Source of the DNA: a virus
Taxonomy: Duplodnaviria; Caudoviricetes
IMG/VR virus record: IMGVR_UViG_3300008255_000012
Span: 1-59,629 of that record
DNA: 59,629 nt
Strand: one strand, 5' to 3'
Shown: one piece after another, positions 1-59,629 of the stretch
How the letters are laid out: each line of letters starts with the position of its first letter
Position numbering within the stretch: position 1 is the stretch's first letter
The notes under the pieces: generated by a model
What the model was told of the DNA's origin: nothing
Database searches by the model: none
Seen by the model: only the letters and a program-made list of their open reading frames with translations
Program-made: the position numbers and the translations under genes

Positions 1-123
1 CTGCTGGTCAATATGGTCCACTTGAGCGTTTACATTGTTAATCGCAGGCATATTGCTGTTTACTGCAATGATATCGTCTATGTTCGAGTTAACAGTGATA
101 ATTGCAGGCACGTTTGCGCCAAC
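1..123. repeat. Terminal overlap identical to 59507-59629 (circular assembly overlap)
   Basis: 123-nt exact match; a reading frame runs through the junction. Confidence 0.95.
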
Positions 124-768
124 GGCGATAACTTCACCTATGTTAGTGCCTACCGCGGACACTGAATTCACATTGGTGGCTACAGTGTTTATGTTGGTTG
201 CATTAGCATTTACGGCGCTAATAGCTGGCATATCGCTACCAACTGCAGCAACTTCGGCAATATTGCCACTCACCGTATTAACGCTGGAAATATTACTGGC
301 AACCGTTTCAACTGAGGCAATACTTCCGCCTACAGTGGACATTGCATTTGATAGGTTGTAATAAGTCGTGACAGTAACTGGTACTCCGTCAGGGCCAGTA
401 AAATCCATTGTGCTTCCCTGCGACGTGTACCAAAGATACATATCATCAAGACTGATTTGCTTTTGGTTTATCGCCGCCGATGCCACCGCCGCTATCTTTG
501 CGCTAATAGTGCTTGATGCCAGCCTAGCCATTGCATACTTGGAATTGCTTACTGACGCTTGCGCAAACGGCCTTTCTACTCTTATGTATTCACCACCAGC
601 GTCAGAGCCTATGAATATGATCTCATATAAAATATTCATATCCAGCGTAAACGCATCACCGACAACTGGACGGTTGCCGGCGGTTGTTAGGTTTGCGTTC
701 TGAAATCTAATAGTGTCAGATCCCATAGTGCAAGAGCACGTTCCTGTTCTGTACCAACTGTATGACAT
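1..768 (-). CDS. Tail fibre, N-terminal part (continues across the origin into 59506..58253; ~673 aa total)
   Basis: ATG at 768 (MSYSWYRTGTCSCT...), open to base 1 and in frame with ...DHIDQQVIHV; 10-aa NIxxVxxVxx repeats; not in ORF track. Confidence 0.85.
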   Translation of the reverse strand, partial: MSYSWYRTGTCSCTMGSDTIRFQNANLTTAGNRPVVGDAFTLDMNILYEIIFIGSDAGGEYIRVERPFAQASVSNSKYAMARLASSTISAKIAAVASAAINQKQISLDDMYLWYTSQGSTMDFTGPDGVPVTVTTYYNLSNAMSTVGGSIASVETVASNISSVNTVSGNIAEVAAVGSDMPAISAVNANATNINTVATNVNSVSAVGTNIGEVIAVGANVPAIITVNSNIDDIIAVNSNMPAINNVNAQVDHIDQQ

Positions 769-780
769 TTCGTGCCGCCT

Positions 781-1419
781 CTATTTTTTATTAGTCGGTG
801 TCATTCCAGCATCAGCTTGAGACTTCGCCCCAAGCAATGCATTGAACATTTGAAAATGAGTTTGAGCCTTGGCCTGCTCGCTATATTCAAAGTCCTTTGA
901 GTGAGCCATGTAAAGCATGTACTCGACGACAGCATTAGTGTAAATATCATCTAGATCCGACACGCCGCTATCATAGTCACCTACGAGGTGACGAGTTGGC
1001 ACAGCAGAATAAATAAGATCAACCGTTACCCCTAATGCTACGCCAGGGTATAAGAAAAATCGCTTAGGTTGCCTCTCGTCATAAATAAAGCTTTCTGGAT
1101 CTTGCTCGCCGGTAGTGCCGTACCATTCTGGATATAAGTCGTTCAACTCATCCCTAGATCTGTATGTGATAGCTGAACCTGATTGATTGCTTCTTATATC
1201 GATAACTCTGAGCCCTTCATCTGGCAGCGTTTGCTTTGTGCCAGCTACACATGGAAATGCAGCTTCAACAATATTCGCATCAGGCCTAAGCAATACAACT
1301 GCCCGCTGAGCATCGTTGAACATTGACATTAAATTTTCTTTGGGCCAACGAGTAAAGCCATCATCCATAAGCTGGCTGTTAACTTTGTCTATGATCGTTT
1401 TAATTAAATCTTTAGCCAT
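781..1419 (-). CDS. Head-tail adaptor/virion protein (DUF6682-like)
   Basis: RWPKENL..NDAQRAVVLLRPDA..GTKQTLP motifs; between capsid and tail fibre genes. Confidence 0.6.
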   Translation of the reverse strand: MAKDLIKTIIDKVNSQLMDDGFTRWPKENLMSMFNDAQRAVVLLRPDANIVEAAFPCVAGTKQTLPDEGLRVIDIRSNQSGSAITYRSRDELNDLYPEWYGTTGEQDPESFIYDERQPKRFFLYPGVALGVTVDLIYSAVPTRHLVGDYDSGVSDLDDIYTNAVVEYMLYMAHSKDFEYSEQAKAQTHFQMFNALLGAKSQADAGMTPTNKK

Positions 1420-1424
1420 GATAG

Positions 1425-1985
1425 TTACACCCAAAATGAAACGATGACGTTGGGGTTCTGGAACTCGCCAAACTGATCTGATTCATCCTCACGCCAAGCA
1501 TTGCGATATCCTTCGACAAACTCACGCTTATGGAGGTTTGAAAGCTCGGCGCTGAACCAAGGGCGGCTTGGATAAATGAATAACTTACTGGCGGCGCCTG
1601 AACATATTGAATCAATATGCTCGCCTAAAATATCAGGAAGCGCGGCTTTATCTGACGGGTAACACCAAAACTTAACTTTGATGTTTTCAGCCTTTTTGAT
1701 GAAAGTGATCTTGGTCCTGCTGTCTTGCAGGTAATCACTTCCTCTCTCAAGCTTGTTGTCACCGGAATAGATGGACAATACGCCCCAAGGCACAAGGCCG
1801 TCGATAGCGCTAACGATTGCCAGTTCTTCGCCAGCTTCTTTGGCTGGTGCATCTACCGATTGCTTTACAATCTTCGACTCTTTACAGAATGTAACGGCAG
1901 AGGAAAGCAATTCATCAACCATGGCCGTTTGAAGTGGCCCTTGAATTAGCTTTCTTAGTTCTGGCAAAAACTCTTTAATGTCCAT
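1425..1985 (-). CDS. Virion/adaptor protein
   Basis: 186-aa ORF in structural operon. Confidence 0.5.
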   Translation of the reverse strand: MDIKEFLPELRKLIQGPLQTAMVDELLSSAVTFCKESKIVKQSVDAPAKEAGEELAIVSAIDGLVPWGVLSIYSGDNKLERGSDYLQDSRTKITFIKKAENIKVKFWCYPSDKAALPDILGEHIDSICSGAASKLFIYPSRPWFSAELSNLHKREFVEGYRNAWREDESDQFGEFQNPNVIVSFWV

Positions 1986-2001
1986 CTATTCACCCCGGCT
2001 A

Positions 2002-2472
2002 TTATTCTGCTGTTGCTTCTCGGTATGCATCACGCACACGCAGACAAAATAACTCTTTTGGCTCGCCATCATTGCGGCGCATGTCCAGATCGTTGCCTTC
2101 GATGAAAGCGTCAAGCGCACCAAACGTCAGCTTACCTAAATCAATTTCAGCGCCATCGACTACGACAACGGTATCAGCAGCGTCTAACTCTTCATTCTTG
2201 AGGCGTTCAGCTTCAGCTTGTTCATCAGCCAATGCCTTTGCCGCAAGCTCTTCAGCAATCTTAGCTTGCTCTAGCGTATCTTCAGTAACTTGCACAAAGC
2301 AGTCAAAGGATAGCAATGATGATGCGACAAGCACAGGCACTTCAGTCGGAGTATTGCGTGTGAATTTGATTTTAGGGTAATAGCCTGAAACTGTATCTTC
2401 TTTGACAGCCTTAGGGCCGATATACATGATTGTTGCGGTAGCTGTGGAGTTAGCTAATAGATTTTTTTCCAT
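2002..2472 (-). CDS. Conserved head-module protein
   Basis: IMYIGPK..KEDTV motif seen after capsid genes in 933W-like phages. Confidence 0.5.
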   Translation of the reverse strand: MEKNLLANSTATATIMYIGPKAVKEDTVSGYYPKIKFTRNTPTEVPVLVASSLLSFDCFVQVTEDTLEQAKIAEELAAKALADEQAEAERLKNEELDAADTVVVVDGAEIDLGKLTFGALDAFIEGNDLDMRRNDGEPKELFCLRVRDAYREATAE

Positions 2473-2538
2473 GGCTTTGATTCTCTATAAAATGCCCGAC
2501 AATAGCCGGGCATTGTGAAGGGTTACTTGGGCGGCTTG

Positions 2539-2940
2539 TTACTTAGTGCCTACAGCCAAGTATTCGATGTAAACCGTTAGGTTTGAACCAGCAGCAATGC
2601 CGCCGCCTTTCACTACTGCCTGAATCTCTACTGAACTGAAGTCAGTATCAACAGGCATAAGATCCTTTGCGGTGATCTTGTTGTTAACATCGAGCGCAGC
2701 GGCCAAAGCGATGCTCGAGCCATCTTCTTTAACTGCGTTAATGTCGATAGTGGTTGAAGCGTTAGCAACTGCTGTTCCCGCCGCAACTCGCTTAATGATT
2801 AAGCCCTGAGGAAGCTTGCCTAAGATGATCACGTCGTTAGCAACTGCTACGCCAGTGAACTTACCAATAGCGGTAGACATGTTGCCATGAGTGCCGCCGT
2901 AAAAGCCTTGGTGGGCTGATTGACCTTGAATAGTAGCCAT
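2539..2940 (-). CDS. Capsid decoration/minor capsid protein
   Basis: 133-aa beta-rich ORF directly after MCP, flanked by hairpins at ~2492-2514 and ~2969-2990. Confidence 0.55.
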   Translation of the reverse strand: MATIQGQSAHQGFYGGTHGNMSTAIGKFTGVAVANDVIILGKLPQGLIIKRVAAGTAVANASTTIDINAVKEDGSSIALAAALDVNNKITAKDLMPVDTDFSSVEIQAVVKGGGIAAGSNLTVYIEYLAVGTK

Positions 2941-3003
2941 GTGATTGGTTCCCGTAAAAGTTAAGATATAAGGGGCAATCTAGCCCCTTAACCTAATTGT
3001 GGA

Positions 3004-4200
3004 TTATAAACCTTTGACCGCCGAGTCAACGACGATAACGCCATTGTCACGAACATAGCCATCAGAACATTCAAAGCGGATCTTCTTCATACCTTCATAC
3101 CAAGAGATCGATGCTTCCTTGCCGTTGCCGTGGTCAACTTCACCTTCCCAATAACGGAACGGAGTTGTGTTGCCCGACGTGCCGTAACAGTCAGCCAGTG
3201 CCTGAGCACCAAGAACAATAGCACGCTCGATGTTTGTGCCTGCAACTTTTACAGCGGTAGCGGCATTCTTCGAATTGGTAGAAATGTTCGCAGTGTTACC
3301 AGTTAAGAAGCGCACAGGGCGGTTGTACTTACGGACCAGAATGTTATCGACCATGATCACGTCGCCTTTGAATAGCGGGTGATTAAAGCCAGCACTACGG
3401 GCAACAGCTTGGGCTACCATTTGGTTGTAGTCTTTAGTTGTTGCACTTTCCTGCATATCTGCCCATTGACGTGGGGTGATATACATAACGTGGAACGGGC
3501 TTTCACCTGCCATTTCATCAGCACCATACATTACTGGCTGAAGTGGGTTGCTTGACTCATCCAGGTACAAGCGAATGTTTTTGATTGCGCCGATAGTCAT
3601 CAAGTCGGCAGAATCAAGGTTTTCAAAGCTGGTGGCATCGCCTGCATAGAAATGACGATCATACGTCGGTGCGGTGACAGGGTTAATCATTTGCGCAGCA
3701 AAGCGAGAGTTGCTTGCTAATGGGATCTTAGTCTTGGCATCCAACAGATAACCACGATCACCAGCAAGGTGATAGATCATCTTCTCATCCATGAGATCGC
3801 GGTAGTAGTTACCAAGCAACACCTTTGCAACTGCAGCAAGGTTTTTGCTTGTACGCTTCTGCGACATACGTCCGCCGATGTTTACCGGTTTACGCACTTG
3901 GTTAATGACAGCTTCAAACTCTGTCTTGTTTAAATCTTCGCCGCGACCTTCGATTTTTTCATCACCGATGAACACGCCTTCATTCAACTCATGGAACACA
4001 TCCATGGAAACGGTATCGCCCGCTTTAGAGTTCAAGTCAGTTACTCGAACAATAGGCGCACCGCGCTCTGTTTGGTTTGCATTAGACTTGGCCGCAGTTG
4101 GAGCAGCGCCGGTCAACATGTTTTTAAAGGAATGTTTGCGGCACGTCTCCATAAAGAGCGCGGCACTAAAGACCTTTTCATTGCCTGGTTTCATAGCCAT
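3004..4200 (-). CDS. Major capsid protein, N4-gp56 family
   Basis: APIVRVTDL..AGDTV, GGRMSQKRT, RAIVLGAQAL, DHGN, DNGVIVVD motifs. Confidence 0.9.
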   Translation of the reverse strand: MAMKPGNEKVFSAALFMETCRKHSFKNMLTGAAPTAAKSNANQTERGAPIVRVTDLNSKAGDTVSMDVFHELNEGVFIGDEKIEGRGEDLNKTEFEAVINQVRKPVNIGGRMSQKRTSKNLAAVAKVLLGNYYRDLMDEKMIYHLAGDRGYLLDAKTKIPLASNSRFAAQMINPVTAPTYDRHFYAGDATSFENLDSADLMTIGAIKNIRLYLDESSNPLQPVMYGADEMAGESPFHVMYITPRQWADMQESATTKDYNQMVAQAVARSAGFNHPLFKGDVIMVDNILVRKYNRPVRFLTGNTANISTNSKNAATAVKVAGTNIERAIVLGAQALADCYGTSGNTTPFRYWEGEVDHGNGKEASISWYEGMKKIRFECSDGYVRDNGVIVVDSAVKGL

Positions 4201-4205
4201 AGTAA

Positions 4206-5300
4206 TTAATCCATTTCATCAAATAAGGCTTCTAACTCAGAAGGAGATAGCTCAGCCATAATATTAAGTAAGTCCTGACCGTTTGCCGCTCTTGCCCTGT
4301 CGATGGCCTTAGGCTTGCTTGTTTCTGCAATGCCTACCTCGCTGGGGCTTGCTGGTGTCGCCGCAGCACGGACAGCGTTTAGCTTTTCTTCAGCGATCAA
4401 CTTTGTCTTAGACTCCGCATCTGCAGTTGCGGCTTTATCTGTTTCAGTGGCTGTTGTGGTATCCGTACCAAATACCCGCATCGTGCGGGCCATCGCTTCG
4501 TCAAGCTGTGCCGAAAGTGGTTTATCTTTAAAATCGGGAGAAACTTTGATTTTATTGTAAAAGTGATCAAGCGTGTCAAACTCGTCTGAACCTTCCTTAG
4601 CCATGATTTCTTGAAGCTTTGGATTACTGTCGTAATAAGCCTTGAACTCTTGGTTAGGTTGTTTCGCTTCAGGTTCGCTCGCTGGCTTTTCCTTTGCCGG
4701 CGTTTTGATAGCGTTCTGCTTAGAAGCTAGATAAGCAACTGCTTTGCCTAGGTCGCCATAATCATTGCTGATCGCTGCTAGCAACTCGGGCGTTAACTGC
4801 ATATCTTCCGGCAACTGACTAGGGTCAATGCCAGCCTCTTGAAGCTGCTTAGATAATAACTCAGCTTGTCGAGTGTTCTTATCTAGCTTAGTTTGCGCTT
4901 CCTCACGGAGTCGGCGCTCTTCTGCTAGTTGCTCTTGTAGCTCAACGGTTCGTTTACGAGTGGTTTCAAGGACCTCATAAGGGATCTCATGCTTACCATC
5001 CTTTGACAAAAGCTTTGGCTTAACGCCATCAGCTTCAATTGCAGCTAGTTGGTCGGCTGACGGGGCCTGTTCAGTGTTAGCGTCTTTGTTTGCAATGTCG
5101 TCGGCGGCTTCTTTGCCATCTTCAGCGCCATCATTGGAGCCATCTTCATTGCCATCATCACCGCTTAGTGCTGATACGTCATCTTCACCTTCACCAGAAT
5201 CGTCATCATCTTCATCTTCGAACTGATCAATAAATGATTCGATAGATGCCATGTCGCCATTCAGGATCGCTTGCTGTAACTCTTCATCAGTTTTAGCCAT
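4206..5300 (-). CDS. Capsid scaffolding protein
   Basis: Acidic N-terminus, LSKDGKHEIPYEVLE motif, coiled coil, directly upstream of MCP. Confidence 0.75.
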   Translation of the reverse strand: MAKTDEELQQAILNGDMASIESFIDQFEDEDDDDSGEGEDDVSALSGDDGNEDGSNDGAEDGKEAADDIANKDANTEQAPSADQLAAIEADGVKPKLLSKDGKHEIPYEVLETTRKRTVELQEQLAEERRLREEAQTKLDKNTRQAELLSKQLQEAGIDPSQLPEDMQLTPELLAAISNDYGDLGKAVAYLASKQNAIKTPAKEKPASEPEAKQPNQEFKAYYDSNPKLQEIMAKEGSDEFDTLDHFYNKIKVSPDFKDKPLSAQLDEAMARTMRVFGTDTTTATETDKAATADAESKTKLIAEEKLNAVRAAATPASPSEVGIAETSKPKAIDRARAANGQDLLNIMAELSPSELEALFDEMD

Positions 5301-5394
5301 TTAAAATCTTCTCCTAGATACCATTTATCGCTATGGCTGCGAATTGTGCAATACACACAGAAAAGAAGCCTAAGCCTCTTTGCTGTTGATACTG

Positions 5395-5604
5395 CTAGTT
5401 TACGCACTTACAGGCGCAACGTCCTTTAATCTTTTGGAACTCTTTACCAATCGATTCACACGACATAAGCGAGGCGTGATCTTCGGAGGTTACACCATCA
5501 TACTCGAATACTTTGCCGCTGTTAAATTCAATGTGCAATTTATTGGCTTCAGGATCATGCCCAACTGATTTGATATTGCTAGATTTTACTGGTGTTCTTT
5601 GCAT
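5395..5604 (-). CDS. KTSC domain protein
   Basis: VKSSNIKSVGHD...LHIEFNSG..FEYDGV...SIGK. Confidence 0.85.
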   Translation of the reverse strand: MQRTPVKSSNIKSVGHDPEANKLHIEFNSGKVFEYDGVTSEDHASLMSCESIGKEFQKIKGRCACKCVN

Positions 5605-5780
5605 TACTTGCCTCGTTTAATAGTTGATAGGTTTATGGCAGTAGCCTGCTTTCTTGCCTTATTTAGAGAATCCCACCCGCCGCCATCGACGGGTGAACCA
5701 TCTTTGTACTTGGCTACTTCGCCGCTATCTCGCTCAACAACTCTAGCCTTTCCGCTTACAAACTTAGCTATTAGTGGCAT
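5604..5780 (-). CDS. Hypothetical 58-aa protein (MPLIAKFVSGK...)
   Basis: AGGA SD, TAATG coupling to KTSC gene; below ORF-track cutoff. Confidence 0.65.
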   Translation of the reverse strand: MPLIAKFVSGKARVVERDSGEVAKYKDGSPVDGGGWDSLNKARKQATAINLSTIKRGK

Positions 5781-6318
5781 GATTTTCCTGCATTATTTTA
5801 GCTAGCTCAACCAACACGCCATAAAGCTGAATCATTATCGCAAGCTGTTGTTTCATCAATGATTTCTGTTCAATATCAAGCCCACTATAAATTGGACTAT
5901 TTCTAATAAAGTCATCTAACTTGCTAATGTTTAAGTCCAAGGAGTTGGCTTCCGCAATAACACGCTCTAGCGGCGTAGTAACGGCATTCACCTTAGCTAT
6001 CTCACATGCCAATCGATAACCTTCTAATTCCCACAGCTTGTTTTTTGCAGCGGCGGCAGCTTTCTCGATACCATACTTAGCGCCTTTCTCGGCGTTAAAG
6101 TTGCGCGGATCAACACAAGCCATGATCTCAGTGCATAACGTGAAGTTAGTCGCACCAATTGGAATGTAGCCAGTGATAACCGTAGTTGTTGTTTTTGGTA
6201 CAACATGCACATCATAGTTAACACGCTTCATAATCTCTTCAATGCTTGATGCTTCAACCTTTGGATAGATTGAGCCGCTGGCTTCGAAGTCTTTTTGCAT
6301 TTCTTGATCGCTAGTCAT
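5764..6318 (-). CDS. N4 gp49/Sf6 gp66-family domain fused to a crAss001_48-like helical domain; candidate anti-defence sponge
   Basis: ACVDPRNFNAEKG..A..KLWELEGYRL then LERVIAE..L...ISKLDDFI...QKSLMKQQLAIM. Confidence 0.7.
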   Translation of the reverse strand: MTSDQEMQKDFEASGSIYPKVEASSIEEIMKRVNYDVHVVPKTTTTVITGYIPIGATNFTLCTEIMACVDPRNFNAEKGAKYGIEKAAAAAKNKLWELEGYRLACEIAKVNAVTTPLERVIAEANSLDLNISKLDDFIRNSPIYSGLDIEQKSLMKQQLAIMIQLYGVLVELAKIMQENHATNS

Positions 6319-6361
6319 TTAAAATCTCTCTGTTGTTAAATGTTGGTTGTTCTGTTCTACA

Positions 6362-6390
6362 ATAATAGCCTAATCACATTACATTCTAAA
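6362..6390 (-). promoter_or_regulatory. Sigma70-like promoter for the gp49/KTSC island
   Basis: TTTAGA-N17-TATTAT. Confidence 0.55.
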
Positions 6391-8470
6391 TGGCTATTTG
6401 ATCAAACGCCTGAGTCATGCGCTCAATAGTGCCAACGTTCCTAAGCAGCACCTGTTCGTCCATGTTTTGCACTTCGGTAACTATCTTAGCCGTTTCAGCC
6501 TGCAGCTTAGCGTCCTTGGCATCTGCTGACTGAATTTCTCTAGCCTTGGCCTGTGCTGCTGCCTGCTTAGATTGGGCGTCAGCTTCTTCTTTCATAACCT
6601 CTGCCACCAGCTTACGCATCATTAATTGCTGCTGCTCTGACTGAGCCTGTGCCTCTGCTTGTGCTTGCTGCTGTTCTTCAGGCGTCATCTTATCGAAGTC
6701 TTTCTTGACGCCCATGGCTGAGCGAACACGACCTAAGAACTCATGCTTATTAGGGATATCCATTAACTGCAATACCATATCAATGGTCGCCATCTGTACT
6801 TCAGGCGGCAAGCTTCCGGCAATAAGCGTTAGTTGTTGTGCCATCTGCGCTTTGTACGTTGGCGTTTGTTGAATTGGTGCCAATGCTACTTGGGCGCGTA
6901 TCTTACTAACGTCATTGTTTAGCTTGCCAGCTTCATTAGTTTCATTGAGTACGATTGCCTTACGCTTGGTTGGGTCATCCTTCTTGATGGTGACCTTAAC
7001 GTTTTTGCGCTTCTTCAGGTCCTCGAACATATGCAGCATTAAAAGCCTGTTCAACTGCAGTCGTCCAAAGCGATAGTTATCGTTAATTTCTGATAACGTC
7101 GTGCTTCCTTGCTCGATTAGATTGTTGATAGCAACACCAGACTGACCAGCTTGCCCTTGGCCAAGCATTGCATTGTAAACACCGCCGCACTGCTGGATCA
7201 TTTCCTGCGAGTCTTTGGCTAGTTGGAATTGCTGCCCTGCTATACCTGTATCAGTATTAACTTGGAATACTTCCGCGATACTGGTTTTGTTGCGGCGATC
7301 AGGGTTTAACTCAACTATGCCATTGGACTTGTGTACTTCTTGCTGAACTTGATCCCGCGTCATGTTGGTTGCGTCTTTGTCCATGACAATGGATTTGTAA
7401 TTTAGCTGTGCTGTCAGCTTGATGTAACGGAAGTTAACGGCGTCTTGCGGGGTGATCATGTCGGAGATCATGCCATATGGCATGTTATTCGAATCTTTGC
7501 GGTATCCCCAAAACGGCACAAGCGGGAACTGGCCTTGAGGCGCATCACAAAGTTTATCGCGACACTTAACACTGCCAATGAACCACGCTTCACGAATGTA
7601 GCGCACTGGCGCCCGACTAAGCTCAACACGATTAGCGGCCACCAGCATATTGTGCATTTTATTGTTGTGGTCGTACTCTTCGATTCGTCCAGTTTCAAAC
7701 GTCATCAAGTCTTTCATTTCAATGACAGCATAATAAACGGTTTGCATCAGGATACGCTTACGGTCCTGCTGTAGCCATTCACTTTGCTTTCTGCCGAAGT
7801 TTTCGTAATCAGCCCATGCCGCCTTGTAATTTGAGTCGATGCCTTCAATGGTTTCTATGTTTGCATCACCGATATGCGTGGCCCAATCATTATAGATACT
7901 TCTATCGATCAACTCTTTCTTGTCGGGCACAAGCGCTTTCGCTTCGTCTACATCTAACCACTTTCGGCGCAGAATCCAACGACAGTCGCTTAAGTCTCGC
8001 TGTTTAGAGTTAAAATCATAGAAAACTTCGTCACGGTGAACATATTGGATCTTGTATGGGTTTTGCATTGGGTACGGGTTTCGATAAATCTCGACCCACC
8101 CGAGCCCCGCTTTAATCAGTGCGGCGTAGGCATCTGACTCGGCAATATCCGCATCACAAAGGCGACGAGTATCCTTGAAGGTTTCATTAACACCTTCAAG
8201 CAGTTCCTCAAGCTCATCATCCTGGTTGTCTGCTGAGATCATCATGTCTGTTCTAGTGCGAGCTTCAAGCCCGAGAACGCCATTGATGGTTGGCTTGATC
8301 AGGTTATAAACAAGTTCAGGCTGATTGGCTTTCTTTAGCGCCTCTTTTACTTCTGGCGCTAGTTGCTCGCCGTCGTAATATGCGCAGGCTTTGTTAGCCG
8401 GGGTGCGCCAATCTGGTTGGGCTTGTATATCACCCATCAATTGCCCAAGCTGTTTAGTATTGAGGATCAT
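6386..8470 (-). CDS. Portal protein
   Basis: ACAYYDGEQL, NLIKPTINGVLGLEA, FPLVPFWGYRKD..PYG, SGVAINNLIEQG motifs; TAATG-coupled to terL. Confidence 0.9.
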   Translation of the reverse strand: MILNTKQLGQLMGDIQAQPDWRTPANKACAYYDGEQLAPEVKEALKKANQPELVYNLIKPTINGVLGLEARTRTDMMISADNQDDELEELLEGVNETFKDTRRLCDADIAESDAYAALIKAGLGWVEIYRNPYPMQNPYKIQYVHRDEVFYDFNSKQRDLSDCRWILRRKWLDVDEAKALVPDKKELIDRSIYNDWATHIGDANIETIEGIDSNYKAAWADYENFGRKQSEWLQQDRKRILMQTVYYAVIEMKDLMTFETGRIEEYDHNNKMHNMLVAANRVELSRAPVRYIREAWFIGSVKCRDKLCDAPQGQFPLVPFWGYRKDSNNMPYGMISDMITPQDAVNFRYIKLTAQLNYKSIVMDKDATNMTRDQVQQEVHKSNGIVELNPDRRNKTSIAEVFQVNTDTGIAGQQFQLAKDSQEMIQQCGGVYNAMLGQGQAGQSGVAINNLIEQGSTTLSEINDNYRFGRLQLNRLLMLHMFEDLKKRKNVKVTIKKDDPTKRKAIVLNETNEAGKLNNDVSKIRAQVALAPIQQTPTYKAQMAQQLTLIAGSLPPEVQMATIDMVLQLMDIPNKHEFLGRVRSAMGVKKDFDKMTPEEQQQAQAEAQAQSEQQQLMMRKLVAEVMKEEADAQSKQAAAQAKAREIQSADAKDAKLQAETAKIVTEVQNMDEQVLLRNVGTIERMTQAFDQIAI

Positions 8471-10182
8471 TAGTTTGCCATCCAATGTGAAGAGTTATTA
8501 TTTTCGATTTTAACAGGTTTTTGTTTTGCTGGCGCTTTTGCTCTCATTGCCTGAGCAATCATGTAGCTCATCACTTGATCATCAAATGCCCCGTTCATTG
8601 CATTCGGCCTTCCGCGCTCGTCCCGAACAAAAGTATAAAACTCGTTCAGTGTGCCAGTCCATCGAATGCCAGATTTATTAGCTTTAAATGTGTCGTCCAT
8701 ATCACTGATTAAAATCTCTTTGCTTACTGCGCTAGTATGCCAGCCTATTCGCTGAGTTTCATCGTCGGCATTCTCGCGGTCCATGTATTCCTCGCGATAG
8801 ATGAGCCCAAGAGGGTATATATCTCTCAGCTTGGCTAGGGTTGCATGGCCGTGGTTGTTTCGCTCTACGCCGACAAACGACATGTTATACCAGCGACCAA
8901 GATAAGCGATTAGCTCGCCAAACTCACTTGGGCTAACTTTGCCATACCAGTGCGCTATCTGTCTGCCGGTATGCTTCTCAAGTATATCGAGTGATGATCT
9001 GTCTCCCTTTTCGAGCCCTTCCGATACGTCAGCACCGATCACATACTCCATATCTGGCTCAGGCATTTCCCAAACCAGCAAAAAATTCATTACAGCTTTG
9101 CTTGTCTTGTCTGTATAAGCACGTTGAAGCAGTGAAGTATCGACCTTGCGGTTTGCTACCTTCCTTTGCCCGGTCTTTGGGTTTATGTCATAGATGAGGA
9201 TTGGCGCGATCACTTTGCCTTTTGATGCGTTGAGCTCGTCAGTGCTAAATACTTTGCGGCCCGATGTTAGGAAGGCTTCTTCTGGTGTGCTCGGGAACTC
9301 CTGCTTCATCTGCCCTTTCTGCTGGCGCTCTTTGGCGATGTACCATGCTTTGCGTTCTTCTGGTATTAGTCTGCCAAGGTAAACCTCAAGCCCTTCGAAA
9401 TACTTTGTTTGCGTTGGGTTAAGTCTAAGCCCGCCCTCAGGCACTGGCATTACATAGCTTGGCTCATCCCACCACGGGAAGAAGAAGAACTTAAAATCAA
9501 TCTCAGTGAGTGGTAGCCCTGCGTTTTGGAGCTCTTGCGCTTCTAAGCACATATCATAGTAATGGCCTGCCGCGCCTTCTGCTGTCGACTCGATGAATGC
9601 AATGTTGCCAGGATGAACGGCGTTAAGTGTTCCGTCGATAACCTCTTGGGCCTTGTCCTTGCGAGTCGCGCATATCTTAGCGAACTCGGAAACGTGGAGT
9701 ATGTTTACTGTTCCAGAGCGGAAGCCAGTTGAGACAGTGATCTTCGAACCGTTGCAGAAAAGCACTTCAGTGGTGTTCTTCATTACAGTTGGTATAGCCT
9801 CGAGAACCCAGCGCGGCAAATTCTCGTAAGGGTACATAATTTTAGTGCGGAAAATCTCCCTAGCTTTTTCTAGGTCCTGAGCCACGACACCGCAGTTTAA
9901 GTTTTCATTAAACAGCGCCGAGTCGAGAATGAAGATTTGAACGGCCGTACTAAACCCAAGCTGGCGAGCTTTTAATATAATGTTGAAAAACCACATGTTT
10001 TCAAACAACATTCGCTGTGCTGCATTCAGCTTGAACTTAACTCGCTGGCCGTTCTTGTCGGTAATCCAATACAGGTTATTCAGTCGCCACCATTGATCTG
10101 ACAAAGCCCGCTTGATGTAGTCAGCTTGCTCATCTGCGCTCATAGCAAGAATTTGTTCGTCGTCTAGATACTCAAGCGGCAT
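8470..10182 (-). CDS. terL: Terminase large subunit
   Basis: ILKARQLGFST Walker A, LHVSE Walker B, ESTAEG, GADVSEG, VERNNHG, DDQVMS nuclease motifs. Confidence 0.95.
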   Translation of the reverse strand: MPLEYLDDEQILAMSADEQADYIKRALSDQWWRLNNLYWITDKNGQRVKFKLNAAQRMLFENMWFFNIILKARQLGFSTAVQIFILDSALFNENLNCGVVAQDLEKAREIFRTKIMYPYENLPRWVLEAIPTVMKNTTEVLFCNGSKITVSTGFRSGTVNILHVSEFAKICATRKDKAQEVIDGTLNAVHPGNIAFIESTAEGAAGHYYDMCLEAQELQNAGLPLTEIDFKFFFFPWWDEPSYVMPVPEGGLRLNPTQTKYFEGLEVYLGRLIPEERKAWYIAKERQQKGQMKQEFPSTPEEAFLTSGRKVFSTDELNASKGKVIAPILIYDINPKTGQRKVANRKVDTSLLQRAYTDKTSKAVMNFLLVWEMPEPDMEYVIGADVSEGLEKGDRSSLDILEKHTGRQIAHWYGKVSPSEFGELIAYLGRWYNMSFVGVERNNHGHATLAKLRDIYPLGLIYREEYMDRENADDETQRIGWHTSAVSKEILISDMDDTFKANKSGIRWTGTLNEFYTFVRDERGRPNAMNGAFDDQVMSYMIAQAMRAKAPAKQKPVKIENNNSSHWMAN

Positions 10183-10187
10183 AACTG

Positions 10188-10517
10188 TTAGCTCTCCACT
10201 ATTTCAGTGGTCATCGCTTCAACCAGATTTTGCATTTCTGCGATAGTTTCATTACTCACGCTGCCCGCATGTTCGCGTTCGTTAACTGCGCTAACCATTA
10301 GTTCAACACATGCCTGCGCAATATCACTGGCATTATCTAACATGGCCTGCATGCAATCTCGGCAGTGAAACACCTTTCCTCGATAGATTCCGCCACACGT
10401 TAAAGTCTTGCCTTCGCTGATTGGTTCCTTATAGCCACAAGGTATTTGCTTTAGCTGCTCTTCACCTTGGGCGCCAAGCTGATTTAAAAGTTGTATTGCT
10501 GCGTTGTTCTGTGTCAT
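10188..10517 (-). CDS. Hypothetical protein with Cys cluster
   Basis: ORF with AGGA SD; C..CGG..HCRDC. Confidence 0.55.
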   Translation of the reverse strand: MTQNNAAIQLLNQLGAQGEEQLKQIPCGYKEPISEGKTLTCGGIYRGKVFHCRDCMQAMLDNASDIAQACVELMVSAVNEREHAGSVSNETIAEMQNLVEAMTTEIVES

Positions 10518-10577
10518 TTCTGCGTATCCTATTCAGTATCTATGCAATTTGGTAAAGCGTAGTGCGCGTTTAGTATC

Positions 10578-10614
10578 AAAAATGTCGGGGTTATATAAGA
10601 AATAACCCCGCGAC
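10578..10614 (-). terminator. Probable intrinsic terminator between terS and terL regions
   Basis: GTCGcGGGGTTAT/ATAACCCCGAC stem followed by ATTTTT on minus strand. Confidence 0.5.
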
Positions 10615-10641
10615 TTTGAATAATGTATGAATAATTATGCG

Positions 10642-11019
10642 CTAGTAAGGCTCCAATATCTCGCCGATGCGATTGAACTTGTCTGCTTGCTTCATCTTCG
10701 GGTCGGCAATCATATTCTTAACAGTCATTATTGCACTGTGTAACTCGCTTAATTGACCTTCAAGATGTGCCGTATCGCGTTGCTGTGCTTCTGCTTTATG
10801 TTCTGCGGCGGCAGTTGGGTTAAGCAAAGAAACTGATAACACCATAACATCATCAATGCTATTGGCATTTCCATTAGCCACAGCATTGCGACTAACATCA
10901 ATAACCAATTGCTTAAACTCGTCAGCGGTGTTTATTTCAGATTCAGTGCTGTAGAAAACAGATGCTTTCCTTAAAGCTCCCGCTCTAAGCGCCTCGTAAA
11001 AAATTGCATATGCCTTCAT
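10642..11019 (-). CDS. Hypothetical protein
   Basis: 125-aa ORF, GAGG SD, adjacent to terS stop. Confidence 0.6.
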   Translation of the reverse strand: MKAYAIFYEALRAGALRKASVFYSTESEINTADEFKQLVIDVSRNAVANGNANSIDDVMVLSVSLLNPTAAAEHKAEAQQRDTAHLEGQLSELHSAIMTVKNMIADPKMKQADKFNRIGEILEPY

Positions 11020-11021
11020 TT

Positions 11022-11828
11022 CTAATCTTCCTCTCTGTGTTTTACGAACGACGGGAGTTTATCCCGTATGGTTTGAATTTCCTTAATAATATCTGCTGCT
11101 GTTCCTGCGCCGCCAGTTTTCCCCAAGTCATTAACTCGGGCTCTTGCAAGTGTTCCTTCTGCGCTAAACTTCTTAGTCTGCGCTACTACTGCTTTAATCT
11201 GCGCCTTAGTCTTAACGACGTTTGCGCGCTCTTTAACTATCAACACTGATGTGAGTTCAATGCGCTTTATCGTCATAGCAATTGATTCGATACGAGACAG
11301 GCACCAAGACAATGCCTTGTCGCTAGTCTTTACCCGCTCTTCTAAATGTCCCGCTGTTTCTAAGTCGCCTTTCTCCATGGCTTCTTGCATCTTGGCATGT
11401 AGGCCTGATATGTAATCTAGCGACTGCAATGCCTTAGCTCTGAACAGATTCAAGTCGTCGGTTAGCGTCCCTTTTGCCGCAAGGTCTAATAGGTCAGGGT
11501 CGAAGTATTTACTGTAAATGCCATGGCCTGTTGTTTCGTCACTTTTCTTTGGTAAGTATTCTTCATGGCTTCTATTGTTGTTTCTCCGCGCCTTCGTGCC
11601 ATCTGGCATGATCTTCCTTTGATCTTCGCGTGATCTCTCAATGATCACGGGTAATACCTTAGGCATTTTCACTCTTGCGGTGTTATACGAAAGGTCGCTT
11701 CGCATTGCGCAAAAGCCTTTGATTGTTAAGTCTTTCTTTGACTCTTTGAGGGCTAGATATTCCTCGCAAATCACCTCCCAATCAATAGCGTTTTTATTGG
11801 TGGATTTTGGAGTTTTTTTAGCAGTCAT
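11022..11828 (-). CDS. terS: Terminase small subunit
   Basis: N-terminal DW..HTH-like segment, GHGIYSKYF motif, coiled coil; upstream of terL. Confidence 0.7.
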   Translation of the reverse strand: MTAKKTPKSTNKNAIDWEVICEEYLALKESKKDLTIKGFCAMRSDLSYNTARVKMPKVLPVIIERSREDQRKIMPDGTKARRNNNRSHEEYLPKKSDETTGHGIYSKYFDPDLLDLAAKGTLTDDLNLFRAKALQSLDYISGLHAKMQEAMEKGDLETAGHLEERVKTSDKALSWCLSRIESIAMTIKRIELTSVLIVKERANVVKTKAQIKAVVAQTKKFSAEGTLARARVNDLGKTGGAGTAADIIKEIQTIRDKLPSFVKHREED

Positions 11829-11854
11829 GATCACCTCTGTATATCAATGTGATC

Positions 11855-11883
11855 AGTATATAGAAAGGATTGTTTTGTATCTA
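11855..11883 (-). promoter_or_regulatory. Putative terS/late promoter
   Basis: TAGATA-N17-TATACT, with 19-bp motif at 11889-11907 just upstream. Confidence 0.45.
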
Positions 11884-11918
11884 GTTTGTAGGGGATTAAT
11901 AAGGTATGGCTGTATAGC

Positions 11919-11942
11919 AAAAGCCCTCAGGCGAGGGCTTTT
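11919..11942. terminator. Bidirectional intrinsic terminator after tRNA
   Basis: AAAAGCCCTC-AGGC-GAGGGCTTTT. Confidence 0.8.
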
Positions 11943-11957
11943 ATCTTTAATGCTAAG

Positions 11958-12034
11958 TGGTGGCCCCTCACGGACTTGAACCGTGGGCCTAACGATTATG
12001 AGTCGTGTGCTCTAACCAACTGAGCTAAGGGGCC
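11958..12034 (-). tRNA. tRNA-Ile2 (CAT anticodon, lysidine type, reads AUA)
   Basis: GGCCCCTTAGCTCAGTTGGTTAGAGC..CTCATAA..GGTTCAAGTCC..GGGGCCACCA; acceptor stem and D arm as in E. coli ileX; encoded CCA. Confidence 0.9.
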
Positions 12035-12043
12035 TTAATATAC

Positions 12044-12162
12044 TGTGATTGCAGGTACTGAACTCCTGCATATAATCCGCTACAAGTCTCAACAGTGCAG
12101 ATTATCGTCATAATTGGTTCTCGGGCTTGTCTAACGTCGTATCAGCCTACGCATTAATCACA
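12044..12162 (-). ncRNA. Candidate cloverleaf-like structured RNA with loop-loop pairing
   Basis: Closing stem TGTGATT/AATCACA; hairpins CGTA-GGCTGA-TACG, ATAATCTGC/GCGGATTAT, TGCAGG-AGTTCAGTA-CCTGCA. Confidence 0.6.
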
Positions 12163-12297
12163 TTGGTCAAGATGACTTGCGAATCAAGTTCTACCGTTCA
12201 CGTTTCGCTTCTTCTATATTGGCTTTGCCTCAAGATTACTCTGGCTAATTCGCACGCTGCATTAATTCTCAAAATCTAACAATCATCTTGCCAATGT
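12160..12297 (-). ncRNA. Candidate long-stem RNA with large internal loops
   Basis: ACATTGG-CAAGATGA / TCATCTTG-A-CCAATGT closing stem; inner TGCGAATTAG/TTGATTCGCA stem; no annotated ORF. Confidence 0.5.
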
Positions 12298-12385
12298 AAT
12301 CACCGCATGTGCGGTCACTTATCAATACAGATGTGCAAAATTGTGGATTAATTGCACTAGCTTTATAACTTTGGTCAGCGAGTTA

Positions 12386-12413
12386 ATAGTACAAGTTTAG
12401 ATTAATTTTGCAA
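12386..12413 (-). promoter_or_regulatory. Promoter for ncRNA/tRNA cluster
   Basis: TTGCAA-N16-TACTAT. Confidence 0.55.
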
Positions 12414-12551
12414 TCCTAATTGCGCTGCTTCTGTTTGTTTATTTAACTGCTTTTTGGCTTGTTCATATTCTTGCATTGACACAGAGCCACTTACAGGGCA
12501 GTGCATTAACGGGCGGGTTACTGGTGCCGAGCTTTGGTTTTTAGCTTTCAT
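12402..12551 (-). CDS. Hypothetical 49-aa protein (MKAKNQSS...)
   Basis: ORF with ACAACAGAGAG leader. Confidence 0.5.
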   Translation of the reverse strand: MKAKNQSSAPVTRPLMHCPVSGSVSMQEYEQAKKQLNKQTEAAQLGLQN

Positions 12552-12580
12552 TTTGGCTTTCTCTCTGTTGTCAGATTTAT

Positions 12581-13081
12581 TTATCTTTGTCCTTGCTGCA
12601 TCATGATCGCTGCAATGCTTTGACTTATGTCACCACGAGTATCATAAGCAGCAACTCTAAGCGACTCTGTAATAGCTTGATTGAACACTATTGCAGCCAT
12701 GCCTACGGCTATCTTTTCCTGTCTTGCCATCGCTGAATTTTCAATATTTGCCTTATCGCCGTCACCGATGATACAACGTGATAGGAACTCGGGTGATTTG
12801 AATATTTCCTGTAGATTATCGCCAAGAACAATATTAAGTTGCTCCCACACCAATAGTCTAAAAGGGCTTACCTTGGCCTGAATGCTTTGCTTTTCATGGC
12901 TTCCATAGCTCGCTTTTTCTTTTACCGCAAAGAAGTCTGCTGTGCCAGATTCAAAGTAAGCACTAATTTCATTTTCAACCAGCTCTTGCACTTTTTCATC
13001 TGGTATCAAGTTGAACATAGATACCTTAACTTGCTCAGATATCTTTGCTTGTACGTCTTGCATATTCATTAATTGAGTCAT
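12581..13081 (-). CDS. Hypothetical protein
   Basis: Start MTQLMN after AACAACAGAGAG leader. Confidence 0.65.
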   Translation of the reverse strand: MTQLMNMQDVQAKISEQVKVSMFNLIPDEKVQELVENEISAYFESGTADFFAVKEKASYGSHEKQSIQAKVSPFRLLVWEQLNIVLGDNLQEIFKSPEFLSRCIIGDGDKANIENSAMARQEKIAVGMAAIVFNQAITESLRVAAYDTRGDISQSIAAIMMQQGQR

Positions 13082-13098
13082 TTTAAATCTCTCTGTTG

Positions 13099-13473
13099 TT
13101 AAATTGATGATGCCACTATCTGTGAATGGCCTTCTAGGTTTGCACACTCAGCACACGCATTGCAGTTCTCACAATCAACACAGCTATTGCACTGTATGCA
13201 CCCGCTACAATCCCTGCAGTTCTCACATGAATTGCAGTTAGAGCAGTCGCTACAATCAACACTGTCTTTGCAGTAAGAGCAGCCGCGGCAGTTGCAGCAG
13301 TTATAACAGTTATCGCAGCCGCGGCATTCTACGCAATTCCAGCACCCGGTATTGGAGTCGTTCATGCTGGCATATTCAGGGAACCGAGAAGCAAAGGCCG
13401 CATCCACGCCGTTAACGCTTTTATCCTGGCGCCGCTTAAACTCTTTCAGGCTCTTAAATACTTGTGTTGACAT
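13099..13473 (-). CDS. Cys-rich CxxCxxC repeat protein (probable beta-helix)
   Basis: More than 20 Cys at 3-residue spacing. Confidence 0.7.
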   Translation of the reverse strand: MSTQVFKSLKEFKRRQDKSVNGVDAAFASRFPEYASMNDSNTGCWNCVECRGCDNCYNCCNCRGCSYCKDSVDCSDCSNCNSCENCRDCSGCIQCNSCVDCENCNACAECANLEGHSQIVASSI

Positions 13474-13537
13474 AGCTGTACCCGTTTCTATGTGGTTAGT
13501 TGTCTTGCCAGTTTTGATTGGTGAAACGTAGTTCGCG

Positions 13538-13960
13538 TTATTCCTGCTGCTTTCGAAGTTTTCGCTCTTCGTTCCGAATCATCCAGTCCATCATTGCTTC
13601 TAGCTTGCTTAGTGGCTCTTCAATATCAGACAAAGAAACAACCATGCCATCATCGGCATCGGCCACATCTATCAACTTAGAAGATATAACTGACGAAAGT
13701 GCCTCGGCCGCTTCACGAAACTTTTTAGTGTTAACTATCTCGTCATTCGAAGGGCGCTCGATGAGATAAAAATCATCTTGGTTAGTCGTCTGCAAATAAC
13801 AGTAGCCATGATCGATCACGGCTTGGCGAATGTTTTCAATTTCTGAACGCTGGCGCAACGCTTGCTCTTTCCAAAATTTAACCTGTTCTTCTAGTTGAAG
13901 TCGGTAAAGTAGATCTTCCATATCAGAGCGTGATGGTATTGAGATATTTACGTGCGACAT
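13538..13960 (-). CDS. Hypothetical protein
   Basis: AAGGAG SD, 140 aa. Confidence 0.6.
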   Translation of the reverse strand: MSHVNISIPSRSDMEDLLYRLQLEEQVKFWKEQALRQRSEIENIRQAVIDHGYCYLQTTNQDDFYLIERPSNDEIVNTKKFREAAEALSSVISSKLIDVADADDGMVVSLSDIEEPLSKLEAMMDWMIRNEERKLRKQQE

Positions 13961-13963
13961 TAA

Positions 13964-14302
13964 TTACTCCTTGTTTAATTCTTTTATTATTTCTGCTCTG
14001 CCTTCTAAAAACGCATCCCCTCCGCGCCTTAAATCATTAGCGGCTTCTTTGATTGCATTTCTTATAAGCTCTACCTTTGCTTTATCATTATCGTGATTAA
14101 GACCAAGCCTATTGGCTAGGGCTAATAGGTATAGATAACCTGTATCAGGCATTTCAGCCAACAGAGCCTCATCAAACAGGCGCTGCTTAGCAGCAAGATT
14201 TACCTTTGCTTTGTATCTATCGCACGAAGATATAAGTAATTGCCGTACAAATATCGCTGTTACTGCCATTGAAAATATAAAAAATAATATGCTTTCCATC
14301 AT
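13964..14302 (-). CDS. Hypothetical protein with N-terminal TM helix
   Basis: ILFFIFSMAVTAIFV; AAGGAG SD. Confidence 0.6.
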   Translation of the reverse strand: MMESILFFIFSMAVTAIFVRQLLISSCDRYKAKVNLAAKQRLFDEALLAEMPDTGYLYLLALANRLGLNHDNDKAKVELIRNAIKEAANDLRRGGDAFLEGRAEIIKELNKE

Positions 14303-14409
14303 TTACTCCTTATCTTACTTGTTGTCATAGCTTCACCTTTCTATGCTGTTTGCTTTTTGTCTTTACCGAAGATTCTTTCGAATGCTTCCTGTTCTTTTTG
14401 TGTCACGGT

Positions 14410-14796
14410 TTATTCCTCCACCTGCAAATAGGATAATGACTTACCTATCTGTGTTATCGCAGAATGAATGCGGCCTTTTTCGCTTCTAAGCTTGGCGATG
14501 TGCTTCTTTAGGCTTCTGGCGCTATTGCAGTGCCTACAGCCGAAATTGGATAAAACCTCATCATAAGAATAGTGGCAGTCATTATTGTTATTCATGTGCT
14601 CACTTGCGTAGTAAGCGTGATTTAAACAATAAAGACCTGTCTGTACAAGATAGCTAAAGTCCTCATTGGAATTAGGATCCTTAAACTCTCCGCCAGTACA
14701 GTAGCTAAGTTCGACAGCCATTTGATCTTTGTTGGTTTTAATCTCTGCAGATATCTGCGCGTGGCGTATCGCAAGAGTTTCAAGTTTGCTAGCCAT
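14410..14796 (-). CDS. Hypothetical protein (Cys/His, CRHC)
   Basis: 128-aa ORF, AAGGA SD. Confidence 0.6.
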   Translation of the reverse strand: MASKLETLAIRHAQISAEIKTNKDQMAVELSYCTGGEFKDPNSNEDFSYLVQTGLYCLNHAYYASEHMNNNNDCHYSYDEVLSNFGCRHCNSARSLKKHIAKLRSEKGRIHSAITQIGKSLSYLQVEE

Positions 14797-14798
14797 GG

Positions 14799-15092
14799 CT
14801 ATTCCTTATCTGGCTTAGAGGTTTCTAGCACTTCTTCATCGGCGTTTATTGAAAATACTATGCTTTCTGAAGCGCATGGGCTTTGGAAGTCCTTAGTCCG
14901 ATCAACCTCGATGAATTCTCCAATCTTATGTTTAGTTACTATCCATGCATGATAGGTATCACGATCAAGCGATGCCATCATTTTACATTTATCAATAGCC
15001 TCACTTTCACTGATTGAAATACCAACTATCTCCTTCCAGTAAACGCCTTGCTGCCTAACTATATAAATAAATGCTCCATAATTTTCACTCAT
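14799..15092 (-). CDS. Hypothetical protein
   Basis: Likely start MSENYG after AAGGT. Confidence 0.55.
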   Translation of the reverse strand: MSENYGAFIYIVRQQGVYWKEIVGISISESEAIDKCKMMASLDRDTYHAWIVTKHKIGEFIEVDRTKDFQSPCASESIVFSINADEEVLETSKPDKE

Positions 15093-15306
15093 ACCTTTTC
15101 CTAATTTTGTATGTGTTGCTCGGAAGTACAAAGCAACTTGCGCTTAAGGAACAGGCCGCAAGCACTATGGATCTGGCCTGATTCATTCTTTCTTTATTGA
15201 CTTGCGTTCTGCGCGGTGGATTTGCATTAAGCCTAAGCCACCGCTCGTAGTTATGCCTGTCGGCGGCGTCGCGCTTACTGCTCAATTTTCTGAGCCCATA
15301 AATCAT
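15085..15306 (-). CDS. Hypothetical basic protein
   Basis: Fills gap between neighbours; start uncertain. Confidence 0.4.
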   Translation of the reverse strand: MIYGLRKLSSKRDAADRHNYERWLRLNANPPRRTQVNKERMNQARSIVLAACSLSASCFVLPSNTYKIRKRYE

Positions 15307-15880
15307 AAATAGCTTCTAGCGTCGGCTTGTCCACAAGAAACTCCTTGTTAGCAGCATCAACAGCCTTTTGCTTTTCGGTGCGAGTGTCGATCACTTTAAC
15401 CATTCCGCCCATGCATATTGATAATGGTATGTTCCCGTCAATAGGGACGTGTTCAACCATTTCGCCAACAACTGATTCTTTTTCAAACACATATCCAATA
15501 CATTTACATACCTGGCTACTATCGTCCAAATACAGGCTACCAACTGGCGGCAACTCGCTATTGTCGGCCATGGCCTGTGTGAACACTGGCTTTTCGTCAA
15601 TGGATATCGCTGGTTTATCTGCATTTGATAGTGGGCCAAAATAAGGGCGCCAGCCATCAAGACTATGGTAGATAACTCCTAAAAACCCGCATTCTTTATC
15701 GTTGTCATTGCGCCAAAGTAAATCTACGATTTCTAGCTCGTCGTGATGCCCTTCATTAACTGAAATGGCACCTCCAAACGACAGCACTATTCTGTCTGAA
15801 AGACCATTAGTTAAAACATCACCCTGTATTGCGGTCCAACCTTGTGACCTTAGTTCAGCTACTTTCATAATTTTACTCAC
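15275..15880 (-). CDS. Modular hypothetical protein, paralog of 31884..32585
   Basis: FTQAMADN.ELPPVGS and DTRT..KA.D boxes shared; start may be ATG 15868. Confidence 0.7.
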   Translation of the reverse strand: MSKIMKVAELRSQGWTAIQGDVLTNGLSDRIVLSFGGAISVNEGHHDELEIVDLLWRNDNDKECGFLGVIYHSLDGWRPYFGPLSNADKPAISIDEKPVFTQAMADNSELPPVGSLYLDDSSQVCKCIGYVFEKESVVGEMVEHVPIDGNIPLSICMGGMVKVIDTRTEKQKAVDAANKEFLVDKPTLEAIYDLWAQKIEQ

Positions 15881-15896
15881 TCTGTTGTTTTTTCTT

Positions 15897-15938
15897 TAGC
15901 AATTGCTAGCATTTGGTAGCAATTGCTATGCTTTGCTA
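15897..15938. promoter_or_regulatory. 10-bp-period operator-like array
   Basis: TAGCAATTGC TAGCATTTGG TAGCAATTGC TATGCTTTGC TA; two perfect TAGCAATTGCTA palindromes. Confidence 0.6.
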
Positions 15939-15958
15939 TTCAGTTAATCCTGTAATTT

Positions 15959-16560
15959 TTATGATTTCTGTTTTTGCTTATCATATTCACCAATTGCCCA
16001 CACAAGCGCATGGCAACACCATATAAACCTAGTCGTGTGCTCTTCACACGAATCTTCCCAGTCACAAGACAAATCAAATTCAGGTAATACCTCGCTTCAA
16101 ATTCAGACATTGTTCTGAACCATCCACCAGCACTAATATCATTATTTTCAAAATGCTCTTTTACTTCAGCTTTAAATTTGACAGCATTTTTACTTAATTT
16201 ATCTTGGCTAATATCATCAAAGAAATCGGCCATGTTAAAACATGCGTCGTTAACCATGCCGTTTATAATGCCCATGAAGCATTCTTCACTGAACTCTTTA
16301 GCCTTTCCTGCCTCAAGTTTTCCTCCCCAATAGTCAGGGTTTATACGGCCGCTTTCGCTTCTGAAAAACTCGAACATATCCTTAGTACGTTGGAATACAA
16401 AACAACCCATATCACCCGAATAACATAGGTGCCCAGGATAAGTGACAATATCAAAGTGATAACATGAGCTACCGCTTGAGCAATGCAAATGACGATAAAC
16501 GCCATCATCTTTAATAATTGTTAATTTGTGGTTCTTGGTATCTTCAACAAAGTTTGACAT
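15959..16560 (-). pseudogene. Conserved phage hypothetical with frameshift at ~16096 (or sequencing error)
   Basis: N-terminal DDGVYRHL..TYPGHLCYSGDMGCFVF; alternative frame restores RFIWCCHALVWAIGEYD C-terminus. Confidence 0.65.
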
Positions 16561-16827
16561 TTAATTACCCTTTACGTTATTGCCAAGATCACTAAGTTGC
16601 TGGCGTAGGAACGCCACATTTTTATGGCTAGCGACAATAGAGCCGTGGCCCATTAAGAAAAGTCTCTCACGCTTAACACCGTAGCGCTTAAGCCACTTCT
16701 TGTTTACTCGAAGGCAATAGCACTTACCGACCATCCAGCGCTTAAAGGTGATCTGTCTTTCTGGTGACTCGGTAAAGTCGGCCATTAGATGGCTTGCTAT
16801 TACCTGATTACCTTCGAAATAAAACAT
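16561..16827 (-). CDS. Hypothetical protein
   Basis: RVNKKWLKRYG motif; abuts neighbours. Confidence 0.6.
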   Translation of the reverse strand: MFYFEGNQVIASHLMADFTESPERQITFKRWMVGKCYCLRVNKKWLKRYGVKRERLFLMGHGSIVASHKNVAFLRQQLSDLGNNVKGN

Positions 16828-16830
16828 AGC

Positions 16831-17205
16831 CTACCCCTTTACCACTTCACAGCGATAATCACGTCCGTTGGCTTCCGGTGAGAATCTCCATGTCGAATAA
16901 CTGGTATCACTGACTAACAACCATGTTCCACAGCATGACCACTTAACTTTGAGTTCATAAATATGAGATTGATTGCAAGGGCTAAAGCGCACCTTATCGC
17001 CGTCGTAAATCTCATTGCCTAAGCTGTCGCACACACCGGTAAACTCTCGAATGCCGGCGGGGATATATCCGCGGCTCGGGCTGCAATTTTCAAGATGAAT
17101 GCCGTGAATAATCTCATCAAGCGTGAAGCAAGACTCACCATGTAGTTTATCGCCATCGGGACCGTTTTCAGTCCACGCCAAAACAAACTTCCTTAACTTA
17201 ATCAT
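16831..17205 (-). CDS. YopX-family protein
   Basis: EFTGVCDSLGNEIYDGDKV motif. Confidence 0.75.
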   Translation of the reverse strand: MIKLRKFVLAWTENGPDGDKLHGESCFTLDEIIHGIHLENCSPSRGYIPAGIREFTGVCDSLGNEIYDGDKVRFSPCNQSHIYELKVKWSCCGTWLLVSDTSYSTWRFSPEANGRDYRCEVVKG

Positions 17206-17237
17206 GCTGACCTCTAAACTTGTTTATTTTCATCTTT

Positions 17238-17266
17238 AATTTAGCCTTATTTGGTATATCGGTCAA
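17238..17266 (-). promoter_or_regulatory. Sigma70 promoter with GGTATAT-N6-ATATACC palindrome over the -35
   Basis: TTGACC-N17-TAAATT. Confidence 0.7.
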
Positions 17267-17279
17267 TATACCGGGCAAT

Positions 17280-17303
17280 AAAAAACGGGCACTAGGCCCG
17301 CTT
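17280..17303 (-). terminator. Intrinsic terminator
   Basis: CGGGC-CTAGT-GCCCG-TTTTTT. Confidence 0.7.
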
Positions 17304-17306
17304 TGT

Positions 17307-17552
17307 TTAACTACCGATTGCCCTAGATATGAAGTCGCTTAATCTAGAGAAAATGCCAGGCTTATGCGTTGGCGGAATCTGTTCTACTGGCTTTGCCACC
17401 CACTTCACAGACTCTTCTTTGTACCAATGAAGATGCGCTCTTTCTTCTAGAGCCTGTTCAACAGCCAAGGCCACCAGCGAAGGATCTGCTGTAGCGTGTA
17501 GTTCCACGCCTTTGTGCTTTCCAACACAACCCAAATTGCCATGTTTACTCAA
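17307..17552 (-). CDS. Hypothetical protein
   Basis: TTG start after AAGGAG. Confidence 0.55.
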   Translation of the reverse strand: MSKHGNLGCVGKHKGVELHATADPSLVALAVEQALEERAHLHWYKEESVKWVAKPVEQIPPTHKPGIFSRLSDFISRAIGS

Positions 17553-17722
17553 AGCTCTAACTCCTTTCTTAGTCTTGCAGCTTCTTTAATGTCCTCGATA
17601 CTGCGGCGGATGTTGCCGCGTTTAACCGAAGCAGCGCTTACCCTTACTTCTTTAGGTTCCTGAGTTTCAAAGCTATTAAGCTGGAATCGTACACGCTCTT
17701 TAAATTTGTCGGCGTCATTCAT
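17549..17722 (-). CDS. Hypothetical 57-aa protein (RRSIEDIKEAARLRKEL, DUF3545-like)
   Basis: Translationally coupled small ORF; not in track. Confidence 0.6.
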   Translation of the reverse strand: MNDADKFKERVRFQLNSFETQEPKEVRVSAASVKRGNIRRSIEDIKEAARLRKELEL

Positions 17723-17892
17723 TATTCACCTGCCTTTTCAATTAAATACAGATCACTATCTAACAGCTCACACCAAATAGGTCCTGCTTCGCCTTTAAGC
17801 TCAAATTGATGCCAGCTACCGTAATCACCAACATAAATAATCTGCTCTCGACCACCTTTAAATTGGTATGTGTCGCCTATAGTCAGAACCAT
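17722..17892 (-). CDS. Hypothetical 56-aa protein (MVLTIGDTYQF...)
   Basis: TGATG/TAATG-coupled; not in track. Confidence 0.6.
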   Translation of the reverse strand: MVLTIGDTYQFKGGREQIIYVGDYGSWHQFELKGEAGPIWCELLDSDLYLIEKAGE

Positions 17893-18062
17893 CACTCACC
17901 ATCCTTGGCTGATTCAATCCGCTTAATTATTTCAGTTGCTGCTGCAGTTCCAAGTTCTAAGTGAAGGTAACTTGTCAGTAATGCTACCGTATCTTCAAGT
18001 TTGCTAACTCTTAGGAGTAGCTTCTCAATAGCCTCTTTGCACGCTTTCTGCTGTATTCCCAT
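17892..18062 (-). CDS. Hypothetical 56-aa protein (MGIQQKACK...)
   Basis: TAATG/TGATG-coupled; not in track. Confidence 0.6.
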   Translation of the reverse strand: MGIQQKACKEAIEKLLLRVSKLEDTVALLTSYLHLELGTAAATEIIKRIESAKDGE

Positions 18063-18601
18063 TACTCACCACCCTTAGCCGACTTGCTGATGCTATCGGC
18101 GTATTTATTACCTTTAATTAAGCCAGCAATGAAACCAGTATTCCCAGTGCAGTAACTTAACTCGTTTAATGCGTTACGCGCTTCCATTGCGTTGCTGTCT
18201 CCCCATGGGCGTGTGTCATAGGCATAGTTATCTTTAACGTGGTTACGTGCCGACTGATAAACGTCATAGACGGTTAGTTCAGCAGTGACGCCACCACTGA
18301 GATAAGCCCCGAGTGGTACTTCAGCAAAGTTCATCACGGCCTTGGCGCGGATATCGGCAATTAAAAGTTGCTCACTTCCATGAACAGGCTCCCAGTCATT
18401 ACTATCAAACCAGTTATCGACAGGTTCAAGATCGCCGTTTAAATGCCACCCTGAGATCATTAAATTTCTACCGCAAAAGCTATCACGAACATCATCAAGC
18501 TTATTATTCGCTTCAGATAATGCAGCGGCTAATCGGTCTCGATCGCTTTCAATCTCTGCCACTCTGTTTTGGCACTCGATTAACATGTCATTAATACTCA
18601 T
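18062..18601 (-). CDS. Hypothetical protein
   Basis: GWHLNGDLEP.D motif, 179 aa. Confidence 0.65.
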   Translation of the reverse strand: MSINDMLIECQNRVAEIESDRDRLAAALSEANNKLDDVRDSFCGRNLMISGWHLNGDLEPVDNWFDSNDWEPVHGSEQLLIADIRAKAVMNFAEVPLGAYLSGGVTAELTVYDVYQSARNHVKDNYAYDTRPWGDSNAMEARNALNELSYCTGNTGFIAGLIKGNKYADSISKSAKGGE

Positions 18602-18604
18602 AGA

Positions 18605-19210
18605 TTACTCCTCACACTTTGAACAGGGACGGCCAAAAGCGCAGCGCTCTTGATAGTCAGATTTTGTTACGAACTTCTTACAGCTTGGGCACCGTGGATT
18701 TTTTGGCATATCTTCTATTAGCTTTTGCTTTTGCCAATCTGAAATGTGATCCCACCCTCCCTGGACAGTAAATAGCTTGTCGGCCATTTCATCTGTGATC
18801 TCATATGGAACGGTAGAAGCTATCCAGCCGATGTTAACTATGTGAAGCGAGTTACACGTTTTAATAAGCTGTTCGTGCTCATCGTTTAGATAGTTTTCAA
18901 TGTTTGCTCGGCTGTAAGGCGCATCGAAGTTAATTACTTTTTGCTTGATGTACTCTTGCCCATCTTGGCGGCGGCATAGCACAGCAAGGTACAAGGACCA
19001 TTTGAAAGCCACTGTTTGCAGTGATTTTGCAATTGACGGCCCTATATTAACTGGTGACAGCTCTTTCTTATCGAAGGCGTATGTTTCCAGCTTACCGCCG
19101 ATAAAGACTAATAGCAGGTCACTGGTGCCGTATAGCGCCATGGTTGATAAGCGCTTAAGCTGGCAATTTTTCTTATTGCGCTTTTTTGGGGTTCCGTTCT
19201 TAGGCATCAA
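18605..19210 (-). CDS. Conserved phage protein with C-terminal Cys cluster
   Basis: KWSLYLAVLCRRQDGQEYIK; CPSC...C....PCSKC. Confidence 0.65.
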   Translation of the reverse strand: MMPKNGTPKKRNKKNCQLKRLSTMALYGTSDLLLVFIGGKLETYAFDKKELSPVNIGPSIAKSLQTVAFKWSLYLAVLCRRQDGQEYIKQKVINFDAPYSRANIENYLNDEHEQLIKTCNSLHIVNIGWIASTVPYEITDEMADKLFTVQGGWDHISDWQKQKLIEDMPKNPRCPSCKKFVTKSDYQERCAFGRPCSKCEE

Positions 19211-19212
19211 AA

Positions 19213-19662
19213 TTACTCCGCAAGCTTAAGAATAAATGGCTTCATTTCTACCCATAAGGCTGCAGATTTTTCACCGTCAATTTCTTTAACCTCATCGTAA
19301 CCTGCATTAACCCAGAATTCTTTTGTATGATTCTGACAACCTATTGTTATGTGAGTATCCGTAATTGTTACATGATGATATTTCGATGATATTGTGATTG
19401 CCTTTTTAGTGCAGAACTCCGCATCGCCGTATACCCGCGCATCGCCGGATACCTCCGCATTGCCGGATACCCGCGCATCGCCGTATACCCGCGCATCGCC
19501 GTATACCCACGCATTGCCGTCATGGCTTAAATTTATTTCAGACTCAACCCAACCGCCAATATCCCCAGATTGAATGGATGCAAATGCTGTTACGCAAACA
19601 ATTTGCTTCAATGTTTTTCCTCGGAAAGTTTTTTCTTTTCCAGTAAATTTATATTTTTCCAT
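19213..19662 (-). CDS. Hexapeptide (VYGDAR) repeat left-handed beta-helix protein
   Basis: GGWVESEINLS then (V[YS]G[DN]A[RE])n; TIGCQNH C-terminus. Confidence 0.8.
   Translation of the reverse strand: MEKYKFTGKEKTFRGKTLKQIVCVTAFASIQSGDIGGWVESEINLSHDGNAWVYGDARVYGDARVSGNAEVSGDARVYGDAEFCTKKAITISSKYHHVTITDTHITIGCQNHTKEFWVNAGYDEVKEIDGEKSAALWVEMKPFILKLAE
19421..19520. repeat. 18-bp tandem repeat (~5.5 copies) encoding hexapeptides
   Basis: gcatcgccg[t/g]atacc[c/t][g/c]c units. Confidence 0.85.
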
Positions 19663-19685
19663 TATTATCACCATTTTGATTAGTT

Positions 19686-20009
19686 TTAATTGATAAAGTT
19701 TTTCTTAACTGCATCGATCAAGCAGTTGGCAACTACAGGATCAAGTCCGCTATAGCTAAACTCGCCTGTTTTAGTGTTTACAGATAATCGCCCATAAGAC
19801 AGCTTTGCACGTAGTACAAGCGCTTTAGTTAGTGTTACGGGCTCATTATCAACTGTTGCGCCAGTTACCTTGCCTGTGCGTTCATCTGACTCAATACGCA
19901 GGCCATACACAGATTCTAGGTCTGCAATGTTAATTACAGGCGCTCCTGCATCGAACCAAGATTTACAAATCTGTTTAAATTTAATTTCACTGTTGTTTTT
20001 CATCGTCAT
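19686..20009 (-). CDS. Hypothetical protein
   Basis: GGAG SD; first gene after promoter at 20031-20059. Confidence 0.6.
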   Translation of the reverse strand: MTMKNNSEIKFKQICKSWFDAGAPVINIADLESVYGLRIESDERTGKVTGATVDNEPVTLTKALVLRAKLSYGRLSVNTKTGEFSYSGLDPVVANCLIDAVKKNFIN

Positions 20010-20030
20010 TATCTCCAATTAACTGAGGAT

Positions 20031-20059
20031 AGGTTAATCTAAATAAGCAAGAAATTCAA
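20031..20059 (-). promoter_or_regulatory. Sigma70 promoter
   Basis: TTGAAT-N17-TAACCT. Confidence 0.6.
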
Positions 20060-20084
20060 ACGTAATTTGGTTTATTTTAGAAAT

Positions 20085-20110
20085 AAAAAAACACCGGTTA
20101 AGGTGTTTTT
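20085..20110. terminator. Bidirectional terminator
   Basis: AAAAAAACACC-GGTTAA-GGTGTTTTT. Confidence 0.7.
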
Positions 20111-20126
20111 GTTTAGATAAATTCGG

Positions 20127-20420
20127 TTATGAAATCAACACGCAGCGCAGCCGCCCATTGACCATAGTGACTCGCCAGTCGTTATCTTGCTTAAGTCGAT
20201 TGATTAGCGTGTATTTACTCGTATTCAACATCATGGCCGCATCTTCATGTTTATGTTCAGACATGTAATCCGCTAGCGTTTGTGCAGTATTTAAATTATC
20301 ACTAGCAGTTTCTACAGAACCGATAATGTTTGATAGTTCACTAAAGCTTTTCTCAAAATCAGACCTGATACGTGCTAGATCAGATTTTTTTTGCTTTTTT
20401 AGCTCATCACCCTTACTCAT
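20127..20420 (-). CDS. Hypothetical protein, possible C-terminal HTH
   Basis: DAAMMLNTSKYTLINRL. Confidence 0.5.
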   Translation of the reverse strand: MSKGDELKKQKKSDLARIRSDFEKSFSELSNIIGSVETASDNLNTAQTLADYMSEHKHEDAAMMLNTSKYTLINRLKQDNDWRVTMVNGRLRCVLIS

Positions 20421-20469
20421 AAAAACCCCAATCAACAAAATTAATGAACTTATTTTAACACCATCATTG

Positions 20470-21375
20470 TTAAATCTCCAAGCTTTCATATCCACCGAAA
20501 TCTACTGCTAAGTCTCCCATCAATCCACTAAACTCTTTAGCGCAAAGAATAAAATCAGCATCTAGTCTAGCAGCCACATTATCAGTACCTACTTCATCAT
20601 TACTCGCCATAAACTCCTCAGCAAATTTAATGCGCTTTAGCGAGCCATCTGAACAAGCAATGAATGACATCGACTGTTCGTAGTTAAGCGCCAACTTGTG
20701 CACCTGCTTACCTGTTTCGATATGGGCCAGCACTTCATCTTCTCTAAGGTCTTGGTCTTTGAATCGTGCAATGCCAGTTTCATCACAGCGCAATTCAGCT
20801 TCATGCTGTACCTCAAAAGGTGAAGGCGCTGCGCTCGCTTCAATCCATTTAGTTAAAGTTGATTCAATAGGTGTTTTGTAGCTAAGAGGAATAACTGGCA
20901 AACTTCCTATCGCCTTACGCAGCAACGCAAGCAAATCTTCAGCTTTCGAATAGCTTGAGCTATCAACCAGAATCAATTGCGACTCAGGCATGATTAAGGC
21001 GCGTGTAACTGATTGACGGGTGAATGCGCGTGGCAGCAGATCTTGAATAACTTCATCCTTGAGCGAATCTTTTTCTTTCTTAGCCAGCTTTCTACCTTCT
21101 ACCTGTTCGATTAATTCAACCTTGGCATCTAAAGCCTCTTTAACAACTAACGATGGCAGCATCTTAGCCTCTTTGGTCACTGCTACCATGTGATAACATT
21201 CAGCGCTGTGAACCAGAGTGTTGCCCTGCTTACCTAGTGCGTTTGAAAATCCAAACTTACTAATATCTTGGCTTGAACATGGGCTGAATTTAAAATCTGC
21301 CATTGCAGACTCTAATGCTGCCGCATCAACTTCGAATGGTTTGTTAAATCTGAAAGCTATAATATTTTTAAACAT
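20470..21375 (-). CDS. rdgC: Recombination-associated protein RdgC
   Basis: [53 protein letters not shown]. Confidence 0.95.
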
Positions 21376-21377
21376 AA

Positions 21378-21668
21378 TTAACCCTTAGCCTTTTCATTTT
21401 TGTCTAATTTTCTGCCGCAATAGCAGCAAAAATTTGCCAGTAAACTTTGTTCGAGTTTTTTTAAGCTGGATCTATGTCCGCCACCCTTTTTAGGCAGGCG
21501 ATACTCTGCCAATACTTTTGGGTTTACAGGGCTGTAATCTCCGCCGCTTATAAAAAACACGCTATTTTGCCAGCGCACATCTAAATCAATGCAACCATCA
21601 GGCATTTGTTCTATTACGGCATCTTTAACAAGCTTAAGATTATCTTCAAAACACGTACATTTGCTCAT
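21378..21668 (-). CDS. Zn-binding hypothetical protein
   Basis: CTC N-terminus, FCCYCGRK C-terminus. Confidence 0.65.
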
Positions 21669-21703
21669 TGTTATCTCCTTTGCGGCCGTAGCCGCATTGT
21701 TGG

Positions 21704-22786
21704 TTAGTAAGTTATTTTTACGTTTGGCACTTTATTTGCTGCAATTAACTTAATAGCTAAAGCAGCCTGCTCTTCACTGACTCCGCCTATTATCATCGCA
21801 CCGAGCATTAATCGATGAATGTTGCCGCGGTGTTTTTTATCTGACTCAAGCGCTGCCTGCTCTGCCGCCAAATCCGCTGCAACTTTATTTTGTCGGTCAA
21901 TCTCTGCCTGCTTTGCGGCTTCAACATCGGCTATGCGGCGGTTTTCTGCATCAATGGCGGCCTGTTGCGCTGCTGCTTCTAGGTCAAGGCGTCGCTGTTC
22001 TGCTTGCTGAGCGTCAATGATCGCTTGCTGCTCACGAGCTAATGCCGCCTGCGCTGCCAACTCTGCTTGTTCAGCCGCTTCTTTTGCTGCTTGGTCTTTG
22101 ATGCGCTGATCTCGTTCGATTTGCTGTTGTTCTGCAATTCGATCTTGCTCGGCCTTATCTCTTGCTGCTTTTTCTGCTCGCAAAGCCTCAAGCTCAATTC
22201 GATCTTGCTCTAAGCGTTCAGCTTCGATACGGGCGTTTACTGCTGAAGCATGGCAGGCATAAAGCGCTTCGATAGCTGTTGCCTGCGCTGCAATGGCATC
22301 ATCCAGCAAGCGTCCAAACGCTTCTTTGCTGACATCAAGATTACTAATCTCTTCGATTTTTTCGCTAATCTCATTTTCAGATTTATCGCTTGCCCACATG
22401 CGGATATTATTCATATCAGCAATTAATTGCTTACGCGCTTCAAGCTCTTCTTTTTTGCGAGTGTCAACAGCTTGGTAAGCATATTTATGAGGATTTTCGA
22501 TCGCCTCTAGGCTTTCCTTGATTTCTTTTGCCTGCGAGTCAATTAGGCGGCTGTAGTCAAGATACGGCTGCTTCTTTTCTTTGCGCACGCTCTCTAAGTT
22601 GGTGCGAATTTCTCTGCATGTTAACGCCGCATTTTTGCTAAACTCATAGCCATCACGAGTTGAGCAATCAGGAACTACCGCGCCAAAGTCACTGCGCAGC
22701 TTTTCAAGCTCTGCTGCAATATGGCTGTATTCGGTTACTGTTCCAACTGCGAGGTTTTTGTTAATTTCGCCTACGATATCAATCAT
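21704..22786 (-). CDS. Long coiled-coil protein of the recombination region (DUF1351-like)
   Basis: LESVRKEKKQPYL..RLIDSQAK; Ala/Glu/Gln-rich; KVPNVKITY end. Confidence 0.6.
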   Translation of the reverse strand: MIDIVGEINKNLAVGTVTEYSHIAAELEKLRSDFGAVVPDCSTRDGYEFSKNAALTCREIRTNLESVRKEKKQPYLDYSRLIDSQAKEIKESLEAIENPHKYAYQAVDTRKKEELEARKQLIADMNNIRMWASDKSENEISEKIEEISNLDVSKEAFGRLLDDAIAAQATAIEALYACHASAVNARIEAERLEQDRIELEALRAEKAARDKAEQDRIAEQQQIERDQRIKDQAAKEAAEQAELAAQAALAREQQAIIDAQQAEQRRLDLEAAAQQAAIDAENRRIADVEAAKQAEIDRQNKVAADLAAEQAALESDKKHRGNIHRLMLGAMIIGGVSEEQAALAIKLIAANKVPNVKITY

Positions 22787-22790
22787 GGTT

Positions 22791-23576
22791 TTACTCTCCT
22801 AATTTGGCTTTTTTAGCCGCTGCTGTTTCCGCCTTAACTTGCTCAAGGCGCTTATTCATGTACTGATCTATTTTTGCCATGTACGGCGTAGAGTCGATAC
22901 CTATCTTCTTAAACGCTCTGAATATTTCAGATTTATAAGCTGCTGCTTGAGCTTCAATACTTAAAGGTAAACTGTTTTCAGAAAACGATTCGCACATAGA
23001 TTTCACCTTGGCCACAAGCGCCTCAATCTTGCCTGCTTTCTCGCTTTCGTTTTTAATAGCAATTTCTTCTTGCTGCATTTCGATATAATGCTTGTCATCC
23101 ATAAGCCCTAGGAATATATCTGCGCCAAAACCTAGCATTGATAAGCTTTTCTTGATCGCATCAGCTAATGTCTTTTTGTAATACTCATCATCAAATTTAG
23201 GACCATAGCTTGTGCGCATGAGCTTTGGCGTGTGGCCAGCCTGAACTGGCATTTCAATTTTTTCATTATCCAGCATGTACCAAAGTCGAATGATTAGCGT
23301 GTGAACAACTTCGCGCTCTTCGTTAATCATGATCGTATTACCGCTTTCATCTTTGTAGCTAGACTCTTTGGTAATAATTGCGCCAACGTCGTTACGCTCA
23401 TCTACCACTTCATAGCCCCACCCTTTTCCTATAGGTCCAAACTGCTTAGTTGCCATCATCACGACAGACTGAAGGCTAAACGTAGTTATGTCGCGCCCGC
23501 CAAGTTTGGCCGTTTTGGTGTACTTCTGGTCAATACTGGAATTCGCATTCCATATATCCATGTTTTTATTGCTCAT
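22791..23576 (-). CDS. Rad52/Sak-like single-strand annealing protein
   Basis: KYTK..GGR..T...ATKQFGPIGKGWG, KKTLADAIKKSLSMLGFGADIFLG. Confidence 0.6.
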   Translation of the reverse strand: MSNKNMDIWNANSSIDQKYTKTAKLGGRDITTFSLQSVVMMATKQFGPIGKGWGYEVVDERNDVGAIITKESSYKDESGNTIMINEEREVVHTLIIRLWYMLDNEKIEMPVQAGHTPKLMRTSYGPKFDDEYYKKTLADAIKKSLSMLGFGADIFLGLMDDKHYIEMQQEEIAIKNESEKAGKIEALVAKVKSMCESFSENSLPLSIEAQAAAYKSEIFRAFKKIGIDSTPYMAKIDQYMNKRLEQVKAETAAAKKAKLGE

Positions 23577-23742
23577 CGCTTTCTCCACAATCTCTAGTTG
23601 CACCGCCATCTACCAAAACCCAACCGCATAAGTCTTGGCTTTTACCTTCTACAAGTTCACGGTCTTGTGCGTCCATTGTTGAGACGACAAGAAAAGAAAC
23701 TATTGCAGCCAAGGCCCATAATAAATCCGCTTTATTTCGCAT
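23566..23742 (-). CDS. Small membrane/exported protein, first gene of leftward arm
   Basis: GGAG SD; LLWALAAIVSFLVVSTMD. Confidence 0.55.
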   Translation of the reverse strand: MRNKADLLWALAAIVSFLVVSTMDAQDRELVEGKSQDLCGWVLVDGGATRDCGESDEQ

Positions 23743-23774
23743 CACATAAACTCCAAAACCGTTTTGATGAGGCA

Positions 23775-23804
23775 AGTTTAGACTAATGATATTGTTTAAG
23801 TCAA
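23775..23804 (-). promoter_or_regulatory. Leftward early promoter
   Basis: TTGACT-N18-TAAACT at the strand switch. Confidence 0.65.
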
Positions 23805-23864
23805 TCATTTATTTTTGCCTATTTTGGTGTATACTGCTCGAAATTAAACAACGAGGAAATACCC

Positions 23865-24104
23865 ATGACAGCACTAGAAGAGCTTTGCAAAAAATTATCA
23901 CGCAAGAAACACGCTAACGCAGAAGAAGCTATTTACCACAGCGAAATTGCACCACTGGCATTTGCTGCAAAAATCCAATTTGAACAGCTAGAGAAGCGGT
24001 ATGCGATAGCTTTTGATGCGCTTAATACGATTTCAAGAGGGCACCAGGTAAATGCGGCATGCGCTGCTGATGATGCTATTGAGGCGATAGATAGCTGTGA
24101 TTAG
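23865..24104 (+). CDS. Hypothetical protein, first rightward gene
   Basis: GAGG SD. Confidence 0.65.
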   Translation: MTALEELCKKLSRKKHANAEEAIYHSEIAPLAFAAKIQFEQLEKRYAIAFDALNTISRGHQVNAACAADDAIEAIDSCD

Positions 24105-24159
24105 TGCCAGATAAACAAAATTTTATGGGATTTATTTGCCATGAATCGCCATAAAGACT

Positions 24160-24189
24160 TTGACAATACTTGTCATAAAACTGTACAGT
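24160..24189 (+). promoter_or_regulatory. Rightward promoter with TGACAA-tac-TTGTCA operator over the -35
   Basis: TTGACA-N18-TACAGT. Confidence 0.7.
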
Positions 24190-24205
24190 TTGTGTATCTT
24201 AAATA

Positions 24206-24409
24206 ATGGAGTTAAAAAAAATGGCGCGTATTGGTGTTGAGTTTAGCGATAAACAGGTTTTGCAAATTGATGACATAGTAAAGGCTTCAGGCTTTGGTAA
24301 GTCTCGCGTTGCAAGGGCTGCTATGCAGATTGGTTTAAAGGCCATTCGCGAGGCAGAAAAGCGTGACGAGATGATTGCGATTAATGACTTAAAGGCTTTG
24401 AATTTGTAA
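24206..24409 (+). CDS. Ribbon-helix-helix-like regulator
   Basis: RIGVEF..IDDIV..GKSRVARAAMQIGL. Confidence 0.6.
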   Translation: MELKKMARIGVEFSDKQVLQIDDIVKASGFGKSRVARAAMQIGLKAIREAEKRDEMIAINDLKALNL

Positions 24410-24412
24410 ATC

Positions 24413-25189
24413 GTGGGGTGGGTTATTAAGTGGATAAAACACGACACAGACGCTAATCAGGACGCAAAGCTTCAAAATGTTTTACTTGATTACGGTCTGG
24501 AAGGTTATGGGCTTTATTGGTATTGCATTGAGCTAATAGCAGGCAAGGTCGATAAGGATAATATTACTTTTGAATTGGAGCATGATGCGAGAATTATTGC
24601 TAGAAATGTTGGTTCTACTGCGCAAAAAGTAGAAGAAATCATGCGTTATTTTGTAAAAACAGGGCTTTTTGAGGATGCAAACGGTGTCATTACATGCTTA
24701 AAGATAGCCAGAAGGCTAGATCAATCAATGACAAGTAACAGGCAAATGCGTGAAATCATTGAGAATTTAAAGAGTCATGACTCAGTCATGACTCAGTCAG
24801 CAAAACCCATGCAAGATGAGATCAGAGGAGAAGAGAATATAAAAGATATAGGTGATAAATCACCTGTGCCACTGCAACAAGTTTTAGATGCTTACCACGA
24901 GCTATTGCCGATGATGCCAAGCGTTCAGATTTTTACTGATAAACGAAAATCGATGGTTAGATCATTTTGGAAAAAGCGCTCAGCAGAGCACAAGGCAGCA
25001 GGGAGAGTTTTTACTATTGATAGTTTGAGAGGGTATTTCAATTATATTTCCCACCACTGTCAATGGATGCTTACAGACAGAGACAACGGTAAGGGTGGCG
25101 TTTGGAAAGCTAAAAACTTTGATTATGTGATGAAAGACGATTGCTACGTTGCAGTGAAAGAGCAGCGTTTTGACAACAAGGGAAATTAG
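24413..25189 (+). CDS. Replication initiator (DUF4373/Lin1244-like N-terminus)
   Basis: KWIKHD..DAKL...YGLEGYGLYW; precedes DnaB; internal iterons. Confidence 0.8.
   Translation: MGWVIKWIKHDTDANQDAKLQNVLLDYGLEGYGLYWYCIELIAGKVDKDNITFELEHDARIIARNVGSTAQKVEEIMRYFVKTGLFEDANGVITCLKIARRLDQSMTSNRQMREIIENLKSHDSVMTQSAKPMQDEIRGEENIKDIGDKSPVPLQQVLDAYHELLPMMPSVQIFTDKRKSMVRSFWKKRSAEHKAAGRVFTIDSLRGYFNYISHHCQWMLTDRDNGKGGVWKAKNFDYVMKDDCYVAVKEQRFDNKGN
24772..24850. other. Putative replication origin inside initiator gene
   Basis: GAGTCATGACTC-AGTCATGACTC-AGTCAG 11-bp palindromic iterons followed by A/G-rich tract. Confidence 0.55.
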
Positions 25190-25191
25190 CA

Positions 25192-26571
25192 ATGATCCAC
25201 AACCAACAGTTAGAACAAAACGTGATAGGAGCGATTCTTTGCTTGAACGGATACGGAGAGTCTGTTCAGTCGGTTCTTGATTTATTGCGTGTTGAGGACT
25301 TTTACGGAGTTAATCACAAGGCCATTTACTTGGCGATGCTTGATAGTAACCAGAAAGGGGTTTGTCCAGACGCTAACACAGTGGCATGGCACCATATAGT
25401 TGAGTCTGAAGGCGTAAACCCGATGTATGTCATGGAGCTGTGGAAGAACACAGTTAGCGGAATAAACATCCTAAAGCATGCTGAGTCACTTAAAAAAATA
25501 TCTGAATTGCGAATCACTCAAGACAAGATGAACGCGATCAATGAAATTATCAGTTCTTCAGGTGATATTGATGAAAAGCTAAAAGAGATTGATCAGATAT
25601 TTTCTCTTGAAGTTGGATTTACTGATAACAACGTGGGGGCCCGTCACATATCAGAGTGTATGCCCATATACATCGACCGCTTAGAAAAGCGATGGGAAAA
25701 TCCTGACTCAGTTGTTTTTAGCACTGGAATTGTTGACTTAGATAAGATCCTTGGCGGCGGGTTTGAGATTGGGCTTTATGCCATAGGAGCCAATCCGAAG
25801 ATAGGAAAGACTGAGCTAATGGGGAAGATGATTAATCATTTTGGTGTCGATAAGAAACTCCCTGTTTATGTCGGCTCGCTTGAAATGCCAGACTTTCAGG
25901 TTATTGAACGCTTGGTTAGCAGCTACGGAAAGTTAGATAAAACGGCATTGAAGAACAATTTTAAAGGTGACAATGATTTTGCAGTTCTTCACAGCATGCA
26001 CCAACGAGCATGCGGAGAGGTTGGATTCTCAGATATTTATATCGATGATCGCCACGAAAACACTGTAAAGAAGATACGCAGAGAATGCCTAAAGATTAAA
26101 AAGAAACATGGGCGCATAGGTGGGATCTTTGTTGATTACCTTACTTTGCTAAATTCAGACACAAAGCACGATAGGAACGATTTAGCAGTTGCGGCTATGA
26201 CAAGAGCACTTAAAGGCATGTCTAAGGAGTTCCTTTGCCCAGTGGTGATGCTTTTACAGCTGAATAGGGGAAACACCAGCAGAACAGATAAGAGGCCATT
26301 AGCGAGCGATTCAAGAGAGTCTGGCGCTATCGAGCAAGATGTAGACGGGTGGATTGGTTTGTATCGAGATTCTGCATTCGATGAAAACAGCAAGTGGAAA
26401 AATATTACCGAGATCATCGTTAGGCTAAACCGCCATGGTGAAACAGGCACATGCTACCAAGTTTTAACAGGTCACGGATTCGAAGATGCAGACGAACACA
26501 CAGTAGCGAAACTACTTCACGATGAAGAAATAAAGCGGCCAGCTAAAGCGGCTGCTACCGAAAACTTTTAA
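25192..26571 (+). CDS. dnaB: Replicative DNA helicase, DnaB family
   Basis: GANPKIGKT, SLEM, VDYLTL, QLNR, RP..SDSRESGAIEQDVD, NRHGETG. Confidence 0.95.
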   Translation: MIHNQQLEQNVIGAILCLNGYGESVQSVLDLLRVEDFYGVNHKAIYLAMLDSNQKGVCPDANTVAWHHIVESEGVNPMYVMELWKNTVSGINILKHAESLKKISELRITQDKMNAINEIISSSGDIDEKLKEIDQIFSLEVGFTDNNVGARHISECMPIYIDRLEKRWENPDSVVFSTGIVDLDKILGGGFEIGLYAIGANPKIGKTELMGKMINHFGVDKKLPVYVGSLEMPDFQVIERLVSSYGKLDKTALKNNFKGDNDFAVLHSMHQRACGEVGFSDIYIDDRHENTVKKIRRECLKIKKKHGRIGGIFVDYLTLLNSDTKHDRNDLAVAAMTRALKGMSKEFLCPVVMLLQLNRGNTSRTDKRPLASDSRESGAIEQDVDGWIGLYRDSAFDENSKWKNITEIIVRLNRHGETGTCYQVLTGHGFEDADEHTVAKLLHDEEIKRPAKAAATENF

Positions 26572-26599
26572 TTAGATTTTAAGTGATAAGGATTAAGAA

Positions 26600-26854
26600 A
26601 TGAAACGACAAGATAAAAAAGCAGATTACAGCCGATATATTGCAGCTAAAGAATTGAGCGCACTTGATTATCCTTGGCGCAAAAACGTGACAGATGATAT
26701 TGAATCTGGCTGCTTCACCAGTTTTTCATCGGCAAACTCAACCGCCAAGCAATTCGTTATCGTTAACCTAGACCGTTGCGGCATTAAGTTCACAGTGACA
26801 AGCCTTGGCTGTAGCGTTCACAAGATTGAGGTAATCGCTGATGATGCCAAATGA
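26600..26854 (+). CDS. Hypothetical protein
   Basis: AAGGA SD. Confidence 0.55.
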   Translation: MKRQDKKADYSRYIAAKELSALDYPWRKNVTDDIESGCFTSFSSANSTAKQFVIVNLDRCGIKFTVTSLGCSVHKIEVIADDAK

Positions 26855-27038
26855 TTTTGTGTGGAATACAGTTTACTACGGTGCAATCAAGAAGGGTGCT
26901 AATGAAATTATTGCTCGTCAACGTGCTGTAGCTGCATCCGAGAAATTCAGAAAAAGCTCTTATGGTAAAAACGCCATAAAAATGATTGAGGAAGAAATCA
27001 AAGAAGCGGTTAAACAATCAAAGTTGATGAAGAAATAA
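26841..27038 (+). CDS. Hypothetical protein
   Basis: GAGGT SD; coupled. Confidence 0.55.
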   Translation: MMPNDFVWNTVYYGAIKKGANEIIARQRAVAASEKFRKSSYGKNAIKMIEEEIKEAVKQSKLMKK

Positions 27039-27271
27039 TGACACTTGGCAAGAAAGAGTATCCATTGTTTTACTACTCGCGTGGAAGTGATGCAAGAAAC
27101 AAAGAACGCTGCGATTTAACTTTTGTTATGCAGCGAATGAAATACATACCGGAACCACTCAAAGACAGCGTAAGCCACGTTTACGACGGAATGATGCTGT
27201 CGGGTGATAGATATGCTAGAGAGTTTGCTAATACGTGGTTAAACGCCGTGGCACTACAATTTAGGAGATAG
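27038..27271 (+). CDS. Hypothetical protein
   Basis: TAATG-coupled. Confidence 0.55.
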   Translation: MTLGKKEYPLFYYSRGSDARNKERCDLTFVMQRMKYIPEPLKDSVSHVYDGMMLSGDRYAREFANTWLNAVALQFRR

Positions 27272-27275
27272 AAGC

Positions 27276-27839
27276 GTGACAGATAAAAAATACGAACTAA
27301 TTTACTGTGATCCTCCATGGAAGTTTTCAAATAAAAAAACTGGCGGCTCAATGGCTTCTGGTGCAGCAAATCAGTACATAGTAACTAGCACGTCAGACTT
27401 GAAGCGCCTCGACGTTGAAAGTTTGTGCGCTGACAATTGCGTGTTGATTATGTGGTGGGTAGGCGCTATGCCACAAGATGCCATCGACCTAGTTAACTCT
27501 TGGGGGTTCACGCTTAAAAACATGAACGGCTTTGTTTGGGATAAGTTAACCGTGAAATTGCTTAAATTTTTTGGCATGGGCTTCTGGACGCGGGCAGGTA
27601 GCGAGTCGGCGATCATTGCCACCAAAGGAAAGCCTAAACCAGCATCACACTCTGTCCGCGCTGTGCATTCTTGTGTTGTGGGGAAACACAGCCAGAAGCC
27701 TGATAAATTTCGCCAGTTGGCCGTAGAGCTTTGCGGTGATGTTCCTCGGTTAGAAATGTTCGCCCGTGAAGCGCATGAAGGTTGGGATGTTTTCGGTAAT
27801 GAAGCACCCAACTCAATTGAAATCGGAATGAAGCCATGA
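27276..27839 (+). CDS. MT-A70-family adenine methyltransferase
   Basis: IYCDPPW, GMGFWTRAGSE, HSQKP, RLEMFAR..GWDVFGNE. Confidence 0.9.
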   Translation: MTDKKYELIYCDPPWKFSNKKTGGSMASGAANQYIVTSTSDLKRLDVESLCADNCVLIMWWVGAMPQDAIDLVNSWGFTLKNMNGFVWDKLTVKLLKFFGMGFWTRAGSESAIIATKGKPKPASHSVRAVHSCVVGKHSQKPDKFRQLAVELCGDVPRLEMFAREAHEGWDVFGNEAPNSIEIGMKP

Positions 27840-28084
27840 ACACCAAAGAGAAGATATTCAACATACTGGTGGGCGCGGCCGACAAATGGGTTAACGTCGA
27901 TGAGATATCAATGGCGATAAAGCTGAACAGAACCGATGTAACCACCACTGTAAATTCAATGATGAAAAGTAAAACCTATCCAAGCGTTGAGCGAAACATC
28001 AAAGATAAAACCGTTGGCACCGGCGGCAGGCAGCGCAGGCAGTACACAATCAAATACAGGTTGAGGATTGACCATGAAAATTAA
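27836..28084 (+). CDS. Winged-helix-like DNA-binding protein
   Basis: VDEISMAIKLNRTDV helix-turn-helix pattern. Confidence 0.45.
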   Translation: MNTKEKIFNILVGAADKWVNVDEISMAIKLNRTDVTTTVNSMMKSKTYPSVERNIKDKTVGTGGRQRRQYTIKYRLRIDHEN

Positions 28085-28364
28085 AGACCAGGCAGCAGAA
28101 GCGCTAAGGATTGATCCATTTGCCAAAACATTCATTTGCGATAAACCATGCAAAGGTGGCCGTGGAGGATTTGAGCGATACGTTATCAACGGGTTTAAAT
28201 GCGTTACATGCCAGCGAAAAAAGAACCTAGATCGTATAGCTGCAGATCCAGAAAAGCACAAAGAACGCCAACGTGAATACCTAAACAAAAATAGGGATTA
28301 TGTTTTAATGAAAGCCAGAGCTGATTGGCATAGAAGAAAGGAGGCTCAACTTGCAGCAGTTTGA
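28068..28364 (+). CDS. Zn-finger-like hypothetical protein
   Basis: CDKPCKGG..RY....CVTC. Confidence 0.55.
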   Translation: MTMKIKDQAAEALRIDPFAKTFICDKPCKGGRGGFERYVINGFKCVTCQRKKNLDRIAADPEKHKERQREYLNKNRDYVLMKARADWHRRKEAQLAAV

Positions 28365-28782
28365 AATAAGCATAGCAAATATCCGCGAAGTGTTCGGTGC
28401 GATAAAGCAGTTTATTCGGCCGAACAAGCGGTATTTAATCACTGTGAAAGAATGGCAAGCCAGAAGCTTACCCGCTAACGCTGTTTATTGGGTATGGGTT
28501 AAGCAGATAAGCGAATACACGGGCGAGAACATCAAGACGGTTGAGGCTAGATGTAAGCGTGACCATGGCTTACCAATTGCGCTCAGCGGTGAAAACGGGC
28601 AAGTGCTGGCATGAATGCTAGAGCGCTGCCACTTCACTCGACTTGATGATTCTCAGCAGTTAAAGATAGTTTCAGCAATGGAGATATCAAGAAACTTCAC
28701 GACTAAGGAACATAACGATTACCGTGACAGCATTCAGCAGTTTTGGAATGACCATGGGCTTAATCTTTCCTATAAAAATTAG
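28351..28782 (+). pseudogene. NinB/YbcN-like protein interrupted by in-frame TGA at 28612-28614
   Basis: RSLPANAVYWVW..CKRDHG then *MLE...SRNFTTKEHNDYRDSIQQFW..HGLNL in the same frame. Confidence 0.7.
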
Positions 28783-28808
28783 AAATGAAGTTAAGCATTG
28801 ATATTGCA

Positions 28809-28975
28809 TTGATGCGGCTGTTGAATTAAGCTTATTTTGTCTTTTAAGAGTGATGCCGAAAAAGACTATATGCCAAAAGCACGAAAACATGACACGCGAT
28901 TTTAAACCCCTTTCTAGGTGCCTAAGTGTCAGGCCGCATCAACTAGAAGGGGGTTTTCTCATTTAAGGGGTTTGT
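28809..28975 (+). promoter_or_regulatory. Structured leader/attenuator upstream of MTase-antirepressor genes
   Basis: 14-bp stem 28904-28917/28943-28956 with loop complementary to 28809-28818 and 28890-28895. Confidence 0.6.
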
Positions 28976-29806
28976 ATGGATTTTAAGACTGATAATTTGT
29001 GGTTAATGCAAGGCGATTGCCTTGATCGCATGAAAGAAATTCCTAGCGGTTCGGTGGATATGGTTTTAACTGATCCACCGTATGGTACAACAGCCTGTAA
29101 ATGGGATTCGATTATTCCCTTGACTTGGCATTTGGCTGAAAGCGGCAAAGTTATCTATCTAGAGGAGGCTTTGTTAAATGGGTATTCGTTTGCCTATTTT
29201 GAAAAAAATAAAAATGCTGGAATGTGGGAGCAGTTGAATCGAATTATTAAGCATAATGGTGCAATAGTTTTAATGGGACAAACTCCGTTCGATAAATTGC
29301 TTGGAGCCTCAAACCTTGAAATGCTCAGATATGAATGGATTTGGGAAAAGACTGCTGCTACTGGGCACTTGAATGCAAAGAAAATGCCCATGAAGGCGCA
29401 TGAAAATATTATGGTTTTCTATAAAAATAAACCAACATATAACCCTCAAATAACGGAAGGCCATAAACCAACAAATAGCTACACAAAAAGACACAATTCC
29501 GATGGTGAATGTTACGGCAAAACTAGATCAGTAAGTGGTGGAGGTAAAACAACAAGATACCCGCGAAGCATTCAAGTATTTGTCAGTGACAAGCAAAAAA
29601 TTAAACTACACCCAACACAGAAGCCTGTTGCACTGATGGAATATTTAATCAAGACGTACACTAATGCTGGTGAAAAGGTTCTAGACTTCACCATGGGTAG
29701 CGGCACTACTGGCGTGGCGTGTGTTAATACAGGGCGCAATTTCATTGGTATTGAAAAGGATGGCCAGTACTTCGAGATAGCAAAGAAAAGGATATTGTCA
29801 TTATGA
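28976..29806 (+). CDS. Site-specific DNA methyltransferase (N4/N6, beta class)
   Basis: TDPPYG, HPTQKPVAL, VLDFTMGSGTTG. Confidence 0.95.
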   Translation: MDFKTDNLWLMQGDCLDRMKEIPSGSVDMVLTDPPYGTTACKWDSIIPLTWHLAESGKVIYLEEALLNGYSFAYFEKNKNAGMWEQLNRIIKHNGAIVLMGQTPFDKLLGASNLEMLRYEWIWEKTAATGHLNAKKMPMKAHENIMVFYKNKPTYNPQITEGHKPTNSYTKRHNSDGECYGKTRSVSGGGKTTRYPRSIQVFVSDKQKIKLHPTQKPVALMEYLIKTYTNAGEKVLDFTMGSGTTGVACVNTGRNFIGIEKDGQYFEIAKKRILSL

Positions 29807-30483
29807 ACCAACTTATCACAGCAACACAGCTAACAATGAGCAGTCGTGAGATTGCAGACTTAACAAAAAAAGAACATAAAAACGTTACCAGAACTATTGA
29901 GTCGCTAATTTCTGATTCAATTTTAACCGCTCAAATTGAGCCGTTAAGCTACGAGCATCGCGGTAACTGGTATCGATTCTACGAATTAAATAAACGAGAC
30001 AGTTTGGTCGTGGTCGCCAGACTATCTCCTGAGTTCACCGCGGAGATAGTTGATCGCTGGCAAGAGCTAGAATCACAGCAAGCGCCAAAGCTTCCTCAGT
30101 CATTCGCCCAAGCGCTTCAACTCGCAGCAGACCAAGCTAAAGTAATAGAAGATCAACAAGCGGCTATTGCACTGGCCGCGCCAAAGGTTGAGTTTGTCGA
30201 TCGCTACGTGGAGTCAAAAGGGAATAAAGGTTTTCGACAGGTAGCAAAATTACTCAAGGCCAAAGAAAACGAGTTTCGAGCCTACCTATCAGTAAATAAA
30301 ATCCTGTATCGACTTGGAGGTGAATGGGCTCCATATCAATATCACATCGATGCAGGCCGTTTTGAAGTATCGACAGGAACAGCAAACGATCATGCTTACA
30401 ACGCGGCAAGATTCACGCCGAAAGGCATAGAGTGGATTGCAGGGTTATGGGCAGTACATCAATTAAAAAAGGAAGCAAAATAA
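29803..30483 (+). CDS. Antirepressor, Rha-like N-terminus + KilAC/ANT C-terminus
   Basis: MSSREIA..HKNV, IVDRWQELE, PQSFAQALQLAAD, APKVEF.D, FTPKGIEWI. Confidence 0.9.
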   Translation: MNQLITATQLTMSSREIADLTKKEHKNVTRTIESLISDSILTAQIEPLSYEHRGNWYRFYELNKRDSLVVVARLSPEFTAEIVDRWQELESQQAPKLPQSFAQALQLAADQAKVIEDQQAAIALAAPKVEFVDRYVESKGNKGFRQVAKLLKAKENEFRAYLSVNKILYRLGGEWAPYQYHIDAGRFEVSTGTANDHAYNAARFTPKGIEWIAGLWAVHQLKKEAK

Positions 30484-31193
30484 TGACTACACACAACAGT
30501 TACGCAGAAGTAAAGATAGCCAATCCATATAGTGAGATTTTTTGTTCAATAGGTGGGGACTTTGCAGGAATTGAACGTGTATCACTCGTAGCGTTGTCTG
30601 GGGTAAAGGAAGGTTGGAATAAATGCAATCCTTCCGATCATTGCTCAGCGCTGAAGGAGTTTTTAGATGCTGGCTTTAAACTGGTTGAAGGTGATAAATA
30701 TCTCGAGGTAGTTGGTTACGTTTACACAGTTGAGGCTGAAGATTTTGATCTGGTGAATAAAAAATCTTCTGAAGATTGCGATCGCTACATCCTATCAGCA
30801 GCAGCGCTAAATGGTGGCTGCAACATTCCAGCCAAGGTAGAGCAGTGGACGATTTATAACAATACATTTTCACTTTCCGAATTAAATGATGAACGTCGTG
30901 GAATGCTGTTTAATCACCATTGCAATGGCGGAGTAATGCAGAATAGCCAGCGAGGTGTTGAAGAAGATGTTTTTTATGATACTGATTCTTGGTCAGTTTG
31001 GAGTCTGAACACGATATACAGAGCCAAGCCAAAATCTGAGCGCGAGTTGTTTATTGATGCTGCAGTAGCCACTTTTGATGGTCGAACAGGGCTTTCTGAA
31101 TCCGCTATATCTTTGGCAGCACAGCTTATGTTCGACTCAAAAAAGTTCAAGTATGTTGACCTTACCAATGGCTTTGGCGAGAGCGTGCGATGA
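30483..31193 (+). CDS. Modular hypothetical protein
   Basis: KEFLDAGFKLVEGD, IYRAKPKSERELFIDAA. Confidence 0.65.
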   Translation: MTTHNSYAEVKIANPYSEIFCSIGGDFAGIERVSLVALSGVKEGWNKCNPSDHCSALKEFLDAGFKLVEGDKYLEVVGYVYTVEAEDFDLVNKKSSEDCDRYILSAAALNGGCNIPAKVEQWTIYNNTFSLSELNDERRGMLFNHHCNGGVMQNSQRGVEEDVFYDTDSWSVWSLNTIYRAKPKSERELFIDAAVATFDGRTGLSESAISLAAQLMFDSKKFKYVDLTNGFGESVR

Positions 31194-31867
31194 TATCCAA
31201 GCCAAAGCTACCACGCCCAAAGAAATGTAAGGCCCCTAGTTGCGGACTTAAGTTTCCGCCTGAGCGACAGATGCAAGAGACTTGCAGTATTAAGTGCGCC
31301 ATTGAGCTTACAAATTTAAAGCGTGCTAAGAAAGTCGCCAAGGATGCGGCTGAAACATTTGCATTAACTTCACAGCATTTATTGGATAAGAAGATCGTTG
31401 AGATTGGAAAACAAGAGCTGGCAAAAAAACGTGAGGCATCAAAGAAAAAAAAAGAGTTTTACGCTAATGACCGTAGACACCAGCTTAAACTAACCCAATC
31501 AGCTTTTAACGCTTGGATTAGATTTCGAGATAGCGGCAAACCTTGTATTAGTTGCGACAAGCCTGATAGCGGAACGCACCAGCGGCACGCATCACACTTT
31601 AGGTCGGTTGGTGCCTGTGCTGAATTAAGGTTTAACTCGCTTAACGTCCATACTAGCTGTTCAGTTTGCAATAACCACTTGTCAGGTAATATCGCAGGCT
31701 ACCGCCCTAGGCTAATAGATAAAATTGGTATTGAGCTGGTGGAGTGGCTAGAAGGCCCGCACGAACCAAAGAAGTACACCTGTGAACAGCTTCGAGAGAT
31801 ACGAGCTTACTATGCTCGATTAACTCGAGAAGGAATAAAAACAGATGAAGATAGACCGAATAAATAA
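31190..31867 (+). CDS. ninG: NinG/Rap-family endonuclease
   Basis: AFNAWIRFRD, PCISC, HASHFRSVG, LRF...NVH..C..CNNHLSGN..YR..LI.KIG. Confidence 0.9.
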   Translation: MISKPKLPRPKKCKAPSCGLKFPPERQMQETCSIKCAIELTNLKRAKKVAKDAAETFALTSQHLLDKKIVEIGKQELAKKREASKKKKEFYANDRRHQLKLTQSAFNAWIRFRDSGKPCISCDKPDSGTHQRHASHFRSVGACAELRFNSLNVHTSCSVCNNHLSGNIAGYRPRLIDKIGIELVEWLEGPHEPKKYTCEQLREIRAYYARLTREGIKTDEDRPNK

Positions 31868-31883
31868 ATAAGAGGTTAACCTT

Positions 31884-32585
31884 ATGTACACAGTAAAACA
31901 ATGGCGCGAACTAGGTGTAGACTTGATTATTGGCGACAAGCTTGATTGCAATACATGCCAAATTCAAGAAAATTGGTACATTGAAAAATATTTGAATGAT
32001 GGCTTAGCCGATACTTCTTGCGTGGAATTTTTTTCTCCAAGAAAAAATAAAGGCGTTCAACCTGTTCCAAATGGAATTATGGTTGAGATTGAATACAATA
32101 AGCATTGGAATAAAGGCGCTAACGCTTACGAGGCAGGCTCACTTAATTGGGCTGATCCGCTGCTAACAAAATGGTCACCATCCCAATATCAACCACTAAT
32201 AGATGGCATAGTTAAAGAGCATAAAGACCAATTAGCAATCCATAAGGCGCTAGCTGTTAATGTTCAGCGTCAAATCTTCACACAAGCCATGGCCGACAAT
32301 GGCGAGTTGCCGCCTGTTGGTAGCGAATGCCTTGCTATGGTAGATAGCTCGAAAAAGTTTAAGAAATATGTAGTTATGTATATTACAAACTGCGGCTCAA
32401 TGGTGTTGCGAAGAATTGAGAGCAAAATAGACTTGATTGTAGATATCGACTCTTGCGAATTCAAGCCAGCCGACACTCGCACCGACAGAGAAAAGGCTAT
32501 TGATGAAATGTTTGAGGATGCAAAAGTACAAGGTTCTAAAGGTGCATTCGAAAGACTTTACGATGCAGGTTATCGCAAGTGCTAG
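31884..32585 (+). CDS. Modular hypothetical protein, paralog of 15275..15880
   Basis: GVQPVP, FTQAMADNGELPPVGS, DTRTDREKAID, LYDAGYRK. Confidence 0.7.
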   Translation: MYTVKQWRELGVDLIIGDKLDCNTCQIQENWYIEKYLNDGLADTSCVEFFSPRKNKGVQPVPNGIMVEIEYNKHWNKGANAYEAGSLNWADPLLTKWSPSQYQPLIDGIVKEHKDQLAIHKALAVNVQRQIFTQAMADNGELPPVGSECLAMVDSSKKFKKYVVMYITNCGSMVLRRIESKIDLIVDIDSCEFKPADTRTDREKAIDEMFEDAKVQGSKGAFERLYDAGYRKC

Positions 32586-32824
32586 CAGTTCTAAAAGAAA
32601 CAGCCTTAGGCATAGTAACAGCGCTATGTCTATACGCAATATTCGGCGGATACATTGCCGCCATGTTCAACGGTAAACTGCCAATACAACAGTCAGAAAA
32701 GCAAGTTAGCATGTGCGCAGTGTTTCAAGATGGAACGACTTACGGCCGTGATAGCACTATTTCGATAGATGCTTATCATGAAAGGACCAAACAAAGTTTT
32801 GATTATCAGGAGTGCAATCAATGA
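32579..32824 (+). CDS. Small membrane protein
   Basis: N-terminal hydrophobic helix. Confidence 0.5.
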   Translation: MLAVLKETALGIVTALCLYAIFGGYIAAMFNGKLPIQQSEKQVSMCAVFQDGTTYGRDSTISIDAYHERTKQSFDYQECNQ

Positions 32825-33237
32825 TTAAAAATATATACGCTGATGCTGCAAGATGGCTTTTAAATGGTGAGACAGGATCTAGTAGTAAAGCAATTTGCAA
32901 CCATATGCTTTTTGGGAAACAACCAAGAGCTGACTATCCTTCAGATCCATCTGACATTGGAAGATGTTTTTTGCTTCTGCGAGAAATTCCTGATTGGAAT
33001 GGAAGAATATTGGAAATGGCAGAATATGGTGGTCCATGGAAGTCTATCTCTGAAAGGTGGGATGAAATAAAAGAATGCATGGATGATGAGGTTGGAATAG
33101 ATTGGTCAAAAGGACATAAAGCATTAGAAACATATAAATTAATGAAGTTGGTAATTGCAGAAGGTTACAGAAACGATGAAAGGTATGACTGCAAGTTCTA
33201 TGATGATGGAGCATTAATGTCAGCTTTTTTAAAATAA
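32812..33237 (+). CDS. Conserved phage hypothetical protein (AT-rich)
   Basis: WLLNGETGSSSKAI..P.DPSD.GRC..LL..IP.W. Confidence 0.65.
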   Translation: MQSMIKNIYADAARWLLNGETGSSSKAICNHMLFGKQPRADYPSDPSDIGRCFLLLREIPDWNGRILEMAEYGGPWKSISERWDEIKECMDDEVGIDWSKGHKALETYKLMKLVIAEGYRNDERYDCKFYDDGALMSAFLK

Positions 33238-33240
33238 AAG

Positions 33241-33265
33241 AAAGCCCTCAATCGAGGGCTTTTTT
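33241..33265. terminator. Bidirectional terminator between convergent arms
   Basis: AAAGCCCTC-AATC-GAGGGCTTTTTT. Confidence 0.8.
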
Positions 33266-33451
33266 ATTACACAGTTTTTTGTAAGTTTCATCGTGCTCGA
33301 GTATCTGTATCACCAACTCATCGCTAATCACTTCAACATCGGCTTTAGTTGGTGTGATCTGCTTTGCTATCAGGCAATAATCACTTACTGAGCCTGCGCA
33401 GCCGGTCCCGACGATCATTAGCATCAAGATTGGTGACAACCTCGCTAACAT
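33248..33451 (-). CDS. o-spanin (Rz1-like lipoprotein)
   Basis: MLARLSPILMLMIVGTG|C lipobox; overlaps 3' end of i-spanin in another frame. Confidence 0.7.
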   Translation of the reverse strand: MLARLSPILMLMIVGTGCAGSVSDYCLIAKQITPTKADVEVISDELVIQILEHDETYKKLCNKKALD

Positions 33452-33587
33452 CCTTTGCTTGCTTAACTGCATCGATCACCTCTGCTTGTTTTTTTCGCCC
33501 AACTGAATCGGCGCCAGACTTACGACCAAAAATGACGGCAGCAATTAATGCTGCGATCACCAAGGTAATGCCTATTAACGTTCCCAT
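33381..33587 (-). CDS. i-spanin (Rz-like)
   Basis: N-terminal TM, short helical domain ending RDRLRRL. Confidence 0.65.
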   Translation of the reverse strand: MGTLIGITLVIAALIAAVIFGRKSGADSVGRKKQAEVIDAVKQAKDVSEVVTNLDANDRRDRLRRLSK

Positions 33588-33796
33588 TATTTCTTAGTCG
33601 TCCAGACTGAAACTTTATCAAGGAATGAAGAAACGTAGCCCAAGAATACTTTTGCCTTGCTTACGTACTCATCATCCTTAGTTGTAGGAGTTACTTGTGC
33701 AACCTTTTCAAGCGCGGCCACGATAGAGGTAGCAGCAACTACAATGACGCCAAGCCACATAAAGCCATCTTGAAAATAAATTAAAACCTGTTCCAT
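33587..33796 (-). CDS. Small membrane protein in lysis cassette (holin-like)
   Basis: TM followed by TPTTKDDE motif. Confidence 0.55.
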   Translation of the reverse strand: MEQVLIYFQDGFMWLGVIVVAATSIVAALEKVAQVTPTTKDDEYVSKAKVFLGYVSSFLDKVSVWTTKK

Positions 33797-33805
33797 AAAT
33801 CCACC

Positions 33806-34318
33806 CTAATTATCTTGACTAGCTATTTTAAGGTTTGCCGCCATGCGATTCATCCAGCCTTTGCCGTCTTTGTCGAACGTGGCACACTTCACAAAAAACG
33901 AAATGCGCTCAGCGATGAACAGCATTAGCATGTCGTTAATGTCCTTTGCATCCTTCGCCGCAATAGTTTTGTCGCCAATAACCCCGTCGTCTTTTGTGCC
34001 GACCGCTCGCTGCAGCATTTTGGTTGCATTGCGAGCCCCATGGTTAATTGATGCGTCAAAAAACTGATATTGCATTGCAGGTCGGAATCGTTCCATTTTC
34101 AGAGGGATCCACCAATCTTTAAAGTAGATTTCCTTGGCTTGTTCCACTGTTAGGTTTTCAATATCTAGGTTTGGATATGTCATAGCAGCTAGGCCAAACT
34201 TAGTACCCTTAAGCTCGCCTTCCCCAACCTTTCCGCTAGTCCAGTTACCGCGATCATGATGCATTTTCTGGAAACCGCCTTCATGGCCGATAACCCGATT
34301 GAATGCTGTATCAAACAT
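33806..34318 (-). CDS. Endolysin, GH108 lysozyme with PG-binding domain
   Basis: HEGG....DRG, TKFG, IYFKDWW, FDASINHG, LQRAVG..DGVIG..T, GWMNR. Confidence 0.9.
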   Translation of the reverse strand: MFDTAFNRVIGHEGGFQKMHHDRGNWTSGKVGEGELKGTKFGLAAMTYPNLDIENLTVEQAKEIYFKDWWIPLKMERFRPAMQYQFFDASINHGARNATKMLQRAVGTKDDGVIGDKTIAAKDAKDINDMLMLFIAERISFFVKCATFDKDGKGWMNRMAANLKIASQDN

Positions 34319-34342
34319 ATGCTACCGCCTTATTTATTGCTT

Positions 34343-34639
34343 TCACTTCGGCCCCCTTGGAATAAATCTCTGAATGATTGGCATAACCACCCACTGTACT
34401 GATCTGTTAATTCCTAGGCCACATGCGCAAGACAGGATCATGGTTTCAGGGAACGAGGCGGCGCGTATAACACCAAGGAAAACAAGCATAAGGCCAAAAA
34501 TTACAGCTAGTATCATTTCGCCTACAAACGCCCGCATCTTGATCTTTTCTTGGTTTAGTAGGTTTCTTGCGACGACAGCAAGCGAGAAGGTAAAAACAAC
34601 CGCCAGGGTTTTGAGTAAATCATCATGCTTTAAGTCCAT
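34343..34639 (-). CDS. Holin
   Basis: Two to three TM helices, directly upstream of endolysin. Confidence 0.7.
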   Translation of the reverse strand: MDLKHDDLLKTLAVVFTFSLAVVARNLLNQEKIKMRAFVGEMILAVIFGLMLVFLGVIRAASFPETMILSCACGLGINRSVQWVVMPIIQRFIPRGPK

Positions 34640-34718
34640 GTTAGCGCCTAGTGGTTAACCTTCTGAATTGAGGTTGTCAACATTTACATGCGCTTAATAA
34701 TACCCTTAAAAATGGCAT

Positions 34719-34786
34719 AAAAAAAGCCACCAATTGGAGGAGGTGGCTAAGAAGCAAAAACAACAGAGAAGTGAACAACAAAAGAC
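34719..34786 (-). ncRNA. Candidate trans-acting sRNA (~68 nt)
   Basis: Promoter TTTACA-N17-TATTAT; GU-rich body; AGCCACC-TCCTCCAATT-GGTGGCT-T6 terminator; no ORF. Confidence 0.7.
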
Positions 34787-34792
34787 AAGCTG

Positions 34793-34821
34793 ATAATAGG
34801 GGTTTATAAGGGCATTGTAAA
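34793..34821 (-). promoter_or_regulatory. Sigma70 promoter of the sRNA
   Basis: TTTACA-N17-TATTAT. Confidence 0.7.
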
Positions 34822-34925
34822 GATTAATAATTCATTACTAATCAATTTTGAGGCTATTTAATCGGCGTCTAGTTAGATCGATATTGTAGATCCAAATTGT
34901 TACTAACAAAGAAAGAGGATCTATC

Positions 34926-35657
34926 ATGGCAACATTTACTGAAGGCGATGTATTCCGTGGCATGGGCGGGGATGGCAGCAATGGACTTGGCGGAACTGGC
35001 ATGGGGTTAGTGCTTGGTTTGCTTCTTGGCCGAGGCGGTCTTTTTGGCAATCAAAATGGTGAAGGCGCAGGTTGCGTCACCAATGAAACTATCAACCAAC
35101 AAACGCTAGGCGATATTAAGGCAGCAATCCCATATAACGAGGCGCAAGTACAACTTGCCTTGGCTCAAGCTATGGCGAGCATTACTCAGCAGAATACAAA
35201 CAACACCCAATATTTGTCGCAAGGTCAAACTGCGCAAATACTGGCAACGACACAAGGAGTTGCGGCGTTAAGTCGCGACATTGGTGCTGTTGACACAAAC
35301 GTTGATCGACAAAGTACAGCAATTCAACAAGCAGTGTTTGCCGATGGTGAACGTACTCGACAACTAATTACCTCTAACCGGATTAACGATTTAGAGCAAC
35401 AATTAACTGTTGCTCAACTTCGCGAGTCAGAACAGCGCGGAATTAACCGTGAAATCGTAAACACCAATACGATCACTGTTGGCATGAACCAGCAGCAATC
35501 ACAGCAACAACAACAAATGCAGGCTCTACAATGGCAGTTAAACGCGCTATGTGGTGGAGTTAGCCAAATGGCTAGAGCAACGAACTCTAGTGTTGTTGTC
35601 GGCTCATCAGGTGTTAACGGCTCACAAGCGGCTAACCCCACTAACGTGAGTGCATGA
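34926..35657 (+). CDS. Gly-rich hydrophobic N-terminus + long Gln/Asn-rich coiled-coil protein
   Basis: GAGGA SD; GMGLVLGLLLGRGGLFG, LGDIKAAIP..EAQVQLALA, DGERTRQLI, ANPTNV. Confidence 0.8.
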   Translation: MATFTEGDVFRGMGGDGSNGLGGTGMGLVLGLLLGRGGLFGNQNGEGAGCVTNETINQQTLGDIKAAIPYNEAQVQLALAQAMASITQQNTNNTQYLSQGQTAQILATTQGVAALSRDIGAVDTNVDRQSTAIQQAVFADGERTRQLITSNRINDLEQQLTVAQLRESEQRGINREIVNTNTITVGMNQQQSQQQQQMQALQWQLNALCGGVSQMARATNSSVVVGSSGVNGSQAANPTNVSA

Positions 35658-35812
35658 TCATGGAGCTTCGGTTTAAGAAAGATGGCACGATTGTTATCAG
35701 TCCTGAAAATGACACTGAAGCTATGGCCCTTCGTTATTGGGTTAGTGAGTTTCAAACTCATGGGATGAAGATGATCGAGATCGAGACAGATCACAAGGAC
35801 ATGGACGACTAG
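35654..35812 (+). CDS. Hypothetical 52-aa protein (MIMELRFKKDG...)
   Basis: ATGA-coupled to the Gly-rich gene; not in track. Confidence 0.6.
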   Translation: MIMELRFKKDGTIVISPENDTEAMALRYWVSEFQTHGMKMIEIETDHKDMDD

Positions 35813-35837
35813 CCATATCCTTGCTTCAAACAAGGCG

Positions 35838-36029
35838 CTACATAGGCGCCTTGTTTTTTTCTTTGCTGTAGGCTATTTGGCATCTATCACAGGAAACCAT
35901 TCTACAGCCTTTGCATAGCTGATACCTATCATCAAGATCGCCGCTAGCGGCCATTGATTTAACCTGTTCCGCATTGAGCCCGACTTGCTGGCCAATTGTA
36001 GAAAGTATGATAACCATTTGCTTATTCAT
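35838..36029 (-). CDS. Small Cys-cluster protein
   Basis: GAGGT SD; CKGC....CDRC. Confidence 0.55.
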   Translation of the reverse strand: MNKQMVIILSTIGQQVGLNAEQVKSMAASGDLDDRYQLCKGCRMVSCDRCQIAYSKEKNKAPM

Positions 36030-36037
36030 AACGACCT

Positions 36038-36286
36038 CTATTTCAGATAAGAAGGAAGCTTGTACCCGCTATCATTAAGTCTTTCTTCGATTAGTGGTAT
36101 TAGCTCAGGGTTTTCTTTTAAGAAAATCCTCAACTTATCAATGAAGCCATCACGGATAAAATCACTCGCACTCTTGCCTGTTACCTCAGGAACTATTTTT
36201 GTTATCGCCTTTTCTGCCTCGGTTATGAAAACCTTGTGGTCGGCGGATCTTGCTATTGATGCTTTTAATGGTGGACGCCCTGACAT
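36038..36286 (-). CDS. Ribbon-helix-helix-like regulator
   Basis: GRPP AT-hook-like start, VFITEAEK...GKSASDFIRD. Confidence 0.6.
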   Translation of the reverse strand: MSGRPPLKASIARSADHKVFITEAEKAITKIVPEVTGKSASDFIRDGFIDKLRIFLKENPELIPLIEERLNDSGYKLPSYLK

Positions 36287-36520
36287 GATCTTTCCTTGGT
36301 TTGTTTTTGACAATAATACAATACCCCCAACTCAATACCTTATTAATGCCCTATAATTAAAAAATAGGTGATTAAATCAGCATATTTAAAAAATAATTAA
36401 ATTGGTGGTATTATGCAGTATAACTTATGAATGATTTTAATTTTTAGGCCATAGTAAACCAATGCTCTTGGTGCAACAGTGAAGGTACGGACATTTGGAA
36501 AACTATGAGAAAACAGGCAA

Positions 36521-36742
36521 ATGGATATGAACAGTGCTAAATTTATAGCGTTATGCTTTGGGATGATGACACTGATTACAATGATAATCTCGCCGTTGCT
36601 GGCCGTGGCTTCTGCCATAATGTGTGCAGGTGTTGGTTCAAGGTGTGCATGCAAAGGGATTAATAATGTTCAGTATGCTGTTAGCGCATTGGCCCTTATT
36701 GGAATGTCTGTTTACACACTATTCATAATGCAACAAGCCTAA
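36521..36742 (+). CDS. Small multi-TM membrane protein
   Basis: Hydrophobic segments; stand-alone gene on opposite strand. Confidence 0.5.
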   Translation: MDMNSAKFIALCFGMMTLITMIISPLLAVASAIMCAGVGSRCACKGINNVQYAVSALALIGMSVYTLFIMQQA

Positions 36743-36846
36743 AAAGACACCGCGATTGCGGTGCCATCATTTATTAATACCCTAGGTACACAAACTTATT
36801 TACAGCTAAATAAGGAACCATATGGTCTTGCTGTGTTACCCCTCCG

Positions 36847-38223
36847 CTAAGGTTGTGGTCCCATATAGCTGCCTGCCATAAATAAAGTGCCAGACCCCGT
36901 AGCAAATACTTTAATATTCCAATGTGCTGTCTTATTGGCGGGCGCGCTTCTTGTAAATAGGTCATACTCTATTGTTTGATAACTAGAAGATGTCATTGAT
37001 ACAGAAGGCGCTATGCTTAACGTCCCAGTAGACTGCCACATATTTTCGTTAACTGAGTTCATTCCTGTTAAAGTGCTCCCTGTAAACTTACTCACAGTTT
37101 GCCCGCCACTAGTTTGCGATAAATTTGTGGCAGGAGATTTAGTCATCGTTAGGTTCCCACCCCCAGAAGCAGGTTGACTCCATGTAAATAACATCCCTCC
37201 TAACGTAATGCTTTTATTATTCCAATAACCATTCCCTCCAGTTTCAACGCTTGCATATTCCATGACAGCGGTCGTACTAGTCGTGCTTCCTCCAACCTTA
37301 CGCTTAATATATGCAAGTATGCTTGATAAGGTCACCTGCATTAAAGTGCCGCTGTTATTTACTAAAACACCATCATCGTCTTCAACAGAGGTTGTTTCTG
37401 GAGTGGTTGCCCCCGACAATGTTGATAGCTCTGTATTAGTTACATTACTGGCGGTGGTCAGTCCTTGAGAATTTGACAGTAAAACCTTATTAGGGGATAC
37501 CACTGCCTCAATGGGTGCATCCTCAAAAACTCGTAACCTTACAGCAGAATAATGAGTAGCTGCATTAGCTGCGCTAGGGCGCACTTGTAAGTAATTGGCT
37601 ACCCCGTCTTCATTACCTTTACGTAACTTAATACAAGTAACAATCGGGGTTCCTGCTAACCCCTCTATAGGGTGAGTGAACCACCAGTCAACCGTATCAC
37701 CAGATTCGTAAGCTTGCCCTGTAAACTTTTGCTCATAAGCTTGAATACCTGTTTCATCTGTGCCGTACCACGCTTGGTATTCAAGCCAATCATTGGCAGC
37801 TACCGCCTCCATTACTATAAAGGTTTGCCCTAATACGGAATGATTACCTAGTAGCGCGGCAGCCTTATTGTATGCAACCGAGCCAGAAGCAGCCGCAGCC
37901 CCATACGGCTCCAATGTTTGCATATCAGCGTACTTTCTAATGCTAGGAGTAATAACTCCACCAGCTCCACGGTTAGATGGAATGCGATGGTCTTTAAGCC
38001 CTGACCAAGCAGGGAAAAAGTTAATATTACTGTTAAGGTTAGTAAAGAAGATGTTCTCAGCACCAGAACTCATCTTGTGTTGATCGCCTAGGAAGAAGCT
38101 ATTAAGCGTGGTCTGTATTTCCCTGTCAGATTCAATTTGATTAGTTTCAGAGTTGTACTTTAAATGCTTTAAAGTATCTTGGTCTTTTTTAGAAATATTA
38201 CCTTTACCAAATTTCGCACCCAT
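36847..38223 (-). CDS. Putative fibre/virion appendage protein
   Basis: Start MGAKF after GAGG; TELSTLSG..DDDGVLVNNSGTLMQV fibre-like segment, Ser/Thr/Gly-rich C-terminus. Confidence 0.5.
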   Translation of the reverse strand: MGAKFGKGNISKKDQDTLKHLKYNSETNQIESDREIQTTLNSFFLGDQHKMSSGAENIFFTNLNSNINFFPAWSGLKDHRIPSNRGAGGVITPSIRKYADMQTLEPYGAAAASGSVAYNKAAALLGNHSVLGQTFIVMEAVAANDWLEYQAWYGTDETGIQAYEQKFTGQAYESGDTVDWWFTHPIEGLAGTPIVTCIKLRKGNEDGVANYLQVRPSAANAATHYSAVRLRVFEDAPIEAVVSPNKVLLSNSQGLTTASNVTNTELSTLSGATTPETTSVEDDDGVLVNNSGTLMQVTLSSILAYIKRKVGGSTTSTTAVMEYASVETGGNGYWNNKSITLGGMLFTWSQPASGGGNLTMTKSPATNLSQTSGGQTVSKFTGSTLTGMNSVNENMWQSTGTLSIAPSVSMTSSSYQTIEYDLFTRSAPANKTAHWNIKVFATGSGTLFMAGSYMGPQP

Positions 38224-38224
38224 A

Positions 38225-38488
38225 TTAGTCAACCTCAGCATTTATTTGGCTGTTTCCAAGCAAGAAAACCTCTTTCTCGCCAGATGGAACTTGGAGCAAA
38301 ACCTCAGGCAATGCAGGGAGTACCCTAAAGTTAAGCGTTGACACTTCAGGCTTTGCATCACCGATATGAAACTTTACCTTTGACGGGCCAATGTTCTGCA
38401 CATTAAACGCTTGACCTATTGGTATTGCGAATAACGCATTAACAGACTGATACTCTTTGCCGTTAAGCTGCTCGGTTTTATTTGTCAC
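38225..38488 (-). CDS. Small beta-rich virion-type protein
   Basis: FNVQNIGPSKV motif; coupled to fibre-like gene. Confidence 0.5.
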   Translation of the reverse strand: MTNKTEQLNGKEYQSVNALFAIPIGQAFNVQNIGPSKVKFHIGDAKPEVSTLNFRVLPALPEVLLQVPSGEKEVFLLGNSQINAEVD

Positions 38489-38711
38489 GATAGGACACCT
38501 GTATTAGTTACTGAAGTCATTACTATATGTTAGATATTAGTGCATTTTATATACCCTAATAATTGCAATTTTATAGTTTTTTAAGTGCGCCGATATCACG
38601 CTGCTGTTATTTGTGTTTGGCTTAAAGGTAGGAAAGCCTTCTTTTAAAAATGTAGCACGCATTTAAATTTTTATGCACCTAGCTCAACTTAAAACAACTA
38701 AAATATAAACG

Positions 38712-38739
38712 TTTACATTTTGACTATTTAATGTATTGT
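38712..38739 (+). promoter_or_regulatory. Promoter for KilA-N operon
   Basis: TTTACA-N16-TATTGT. Confidence 0.5.
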
Positions 38740-38773
38740 TAGCTAAATAATACAGGTAAATTAAAGGGAATCC

Positions 38774-39292
38774 ATGAAGCCATTGGTGATAAATTCAACA
38801 GAAATAACCACCGACTCACAAGGAAGGTTTAGCCTCAATGACTTGCACAAGGCTGCTGGCGGTATGACTAAGGATTTGCCTAACAAGTTTATGAGGTCAG
38901 AGTCTTTTAAAAATGTGTGCGACGTTTTAATTGCCCAGAATAGGGCATTTGAACCAGTTGTAAAAAAACAAGGTCGCTATAACGGAGGCACTTGGGTTTG
39001 CAAAGAGTTGGTTTATAAGTACGCGATGTGGGTTAACGCAGATTTTGAAGTAAAGGTTATTCAAACTTTTGATTCTTTGTTCAACGCATTAGCCGCCCCA
39101 TCATCAATGGCCGCACTTAATGAGCTAACCGCTAAGATAGAGTCTGACAAAGACGTAGCTAGTTTTTGCGGTAAGGAGCTCAACAAGTACAAGCTGGTCA
39201 AGAAGCAAAACGAAGATGCCTTTTTGGCCGAGGTAAAAAAAGCCCAGCTAACTCTTGGATTTGTAAACAGTGATAATTTACCGAGGGGGTGA
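38774..39292 (+). CDS. KilA-N domain protein
   Basis: GRFSLNDLHKAAG, GTWVCKELVYKYAMWV..FEVKVI.TFD. Confidence 0.9.
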   Translation: MKPLVINSTEITTDSQGRFSLNDLHKAAGGMTKDLPNKFMRSESFKNVCDVLIAQNRAFEPVVKKQGRYNGGTWVCKELVYKYAMWVNADFEVKVIQTFDSLFNALAAPSSMAALNELTAKIESDKDVASFCGKELNKYKLVKKQNEDAFLAEVKKAQLTLGFVNSDNLPRG

Positions 39293-39295
39293 TTA

Positions 39296-39640
39296 ATGTT
39301 TGACGCAAATGCTGCACACATAAAAGAAGGTGAACTATTTTTTGCTGAGGTTCATGGTACTGACTCACAGCTTTTAGCTGCTGGAATAAATAATGGCGAC
39401 ATAATTATGGTTAGCCATGTGAAGAAATCTAGTGGAAGGCCAAGAGAAAATCTTTTGAGTAAGGTGTGGAAAGCTAAAGGGTTAGATCCTATTGAGTGGA
39501 GCTCGACTGGTTCTAGCGAATGGTCTTGGATGGTTTACTCTGGAAGACCTGACGGGCATGGATTTATTAGTCATCACTGGAAAGATAAGGCTTTGGCATT
39601 CCTTGGTGGTGAATGGAATAAAGAAAAAGGCAATGAATGA
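39296..39640 (+). CDS. Hypothetical protein
   Basis: GAGGGGG SD. Confidence 0.6.
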   Translation: MFDANAAHIKEGELFFAEVHGTDSQLLAAGINNGDIIMVSHVKKSSGRPRENLLSKVWKAKGLDPIEWSSTGSSEWSWMVYSGRPDGHGFISHHWKDKALAFLGGEWNKEKGNE

Positions 39641-39804
39641 TGAGATTATTTTCAGCTATATCAGTAATTTTTGGACTTGCAGTTTGGTATCTATCAGGTA
39701 ACGAACTAGGCTTTGCTGTCGGGGTTGGTTGCTTTTGGTGCGGTGCCGTGGCTTCATCGGCACTAGGGATGTGCAAGAAAATCAGCAAAGACAGCATTCT
39801 ATAA
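39637..39804 (+). CDS. Small two-TM protein (MMRLFSAISV...)
   Basis: ATGA-coupled; ends at terminator; not in track. Confidence 0.55.
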   Translation: MMRLFSAISVIFGLAVWYLSGNELGFAVGVGCFWCGAVASSALGMCKKISKDSIL

Positions 39805-39828
39805 ATAAAGGGGCTTTCGCCCCTTTAT
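39805..39828. terminator. Bidirectional terminator
   Basis: ATAAAGGGGC-TTTC-GCCCCTTTAT. Confidence 0.75.
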
Positions 39829-39834
39829 CATTTC

Positions 39835-42800
39835 TTACTTCACGCTTACCGCTTCGTTGTATGCCTTATTGAATCTAGCAGCCATTAAACGCTTTCTTTC
39901 CTCAATTGCATCTATGCGGGTTTGCTTTTGCTCATCACTGAGCTTGCTCGCATCAATCGCCGCCTTTTGCTTATTCAGCCTAGTAAGCTCTTTCTGAATA
40001 CCCTTTGTCATGGATATCAGCTTAACCTTTGGCCTGTTCTCGGTTATAAACTTTATCCGCTCTTCACCGGGCAACATGGTAGCTTGCTTCTCTACTGTCT
40101 TTATTTCATCGAAGCGTTTATACATTTCTGATATATCGACAGACTCAGAGATTGAGCCCATGTACTTGCGCCAGAATGGGATCTCGCCAGACTCAACGCT
40201 TTCACCTTTAACTGTTTTGACAGCCAAATCTTGCGACCTTCCAAACAAAGAGCCCAGCCCGCCGCCGGCAAACTTAATTAGGTGTTGCCATGACTCAGGC
40301 GCAATATCGACAACGCCTGATTTAAATTGGTTTCCGCCGGTTAAGTCGTTTAGGTACTCGCTTAATCCTTTAGCCCACTCCCATGTTTTACGCTGTGAGT
40401 TGTAAGCATCAGGCGTTTTAAGACCGAAAGGATTTTGCTCTTTGTAGATAGGCGAGCCAGTAAAGTTTTCATTAAGTGCCATTTCTACAAACGGCTTTAA
40501 CACTGCTGGCGCTGCCGTCTTTACAACTTGCGAGGTCATCTGTTCAGAACTAACCGCGCCCAATGGCGAAAACGCACCAGCAAATGCGGCAACAGTATCG
40601 AATGCTGATTCGATGGCGGTTGATTCGGTGTTCATGCTTCTGTCGATGGCATTGCCTATCGATGCAAAGAAGTTGTACCCATAAGGCATTGGTATTTTTA
40701 TGAAGTCGCCTTCACTGCCTGGGATCATTAATACAAAGTTTGTCTCCTTCACATAATCAGGGACCTTATCGTAAAATGGTTTTCCATCGTCATCATCGCC
40801 GCCCCACTCCCTGTTTGCCTGCGCCATTAATATTGTGGCTATTGGCAGGGCCATAGCAATTTTCTGGGTTAGGTTATAGAACTCAGGATCCCAAATCTTT
40901 TTAGTCTTGTCGGCCGGAGTCATTACCGCACGTAACATGTTGGCCGTACCCTGCACGCTGGCATTGAAGAACATGTAAAGCGCGTTAATGCTATTGGTCA
41001 TTTCTCCGCGACGGTTAAAGTTTACTGTCAGGTTTTTAGCGAGTGATGCAGCGGCCTTTTCAGTAAGTCCCAGACGACGGGCATTTGTGTAAACAGATAG
41101 CCTAGAAGAATTTTCGATAACGTCGTTATAGTCGTCGATGAACTTAAGCATCTTGTCTTTGCTGCGGATCAGCTTGTTCTTAGCGCCTTCGCCAGTAGTG
41201 CTTATTGAGCGAGTAATATCATCCTTAATTTCGTCAATATCCTTTTGCACGAACCAGCCTGTTTTGGCTCCTGCGTCCAAATATTCTTTTAGGTATGCTC
41301 CCCACTCTCCAGTGAAATCGTTATCCCTAAACCCGCGCTTTAGCGCTTTCATTGAGCTAGGGATATCCTTAACCATTTCTTTGGCAAGATCCTTAGTTCC
41401 TAACGCCTTACCCCCTTCTATCTTTGACTCTGCCAGCACGTTATAAACTGCGGTTTGCACATCTCGGGCAAAGTTAGATAAAGCAAACTGAGGGTCATAG
41501 CTGGTGATTAGCGCCGATAGTACGCGGGTAACTCGGCCAATAGTCTTAGTTAGAATGTTAGCCTGTTCAACGCCAAGGTTTGCCATAGCCTCCATCAATC
41601 GAGGATCGTGCAACTTAATGTAATACTGCTCTCCGCCCATTTTTGCGCCAAGGTACTTATCCTTCATCGCGTGCATTGGCATTACAGTTTCGATCACTGT
41701 TTCAACTGTCTTGCCAGTAGCGGGATCTTTGCGCTTTGTTATCTTGCGGGTTGTATCAGGATTTTCACTGCTGAACACCTGCCAAAGCTCCGGGTCTGGG
41801 TTCGCATCAACAAGCCTAAGCATTGTCTGAGCTACTTCGTTTTTTCTTGCGCGGATAGCCGACTGAGTAGCATCAGAAATGACATAAGCAAGCGGCGACT
41901 CTGACACTGTGCGTCTGCCCATTGCTCGCATTGTTTCCCTGCCATGTACGCTGAAGCCTTTCCCTGTGGCCTTAACTCTGTTTCCTTCCGTGTCAGACTC
42001 ATTGACAGCAAAACCTTTAAGCGGAACGTAATGCTTATATGCAGAGTCCCACGAATCAACAATATCTTGTGACTCTAAACCTGAGTCAATTAACCTTTGC
42101 TTTGTTGAGTTGATAATGCCATCAACAAACGCAGCCGCCGCCTTAACTTTTGTCATGGTGCCTTCTTTGGTGAAGTTATCCATGATCTTTGCAGCCTCGG
42201 CATCCGTCATGCCAGAACCACCATCCTGTATATCAGGGTTTATTTTGGCAATTTGAGCGTTACGCTCTGGCGCGTGGCGGGCAATCAAGTACAGATCAAG
42301 CTCTTCGCGTGAAACGTTTTCTTTGCCCATGTACTCGACAAGCGGCTTGATGTATTGATCTTCCATTACTCGTAAATCTTCTCCGACCTTGCCGTGGAAT
42401 AATTCCTCTGCAAGATAAACGTCTTTGCTTTCATCAATCATACCGCCCTGCTCTTTAACGGCCTTCTGCGTGACTTTAAGGCGACGGTATTTATCCTGTA
42501 TAGACCTGAGGAAAGCATCCTTCCTAGTTTCGTCTGGAATGCTAAAGCCATCTTTTGCGGTTAACTGATTACTGAACTTTATATCGTTCTTTATTTCAGA
42601 GCGGCCGGCGCTGACAGTTTTTATCCTTTCCCCGATGATGCGGATCATATCCTTAATCTCGGTTGCCGTTATTTTGTCGCCAACAAATCCAACTTTTCTT
42701 AGGGCCCGAGTAATTGCGGCAATAATTCTATTGCCCCACTCTCCAAGCTTGCTAGGTTCCAACTCTGCGATACTGGCGATCACTTCCTCGGCCTTTGCAT

Positions 42801-45800
42801 TCTCATCAAATCCTTCATATCTTTCATCGATATCAGACCAAATTGACTCAAGGCTTTTAGCGTTACGGCTGGCAGACACTAGGTTGACAACGTTACGCCA
42901 TTCGTCTTGGCCGACCACCCGCATAAGCCCGTGGTGAGCTAACACTTCATGTCGAAGTATCTTGCGCGCATCTGCTGCGCTATCGATGTTATTTGATATC
43001 AATACCACTTCGTTAGTGCGAGGATTGTAAAAAGCATGTCTTAACACGCTCTCATCATCTTGGATGCCAGCGTAATCCATTGCTTCTTTCTGTGTCTGAA
43101 AGACCATTGCCTTGATACCAGCAGCGCCTTTGTACTCTTTGATGAATGATTTTGCGATAACATCAACTTGCTTTGCTGGCATCCCTTTTGGCGTGCCGGC
43201 AACTATTGAGTCACTGCTAAATTTAATTATTTCACTTGATGGCTCTTTAGATACTGAATCGCTAACCTCTTCAGGCTTTTCAACTAATATGGTCTTGGTC
43301 CTTACCGCAGTTGGGTTAAGTGACTCCAAGAATGCATTTTCAGGTAATAACTCTTCTTGCCCATCCAGTGATGAAACCCATTCTTTAAACGCTTTATTTT
43401 TATTATTTGAACGGTCACCGGCCATGCTGCTAACAATGGCAACTAACTTACCGCCAGCCTTTAGCATGTCGTAAGCGTGGTATACGTGATCGATATCCTG
43501 GTCATTAGAGAAAGGCGGGTTCATTACTATTCGGTCATAAACAGGGCCAGATTTAAACTCCATAAAATCATCACCGACCAGGTTGTATCCCTTCTCCTGA
43601 AGGATAGCCCTTAGGTCGCCTGCCATTTCAACAACATCAATGTCAGCGCCGAACTTATTCATAGCATCGGCAAGCTCGCCGTTTCCAGCCGACGGTTCTA
43701 AAACCTTCATGCCTTCACCAATTCCGGCCAACGATACAACGTCGTCAGATATTGTCTTTGGAGTGGGGAAAAAGTCATTGAAAGCATTTCTGTTCAAGCG
43801 CATTTTTCGCTTAAGCTCTCTCTCCATTACTTCAACAGTGGTTTTTTGCTTTGGTGCATCGATAGATGACTTAATGCTATTTAACTCGATCAGCGCGGTT
43901 CTTAACGCTGCTGGCGTGTCGATACCCATTCTTGTTAGGCGCGAGTATTCAGCGGCAAGCTCTGTGCCGTTGTAATAGTTAGGCTGGTCTTTGAGGAAAT
44001 CTAACAGCTTATTAAAGTATGGCTTAGAAGGATCTAATGTTGCATAGTCTCGCTGCCCAAGTCCCGCTATTGTTTTTTTCAGCGATGCTGCGGCCTGCTT
44101 ATATCCGCTCATATTATCCATTTCGCTTGACCATCTTTCTATTGCTGAATAATGGCTATCAATCATAGGGAATCGTGAAAACTGTACTCGGTCCTCAATG
44201 CTTACGCTGCTTTTCCATGAAAGGTTTGAATTTCTATCACGATCCATTAACTCGTCAATTTTTGACTGAGGAACGTTATATCTCAAACCATTCATTTTTT
44301 TATCTAGCGTTTCTAGCTGCGCTTTGCTGCTTAGTTCTGCTAGATATTTTATTTCTCCCGACTCGATGCCATTAGCTACGGCCCTTAGCATTTTGGCAAA
44401 TGACGCATCAGAATCGGCTTTAGCTCTTGAAGAGTCAGCCATTCGCATTTGCCTTGCTGTGTTTTCTCTGCGAGTAGAGGAAAGATCTTCATTAGCTTTC
44501 TGCTCTAACTTTTCAGCCATAGATATAAGCTTGGTAACTTTTACCTTTTGCTTTACCTCTTCACCTTTAGTTAATTGCTCAGTTCTATCTATGTCGCCGC
44601 CCTTTATCCACGATGTAAACTCGTCGGCAGACTTTTGATCAGGAAGATAGAAATTGCCACGCCAATAACCTCCGCCCATGGATCGCGCTTGTGCTGCTGC
44701 TTGCTTAAATTGATCAGCGCCTAATCGTCCAAGCTTGACATTGATTATTGGCTCACCTGTTTTCCCATGTGTTCCAGTCGATGTTTCAACAACTTCAACA
44801 TCAGCGCCTAGCCCTTTTTTTACGGCCTTAGCCATTTTGCTTTCTACTCGCTTAGATAATCCCGCCTCAGTTAAAAGTGCTTCATATCTAACTTTTTGCT
44901 CAGTTGTAAGTTTGTCCTCACCTCTTAGGTTTACAAATTGCTTGAACTCATCAAGTGTTTCAGGGTTTTTAACAGACTTAACCATGCCTTCAAACTTGGT
45001 TTTATATTCACCACGTTTTTTAGCTAGATCTTCTTTGTATGCTTCTATCGATTCTGGTGTGATTTTTTTAGCCGATTCTATAACAGCATTTTCATAAGCA
45101 TTTTTGCCCATGCCATAAGATAGCGTTTCAGCAATGTGGAAACGTGATAAAAGTTGTTGATAATAATAACTTACAGCAACATCTTTCTTTTCAGATTTTG
45201 CTCTTGCTGCTGCCATTGGCCCAAGTTTTTCCAGTAGCTTAGGCTTGGTGTATGCCTTTGATATTTCAGACATTAAACGTTCTTTGTCTGCTGAAAGTTG
45301 TTCCGCGCCAGCAACATATTCACTAGGGGTAAGATCCCCTTCGATAGCTTTTTTACTTAAGCTATCCCAATCAGCATGGGACTTGTTTTTAAATTCAATT
45401 GGCTCGACTTCTGCTGCTGGCAATTCCTTAACAGCTTCAGGCTTTGTTTCTTCTGCTGTTTTTTTATCTGAGGCTTTTGCTGCATCAATTTCTAAGCTTA
45501 CTTTTTTGGCCGCATCCTCAAACATTTTCATGCCAATGAAATTATCAGACCGCTCTTTGTCTGCCAGCTCTGAATATGTTTTCCCCCCTGCCATTCCTGC
45601 CCATATTCTTCCTGCAATATCGCGAGCCTTTTTTGCGGCCATACTTCCGCCAAGCTCTTGCAATGCTAAGCTTCCCATTCCTTCTCTAATTCGAGATATA
45701 TCATCAAAACTATATTCTTGTGATGACTTCGCCTCAGCTTCAGGCATTGGAGCTGTAACCGCTTCAGCTTCCGATTCCGCTTCTGCTGGCTTTTCCGTTT

Positions 45801-48507
45801 TTACTTCTAGCTCTGCTGCTGCTTCTGCTGCTGGCGCTCCTTCGCTCGTTGTAGTCCGCTCTGTAGCGACTCTTTCAACTGGCTGCGCGGTTGGCTTACT
45901 AACTGCTTGAATAGCTGGCTTTGCTTCTGCATAGGTACGCTCTCTTTTGTTTGAAATATCTGAAAGTTTGGTTAGAAGATTTGGCAGTGATGTTTTACCG
46001 CTCTCATAAAGATCGATGGCTTCTGAGGTGGCATTAAAATCTATGTCGCCGGCAGTAGCTACGAGCTCGTCAAGGATTACTTGCTCTTCGCTGTAATGCT
46101 CAGGCTTTTCAGAAAGCATTTTGTTATAGCTTTCAATGTCGGCAATATGTGACTTGTTGCCTGTAGCGTCAGCCATTAGTGTATTGAACGATTCAATGCG
46201 CTTGGCTTCTCGCTCTGCCCGTCGCGCATCAAGCACTTGTTTTGCTTGTCCTGCTCCTTCGCTTCGCATTGCCGCGACTGCATCAAGCATATCTTCCATA
46301 ACTTCAGCTTGTCGTTTGCCTAGTCGCTCGCCTGCCAATGATCGCTTAATAGTTGAGTTAAGCTTATCAGCTCCGCCTAGCGCTTTTGCCCATGACCTAA
46401 CCATTTGCGCGTCAGCGGTTAGCATCTTAGGATCAACTTGTGTTGAGTAATGGCTTTCAGTGTTATTTACTTCGCCGTAAAGCATATCAACGACATCATT
46501 ACTATCTAGCGTGTCGCCTTGGCGGTTTCGGTAGCCCAACTCGTTTAGCTTTTCCGCTGCATCATCAAAGGTCATCTTCCCAGGTGTAGAGAATGTTTTA
46601 CTACCTTTAAACATCGCTGGATCAAATCCCTCTGCTTCGGCAGTGGTTCGGCCTATGCCACCCATCTTCCCGATAACTTCGGCCATGGTATCCGTTTTTG
46701 GTTCTGGCGCTGTCGATTTAGATAACTGTTCTGATAAACCGCCAAAGTCTGTAATCGCATTGCGATAGCCTTTGTTTAAAAGCTTGATGGCATTTGGCTT
46801 GCCTTTTAGCCCAGCAGGGATCGCGGCATCCTTAACCTTTTCGATATAATCGCGTTCAGCCTGTTTTCTGTATTCAAGTTCAAACGGCGACGGGCCAGCT
46901 TCTGTTGGCGCCTTAATTAAAAGCTCGTCAACAGTTGGCGAGGTTGGCATTGATAGCCGTTCTTGTACTGGACCTTTGCCAGCCTCAGTTTGTTGTTTTG
47001 CATACTCGGCGCTTTGCTGTGCAAGTCGGCGCTCAAGATTTGCGCGGCGCTCTGCTACTGTCGGCGCGGCGCGGCCTTCTGCAAATTCATCTTTCTGGAT
47101 CTTGGCCTGTTCCTTTGCCTGTGCGATTAACTCTATTGGCGTCGGTGCAGTTTCTCCTTTAGCTAATGCCTCCTGTACTTCGCCAGTGCCAGCCAAAACC
47201 TTTTCTTGTCGAGCTTGTTCTTGCTGTGCCGCTAGCTTTTCCTCAAGCGCTGCACGGCGCTCTGCCACTGTAGGCGCTGGCTCAGTCGCTAATGGTGCCT
47301 GCTCTTTTCCGGATACTTTTTCAACGGTTCCAACTGTGCCGCCAACTGTGCCTCCTAGTGCTCCACCTAATAACCAGCCCTCTGCCGCAGCACGCACAAC
47401 GCCTTTCATCGGGTCAATATCTTGCCCAGCAACATCGATAAGAATTAAATTCTGTGCGTATTGTTCCGCCGCACTCTGCGCCGCCTCTGTCGGGGCCTCT
47501 GCCGCAAAGCCAGTTACAGCTTTATTAATAATCCCGCCACCCATCTTCCCGGCGATCATGCGGCCAAGTGTGGCGTCACCAATAAAAGAAGCCAAAGCGT
47601 TAACAGTCAGCAACTTGGGATCTTGCATAATCTTCGATGAAGCATGTTCAGCGGTAAGTGTTCTAGCTAGATTTAGTTTTTGCTGATCACTCATTGATTC
47701 ATTAGCTGGATCAGCGTCGACGGCTTTAAAGTTATTTACAAAGACCTCTGACTTTTGAAGGTCTGCCCATGGCAATGATTCAATAGCTTCTCGAGCCTGA
47801 ACTCCCGCGCCACCGGTTGCTGTTGATGTTGCTAATGCGGCAGTTGGTATTGATACTGCTGCGTTAGCTATTTTATTTGCAGCAACTTTCGCACCTGCAT
47901 CTGTAAGACCTTTTGCTACCCCAGCTTTGTAAGCTGTTTCATATACAGGTGCATATAGCCTTTTTCCTGTCATACCACCAAGCACTAAATCTGGTATCAT
48001 TTGAGAAATTATTTTTGTTGCTTTTATAGTCCATGATGACAACTGTTTTGCATTGTCAGTAAATTCAAGATTTTCATTTATAAACTCTTTTTCCAATTTA
48101 GCTTGAGCTGATTCGCTCATGCTTTTTTCAATTGACGTTTTAAAATCTGCTATTGATTCCTTTGCTCCTAATTGCTTTTCGCTTACAAACTTCCTAACCT
48201 CTGGGACAAGATCTAAAGTACCCAATGTTGGGTGCTCAGTTAAAAATAAGTTGTCGAGCCTTAAAATCTCCGCTTTTGATTGAATGTTTTCAATGACGCC
48301 GGCAGCAGAAGCTTTTACATAGTCAGTGATCCCAGGTGAATCGGATTGTTTATCTAGTGAAGATAAGTCTTGCTTCGCTGGCGTAGATGCTTCTTGCAAT
48401 TGCAGTTGCGGTTTATCTCGTTCTTGCTCTTGATCAATGGTTAATGCAGGCTCTTTGCCTTCTCGCATTTGGCTAAACTGATTTTCCCAGAATATTTTCC
48501 CGGCCAT
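39835..48507 (-). CDS. Giant internal virion/ejection polyvalent protein: N6-adenine MTase, HExxH domain, C-terminal LPD38-like domain
   Basis: FFPTP/VLEPSAGNG/NPPF (~43280-43790); LRHEVLAHHG (~42940); NLTVNFNRRG, LYMFFNASVQG, IKIPMPYG, NENFTGSPIY. Confidence 0.85.
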   Translation of the reverse strand: MAGKIFWENQFSQMREGKEPALTIDQEQERDKPQLQLQEASTPAKQDLSSLDKQSDSPGITDYVKASAAGVIENIQSKAEILRLDNLFLTEHPTLGTLDLVPEVRKFVSEKQLGAKESIADFKTSIEKSMSESAQAKLEKEFINENLEFTDNAKQLSSWTIKATKIISQMIPDLVLGGMTGKRLYAPVYETAYKAGVAKGLTDAGAKVAANKIANAAVSIPTAALATSTATGGAGVQAREAIESLPWADLQKSEVFVNNFKAVDADPANESMSDQQKLNLARTLTAEHASSKIMQDPKLLTVNALASFIGDATLGRMIAGKMGGGIINKAVTGFAAEAPTEAAQSAAEQYAQNLILIDVAGQDIDPMKGVVRAAAEGWLLGGALGGTVGGTVGTVEKVSGKEQAPLATEPAPTVAERRAALEEKLAAQQEQARQEKVLAGTGEVQEALAKGETAPTPIELIAQAKEQAKIQKDEFAEGRAAPTVAERRANLERRLAQQSAEYAKQQTEAGKGPVQERLSMPTSPTVDELLIKAPTEAGPSPFELEYRKQAERDYIEKVKDAAIPAGLKGKPNAIKLLNKGYRNAITDFGGLSEQLSKSTAPEPKTDTMAEVIGKMGGIGRTTAEAEGFDPAMFKGSKTFSTPGKMTFDDAAEKLNELGYRNRQGDTLDSNDVVDMLYGEVNNTESHYSTQVDPKMLTADAQMVRSWAKALGGADKLNSTIKRSLAGERLGKRQAEVMEDMLDAVAAMRSEGAGQAKQVLDARRAEREAKRIESFNTLMADATGNKSHIADIESYNKMLSEKPEHYSEEQVILDELVATAGDIDFNATSEAIDLYESGKTSLPNLLTKLSDISNKRERTYAEAKPAIQAVSKPTAQPVERVATERTTTSEGAPAAEAAAELEVKTEKPAEAESEAEAVTAPMPEAEAKSSQEYSFDDISRIREGMGSLALQELGGSMAAKKARDIAGRIWAGMAGGKTYSELADKERSDNFIGMKMFEDAAKKVSLEIDAAKASDKKTAEETKPEAVKELPAAEVEPIEFKNKSHADWDSLSKKAIEGDLTPSEYVAGAEQLSADKERLMSEISKAYTKPKLLEKLGPMAAARAKSEKKDVAVSYYYQQLLSRFHIAETLSYGMGKNAYENAVIESAKKITPESIEAYKEDLAKKRGEYKTKFEGMVKSVKNPETLDEFKQFVNLRGEDKLTTEQKVRYEALLTEAGLSKRVESKMAKAVKKGLGADVEVVETSTGTHGKTGEPIINVKLGRLGADQFKQAAAQARSMGGGYWRGNFYLPDQKSADEFTSWIKGGDIDRTEQLTKGEEVKQKVKVTKLISMAEKLEQKANEDLSSTRRENTARQMRMADSSRAKADSDASFAKMLRAVANGIESGEIKYLAELSSKAQLETLDKKMNGLRYNVPQSKIDELMDRDRNSNLSWKSSVSIEDRVQFSRFPMIDSHYSAIERWSSEMDNMSGYKQAAASLKKTIAGLGQRDYATLDPSKPYFNKLLDFLKDQPNYYNGTELAAEYSRLTRMGIDTPAALRTALIELNSIKSSIDAPKQKTTVEVMERELKRKMRLNRNAFNDFFPTPKTISDDVVSLAGIGEGMKVLEPSAGNGELADAMNKFGADIDVVEMAGDLRAILQEKGYNLVGDDFMEFKSGPVYDRIVMNPPFSNDQDIDHVYHAYDMLKAGGKLVAIVSSMAGDRSNNKNKAFKEWVSSLDGQEELLPENAFLESLNPTAVRTKTILVEKPEEVSDSVSKEPSSEIIKFSSDSIVAGTPKGMPAKQVDVIAKSFIKEYKGAAGIKAMVFQTQKEAMDYAGIQDDESVLRHAFYNPRTNEVVLISNNIDSAADARKILRHEVLAHHGLMRVVGQDEWRNVVNLVSASRNAKSLESIWSDIDERYEGFDENAKAEEVIASIAELEPSKLGEWGNRIIAAITRALRKVGFVGDKITATEIKDMIRIIGERIKTVSAGRSEIKNDIKFSNQLTAKDGFSIPDETRKDAFLRSIQDKYRRLKVTQKAVKEQGGMIDESKDVYLAEELFHGKVGEDLRVMEDQYIKPLVEYMGKENVSREELDLYLIARHAPERNAQIAKINPDIQDGGSGMTDAEAAKIMDNFTKEGTMTKVKAAAAFVDGIINSTKQRLIDSGLESQDIVDSWDSAYKHYVPLKGFAVNESDTEGNRVKATGKGFSVHGRETMRAMGRRTVSESPLAYVISDATQSAIRARKNEVAQTMLRLVDANPDPELWQVFSSENPDTTRKITKRKDPATGKTVETVIETVMPMHAMKDKYLGAKMGGEQYYIKLHDPRLMEAMANLGVEQANILTKTIGRVTRVLSALITSYDPQFALSNFARDVQTAVYNVLAESKIEGGKALGTKDLAKEMVKDIPSSMKALKRGFRDNDFTGEWGAYLKEYLDAGAKTGWFVQKDIDEIKDDITRSISTTGEGAKNKLIRSKDKMLKFIDDYNDVIENSSRLSVYTNARRLGLTEKAAASLAKNLTVNFNRRGEMTNSINALYMFFNASVQGTANMLRAVMTPADKTKKIWDPEFYNLTQKIAMALPIATILMAQANREWGGDDDDGKPFYDKVPDYVKETNFVLMIPGSEGDFIKIPMPYGYNFFASIGNAIDRSMNTESTAIESAFDTVAAFAGAFSPLGAVSSEQMTSQVVKTAAPAVLKPFVEMALNENFTGSPIYKEQNPFGLKTPDAYNSQRKTWEWAKGLSEYLNDLTGGNQFKSGVVDIAPESWQHLIKFAGGGLGSLFGRSQDLAVKTVKGESVESGEIPFWRKYMGSISESVDISEMYKRFDEIKTVEKQATMLPGEERIKFITENRPKVKLISMTKGIQKELTRLNKQKAAIDASKLSDEQKQTRIDAIEERKRLMAARFNKAYNEAVSVK

Positions 48508-48569
48508 GACTAAACGCCTCTGTTATATAGATTTACCAATGATACATTGACTAGAGAATTAATCGAAAT

Positions 48570-48592
48570 AAAAAGCCCCTATTTAGGGGCTT
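48570..48592 (-). terminator. Terminator between ejection genes
   Basis: AAGCCCCTA-AA-TAGGGGCTTTTT. Confidence 0.65.
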
Positions 48593-48603
48593 AATAAGGC
48601 TTG

Positions 48604-49998
48604 TTATTTTGCCCTGAGTGACGAGGCTACGTTATCGGCGTCCCTTTGATTGGACCACTCTTTATACATCACCTCTAACTGATCAGGCGAATAAGCATTA
48701 AACGGATTTTCTATCCCGGCCTCTGCTGCGTAATCAGCACCTTCTTGAATGAATGCTTTCTTGTTGGCATCTTGAGAAGCCCATGCAGATGCATCAATTC
48801 TAGATTCACCCTTGCCTGCTGGTACTGGGACCGCGGCATCACCTTTGCCAACACTTGATTGACCCTGAATGCCATATCGCTGATCTGTTTTCTGTCTAAG
48901 CTTACTTGCTTGATCCTTAACGTCGTCAATTTTTTTTTGCTTTGCTTCGGCATCCATAAAACCGTCGGGATCAATCTTGTTTGTTTGTTCAAGCTCCCAC
49001 TTGTCAATATCGCCTGTTTCTCGCAGGTATTGGCGGCGCGTTACCTCTTGACTTGATATTTCAGAACCTGGTCGTCCAGTGTATTGGTTAACGGCATTCA
49101 TCAAGTCAGGCTGATTAAATGCGCTTGCCATGCGAGTATAGCCTTCAATGTGATTAATGAACTTGTCAATAGGCACTACTCTTACAGGGTCGTTAGGATC
49201 CATGCTGCGGCCTTCAGTAACTGGTGCGGTGTACTTAGTGCCGTCGCTTAACGTAGTTTCAACTTCAAATACAATGCCTTTATTTTGGTATGGCAGTATA
49301 GATTTAAGTCGCTTCGATTCTACTGTCTTGCCTGTTTTTGGGTCTTTCTCTCCGATACCCTGTTCAATGTCAGGCTTCATAAGAGTATCTAACGCCGATA
49401 GGTATTCTGGATTGTTAACGTCATTAAGCGTTACTTCACCAGATTGCATTTTGTTTACCAGTTCGTCGGTATACTCATATGCTTTTTTAGCAGAGTCTTT
49501 GTACTCCTGCTTTGCCATAAAGGTAGGATCGAATCTTGTGCCTTTGGCAGCGTCCATAAACTCGGGCGAAAAATCCCCTCCAGTGGCAACGCGCTGATAT
49601 TCGATAGGTGCCATTGCCGCAACGGTCTTATCTTTTTCTGCACGCTTAGCTTGCGATACCTGCCAATCAAATTGGGCAACTTGCTTTTCAGCCAGTTTAA
49701 GCTGGCGATCTTCGCTTCTTGCCGCACGATCTTCGCCCTTAACGGCTCTTTCTTCACGCGATTTCTCAAGGCCTGTTCTCAAGTCAGCTAAGCTCAAGTC
49801 TTTTGCATGTGACTCTTGCGCTCTTTTCTCTTGAGACTGGGCTCGTTCCTCGGCCGACATTTGAAGCTTTGCCTGTTGCTCTCGAAGCTTTGATAGCTCT
49901 GATTGTTCTTGCTCTGATTGATCCTGCTTTCGCAAGGCTAATCCAATTTGAGAGCCAGCTATAAGCCCTTCGGCCAACCCACCTAAACCTGAAGCCAT
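48604..49998 (-). CDS. Internal virion/DNA ejection protein
   Basis: GLAEGL..G N-terminus, coiled coil, YTAPVTEGRS.DP.D; precedes giant gene. Confidence 0.65.
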   Translation of the reverse strand: MASGLGGLAEGLIAGSQIGLALRKQDQSEQEQSELSKLREQQAKLQMSAEERAQSQEKRAQESHAKDLSLADLRTGLEKSREERAVKGEDRAARSEDRQLKLAEKQVAQFDWQVSQAKRAEKDKTVAAMAPIEYQRVATGGDFSPEFMDAAKGTRFDPTFMAKQEYKDSAKKAYEYTDELVNKMQSGEVTLNDVNNPEYLSALDTLMKPDIEQGIGEKDPKTGKTVESKRLKSILPYQNKGIVFEVETTLSDGTKYTAPVTEGRSMDPNDPVRVVPIDKFINHIEGYTRMASAFNQPDLMNAVNQYTGRPGSEISSQEVTRRQYLRETGDIDKWELEQTNKIDPDGFMDAEAKQKKIDDVKDQASKLRQKTDQRYGIQGQSSVGKGDAAVPVPAGKGESRIDASAWASQDANKKAFIQEGADYAAEAGIENPFNAYSPDQLEVMYKEWSNQRDADNVASSLRAK

Positions 49999-50035
49999 AA
50001 ATCCGCCTTAAAAATTGTCACGTTAAGATTGTATT

Positions 50036-50371
50036 TTACTTTACCTTGGTCAGATAGCTATCGACTAGGTGCCCAACAATGTACGCTGTCAACTCATCAT
50101 CATCCCAACTTGGCGGTCGATGCATGTGCCTCTGAATAAAACCAGATGCATGCACAGCCTCATGGGCAAACGTAGCTACACAGTATTCCATCATCACAAT
50201 GCACACTGCCGAACCTACTGGGACTTCCTTATAATGGCAGGCACCAGTACGTCCACAGTCACCTAATCCCATCTTCTTCGAGAACTTCTCCCGCCAATCT
50301 TTATCACCGACGCATACATACACGACAGAGCTTAAGACTGGCATTTTAACTTTGAACTTTAAATTTTTCAT
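50036..50371 (-). CDS. Small HExxH zincin-like protein
   Basis: TFAHEAVHA...DELTAYIVG; ATGA-coupled. Confidence 0.65.
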   Translation of the reverse strand: MKNLKFKVKMPVLSSVVYVCVGDKDWREKFSKKMGLGDCGRTGACHYKEVPVGSAVCIVMMEYCVATFAHEAVHASGFIQRHMHRPPSWDDDELTAYIVGHLVDSYLTKVK

Positions 50372-50601
50372 AGTAACCAGTCTGCAATCAACCCCACGCC
50401 GGCGCCAATTGCAGCACCCCATGGACCACCAACACTAGCACCGATTGCGGCGCCAGTTCCTACCGCGCCCATTGACTGTGATTTGGCCTGCGCCTCTCTC
50501 TGTTCGTTAAGCATTTTTCTGTCTTGCTCCATTTGCTCAGATTGGCCTATACCTTGTATAGCCTCACCCTGCAAAGAGCTTTTTAAGTCAAGTAATGCCA
50601 T
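50368..50601 (-). CDS. Small Gly/Ala-rich ejection protein
   Basis: GAAIGASVGGPWGAAIGAGVG glycine zipper. Confidence 0.65.
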   Translation of the reverse strand: MALLDLKSSLQGEAIQGIGQSEQMEQDRKMLNEQREAQAKSQSMGAVGTGAAIGASVGGPWGAAIGAGVGLIADWLL

Positions 50602-50975
50602 TACTTATTCCCCATCATTTGGCTATTCAGCGATCCACTTGATCCCAATACCGCCTGAGACTTAAGGTCTGTGTAAAAATTCCTTAACTCATTTTCCGCA
50701 CCAGCTTGTGATAGTGCTTTTGAGATTCCTGTTTGCCTTTGAGCCGACTCGCTTTCACCACTGAGCCCCATCCTTTCCATTCTTGACTGCTGGTTTGCAG
50801 CCTGAAGATCAAACGCCTGCGATGTTTGCTCTGGCACAAGAGAAAGGGATTTTCTAAGGCTTTCACCAGTAAGCAAATCTTTAGACATGCCTTCTAGTAT
50901 TGGCGCGTATGACTGCCTATATCGCTCCCATTGTTCTCTGGCTAGTTGAGCTTGAGTTAAATCTGCAATACCCAT
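50601..50975 (-). CDS. Internal virion protein
   Basis: REQWERY...P.E motif; ejection cluster. Confidence 0.55.
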   Translation of the reverse strand: MGIADLTQAQLAREQWERYRQSYAPILEGMSKDLLTGESLRKSLSLVPEQTSQAFDLQAANQQSRMERMGLSGESESAQRQTGISKALSQAGAENELRNFYTDLKSQAVLGSSGSLNSQMMGNK

Positions 50976-50979
50976 GGCA

Positions 50980-51543
50980 TTATCCCTTCTTAGGTGCGTA
51001 ATAAGTTCCAGCGGCTCCCGCCAAGGTTCCTGCTAACTGTCTTAAGCCTTGGTTTTCCTGATACTTTACCGCTGCTTCCTGTTCAGCTTTTTGAGCCGAA
51101 CGTCTAGCAACATCACTCATACTTGCTTGCGCTTGAGTGGCCTCGCCAGCCCCTGCCCTTAGCAAGTTCATTTCTGAAAGCAGTTGGTTTGACTGCAGAC
51201 CTGCCTCTGATTCGGTTTGGCTTGCCGACATTGTTTCGCCGCCAGATCTTGAAATGTCGCTTTGTGCTTCGCGAAATTTTCCAGATGTAGGGTCTACGCC
51301 AGTTGCTGCTAACTCCTTAAGGGTTTGCTCTCCAACTTGACCAAATTGCTTTTGGCTCGCTACGTTAGCCGCGGCTCCCGTCTTTGCTCTTTGCTCATCG
51401 GTAACGCCCTTGCTAACCTTTGCAATCATCATGTCTTCAAGAGGCTGCAAATTCTGCTTTGACATATTCCACTTTTCAGTTGCTATGTTTGCTAGTTCTT
51501 TTTGATAAGCCGTTTCTTTCACTTCATCAGGACCGCCGCCCAT
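50980..51543 (-). CDS. Internal virion protein
   Basis: MGGG..VKET, GVDPTSGKF, Gly/Ala C-terminus. Confidence 0.6.
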   Translation of the reverse strand: MGGGPDEVKETAYQKELANIATEKWNMSKQNLQPLEDMMIAKVSKGVTDEQRAKTGAAANVASQKQFGQVGEQTLKELAATGVDPTSGKFREAQSDISRSGGETMSASQTESEAGLQSNQLLSEMNLLRAGAGEATQAQASMSDVARRSAQKAEQEAAVKYQENQGLRQLAGTLAGAAGTYYAPKKG

Positions 51544-51550
51544 AGTTACC

Positions 51551-51916
51551 TCACAATTCAATTATCCAGCTTGATAGATCGCCATCGACATTAGTCTTGG
51601 CCCATCCGCATTTTTTAGCCATTCTCTCCAATGCTTTGTTTGCTGTTGAAAACGTAATGTAACGCGCTCCGATCTCTTCAGCTCTAGCGGAAACAAATTT
51701 GTATCCAATAGCAAAGCCATTAGGCCTTTCTGAGTAAGCACATTCAATGTGGACGCATGGGCAGTCATCTATAACCCTTGTTTTTAACACAATGAAGCAA
51801 TCATCATAATCAAAAAGGAATGCATCACCATTATTGCACTCTTTGATTATTTTATCAGTTAGTGATGGCATTCCAACTGATAAGGCTATCTCTTTTATTT
51901 TTTCAAAGTACCACAT
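51551..51916 (-). CDS. GNAT-fold-like head/tail assembly protein
   Basis: FIVL...AYS...A.EIGA..I.F.T....R.AKK.GW; position before ejection genes. Confidence 0.5.
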   Translation of the reverse strand: MWYFEKIKEIALSVGMPSLTDKIIKECNNGDAFLFDYDDCFIVLKTRVIDDCPCVHIECAYSERPNGFAIGYKFVSARAEEIGARYITFSTANKALERMAKKCGWAKTNVDGDLSSWIIEL

Positions 51917-51948
51917 ATTTTCCCTGTACTTCTAATAATGATATAGAC

Positions 51949-54189
51949 CTAAACTTTAAACAATCCGAATACAACTACCTGACTATATACTTCACTTATG
52001 CGCTCAACATTGCCACCAATCTGACTATTTATTTCAAGCCTTATCTCGAAAGTGCCACTTACATTTGCTGGCATAGTGTAGACATATGGCGGGCTATTTA
52101 CCCCTGCTCTTGGGTATGCATTTGACGTTGCTGTCCCAACAATGTTATCGCTGATAGTAAAACTCTGGCTCGCAACAATTACTCCATTTACATAATAATA
52201 CGCAGTAGCAACTCCGTACCCATAAAGAGATAGCGAAGGAAACTGCAATCTTCTCGCATAATTCTGAGTCTCAAAAGAACCATTGGCAACAACAGTTCGG
52301 CTAAAAATGTCATTCTTTTTAGGTACTGAAATGCTGATGGCCCTATAAATGTCACCAACTATTTTGTTTGCGTAGATGGTTCCTCTTACATCACAAGTTT
52401 CATCAATTAGAACATTTCTAAAAGTTCCTGAGCTTGCGTTCAAGTTTCCTTGAACATAAGCATTAGCAATAATCGCATCGTTAGAAATCATATTGCCATT
52501 TTCATCGACAGAAAATTTACTGCCTATTGCAATTTTTCCGCCTTTTATATCTGGCGCGGTAAGCGTGGCCGCTGCCTTAATGTTATCTGCTATTACTTCA
52601 CCAGCCACAAGATCTTGAATCCTTGCGGCCTTAATGTAGGCGGTGTCAATAAATACGCTAGGCACTCCGGTATCAGGGTGCGGGGCAACAATGAATGGGT
52701 ACACTGTTGTTGACCCAGCAGTAGCGGCAACACCAACAGAGAATTGGCCTGCAATAATTGTGCATTGTGATACGTCAGGCTTTCCAGTTTCACGCTTAAC
52801 TGTAAGACCTATGCCAGCTTGAATGTCTCCGATGCTAGCCTTTACCCCCCATTGCGCTTTATATGCGTTAGAGCCGTCGGCATTTATCGTCGCTATTGTC
52901 TGCGTGTTTTGCGTCACCTTTGACGTTAGGCTTCCCGAGGTACTCTCAAGCGTGACGAGTCGCTGTGATATTGAACTGATGCTTTGTTTATTTGAGTTTA
53001 CATCACTTCCAACTTCAACAAGGGTTTGTTCTTGCGTGGTAATTCTTGATGTGTTTGAGCCTATCGATGAACTCATAACATCTAATCTTGCTGATATTGA
53101 TGTTTCTACTCTTGAAATTTCATTACCATTCGCATCTGTTTTTGCATTTACAGTGGCGATAGTTGTTGTGTTAGTTGTAACTCTTGAACTGATATCTCCT
53201 ATAGTTGAGTCCTGAGTTTCAATTCGCTGAGTTACTGCTGAGATTGCTTCGCCAGTTTTTTGATCTAATGCAATTACCGATGTTTTTGTATCAATAATGG
53301 AGGCTTTGTTATCGTCAACCCTTACTGACACTTCCGATATTTCTTGAGCCATCGCGCCTGTAGAGGTGAAAAGCACTTGCTGATCTTTTTGTATTGAAGC
53401 AACAATCGCTCGCCTAGCGTAACCCTCATCATCACGACCAGCCGCTACCTCGGCTAATCCTTCTGCTGTTATTTCTGCGCTGATAGATAAAAGCTCTGTC
53501 TTTGATTGCACATCAATAACTTCACCATTGAGAGTTATAATGCCTTTATCGTTTTCTGAAATCCCTTCGCCATAATCATTGATGCGATCATTGAAATCCG
53601 GCGTCAAAAATGACTCGTCTATCTCACCCTTGAGCTTATCTAAGATGTCGCCGATATCAGCTTCAGTTTTTCCTAGAACACCGAACGTTGATTGTATAGG
53701 GCCCTTTATGTCGCTTTTATTTACAAACCTGACCCAGTAATAAAACTCACGACCGCCACCAACTGCATCGCTGTAAAGATTTGCGGCTGTGGTTGCTATC
53801 TTAACGGCAAGGCTAAAGTCATCTACGTTTGCCCTCAAGATCTCAGCGTAAGCATGTCCGCCATATGTAGGCGTGTCCCATTCAATTAATATGCTAGAAA
53901 ATCCGCCAGTCGCGATAACGTTAAGCGGTATTGTTGGAGCTTCAATAACCTCGCCACCCGGTAGTGTTGAGCCTCCGCCGGTATTGGGGAGTGATGGGAC
54001 AACCTGTCCGCCAGCACCTTTTTTAGCGGTGATTATCCCTAGGTCGACAAGATCCCTCATAAGTATTGAGCGATCCATTCCGTCACCGCGGGCGCCATTA
54101 AGGATCTCTAGGTTTTCATATATTGACTGAAGCTTTGGATCTAGCCCTGCGCCGGCTGGGCGCGTCATTCTCGGTGTAGATTGACTCAA
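51949..54189 (-). CDS. Tail tip/host-specificity protein (FnIII + coiled coil + DUF1983-like C-terminus)
   Basis: ENLEILNGARG, GGFSSILIEWD, YYWVRFVN, VFIDTAYIKAA, FSVDENGN, GTIYANKIVGD. Confidence 0.75.
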   Translation of the reverse strand: MSQSTPRMTRPAGAGLDPKLQSIYENLEILNGARGDGMDRSILMRDLVDLGIITAKKGAGGQVVPSLPNTGGGSTLPGGEVIEAPTIPLNVIATGGFSSILIEWDTPTYGGHAYAEILRANVDDFSLAVKIATTAANLYSDAVGGGREFYYWVRFVNKSDIKGPIQSTFGVLGKTEADIGDILDKLKGEIDESFLTPDFNDRINDYGEGISENDKGIITLNGEVIDVQSKTELLSISAEITAEGLAEVAAGRDDEGYARRAIVASIQKDQQVLFTSTGAMAQEISEVSVRVDDNKASIIDTKTSVIALDQKTGEAISAVTQRIETQDSTIGDISSRVTTNTTTIATVNAKTDANGNEISRVETSISARLDVMSSSIGSNTSRITTQEQTLVEVGSDVNSNKQSISSISQRLVTLESTSGSLTSKVTQNTQTIATINADGSNAYKAQWGVKASIGDIQAGIGLTVKRETGKPDVSQCTIIAGQFSVGVAATAGSTTVYPFIVAPHPDTGVPSVFIDTAYIKAARIQDLVAGEVIADNIKAAATLTAPDIKGGKIAIGSKFSVDENGNMISNDAIIANAYVQGNLNASSGTFRNVLIDETCDVRGTIYANKIVGDIYRAISISVPKKNDIFSRTVVANGSFETQNYARRLQFPSLSLYGYGVATAYYYVNGVIVASQSFTISDNIVGTATSNAYPRAGVNSPPYVYTMPANVSGTFEIRLEINSQIGGNVERISEVYSQVVVFGLFKV

Positions 54190-56219
54190 GGTTTCAGCTC
54201 CTGTTTTGACGTTGCTATTTTAATGCTTTCTACCCTAGAGGTTGATTCTATTTCAAACTGCCATTTATCAGCCCTGACAGATGGAAGAGTAAAGGTTTGA
54301 ATCACTTGACCAACTGGCTTATTAAAAACCTCCACTCCATCCGCGAACAGCTTAAACGACACTAACGATAAGTCGTTGGCAACTATTCTGCAGCAAGAAA
54401 AAGCTGACGAAACAGCCTCAAACTCCTTTGACTTCCACTTTAATTTTTTCTTATCAGTGCCACCCCTGAATTTAATTACATTGCCAGCATTAACAACATA
54501 CAAAGTATCGTCTTTTGGATCGGTGTATCCAGCAGTCCAAGAGTCATTTAGCCGTCTAAAATCACCAGCAATTAAATCAAATATAAATGCGCCAGTGCTA
54601 TGCACTCCGATGTACTTCCCTTCATGCCTGAAACCTTTGATGGTTGAAGGATCTAGGAGTGCTCTCCACTGCATTGGTTTTATGATGTTCTCAGTTGCCA
54701 TCCTTACGCCGTCAGGCGCAATAGCTATCAACCCGTCAGGGCAAGCATAAATTACAGCCGGACCTATATTTACCATCGACTTCTTTGATACGCATGACTG
54801 AGCTATCTCAAGCTTTTGGCCTGCTATGTTGGCCGGGCTTATACCTGTGTATAGGTAAGGATCGCCCTTAGTGCCAACCACTAAGCTTGTTCCTATTGGC
54901 TCGATTGCAACTATATCGTAATCAATAGACAGCCGATAAGCCTCAGGCCACGCGTATGGTAAGTATGCTTCAGAGAATAATATCTGGTTATCTACGAACC
55001 CAGCGCAAATGCCGTTAGCCATTGAGCATAAGCCTTTCATTTCATCTGGTGGCATGTCGTAGGTTTGAGTTGCCAACGTGCCAGCCAGTGACACATCAGG
55101 CCTATTATCGATGAATGTCGCTTGGCTTATTGGTATTTCAGCAACTGCTAAGAACTCAGACAGCCCTCCGCCAGTGACTGTTCTATAAATTTTTATTCTT
55201 TCTATGTTGCTTCTGTTTGTTCCTGGTGGCTGTATTGTTAGCGTAACTTGACCGACTGATATGTTAGTAGGATCTTTTGTGGTCACATTCATTTTTACAA
55301 TAGCGTACCCGCCAGCAAGCAGTTTTGTATCGTCAAGAGTAACTTCCATGTTAATGGTTCCGCTTGCGATCTCAATCTGTTCAAGTATACCGTTTGCATT
55401 GGCATCGCTGGTAATGTTTGCCACTGGCGCGCCTGACGGGTTATTTGCTCCGGCACTAGCCGTACCTGTTACCGTAGCTTTGTAGCTACCTTCTGGCGTT
55501 GTAACTCCATTAACGTCTTGCTGTGTTGCGCTTATAGAAACTTCCATGCCAGATGCTGGCACATCTGCATACCAGCTTAACACTCCACCAGCATAAGAGA
55601 ATTTTGTTAAAGCTTTCCCGTACTTGTCTACAATCTTGATGATATTATTTACATAGCTAACGGTTGCCACAATCTCATATTCTTCAGCGGCAATTTTTAC
55701 GCCTATCGGGCTACATGTTACCGATGCAGATACATTGCTTGGCGCCCCTTCCTCGCCTGCCGCCGTGACATAAGTTGTCACATAAAAAACAGTTGTAGCG
55801 CTTTCGTCATCAGCAGGAGGAGTAAACGAGCTGATAGTTGGTGCAGTTGATGGGGCAGGTACTCCAAGTTGAAAACTGCTAACTGGTAGCGCCCCGCTTC
55901 CATTGAAAGTGGTGTTGTATGTAACCTTTGGATAATCGCCGTCTGTCCAATATACGCGCCTAAATGGATCTCTAGCAACTGGGCTTTTTATTGCGTCAAC
56001 ATCAATATCCCACTGGAACCAGTAAGCATCTTCATATCTGAATAGGGTTTGAGTTGATTGCCTAACATCAAAACCAGTGTCTAAACTAGTGTCTATTGGG
56101 TTAAGCACTCCATCATCAAAGTGACAATCTAATGCAAAAACAGAAGCGTCACCCGGCAAAAGGTTTGGCGAAAAACTTGGGATCTCACCCTTAAACGTAC
56201 TTAGCTTTATTGCTGGCAT
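54186..56219 (-). CDS. Tail tubular/stabilization protein with ~150-aa insertion
   Basis: LGVPAP, GEEGAPS, IYRT..GGG, MANGICAGF, FSEAYLPYAWP, SLVVGTKG.PY, WKSKEF. Confidence 0.75.
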   Translation of the reverse strand: MPAIKLSTFKGEIPSFSPNLLPGDASVFALDCHFDDGVLNPIDTSLDTGFDVRQSTQTLFRYEDAYWFQWDIDVDAIKSPVARDPFRRVYWTDGDYPKVTYNTTFNGSGALPVSSFQLGVPAPSTAPTISSFTPPADDESATTVFYVTTYVTAAGEEGAPSNVSASVTCSPIGVKIAAEEYEIVATVSYVNNIIKIVDKYGKALTKFSYAGGVLSWYADVPASGMEVSISATQQDVNGVTTPEGSYKATVTGTASAGANNPSGAPVANITSDANANGILEQIEIASGTINMEVTLDDTKLLAGGYAIVKMNVTTKDPTNISVGQVTLTIQPPGTNRSNIERIKIYRTVTGGGLSEFLAVAEIPISQATFIDNRPDVSLAGTLATQTYDMPPDEMKGLCSMANGICAGFVDNQILFSEAYLPYAWPEAYRLSIDYDIVAIEPIGTSLVVGTKGDPYLYTGISPANIAGQKLEIAQSCVSKKSMVNIGPAVIYACPDGLIAIAPDGVRMATENIIKPMQWRALLDPSTIKGFRHEGKYIGVHSTGAFIFDLIAGDFRRLNDSWTAGYTDPKDDTLYVVNAGNVIKFRGGTDKKKLKWKSKEFEAVSSAFSCCRIVANDLSLVSFKLFADGVEVFNKPVGQVIQTFTLPSVRADKWQFEIESTSRVESIKIATSKQELKP

Positions 56220-56395
56220 AATTTAACCCTTTAATTAACTGCTTTATTTTTAAGCCATCAATCCAGTATTGATTATAAAATAGAGCTCACATCTATTGGC
56301 TGGCATCATTCAATCCTAGGCGCCTACCATTGCGCTCCATTCATCTTGTTGTCTATATATATCCGCCTAAGATATAAGCCATGTTGCTGCAATCA

Positions 56396-57538
56396 TTATT
56401 TATTAATCATAATGGAATATATGTTAGATTCTTTGAATTCGCTCCTTGCAGTAGATCCGGATGTTACAAATAAAGAATTATCACCGTGAACCCTTCGTAT
56501 ATAATTTACGTAACCAATACCCATAAAACTACCACCAGCATATACAGATTCACCATCAGACCATGCTATATCACCACTTGGAAGCATAAGAGATCCAGTG
56601 GTGTAATTGTGGTTTGTTTTTCTGACAAATGTTTGACTATTAGCAGTAATTTTCCAAACTTCACGATTGCCATAATTTGGATCAACACTGTCTGACTTGA
56701 CAACAAGGGCTGTCGGTATTCCATTGACAGATGCAAAGTCTTTTAAATATATAAATTCATATCCGTCATACCAATTTACCGGGCTAGTCCATACACAGCC
56801 ATCAACTGATTTCATGTATTTTAAATGAATACGGTTATCTGCTGCTCCATAGGTTCCATCAGGCCATAGGTCGTTATAAACCATGTGTATGTAACTACCG
56901 TCATAGTAACTAATCATGTAATGACCTATGCCATCACTAGTCAACGGGTAGTCTCCGCATGACGTCATAGGTCTTCGAATGATGCTACCATCGACTTGAT
57001 GCTCATATGACGAGTAAACAGTTACAAGATGGTCATTAACCCAGTGCAGTTGTGGGTATGCTCTATAACCAGTGGCATACAGCGTCCAGCTTTCCCCATT
57101 TGTTGAGCTGTATTGATATCCTAACCTCTTGTCTCCACGAGATCCTACAGTTACCCATAACTTCCCGCCACCACACTGGATGGCTGCGTTTTGATGCGGA
57201 TCATTAAATCCAAATACGGTATGTACTAAATATTTCATCCCAGTAGTTAGATTAAGGGAATAAATACTAAGATCGCCATCACTATTTTCACTGTATGTTG
57301 CCCAATTTCCTAAATTACAACTAACTGCAACGGGGGAGTGTTTTGCAGTGTATACACCCTTGAGGCCTGAATACTTTGATACTCCATTATAGTACTGTGG
57401 TAGCTCATACCAACTTGGGTGAGTTAGTTTATATCGTGTTACTACAATGGATGATTTCTCTATTAATGACGTATCAGCAAATGATTTTGGCTGAACCATA
57501 ATTACCAACAGAACCATAAGCATTAATATTTTTTTCAT
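56396..57538 (-). CDS. Secreted BNR/Asp-box beta-propeller protein (BNR_4-like)
   Basis: Signal peptide MKK-hydrophobic-SFA; DPHQNA, YSSTNGESW, AYPQL, KSVDGCVW. Confidence 0.65.
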   Translation of the reverse strand: MKKILMLMVLLVIMVQPKSFADTSLIEKSSIVVTRYKLTHPSWYELPQYYNGVSKYSGLKGVYTAKHSPVAVSCNLGNWATYSENSDGDLSIYSLNLTTGMKYLVHTVFGFNDPHQNAAIQCGGGKLWVTVGSRGDKRLGYQYSSTNGESWTLYATGYRAYPQLHWVNDHLVTVYSSYEHQVDGSIIRRPMTSCGDYPLTSDGIGHYMISYYDGSYIHMVYNDLWPDGTYGAADNRIHLKYMKSVDGCVWTSPVNWYDGYEFIYLKDFASVNGIPTALVVKSDSVDPNYGNREVWKITANSQTFVRKTNHNYTTGSLMLPSGDIAWSDGESVYAGGSFMGIGYVNYIRRVHGDNSLFVTSGSTARSEFKESNIYSIMINK

Positions 57539-57831
57539 ATAGAATTGCCACCATCTGTTGTTGGGGTCTCTGGCCTGACACCATTAAGATCATAAGTCCT
57601 TAACGCCGCTCTGTATTGCAAAACCTTTGACATGTGGGGGTAGTCAGGCAACTTCACAAGCTCATCAGTTCTCATTAGCTCACTCATAACCCATTCATTT
57701 TCCTGAATAGTGGTATCTATATTGCAATGAGTGAACTCAATATACCCACCTGTGCTACTGTAACGTCGGTATCTAGCGCCATCCACCATCAACAACTCAT
57801 CTATTTTATTTCCATCTTCATCCATAATCAT
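57535..57831 (-). CDS. Tail fibre assembly chaperone
   Basis: W..SELMRTD....PDYP......YRAALR. Confidence 0.65.
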   Translation of the reverse strand: MIMDEDGNKIDELLMVDGARYRRYSSTGGYIEFTHCNIDTTIQENEWVMSELMRTDELVKLPDYPHMSKVLQYRAALRTYDLNGVRPETPTTDGGNSI

Positions 57832-58256
57832 GATAAATCCCCCTCTTGATAAGACACCCATGTAACACTGCTCCCGCCAGTAGTTATGTTTACAGCCTCA
57901 CCCGGCAGGAATTGAATGTGGTTTATTTGACCTGACGCAGAAATAATGTTTGTTGGAGGACTTCCTATAAAATACTGTCCTGACTCTGCAATTGATGATG
58001 TTAGCGTCCCATTGATCAGCTCGCCCTGAATGCTACCGCTGACTATGGTGTTAACCATGATGCCTGCATTAGGAATAAGACTAGTCAATCTTATTGCCTT
58101 GCCAGTTGGTGGCACGATATTTATTGGGGATGATGAATTGAATGAGCCTACCCTCAATGACTTGCTCCACTCAGTAGGGGTGAACGTCAACGCACCATCT
58201 CCAGTATTTTGCAGTTGAGTTATTTTATTTAATATCACTGCGTCTAATCCGCTCAT
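57828..58256 (-). CDS. Tail fibre-associated small protein
   Basis: ATGA-coupled to fibre; IVPPTGKAIRLTSL. Confidence 0.55.
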   Translation of the reverse strand: MSGLDAVILNKITQLQNTGDGALTFTPTEWSKSLRVGSFNSSSPINIVPPTGKAIRLTSLIPNAGIMVNTIVSGSIQGELINGTLTSSIAESGQYFIGSPPTNIISASGQINHIQFLPGEAVNITTGGSSVTWVSYQEGDLS

Positions 58257-59506
58257 GCTCTTATTACCTCTGTAAGTGTTCCATCGCCATCGTAGGTGTA
58301 TGTTGTCGTGTAAGTGACTCCGTTATAAACCTCTACGGCCTGCGTTAAATTCCCGCCAGAGTAAGTAAAGTCAGTAACCCTATTACCCCTTGGCAGAACT
58401 TCTGTCATCTGCGTTAAATCCCCGCCAGAGTAAACGAACGTGATGCCGCTAGGTTCGGAAATCGCATCAGACAGGGCTTTCTCTGTTATTGCCAATGCTT
58501 CAGAGGAACCATTGATGCTGTTTGATAGTGTGGTAGCGCCTTTCTCAGTTGTCGATGCATCAGGCAATCGTGCCACTGCAACTGTGCCGCTGGTGATATC
58601 CTCACCAGCATGCTGGTGGACTAATTCAGCTTTGGTTGCAAGGCCAGATGATAACGCCTTTTCAGTAACCGCCTTAGACTCAAGCGTGCCAACAAATGAG
58701 TTTGATAACTGTGTTATACCTGAAGTCATCAACGTTGCTACGTCAGTAGTGTTTACTTTACCGGCCAATGCGGCATTTACTGTCGTGGATTCGTGCGGGA
58801 CATCTTCAGAGCGGATAGTGATGATACTGCCTGTTTTACCGTTAGCCTGCAAAATTGCAGAGCCAGTTGGTGATGGAACTAATTTAAAAAAACCACCGGT
58901 AGCATTCCAAAAAAGCTGATCAGTATTAAATGCCGTTTTGCCAATACAATCACCTTCAGTAAATATAAAATTATCAGTAGCATTCTCGAAAGCTATAATA
59001 AAAATTGTGTCACGACTTGGATTTTCAGGAGTTGGGTACTGATTTCCCGTTGTTGGTGTAAATGTTTTCCCGCTAACAAAAGTTTCATCTGCATTTGTTT
59101 TTGCTACATTTGCCCAATGCCTTGCAGAATACTTGTCAGTTTCAACAGGAACGTCTATGGCATTGTCAGCCCATGCCTTTGCTTTTGTGGTTGCGTTATT
59201 AGCCTCGACAACATCAAGACCAGTTTGCACCCTATCAGCGGCTGTCAAAGTCGCAGAAGCGTCCGCCGCCAATTGGCTTGCACTCGAAGCGGTTTCGCTT
59301 GCCTTAGCATTGCTTTCGGCTAGTTCGGCTGCGAGTTCAGAGCTATGCGAATTGGTTTCTGATAGTTTTGCTGCGTTTTCAGAAGCCTTTGAGTTGTTCT
59401 CAGAGACTAGCGCAGCAGCGGCACTGGCAGAGGACTCACTTGCCTTATTAGTAGCGATGACCGTTTGTTGGTTAACGATTGTTGCTTGGGAGTCGACATG
59501 AATAAC
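58253..59506 (-). CDS. Tail fibre, C-terminal part (joined to 768..1)
   Basis: SE.NAKASE repeats, YSARHWA, two G.T.LSNS...A.TEKAL fibre repeats, YSGG.LTQ repeats. Confidence 0.85.
   Translation of the reverse strand, partial: VIHVDSQATIVNQQTVIATNKASESSASAAAALVSENNSKASENAAKLSETNSHSSELAAELAESNAKASETASSASQLAADASATLTAADRVQTGLDVVEANNATTKAKAWADNAIDVPVETDKYSARHWANVAKTNADETFVSGKTFTPTTGNQYPTPENPSRDTIFIIAFENATDNFIFTEGDCIGKTAFNTDQLFWNATGGFFKLVPSPTGSAILQANGKTGSIITIRSEDVPHESTTVNAALAGKVNTTDVATLMTSGITQLSNSFVGTLESKAVTEKALSSGLATKAELVHQHAGEDITSGTVAVARLPDASTTEKGATTLSNSINGSSEALAITEKALSDAISEPSGITFVYSGGDLTQMTEVLPRGNRVTDFTYSGGNLTQAVEVYNGVTYTTTYTYDGDGTLTEVIRA
58340..58433. repeat. 25-bp direct repeat (24/25), 69 bp apart, in fibre C-terminus
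   Basis: ctgcgttaaat[t/c]cccgccagagtaa at 58340 and 58409. Confidence 0.8.
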
Positions 59507-59629
59507 CTGCTGGTCAATATGGTCCACTTGAGCGTTTACATTGTTAATCGCAGGCATATTGCTGTTTACTGCAATGATATCGTCTATGTTCGAGTTAACA
59601 GTGATAATTGCAGGCACGTTTGCGCCAAC
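59507..59629. repeat. Terminal overlap identical to 1-123
   Basis: Exact match. Confidence 0.95.

Follow-up and report, generated by a model that had tools for sequence, protein, structure and literature searches.

We read the 119-nt segment at positions 12044-12162 (minus strand), with moderate confidence, as the promoter-distal third of a ~340-nt leader in a dedicated promoter-leader-tRNA-terminator unit, carried by a phage whose DNA occurs in aquifer metagenomes. The conserved part of this leader is probably a processing or stability module. The original prediction had interpreted the same segment as a tRNA-like RNA with kissing loops; as interpreted that finding is not supported, and what it touches is a real leader module. 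Phage tRNA genes are generally regarded as mere cargo. A few aquifer phages place before their tRNA genes a long leader, marked by a helix with covariation support and by a 24-mer conserved without exception. Should this leader govern processing, or act as a regulator in its own right, the phage delivery of rare-codon tRNAs would gain a further layer, and the leader would also be a compact new RNA motif to test.

Genomic setting and the tRNA unit

The window, that is, the whole stretch of DNA analysed, comprises the entire virus record of 59,629 bases (59.6 kb), has terminal repeats and represents a complete phage. Its closest isolated relatives by TerL are Vibrio phages of 58-61 kb (66% identity). 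In minus-strand order, small early-type genes run from ~24 kb down to ~12.44 kb, and a non-coding stretch (12440 to 12035) separates them from a tRNA gene; the segment at 12044-12162 is the tRNA-adjoining part of that stretch. The tRNA unit lies between a leftward early operon and the terS late operon, with a promoter-like site between the terminator of the tRNA unit and terS. DnaB, NinG and others were placed elsewhere in the record by Pfam. Elsewhere too are a 2890-aa ORF (39835-48507, minus strand), to which Pfam assigns a single domain, LPD38, known from large polyvalent proteins, and an SU10-type adaptor (781-1434). The features on which the analysis rests are as follows, in minus-strand order.

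20470-21375: RdgC, within the run of early-type genes (Pfam scan of ORFs)
12383-12413, minus strand: candidate sigma70-type promoter TTGCAA-19-TATTAA, read by eye
12302-12315, minus strand: P0, a hairpin (ACCGC-ACAT-GCGGT) that abuts P1 and is conserved across units
12280-12301, minus strand: 5' arm of the P1 helix, which pairs with 12178-12156
12179-12279, minus strand: apical region enclosed by P1, variable between aligned units in length (~52-106 nt) and sequence
12154-12177, minus strand: invariant 24-nt strand AGTCATCTTGACCAATGTGATTAA, identical in 5/5 copies
12156-12162, minus strand: S2 (TGTGATT), described originally as the 5' strand of an acceptor stem, which pairs with the P1 5' arm or with S3
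12051-12155, minus strand: lineage-specific 105-nt spacer with local hairpins at 12151-12138 and 12070-12050 (fold and comparison)
12044-12050, minus strand: S3 (AATCACA), a conserved island complementary to S2 (cross-copy comparison)
12035-12043, minus strand: 9-nt unpaired leader directly 5' of the tRNA (sequence and fold)
11958-12034, minus strand: tRNA with CAT anticodon, Ile2-like, CCA encoded (ARAGORN; Rfam tRNA model, 69.9 bits)
11919-11942, minus strand: terminator-like hairpin of 10 bp and a T run that closes the tRNA unit (terminator scan)
11834-11022, minus strand: terS, after the promoter-like site and followed by terL and portal

The tRNA at 11958-12034 is the only one in the genome (ARAGORN, and Rfam at gathering score). 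It is 81.5% identical to an E. coli-type CAT tRNA in another locus (L286), beside a uracil-glycosylase gene, and this 'tRNA-Met' (CAT) has its acceptor and anticodon stems in common with that tRNA, which we take to be of the lysidine-modified Ile2 type that reads AUA. The tRNA of the window thus looks like an Ile2 type. ATA makes up 155 of the 523 Ile codons (30%) in 12 long phage ORFs. Related loci add a tRNA-Arg(TCT), echoing the ileZ-argN-argO array of phage 933W.

A promoter, a ~340-nt leader, the tRNA and a terminator make the simplest reading of the unit. The promoter scan did not call TTGCAA-19-TATTAA because its spacer is 19 nt long. The site aligns, however, with a scan-called TTGTAA-17-TATATT (1532-1560; 9/12) in the related locus L003, and the leader that follows the L003 site is homologous to that of the window. 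A strong TTGACA-16-TATACT (11/12) lies ~100 nt 5' of P0 in a further relative, L005, and candidate promoters are found 65-100 nt 5' of the module in L005 and L003. No tRNA-proximal promoter was seen in the window, by scan or by eye; in 933W (the annotated pT), K64-1 and the E. coli-type CAT locus the promoter ends 9-10 nt before the tRNA. The scan printed the terminator at 11919-11942 on the plus strand, and its minus-strand reading (the hairpin, then TTTTGC) was made by eye. A terminator follows the tRNA(s) in the window, L003 and L005. Transcription of the leader itself has one hint: in a metatranscriptome run a single 151-nt contig (depth 2.7) matches 12096-12246 with zero differences, the sole phage-specific RNA-library contig within 11000-13200 (2.2 kb) among the pieces listed. 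As evidence of expression it is weak, and DNA carry-over is possible. Other listed pieces from the same run fall on the tRNA with 3-6 differences each and are therefore probably from other organisms.

Three related loci were recovered by a TerS search (L002, L003 and L004). L003 and L004 (90% TerS identity) carry a longer version of the non-coding stretch, followed by tRNA(CAT) and tRNA-Arg(TCT). L002, with a 99% identical TerS, has neither the tRNA nor the non-coding stretch and carries two ORFs instead; the unit is therefore dispensable cargo. A packaging site was considered for the module and rejected on the same comparison, as L002 lacks the module. The interval from the early left operon to terS is a cargo hot spot (11835-12580 in the window, 2385-3000 in L002 and 1150-3000 in L003), occupied by one module and 1 tRNA in the window, by three modules, 2 tRNAs and 2 small ORFs in L003 and by two ORFs and no RNA genes in L002; TerS identity across these contexts is 90-99%. 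In all three terS contexts an inverted repeat, GATCAC...GTGATC, covers the ribosome-binding site and start codon of terS (~11830-11862, minus strand, in the window; 2960-3008 in L002; 2970-3008 in L003) and may form a translational hairpin. L002 also has TGTGATC/GATCACA flanking a TATAAT-like box.

The P0-P1 leader module and its relatives

Five copies of the module were found, spread over four kinds of contig; L003 has in addition a diverged third unit (unit C). An exact 21-mer search added two contexts to those found through TerS: L005, where three tRNAs follow the module, and L007, where an ORF begins ~220 nt after it and there is no tRNA. The three units of L003 stand in tandem, the last ending 2 nt before the tRNA. 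An ~85-aa ORF sits inside the 5' arm region of the L007 module (~885-1210, minus strand) with ATTATAT at both junctions, and looks like an insertion with a 7-nt target duplication. The module is single-copy in the window, where a 19-mer of the invariant strand, allowed up to 3 mismatches (<=3), found no second site on either strand.

Wider searches returned little else. Against 1062 phage records there was no match outside the tRNA among the 30 matches listed, and IMG/VR, metagenome contigs and species genomes gave no further true match to the module; a coding-region match to Bartonella in genome contigs was dismissed as chance, as was one other match in coding sequence. A 20-mer search of metagenomes found 17 loci, one of them real (L073, the same contig as L003), and the other 16 (within L069-L085) belong to an unrelated repeated coding element. 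Because the 20-mer recurs by chance in 16 contigs, exact-word matches to the motif need their context checked. A pattern search yielded at least 119 matches, with L005 the only real one among the matches listed. A profile search of 288 loci (2.48 Mb) placed the module in the known contigs only, L074 and L109 being rejected as chance matches. Among 80 loci of TerL relatives, some with short upstream flanks, two have the module (L207 and L208), both of the L003-type contig. Scanned against Rfam at E<=1, L003, L005 and L007 matched tRNAs and antisense look-alikes only. The module is a rare, narrowly distributed RNA motif, undescribed in a literature search aimed at comparators rather than at the motif itself.

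Covariation and strand-specific G.U pairs support the predicted P1 helix, which makes up, with P0, a candidate new family. The 3' arm of P1 (12178-12156) contains one bulged A, and TGTGATT is among the last bases of the 24-mer. Across six units, the 22 pairs of P1 are paired in 97.7% of cells, and 5 of them have changed on both sides. P0 has 6 pairs, 2 with changes on both sides, and in L003 unit C its loop has changed and its stem has re-paired. Taken together, P0 and P1 are paired in 96.3% of 161 cells, with 7 pairs changed on both sides; the sample is 6 units from 4 contig types, L003B and L005 being almost duplicates and unit C of L003 supplying most of the double changes. None of 500 column shuffles reached any of five measures for P0 plus P1, and partners slid out of register paired in 25-46% of cells. 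RNAalifold predicts both helices from the six-unit alignment, and P1 is present in the minimum free energy (MFE) structure of 6/6 units. Strand preference points the same way: ~16 G.U cells in P0 and P1 pair on the tRNA-sense strand only, and the 296-nt leader folds with a z-score of -2.36 in the sense orientation (4 of 200 shuffles as good) and of -0.95 in the antisense. A P0-like hairpin at 36745-36762 proved to be an ordinary terminator.

Just 5' of the P1 3' arm in L003B (L003 1965-1972), and at the same spot in L005, stands CGCTCTTA, a string that presumably corresponds to boxA of the lambda nut sites. Unit C of L003 has an altered version, and the window lacks it.

Folds of the 119-nt segment

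The two ends of the segment are conserved and its interior is not. TGTGATT at 12162-12156 and AATCACA at 12050-12044 were both found on the minus strand as originally quoted. AATCACA lies downstream of TGTGATT in 5/5 module copies, at a per-copy chance of 0.9-2.1%, and the sequence between them is unrelated from copy to copy (105 nt in the window; 75, 25, 66 and 31 nt in relatives). The closing repeat is therefore real and conserved, and the arms and kissing loops drawn inside it are private. The 105-nt insert of the window has no match among ~205 loci or elsewhere in the window. Between L003B and L005, identity is 98-100% as far as the motif end and 33-43% beyond, with S3 kept in both. The S2:S3 stem would be 7 bp long in the window and 9, 9, 12 and 9 bp in the relatives. 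The 7-nt core of S2 and of S3 is invariant in 5/5 copies and, since the repeat never varies, it offers no informative changes for covariation.

Base-pairing probabilities, computed with 190 nt of upstream sequence included, give S2 the following partners.

Window: upstream (P1) 0.88; with AATCACA 0.003
L003A: upstream (P1) 0.91; with AATCACA 0.001
L003B: upstream (P1) 0.69; with AATCACA 0.29
L005: upstream (P1) 0.98; with AATCACA 0.000
L007: upstream (P1) 0.96; with AATCACA 0.02

S2 is thus predicted by the folding model to be held in the much stronger upstream helix P1 rather than in S2:S3. The closing stem appears in 5/5 copies only when the segment is folded in isolation, so that the cloverleaf-like picture depends on the cut points chosen originally. 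A broader wording of the prediction, a scaffold displaying variable middle arms, is partly supported: as description it is true, for a conserved inverted repeat does surround a hypervariable middle, but the stem that would hold the scaffold together has a probability of 0.003 in context (0.000-0.29 elsewhere).

The individual hairpins are present in the letters. A D-arm-like hairpin (CGTA-GGCTGA-TACG) exists at 12151-12138 and a T-arm-like hairpin (TGCAGG-AGTTCAGTA-CCTGCA) at 12070-12050, both on the minus strand. The MFE structure of the 119 nt contains the closing stem and both hairpins, with one middle arm where two had been described. Its energy is -29.0 kcal/mol against -24.6 +/- 3.0 for shuffles (z -1.44; 16 of 200 shuffles as good), and the other strand gives a z-score of -0.82. 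The complementarity reported between the loops also exists, as 5 nt including one G.U (that is, 4 Watson-Crick pairs), but at about chance level: random loops of equal sizes and composition reach it in 6.4% and 6.0% of 100,000 trials. Loop-loop covariation had been proposed as a check, and the hairpins are missing from 4/4 of the other copies. The best reading of the kissing loops and of the D- and T-like arms is that they are incidental folds of a non-conserved spacer.

Membership in the tRNA family was judged by a covariance-model score of at least 29 bits or an ARAGORN call, using Rfam 15 (4227 models). The only gathering-score match in the window is the tRNA at 11958-12034, and neither ARAGORN nor Rfam, even at E<=10, placed a tRNA match in 12044-12162. 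When 901 nt around the segment were compared with Rfam at E<=10, the only overlapping hits were to snoRNA models (E=1 and 8.9), far below cut-offs. CCA and an anticodon arm are absent from the segment, as the original prediction had itself said, and with respect to the tRNA model (RF00005) the T-like loop has 9 nt, not 7. It is consequently most improbable that the 119 nt form an independent tRNA-like RNA with D- and T-like kissing loops, mimicking tRNA or serving as a decoy for tRNA-targeting enzymes. Such an RNA would fit the isolated MFE structure, the T-like hairpin that abuts the 3' strand of the stem in tRNA fashion and the real tRNA alongside. Weighing on the other side are the unremarkable fold z-score, the missing model match, loop complementarity that chance produces about 6% of the time, arms private to one phage within an orphan spacer that is replaced by unrelated inserts elsewhere, the want of a CCA end, and an acceptor 5' strand that is held upstream in context. 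The reading as an anticodon-nuclease decoy or tRNA mimic does not hold up.

Other origins for the segment were tried and set aside. A decayed tRNA had been suggested by the extension of a blast match with Klebsiella phage K64-1 into the T-like hairpin, which turned out to be a 9-mer within a promoter spacer. The suggested likeness to lambdoid elements was followed to phage 933W, whose tRNA leader shows no comparable element and has a proximal promoter instead. A leader peptide (ATG CGT AGG CTG ATA CGA CGT TAG, 12154-12131, minus strand), with rare codons next to the tRNA, lacks a ribosome-binding site, and only 2/5 copies have its ATG. This seven-codon frame (M R R L I R R stop) places AGG, ATA and CGA beside an AUA-reading tRNA, probably by chance.

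Competing explanations and known systems

In the explanation that we favor, a leader with a processing or stability module, the functional core would lie upstream of the 119-nt segment, in P0 stacked on the 22-bp P1, and the segment itself would consist of three parts: S2, the lineage-specific 105-nt spacer and S3, the last ending 9 nt before the tRNA. P1 would form first during transcription and could act as a double-stranded processing or stability element, an RNase III-type substrate to judge from its length; with 22 bp and one bulged A, it reaches the approximately two turns of double-stranded RNA of an RNase III site, cleavage being inferred only. P1 would then separate or stabilize the leader as the tRNA is freed by RNase P. 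S3 may be held in reserve as a partner for S2: after cleavage of P1, or opening of its base, S2:S3 could close the spacer into a 5'-terminal stem and cap the new 5' end. Two observations stand against parts of this scheme. The L007 module precedes an ORF, not a tRNA, contrary to a tRNA leader, and the 24-mer is perfectly invariant while its partner arm drifts, contrary to a processing stem. The invariance, which a plain processing stem does not explain, points to an extra sequence-specific role; it is the main unexplained point and so keeps alive three rivals, a small RNA, a switch and a DNA-level element.

The leader, or the piece closed by P1, could be a stable phage small RNA with the 24-mer as its working surface (a seed or protein-binding strand), perhaps a regulator or sponge that originated as a tRNA spacer and is freed by RNase P. 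Such a regulator, which we consider unlikely though worth keeping in view, would account for 24 nt that are identical in 5/5 copies while the partner arm, apical region and flanks drift; units arranged in tandem like tRNA genes, three of them in L003, and paired termini that would protect the RNA also suit it, as does the position on the leader region of the only phage-specific RNA-library contig in the 2.2 kb. No target was found, however, the 19-mer search having given no second site in the window, and the fold prediction hides the 24-mer inside P1; the apical regions lack conservation, and expression rests on one low-depth contig. The 24-mer could instead alternate between partners, the base of P1 (S1:S2) and S2:S3 being two states of a switch that makes the presentation of the pre-tRNA 5' end, its maturation or the decay of the leader responsive to a signal. 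Three conserved, mutually exclusive segments, an S3 that mimics the 5' arm and stands as a conserved island amid unrelated sequence 9 nt from the tRNA of the window, and an S2:S3 stem of 7-12 bp that attains a probability of 0.29 in L003B are what a switch would need. Yet P1 wins widely in 4/5 copies, unit C of L003 is without S3, the gap between S3 and the following gene ranges from 9 to ~220 nt, and no ligand pocket or conserved junction is evident, so a switch seems to us quite doubtful. We attach a similarly low likelihood to a broader reading as a new class of phage RNA device, in which the invariant 24-nt strand has two alternative partners (S1 or S3) and an exchangeable 25-105-nt cassette, and which would work as a switch gating the maturation of rare-codon tRNAs supplied by the phage or as a leader-derived regulator with a lineage-specific variable domain.

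A role at the level of DNA would make the RNA folds by-products: the TTGACC-containing 24-mer would serve as promoter or operator, or S2 and S3 would be recombination junctions for cargo in a mobile regulatory cassette. The abrupt fall of L003B/L005 identity from 98-100% to random exactly at the motif end, the varied cargo after the module (1, 2 or 3 tRNAs, or an ORF), the ORF inserted in the L007 5' arm with its 7-nt duplication and the hypervariable region upstream of terS are all in keeping with it. A protein site in DNA does not predict, on the other hand, that the arms of P1 co-vary and tolerate G.U on one strand only. Furthermore, inspection of the five copies by eye showed no -10 element at constant spacing from TTGACC, 70 ORFs compared with Pfam gave no integrase or recombinase match, and there is one copy per genome, unlike the PeSL cassettes of other phages. 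Half-sites for a DNA-binding protein were also sought: the 9-mer AATGTGATT, with up to one mismatch (<=1), shows no enrichment (25 sites in the genome, 23.3 expected). Apparent resemblances to global-regulator and replication-initiator boxes were set aside, the spacing being wrong. On balance a DNA-level function is very unlikely, and we return to the leader with its processing or stability module for comparison with known systems.

Structured non-coding RNAs are known to lie beside phage tRNA genes. Stable RNAs of unknown function sit in the tRNA cluster of phage T4, and GOLLD and ROOL are large ornate phage RNAs that are often beside tRNA genes. The module resembles them in being structured, non-coding and placed beside phage tRNA genes in the same orientation, its units standing in tandem with tRNAs; it is, however, much smaller than GOLLD and ROOL, and it has no similarity to these RNAs in sequence or by model, the GOLLD and ROOL models of Rfam giving no match. 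Among tRNA mimics are bacterial Y-RNA-like RNAs and viral tRNA-like ends. The 119-nt segment is like tRNAs and tRNA-like RNAs in its 7-bp closing stem, in the hairpin abutting the 3' strand of that stem and in the tRNA beside it, but differs from them in having no model match, no CCA or anticodon arm, a 9-nt T-like loop, unconserved arms and a stem that P1 out-competes. In integron attC sites a variable centre is bracketed by inverted core sites, and an integrase lies close by. An attC-like site was rejected here (judged against the core-site consensus), as extended AAC/GTT ends occur in L005 only and no integrase was found among the 70 ORFs scanned.

PeSL cassettes, described for T4-type phages as a sigma70 promoter with a short terminator stem-loop in many copies per genome (PMC4122927), offer a closer likeness at the DNA level. 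Like these mobile regulatory cassettes (PMC4122927; see also PMC2839356), the module is a conserved non-coding motif that borders variable cargo in a hyperplastic region, and its TTGACC resembles a -35 element. It differs in having one locus per genome, no fixed -10 and a long-range covarying helix. A PeSL cassette was rejected for the module, which is single-copy in the window and has no fixed-spacing -10 after TTGACC in 5 copies (by eye).

The helix itself invites comparison with RNase III substrates, the long leader-trailer or processing helices of rRNA operons and of the intergenic sites of T7 and lambda (see also PMC11404451), which share with P1 a length of ~22 bp, assembly from distant segments, covariation and an adjoining stable RNA. 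P1 instead encloses a variable 52-106 nt and not the stable RNA itself, one of its strands is invariant, and its cleavage is inferred. The 5' leaders and external transcribed spacers of bacterial and phage tRNA operons are non-coding; they are co-transcribed with the tRNA, RNase P removes them, and they can persist separately. In these respects the module is like them. Regulatory RNAs can derive from such spacers, as with the 3' spacer of an E. coli tRNA operon, which sponges small RNAs. At ~340 nt, highly structured and with an invariant 24-mer, the module stands apart from ordinary tRNA-operon leaders; pT-ileZ of 933W, K64-1 and the E. coli-type CAT tRNA, with their proximal promoters, have hardly any leader. 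By analogy, then, the closest functional counterpart of the module would be a tRNA-operon leader joined to a processing helix such as those flanking rRNAs.

Follow-up and report, generated by a model that had tools for sequence, protein, structure and literature searches.

A conserved promoter-terminator unit, probably a lysis gate, before the holin gene in a group of marine Vibrio phages, and a possible second role for its short RNA

In a group of marine Vibrio phages, the gene of the putative holin stands behind a conserved gate made of a promoter and an intrinsic terminator. This is the solid finding of the present analysis, which covered a complete virus record of 59,629 bases, called the window throughout. 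A gate of this sort belongs to a known kind of control, and it is probable (roughly 0.6) that the promoter and terminator together act as a terminated leader like that of lambda pR'-tR', which gates the lysis cassette and yields by default an RNA of ~68 nt. A second, regulatory role of this short RNA on other phage genes, which had been proposed in an earlier description of the DNA made from its letters (here, the sequence-only reading), is weakly supported by base complementarity.

The phage genome and its lysis cassette

Annotation of the window with PHROGs (67 predicted proteins) and with Pfam (35 proteins) identifies structural genes for head, portal, terminase, and tail, plus a 2,890-aa virion-type protein. 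The other annotated genes include those for an O-like initiator, a DnaB-like helicase, NinG, Ant/KilA-N-type regulators, and methyltransferases. Within the phage collection, every nucleotide or protein relative is a Vibrio phage. The phage appears to be of a ~60-kb, podophage-like, and apparently virulent type; neither an integrase nor a repressor was noticed among the 67 proteins annotated with PHROGs or the 35 annotated with Pfam.

The lysis cassette is encoded on the minus strand. Its first gene (34343..34639, with its ATG at 34639) specifies a 98-aa membrane protein, which is assigned as the putative holin on the basis of its position upstream of the endolysin and of the membrane-protein annotations in its relatives. 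Next come, according to PHROGs, the endolysin (33806-34318), a 69-aa protein (33587-33796), and an Rz-like spanin pair (33381-33587 and 33248-33472); the matches of these genes past the holin (33248..34318) are to phrog_315, phrog_9685, phrog_1026, and phrog_1275. A minus-strand terminator at 33241..33262 closes the cassette and faces the end of the rightward operon. The cassette is alone on its strand, as the region upstream of it holds a plus-strand gene pair and a terminator/hairpin at 35828-35856. Because of this isolation, the cassette needs a promoter at 34821..34793.

The promoter, the leader RNA, and the terminator

A sigma-70-type promoter, TTTACA-N17-TATTAT, is predicted on the minus strand at exactly this place (34793..34821), where the sequence-only reading had also located it. 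With 10/12 matches to the consensus, it is one of only three such sites within positions 20001-40000. Promoter-like sites are not enriched as a class, either locally (3 observed vs 4.5 expected within 33500-36000) or at the level of the genome. The transcript predicted from this promoter is a terminated leader of ~68 nt (34719..34786, minus strand), whose 5' end is placed by its spacing from the -10 element. Its 5' part (34750..34786, minus strand) is A-poor and U/G-rich, and fold prediction leaves the first ~37-38 nt unpaired. The 3' part is an intrinsic terminator (34719..34748, minus strand), in which a 7-bp GC-rich stem (34725-34748; AGCCACC/GGUGGCU) encloses a 10-nt loop that includes CCUCC and is followed by a U-tract (34719-34724) reaching to 34719. 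This hairpin is the sole structure predicted in the 68-nt RNA (dG -12 kcal/mol, z -2.81), and equally stable folds occur in 2 of 200 shuffles of the leader. (A terminator scan of the region did not call the 34748-34725 hairpin, because its 10-nt loop exceeds the limit of 8 that was set for the scan; a loop of this size is unusually large.) Promoter and terminator thus bound a predicted RNA of ~68 nt directly upstream of the lysis cassette, as had been claimed before, and its sequence is exactly the one quoted then.

Between the terminator and the start of the holin gene there is a spacer, or 5' UTR, of 79 nt (34640..34718, minus strand), which is nearly identical in the related genome G001. 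A second TATTAT with a poor -35 can be seen by eye in this conserved block downstream of the terminator, and so a weak second holin promoter is possible in the window phage.

Several further functions for the leader were considered and set aside. The sequence-only reading had taken the CCUCC of the terminator loop for an anti-Shine-Dalgarno sequence. The pentamer is indeed present, but it is missing from every relative; because the loop is replaced in all of them and CCUCC is unique to the window, an anti-Shine-Dalgarno role was rejected. A leader peptide was also dropped. The window has a frame of 13 codons and G001 one of 12, the two differing by a 3-nt indel, and both stop at the same TAG, which lies at the base of the hairpin; the window frame has no ATG or ribosome site, and neither G002 nor the D79 group (two further lineages, described below) has a counterpart. 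Finally, in the D79 group a segment upstream of the terminator could by eye be paired with the terminator's 5' arm as an alternative antiterminator hairpin. The minimum-energy fold retains the terminator, and nothing comparable is seen in the window leader. Searches against Rfam returned only tRNA for the whole window at the gathering threshold and, for 34600-34950 at E up to 10, two chance-level matches (E 6.5 and 6.7) to other families.

Conservation of the layout in related phages

Four leader types were found, those of the window, of G001/L002, of G002/L025, and of a group formed by D79, K249, 252E42.2, 1.205.O, and D184. In all four lineages a sigma-70-type promoter is followed by a U/G-rich leader of 60-85 nt, then by a GC hairpin with 6-8 U, and then by the holin gene. 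The leaders themselves are barely alignable, yet the order of the elements is constant. G001 (57,043 bp; the second contig is L002) is the closest of these relatives, with a holin 94% identical to that of the window and a genome ~80% identical in shared modules; the holin of G002 (58,497 bp) is 71% identical, and that of the D79 group ~64% identical. For the last group, 5 of the 101 matching records were read, and these five are nearly identical in the leader region.

The individual elements vary around this fixed order. In G001 the -35 is identical to that of the window and the -10 is TACTAT; the D79-group promoter is TTTACA-N17-TATAAC; and G002 has a TTGACA -35 followed by what is, by eye, an AT-rich -10-like stretch. 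The stem of the terminator is retained in G001 and G002, in both of which the loop is replaced (in G002 by a tetraloop). The hairpin of the D79 group is analogous and of different sequence, and its U-tract lies directly 5' of the holin ATG. This leaves no space for a promoter downstream of the terminator, and consequently the holin mRNA of the D79 group must cross the terminator. Three things are thus seen directly in these genomes: the sequence elements, the conservation of their layout, and, in one lineage, a holin start so close to the terminator that no other holin promoter would fit.

In L008, which belongs to a more distant group, the endolysin is 62% identical to that of the window and the putative holin is unrelated in sequence; in our own reading of this contig, a promoter-like hexamer pair and two tandem hairpin/T-run terminators precede the putative holin gene. 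Further leader variants were sought by alignment of the holin across viral, metagenome, and genome contigs. This yielded only G001/L002 and G002 among the viral contigs, only a second copy of G001 among the metagenome contigs, and no relative among the genome contigs. Relatives of the endolysin carry other holins, in a different context. A scan of viral contigs for the terminator pattern (at least 121 stretches) gave generic terminators, with no relative of the holin by tblastn in the 80 loci listed.

The comparison of lineages also bears on the idea that the short RNA acts in cis, as an antisense RNA against the 5' UTR of the plus-strand gene that diverges from it (34926-35657). This idea requires that the gene be transcribed from a plus-strand promoter-like site at 34674-34701, and there is such a site, TTGTCA-16-AATAAT, with 10/12 matches, within the stretch that G001 shares almost identically. 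A transcript begun there would complement the leader RNA in full. However, G002 and the D79 group keep the layout while having no homologue of the 243-aa gene product, and another plus-strand promoter-like site (34803-34831, 9/12 matches) would give a UTR with no overlap with the RNA. An antisense function in cis is therefore very improbable.

A proposed mechanism for the lysis gate

In the mechanism proposed here, the near-consensus, host-type promoter would fire ahead of the lysis operon, and the majority of its transcripts would end ~68 nt further on, at the strong intrinsic terminator. With most transcripts stopping there, the default product would be the short U/G-rich RNA, and the holin-endolysin-spanin cassette would stay silent. 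The lysis genes would be transcribed only when polymerase reads through the terminator, either because the phage makes an antitermination function late in infection or because of a fixed low leak. A near-consensus promoter feeding a holin gene would be harmful if it were ungated, and the strong terminator found 68 nt further on would supply the gating.

What is found in the window corresponds in two respects to a unit of the lambda type. A sigma-70-type promoter is predicted directly upstream of the lysis genes, and an intrinsic terminator lies between promoter and first late gene in four lineages. In a third respect it does not, as no Q-family gene was recognized among the annotated proteins. 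More broadly, no family described as an antiterminator appears among the 67 proteins compared with PHROGs or the 35 compared with Pfam (E up to 0.01). It is possible that a non-homologous factor stands in place of a Q-family antiterminator. Three genes after NinG (30432-31193, 31884-32585, and 32812-33237) were considered as Q-like candidates and rejected: they have no sequence match in Pfam or the PDB and lack conservation across the other lineages. Inspection by eye of the four initial transcribed regions showed no -10-like element common to them.

The only proteins outside the structural and lysis genes that are common to the four lineages are encoded by an adjacent pair of genes, 36038-36313 and 35838-36029, which adjoins the lysis region on its upstream side in three of the four lineages. 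The product of 36038-36313 resembles CopG/ribbon-helix-helix proteins (protein-atlas score 0.93-0.94, to be taken as a lead only); that of 35838-36029 has 63 aa with two CxxC pairs and no protein-atlas match above 0.84. These two proteins are candidates for a read-through factor, and nothing more.

The absence of an antiterminator family among the annotated proteins would also suit another account, in which the hairpin is a mere insulator or leaky attenuator that blocks minus-strand read-through from upstream or trims the dosage of holin. This account assumes that there is no dedicated antiterminator, that the RNA is inert, and that its match to other genes (see below) is a chance pairing of a pyrimidine-rich leader with purine/ACA-rich ribosome sites. 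In its favor, when the 35828-35856 hairpin is read on the minus strand, its stem has no free T-run after it; some read-through toward the lysis cassette is consequently plausible. Against this, four lineages have a near-consensus promoter in the same relative position, which indicates that the terminator ends a unit begun 60-85 nt upstream of it. Moreover, a constitutive holin promoter with only a fixed leak would provide no timing. For these reasons, and because of the standing of the leader locus among the sites complementary to start regions (described below), an insulator or attenuator with an inert RNA is considered improbable, and the terminated-leader gate remains the preferred reading.

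A start-associated motif complementary to the leader

Within the unpaired part of the leader, positions 34756..34769 (minus strand) form a candidate seed, which is complementary to a motif found near the starts of several other genes. The motif AACAACAGAGA (11 nt, 6327..6337) lies 9 nt before the ATG at 6318 of a gene of the N4-gp49 family (5764-6318), and the same 11 nt (13090..13100) lie 9 nt before the ATG at 13081 of gene 12581-13081. A 10-nt variant (12562..12571) precedes the ATG at 12551 of a 49-aa ORF (12402-12551), and a copy with 13 nt complementary to the leader (15880..15892) is found 11 nt before the ATG at 15868 of gene 15275-15868. The perfect complements at 6327, 13090, 12562, and 15880 are thus each 9-11 nt upstream of an ATG, over the ribosome site of four genes, and an 11-nt complement falls in the early codons of a fifth, 19686-20018 (19990..20000). 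All of these genes are on the minus strand. The five complementary sites of 10-13 nt had been listed in the sequence-only reading, and each was verified on the mRNA-sense (minus) strand at its coordinates. A sixth match listed there, at 23846-23855 in the first rightward gene, requires a bulge and was read only by eye.

The sequence AACAACAGAG is a genuine start-associated motif. In the 119 kb of two-strand sequence there are four exact copies, three at ribosome sites and one as the complement of the leader, so that all three exact sense-strand copies are found 9-11 nt before an ATG. With at most one mismatch there are 13 sites vs 4.67 expected, a number reached in 0 of 100 shuffles; outside the leader, 6 of the 12 such sites are in start regions or early codons. 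The start regions of 6318 and 13081 share ~30 nearly identical bases, and the hexamers ACAGAG and ACAACA are 7- to 9-fold enriched within 35 nt upstream of starts. The pattern ACAACA[GA]NG[AT]G occurs before an ATG once in G001, at the same gp49-family gene, and in 252E42.2 three of its four matches are at start codons, including that of a non-homologous gene after the portal of that phage. We read the motif as an ACA-rich enhancer joined to a GAG-type variant of the Shine-Dalgarno sequence.

The complementarity between seed and motif is statistically unusual in the window genome. Targets were predicted by k-mer matching and with RNAduplex, as an approximation to IntaRNA/CopraRNA. When the whole RNA was compared with 82 gene 5' zones (-35..+60) and with 2000 dinucleotide shuffles, perfect complements of at least 10 nt were found in 6 of the 82 zones (shuffle mean 1.39, P 0.0035) and of at least 11 nt in 4 of the 82 (shuffle mean 0.42, P 0.0005). 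In a tighter test, which used only the 37-nt single-stranded part of the leader and 87 start regions (-30..+12), there were seven 9-mer matches vs 1.61 expected (P 0.0155) and four 10-mer matches vs 0.51 (P 0.016). An enrichment of seed matches at start codons over background had been named beforehand as a check; in the window the excess over shuffles has P between 0.0005 and 0.016, but all of it comes from a single repeated motif. When 37-mers antisense to start regions are set aside, 112,844 remain in the genome, and among these the leader locus ranks best for 9-mers (6 start regions) and is tied for best for 10-mers. The 9-mer count is reached by 0.022% of the 37-mers, for which the only region listed is the leader locus itself (34731-34796), and by none of 115 other T-rich, A-poor stretches. 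This top rank speaks against an inert RNA with a chance match and for a function of the complementarity.

Other properties of the pairing are less discriminating. All of the complementary hits derive from one repeated motif, and so they amount effectively to one coincidence, not four to six. The duplex energies are unspecific for the claimed targets: with RNAduplex, about half of the start regions (44 of 87) attain -14 kcal/mol, two of the four main targets (the gp49-like gene and 12581) rank outside the best 12, and the shuffle P is only 0.03-0.07. That a pyrimidine-rich sequence pairs so promiscuously with start regions, and that 10-mer complements to four or more gene 5' zones are found at 52 loci of the genome, is what would be expected if the seed match were due to chance.

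A possible second role for the terminated RNA

These matches underlie the suggestion that the terminated leader is also a GcvB-like sRNA acting in trans, whose U/G-rich seed would block ribosome binding on several phage mRNAs. The proposed regulon consists of the gp49-family gene and of genes 12581, 12402, 15275, and 19686, whose start regions are ACA-rich and contain GAG. Such a role would be compatible with the lysis gate, just as StxS is compatible with pR'-tR'.

In outward form, the RNA resembles an sRNA of the Hfq class, for which a single-stranded seed, a GC hairpin, and a U-tail are expected. It is predicted to have its own promoter, an unstructured seed, and a Rho-independent terminator formed by a GC hairpin with a U-tail. 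A-R-N repeats bind the distal face of Hfq, and the target start regions carry an A-R-N-like repeat. Together with the perfect complements over four ribosome sites and in the early codons of a fifth gene, their low shuffle P values, the rank of the leader locus, and the true association of the motif with starts, these features argue for an sRNA. Precedents are reported in StxS (PMC7547250), in lambda 6S RNA (bioRxiv 10.1101/2024.10.31.621285), and in GcvB (PMC3879156).

The evidence from relatives, on the other hand, argues largely against it. In G001 the seed has changed from UCUCUGUUGUU to UUACUGUUGUU; 9 of the 14 seed positions (34756-34769) are retained, as is the 9-nt stretch CUGUUGUUU, and the flanking UCU is altered. 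The start region of the gp49-like gene is unchanged in G001, so the match shrinks from 11 to 9 nt and uncovers the GAG; the seed thus changed with no compensation in the target. In the G001 homologues of the 49-aa and 19686 genes, the start regions are ordinary and match over only 7 nt, and genes 12581 and 15275 lie in an accessory region that is missing from G001, G002, and 252E42.2. One gene specific to G001 has an 11-nt complement to the G001 version of the seed, which is not significant (P ~0.2). Covariation of seed and leaders in related phages, which the sequence-only reading had offered as a check, is accordingly not what is seen: in G001 the seed is neither conserved nor co-varying, and two of the retained targets, those other than the gp49-like gene, have lost their match.

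Nor is there a consistent excess of matches in the relatives. At 10 nt or more, G001 shows no surplus of matches (10-mers, 1 vs 0.97 expected, P 0.62; P ~0.2 in a further test), and in G002 an excess is seen at 9-mers only (5 vs 1.14, P 0.008), with none at 10- or 11-mers. In 252E42.2, the GUU-repeat leader does have a nominal excess of its own against CAA-repeat start regions (10-mers, 3 vs 0.57 expected, P 0.02; 9-mers, 4 vs 0.30 expected; nominal P 0.0005-0.02 overall), which would favor an sRNA. However, a reversed-leader control reaches the same score, and the signal of 252E42.2 therefore reflects low-complexity GUU/CAA repeats.

Of the earlier proposal of an sRNA regulon, then, the unusual complementarity to a start motif stands, and against it are the derivation of all hits from one repeated motif, the unspecific energies, the lack of conservation of the CCUCC loop, and the absence of compensation in G001. 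The further claim that the targets are lead genes of several units, among them an anti-defence island, is not supported; the target proteins have no informative family except for N4 gp49. The silenced set would comprise the N4-gp49-family gene that follows the portal, together with variable accessory genes. On balance, we regard it as unlikely that the leader acts in trans to block ribosome binding on several phage mRNAs, and as slightly less likely still that the by-product of the gate is a GcvB-like, probably Hfq-assisted sRNA that silences a few phage mRNAs through an ACA-rich, (ARN)-like start motif.

Significance

The gate bears on the timing of lysis in the abundant Vibrio podophages of ~60 kb known from oyster and coastal collections. 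A conserved gate before the holin, in a genome with no recognizable Q protein, points to some antitermination or attenuation factor, and a fusion of the promoter, leader, and terminator would be a simple reporter with which to find a factor that allows read-through. The gate also adds a non-lambdoid example of terminated late-promoter transcripts as raw material for phage small RNAs, an idea that was raised earlier for StxS and lambda 6S RNA. If it were true that the RNA silences the shared start motif, this would be a rare case of a phage sRNA that regulates a set of the phage's own genes in trans. Were the GcvB-like reading correct, one unit would time lysis by read-through and the translation of other genes by its terminated RNA, constituting a phage-internal sRNA regulon in a non-lambdoid marine phage that might also reach CA-rich mRNAs of the host.

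Comparison with known systems

Cluster K mycobacteriophages reportedly have a short, conserved, and oriented motif directly before the start codon in a subset of their genes. We know of no complementary RNA that has been proposed for these start-associated sequences. The motif of the window is alike in kind, being oriented and placed before the starts of a gene subset, but its sequence and host are different, and it is found just 4 times in the window, once in G001, and as 3 related copies in 252E42.2.

GcvB is described as silencing ACA- or CA-rich translation enhancers through a GU-rich seed (PMC3879156). The window RNA is similar in that its unpaired, U/G-rich part complements ACA-rich sequence lying immediately 5' of the Shine-Dalgarno site of several mRNAs; it differs in being much shorter and encoded by a phage, with phage genes as its candidate targets. 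The covariance model of GcvB gave no Rfam match at the gathering threshold or at E up to 10, and the window RNA is thus not a homologue of GcvB.

The closest parallel to the gate itself is pR'-tR' of lambda, where the promoter is reported to be constitutive and Q to let polymerase through the terminator (PMC7547250; bioRxiv 10.1101/2024.10.31.621285). As in lambda, a host-type promoter lies ahead of lysis genes, an intrinsic terminator follows shortly after, and a short RNA is the predicted default; that the lysis genes are reached solely by read-through is proposed for the window as well. Unlike lambda, the window has no Q-family gene recognized with PHROGs or Pfam, and its unit feeds a 1.4-kb lysis cassette that converges on a replication operon, not a whole late operon with structural genes. 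The phage is also of another sort, being a Vibrio phage of ~60 kb and podophage-like type.

Lambda, 21, phi80, 82, P22, and Stx phages are all reported to make terminated RNAs from their late promoters, the pR'-tR' product being called 6S RNA in lambda and StxS in Stx phages (PMC7547250). The 6S RNA of lambda is reported to depend on Hfq and to have one target in the lambda early operon (bioRxiv 10.1101/2024.10.31.621285). StxS is described as an Hfq-binding RNA that pairs at the ribosome-binding site of a gene in its own phage and so represses it; it is a 74-nt 3' fragment, processed by RNase E, of a 258-nt transcript, and it comes from a temperate phage, in a setting of lysogeny (PMC7547250). 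The window leader is predicted to be only 68 nt, vs the 258 nt predicted for the Stx phage transcript (PMC7547250), and its RNA would be the whole ~68-nt primary transcript, with no similarity in sequence to StxS and no Rfam match. What the two have in common is a short RNA that arises, in the window by prediction, from early termination at a late promoter, and the comparison with StxS drawn in the sequence-only reading is apt, as StxS is itself described as a terminated late-promoter transcript (PMC7547250).

Genes adjoining the lysis region

Two adjoining small proteins encoded on the minus strand (36038-36313 and 35838-36029) form the sole non-structural, non-lysis pair common to all four phage lineages compared, namely the window, its nearest relative (G001), the 58,497-bp relative (G002), and the D79 group of Vibrio phages. 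The pair lies immediately upstream of the lysis region in three of these lineages: the window, G001, and G002. One member resembles CopG/ribbon-helix-helix proteins (protein atlas score of 0.93-0.94, to be taken as a lead only), while the other is a 63-aa protein with a CxxC-x5-CxxC motif. The pair are candidate late regulators.

In the window, this conserved pair is separated from the lysis promoter by a plus-strand insert, which consists of a 52-aa ORF and a gene for a 243-aa protein (34926-35657) and which, among the relatives compared, is found only in G001. The 243-aa protein is hydrophobic and rich in glycine at its N-terminus, and its C-terminal half is rich in glutamine; searches of PHROGs and Pfam found no family match for it.

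The leader of the D79 group

The leader of Vibrio phage D79 (L001, 2440-2489) contains a small GNRA-type hairpin, as does the corresponding place in K249, 252E42.2, 1.205.O, and D184. The 5' arm of this hairpin has the same sequence as the terminator 3' arm and so, as judged by eye, could pair instead with the terminator 5' arm in an antiterminator-like manner; the minimum-energy fold retains the terminator. In this group the holin ATG comes right after the U-tract and lacks a recognisable Shine-Dalgarno sequence.

A large conserved protein

The minus-strand gene at 39835-48507 encodes a protein of 2,890 aa that is common to all three relatives compared. Its central region is DNA-methyltransferase-like and its C-terminal 900 aa are conserved (phrog_616, phrog_15406); it is probably a multidomain protein that is virion-borne or injected.

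The accessory block and its start regions

Other sequence takes the place of most of a block of small minus-strand genes (12400-20500), few of which match any family, in G001, G002, and 252E42.2. Three of the genes whose starts carry a motif complementary to the leader seed sit inside it. Between this block and the small terminase gene lies a minus-strand tRNA-Met gene (anticodon CAT, 11958-12034), which is kept in G001.

About 30 near-identical bases are common to 6290-6340 and 13050-13105 on the minus strand, where they run from the ribosome site into the first codons (ATGACT) of two otherwise unrelated genes. This repeat could serve both as a translation signal and as a recombination linker at gene boundaries.

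Directly upstream of the start region of the minus-strand gene 15275-15868 (start at 15868), the 12-bp palindrome TAGCAATTGCTA occurs as two exact copies 8 bp apart (15897-15928), with no further exact copy elsewhere in the window. The pair looks like two operator sites in tandem, to which a dimeric DNA-binding protein would bind.
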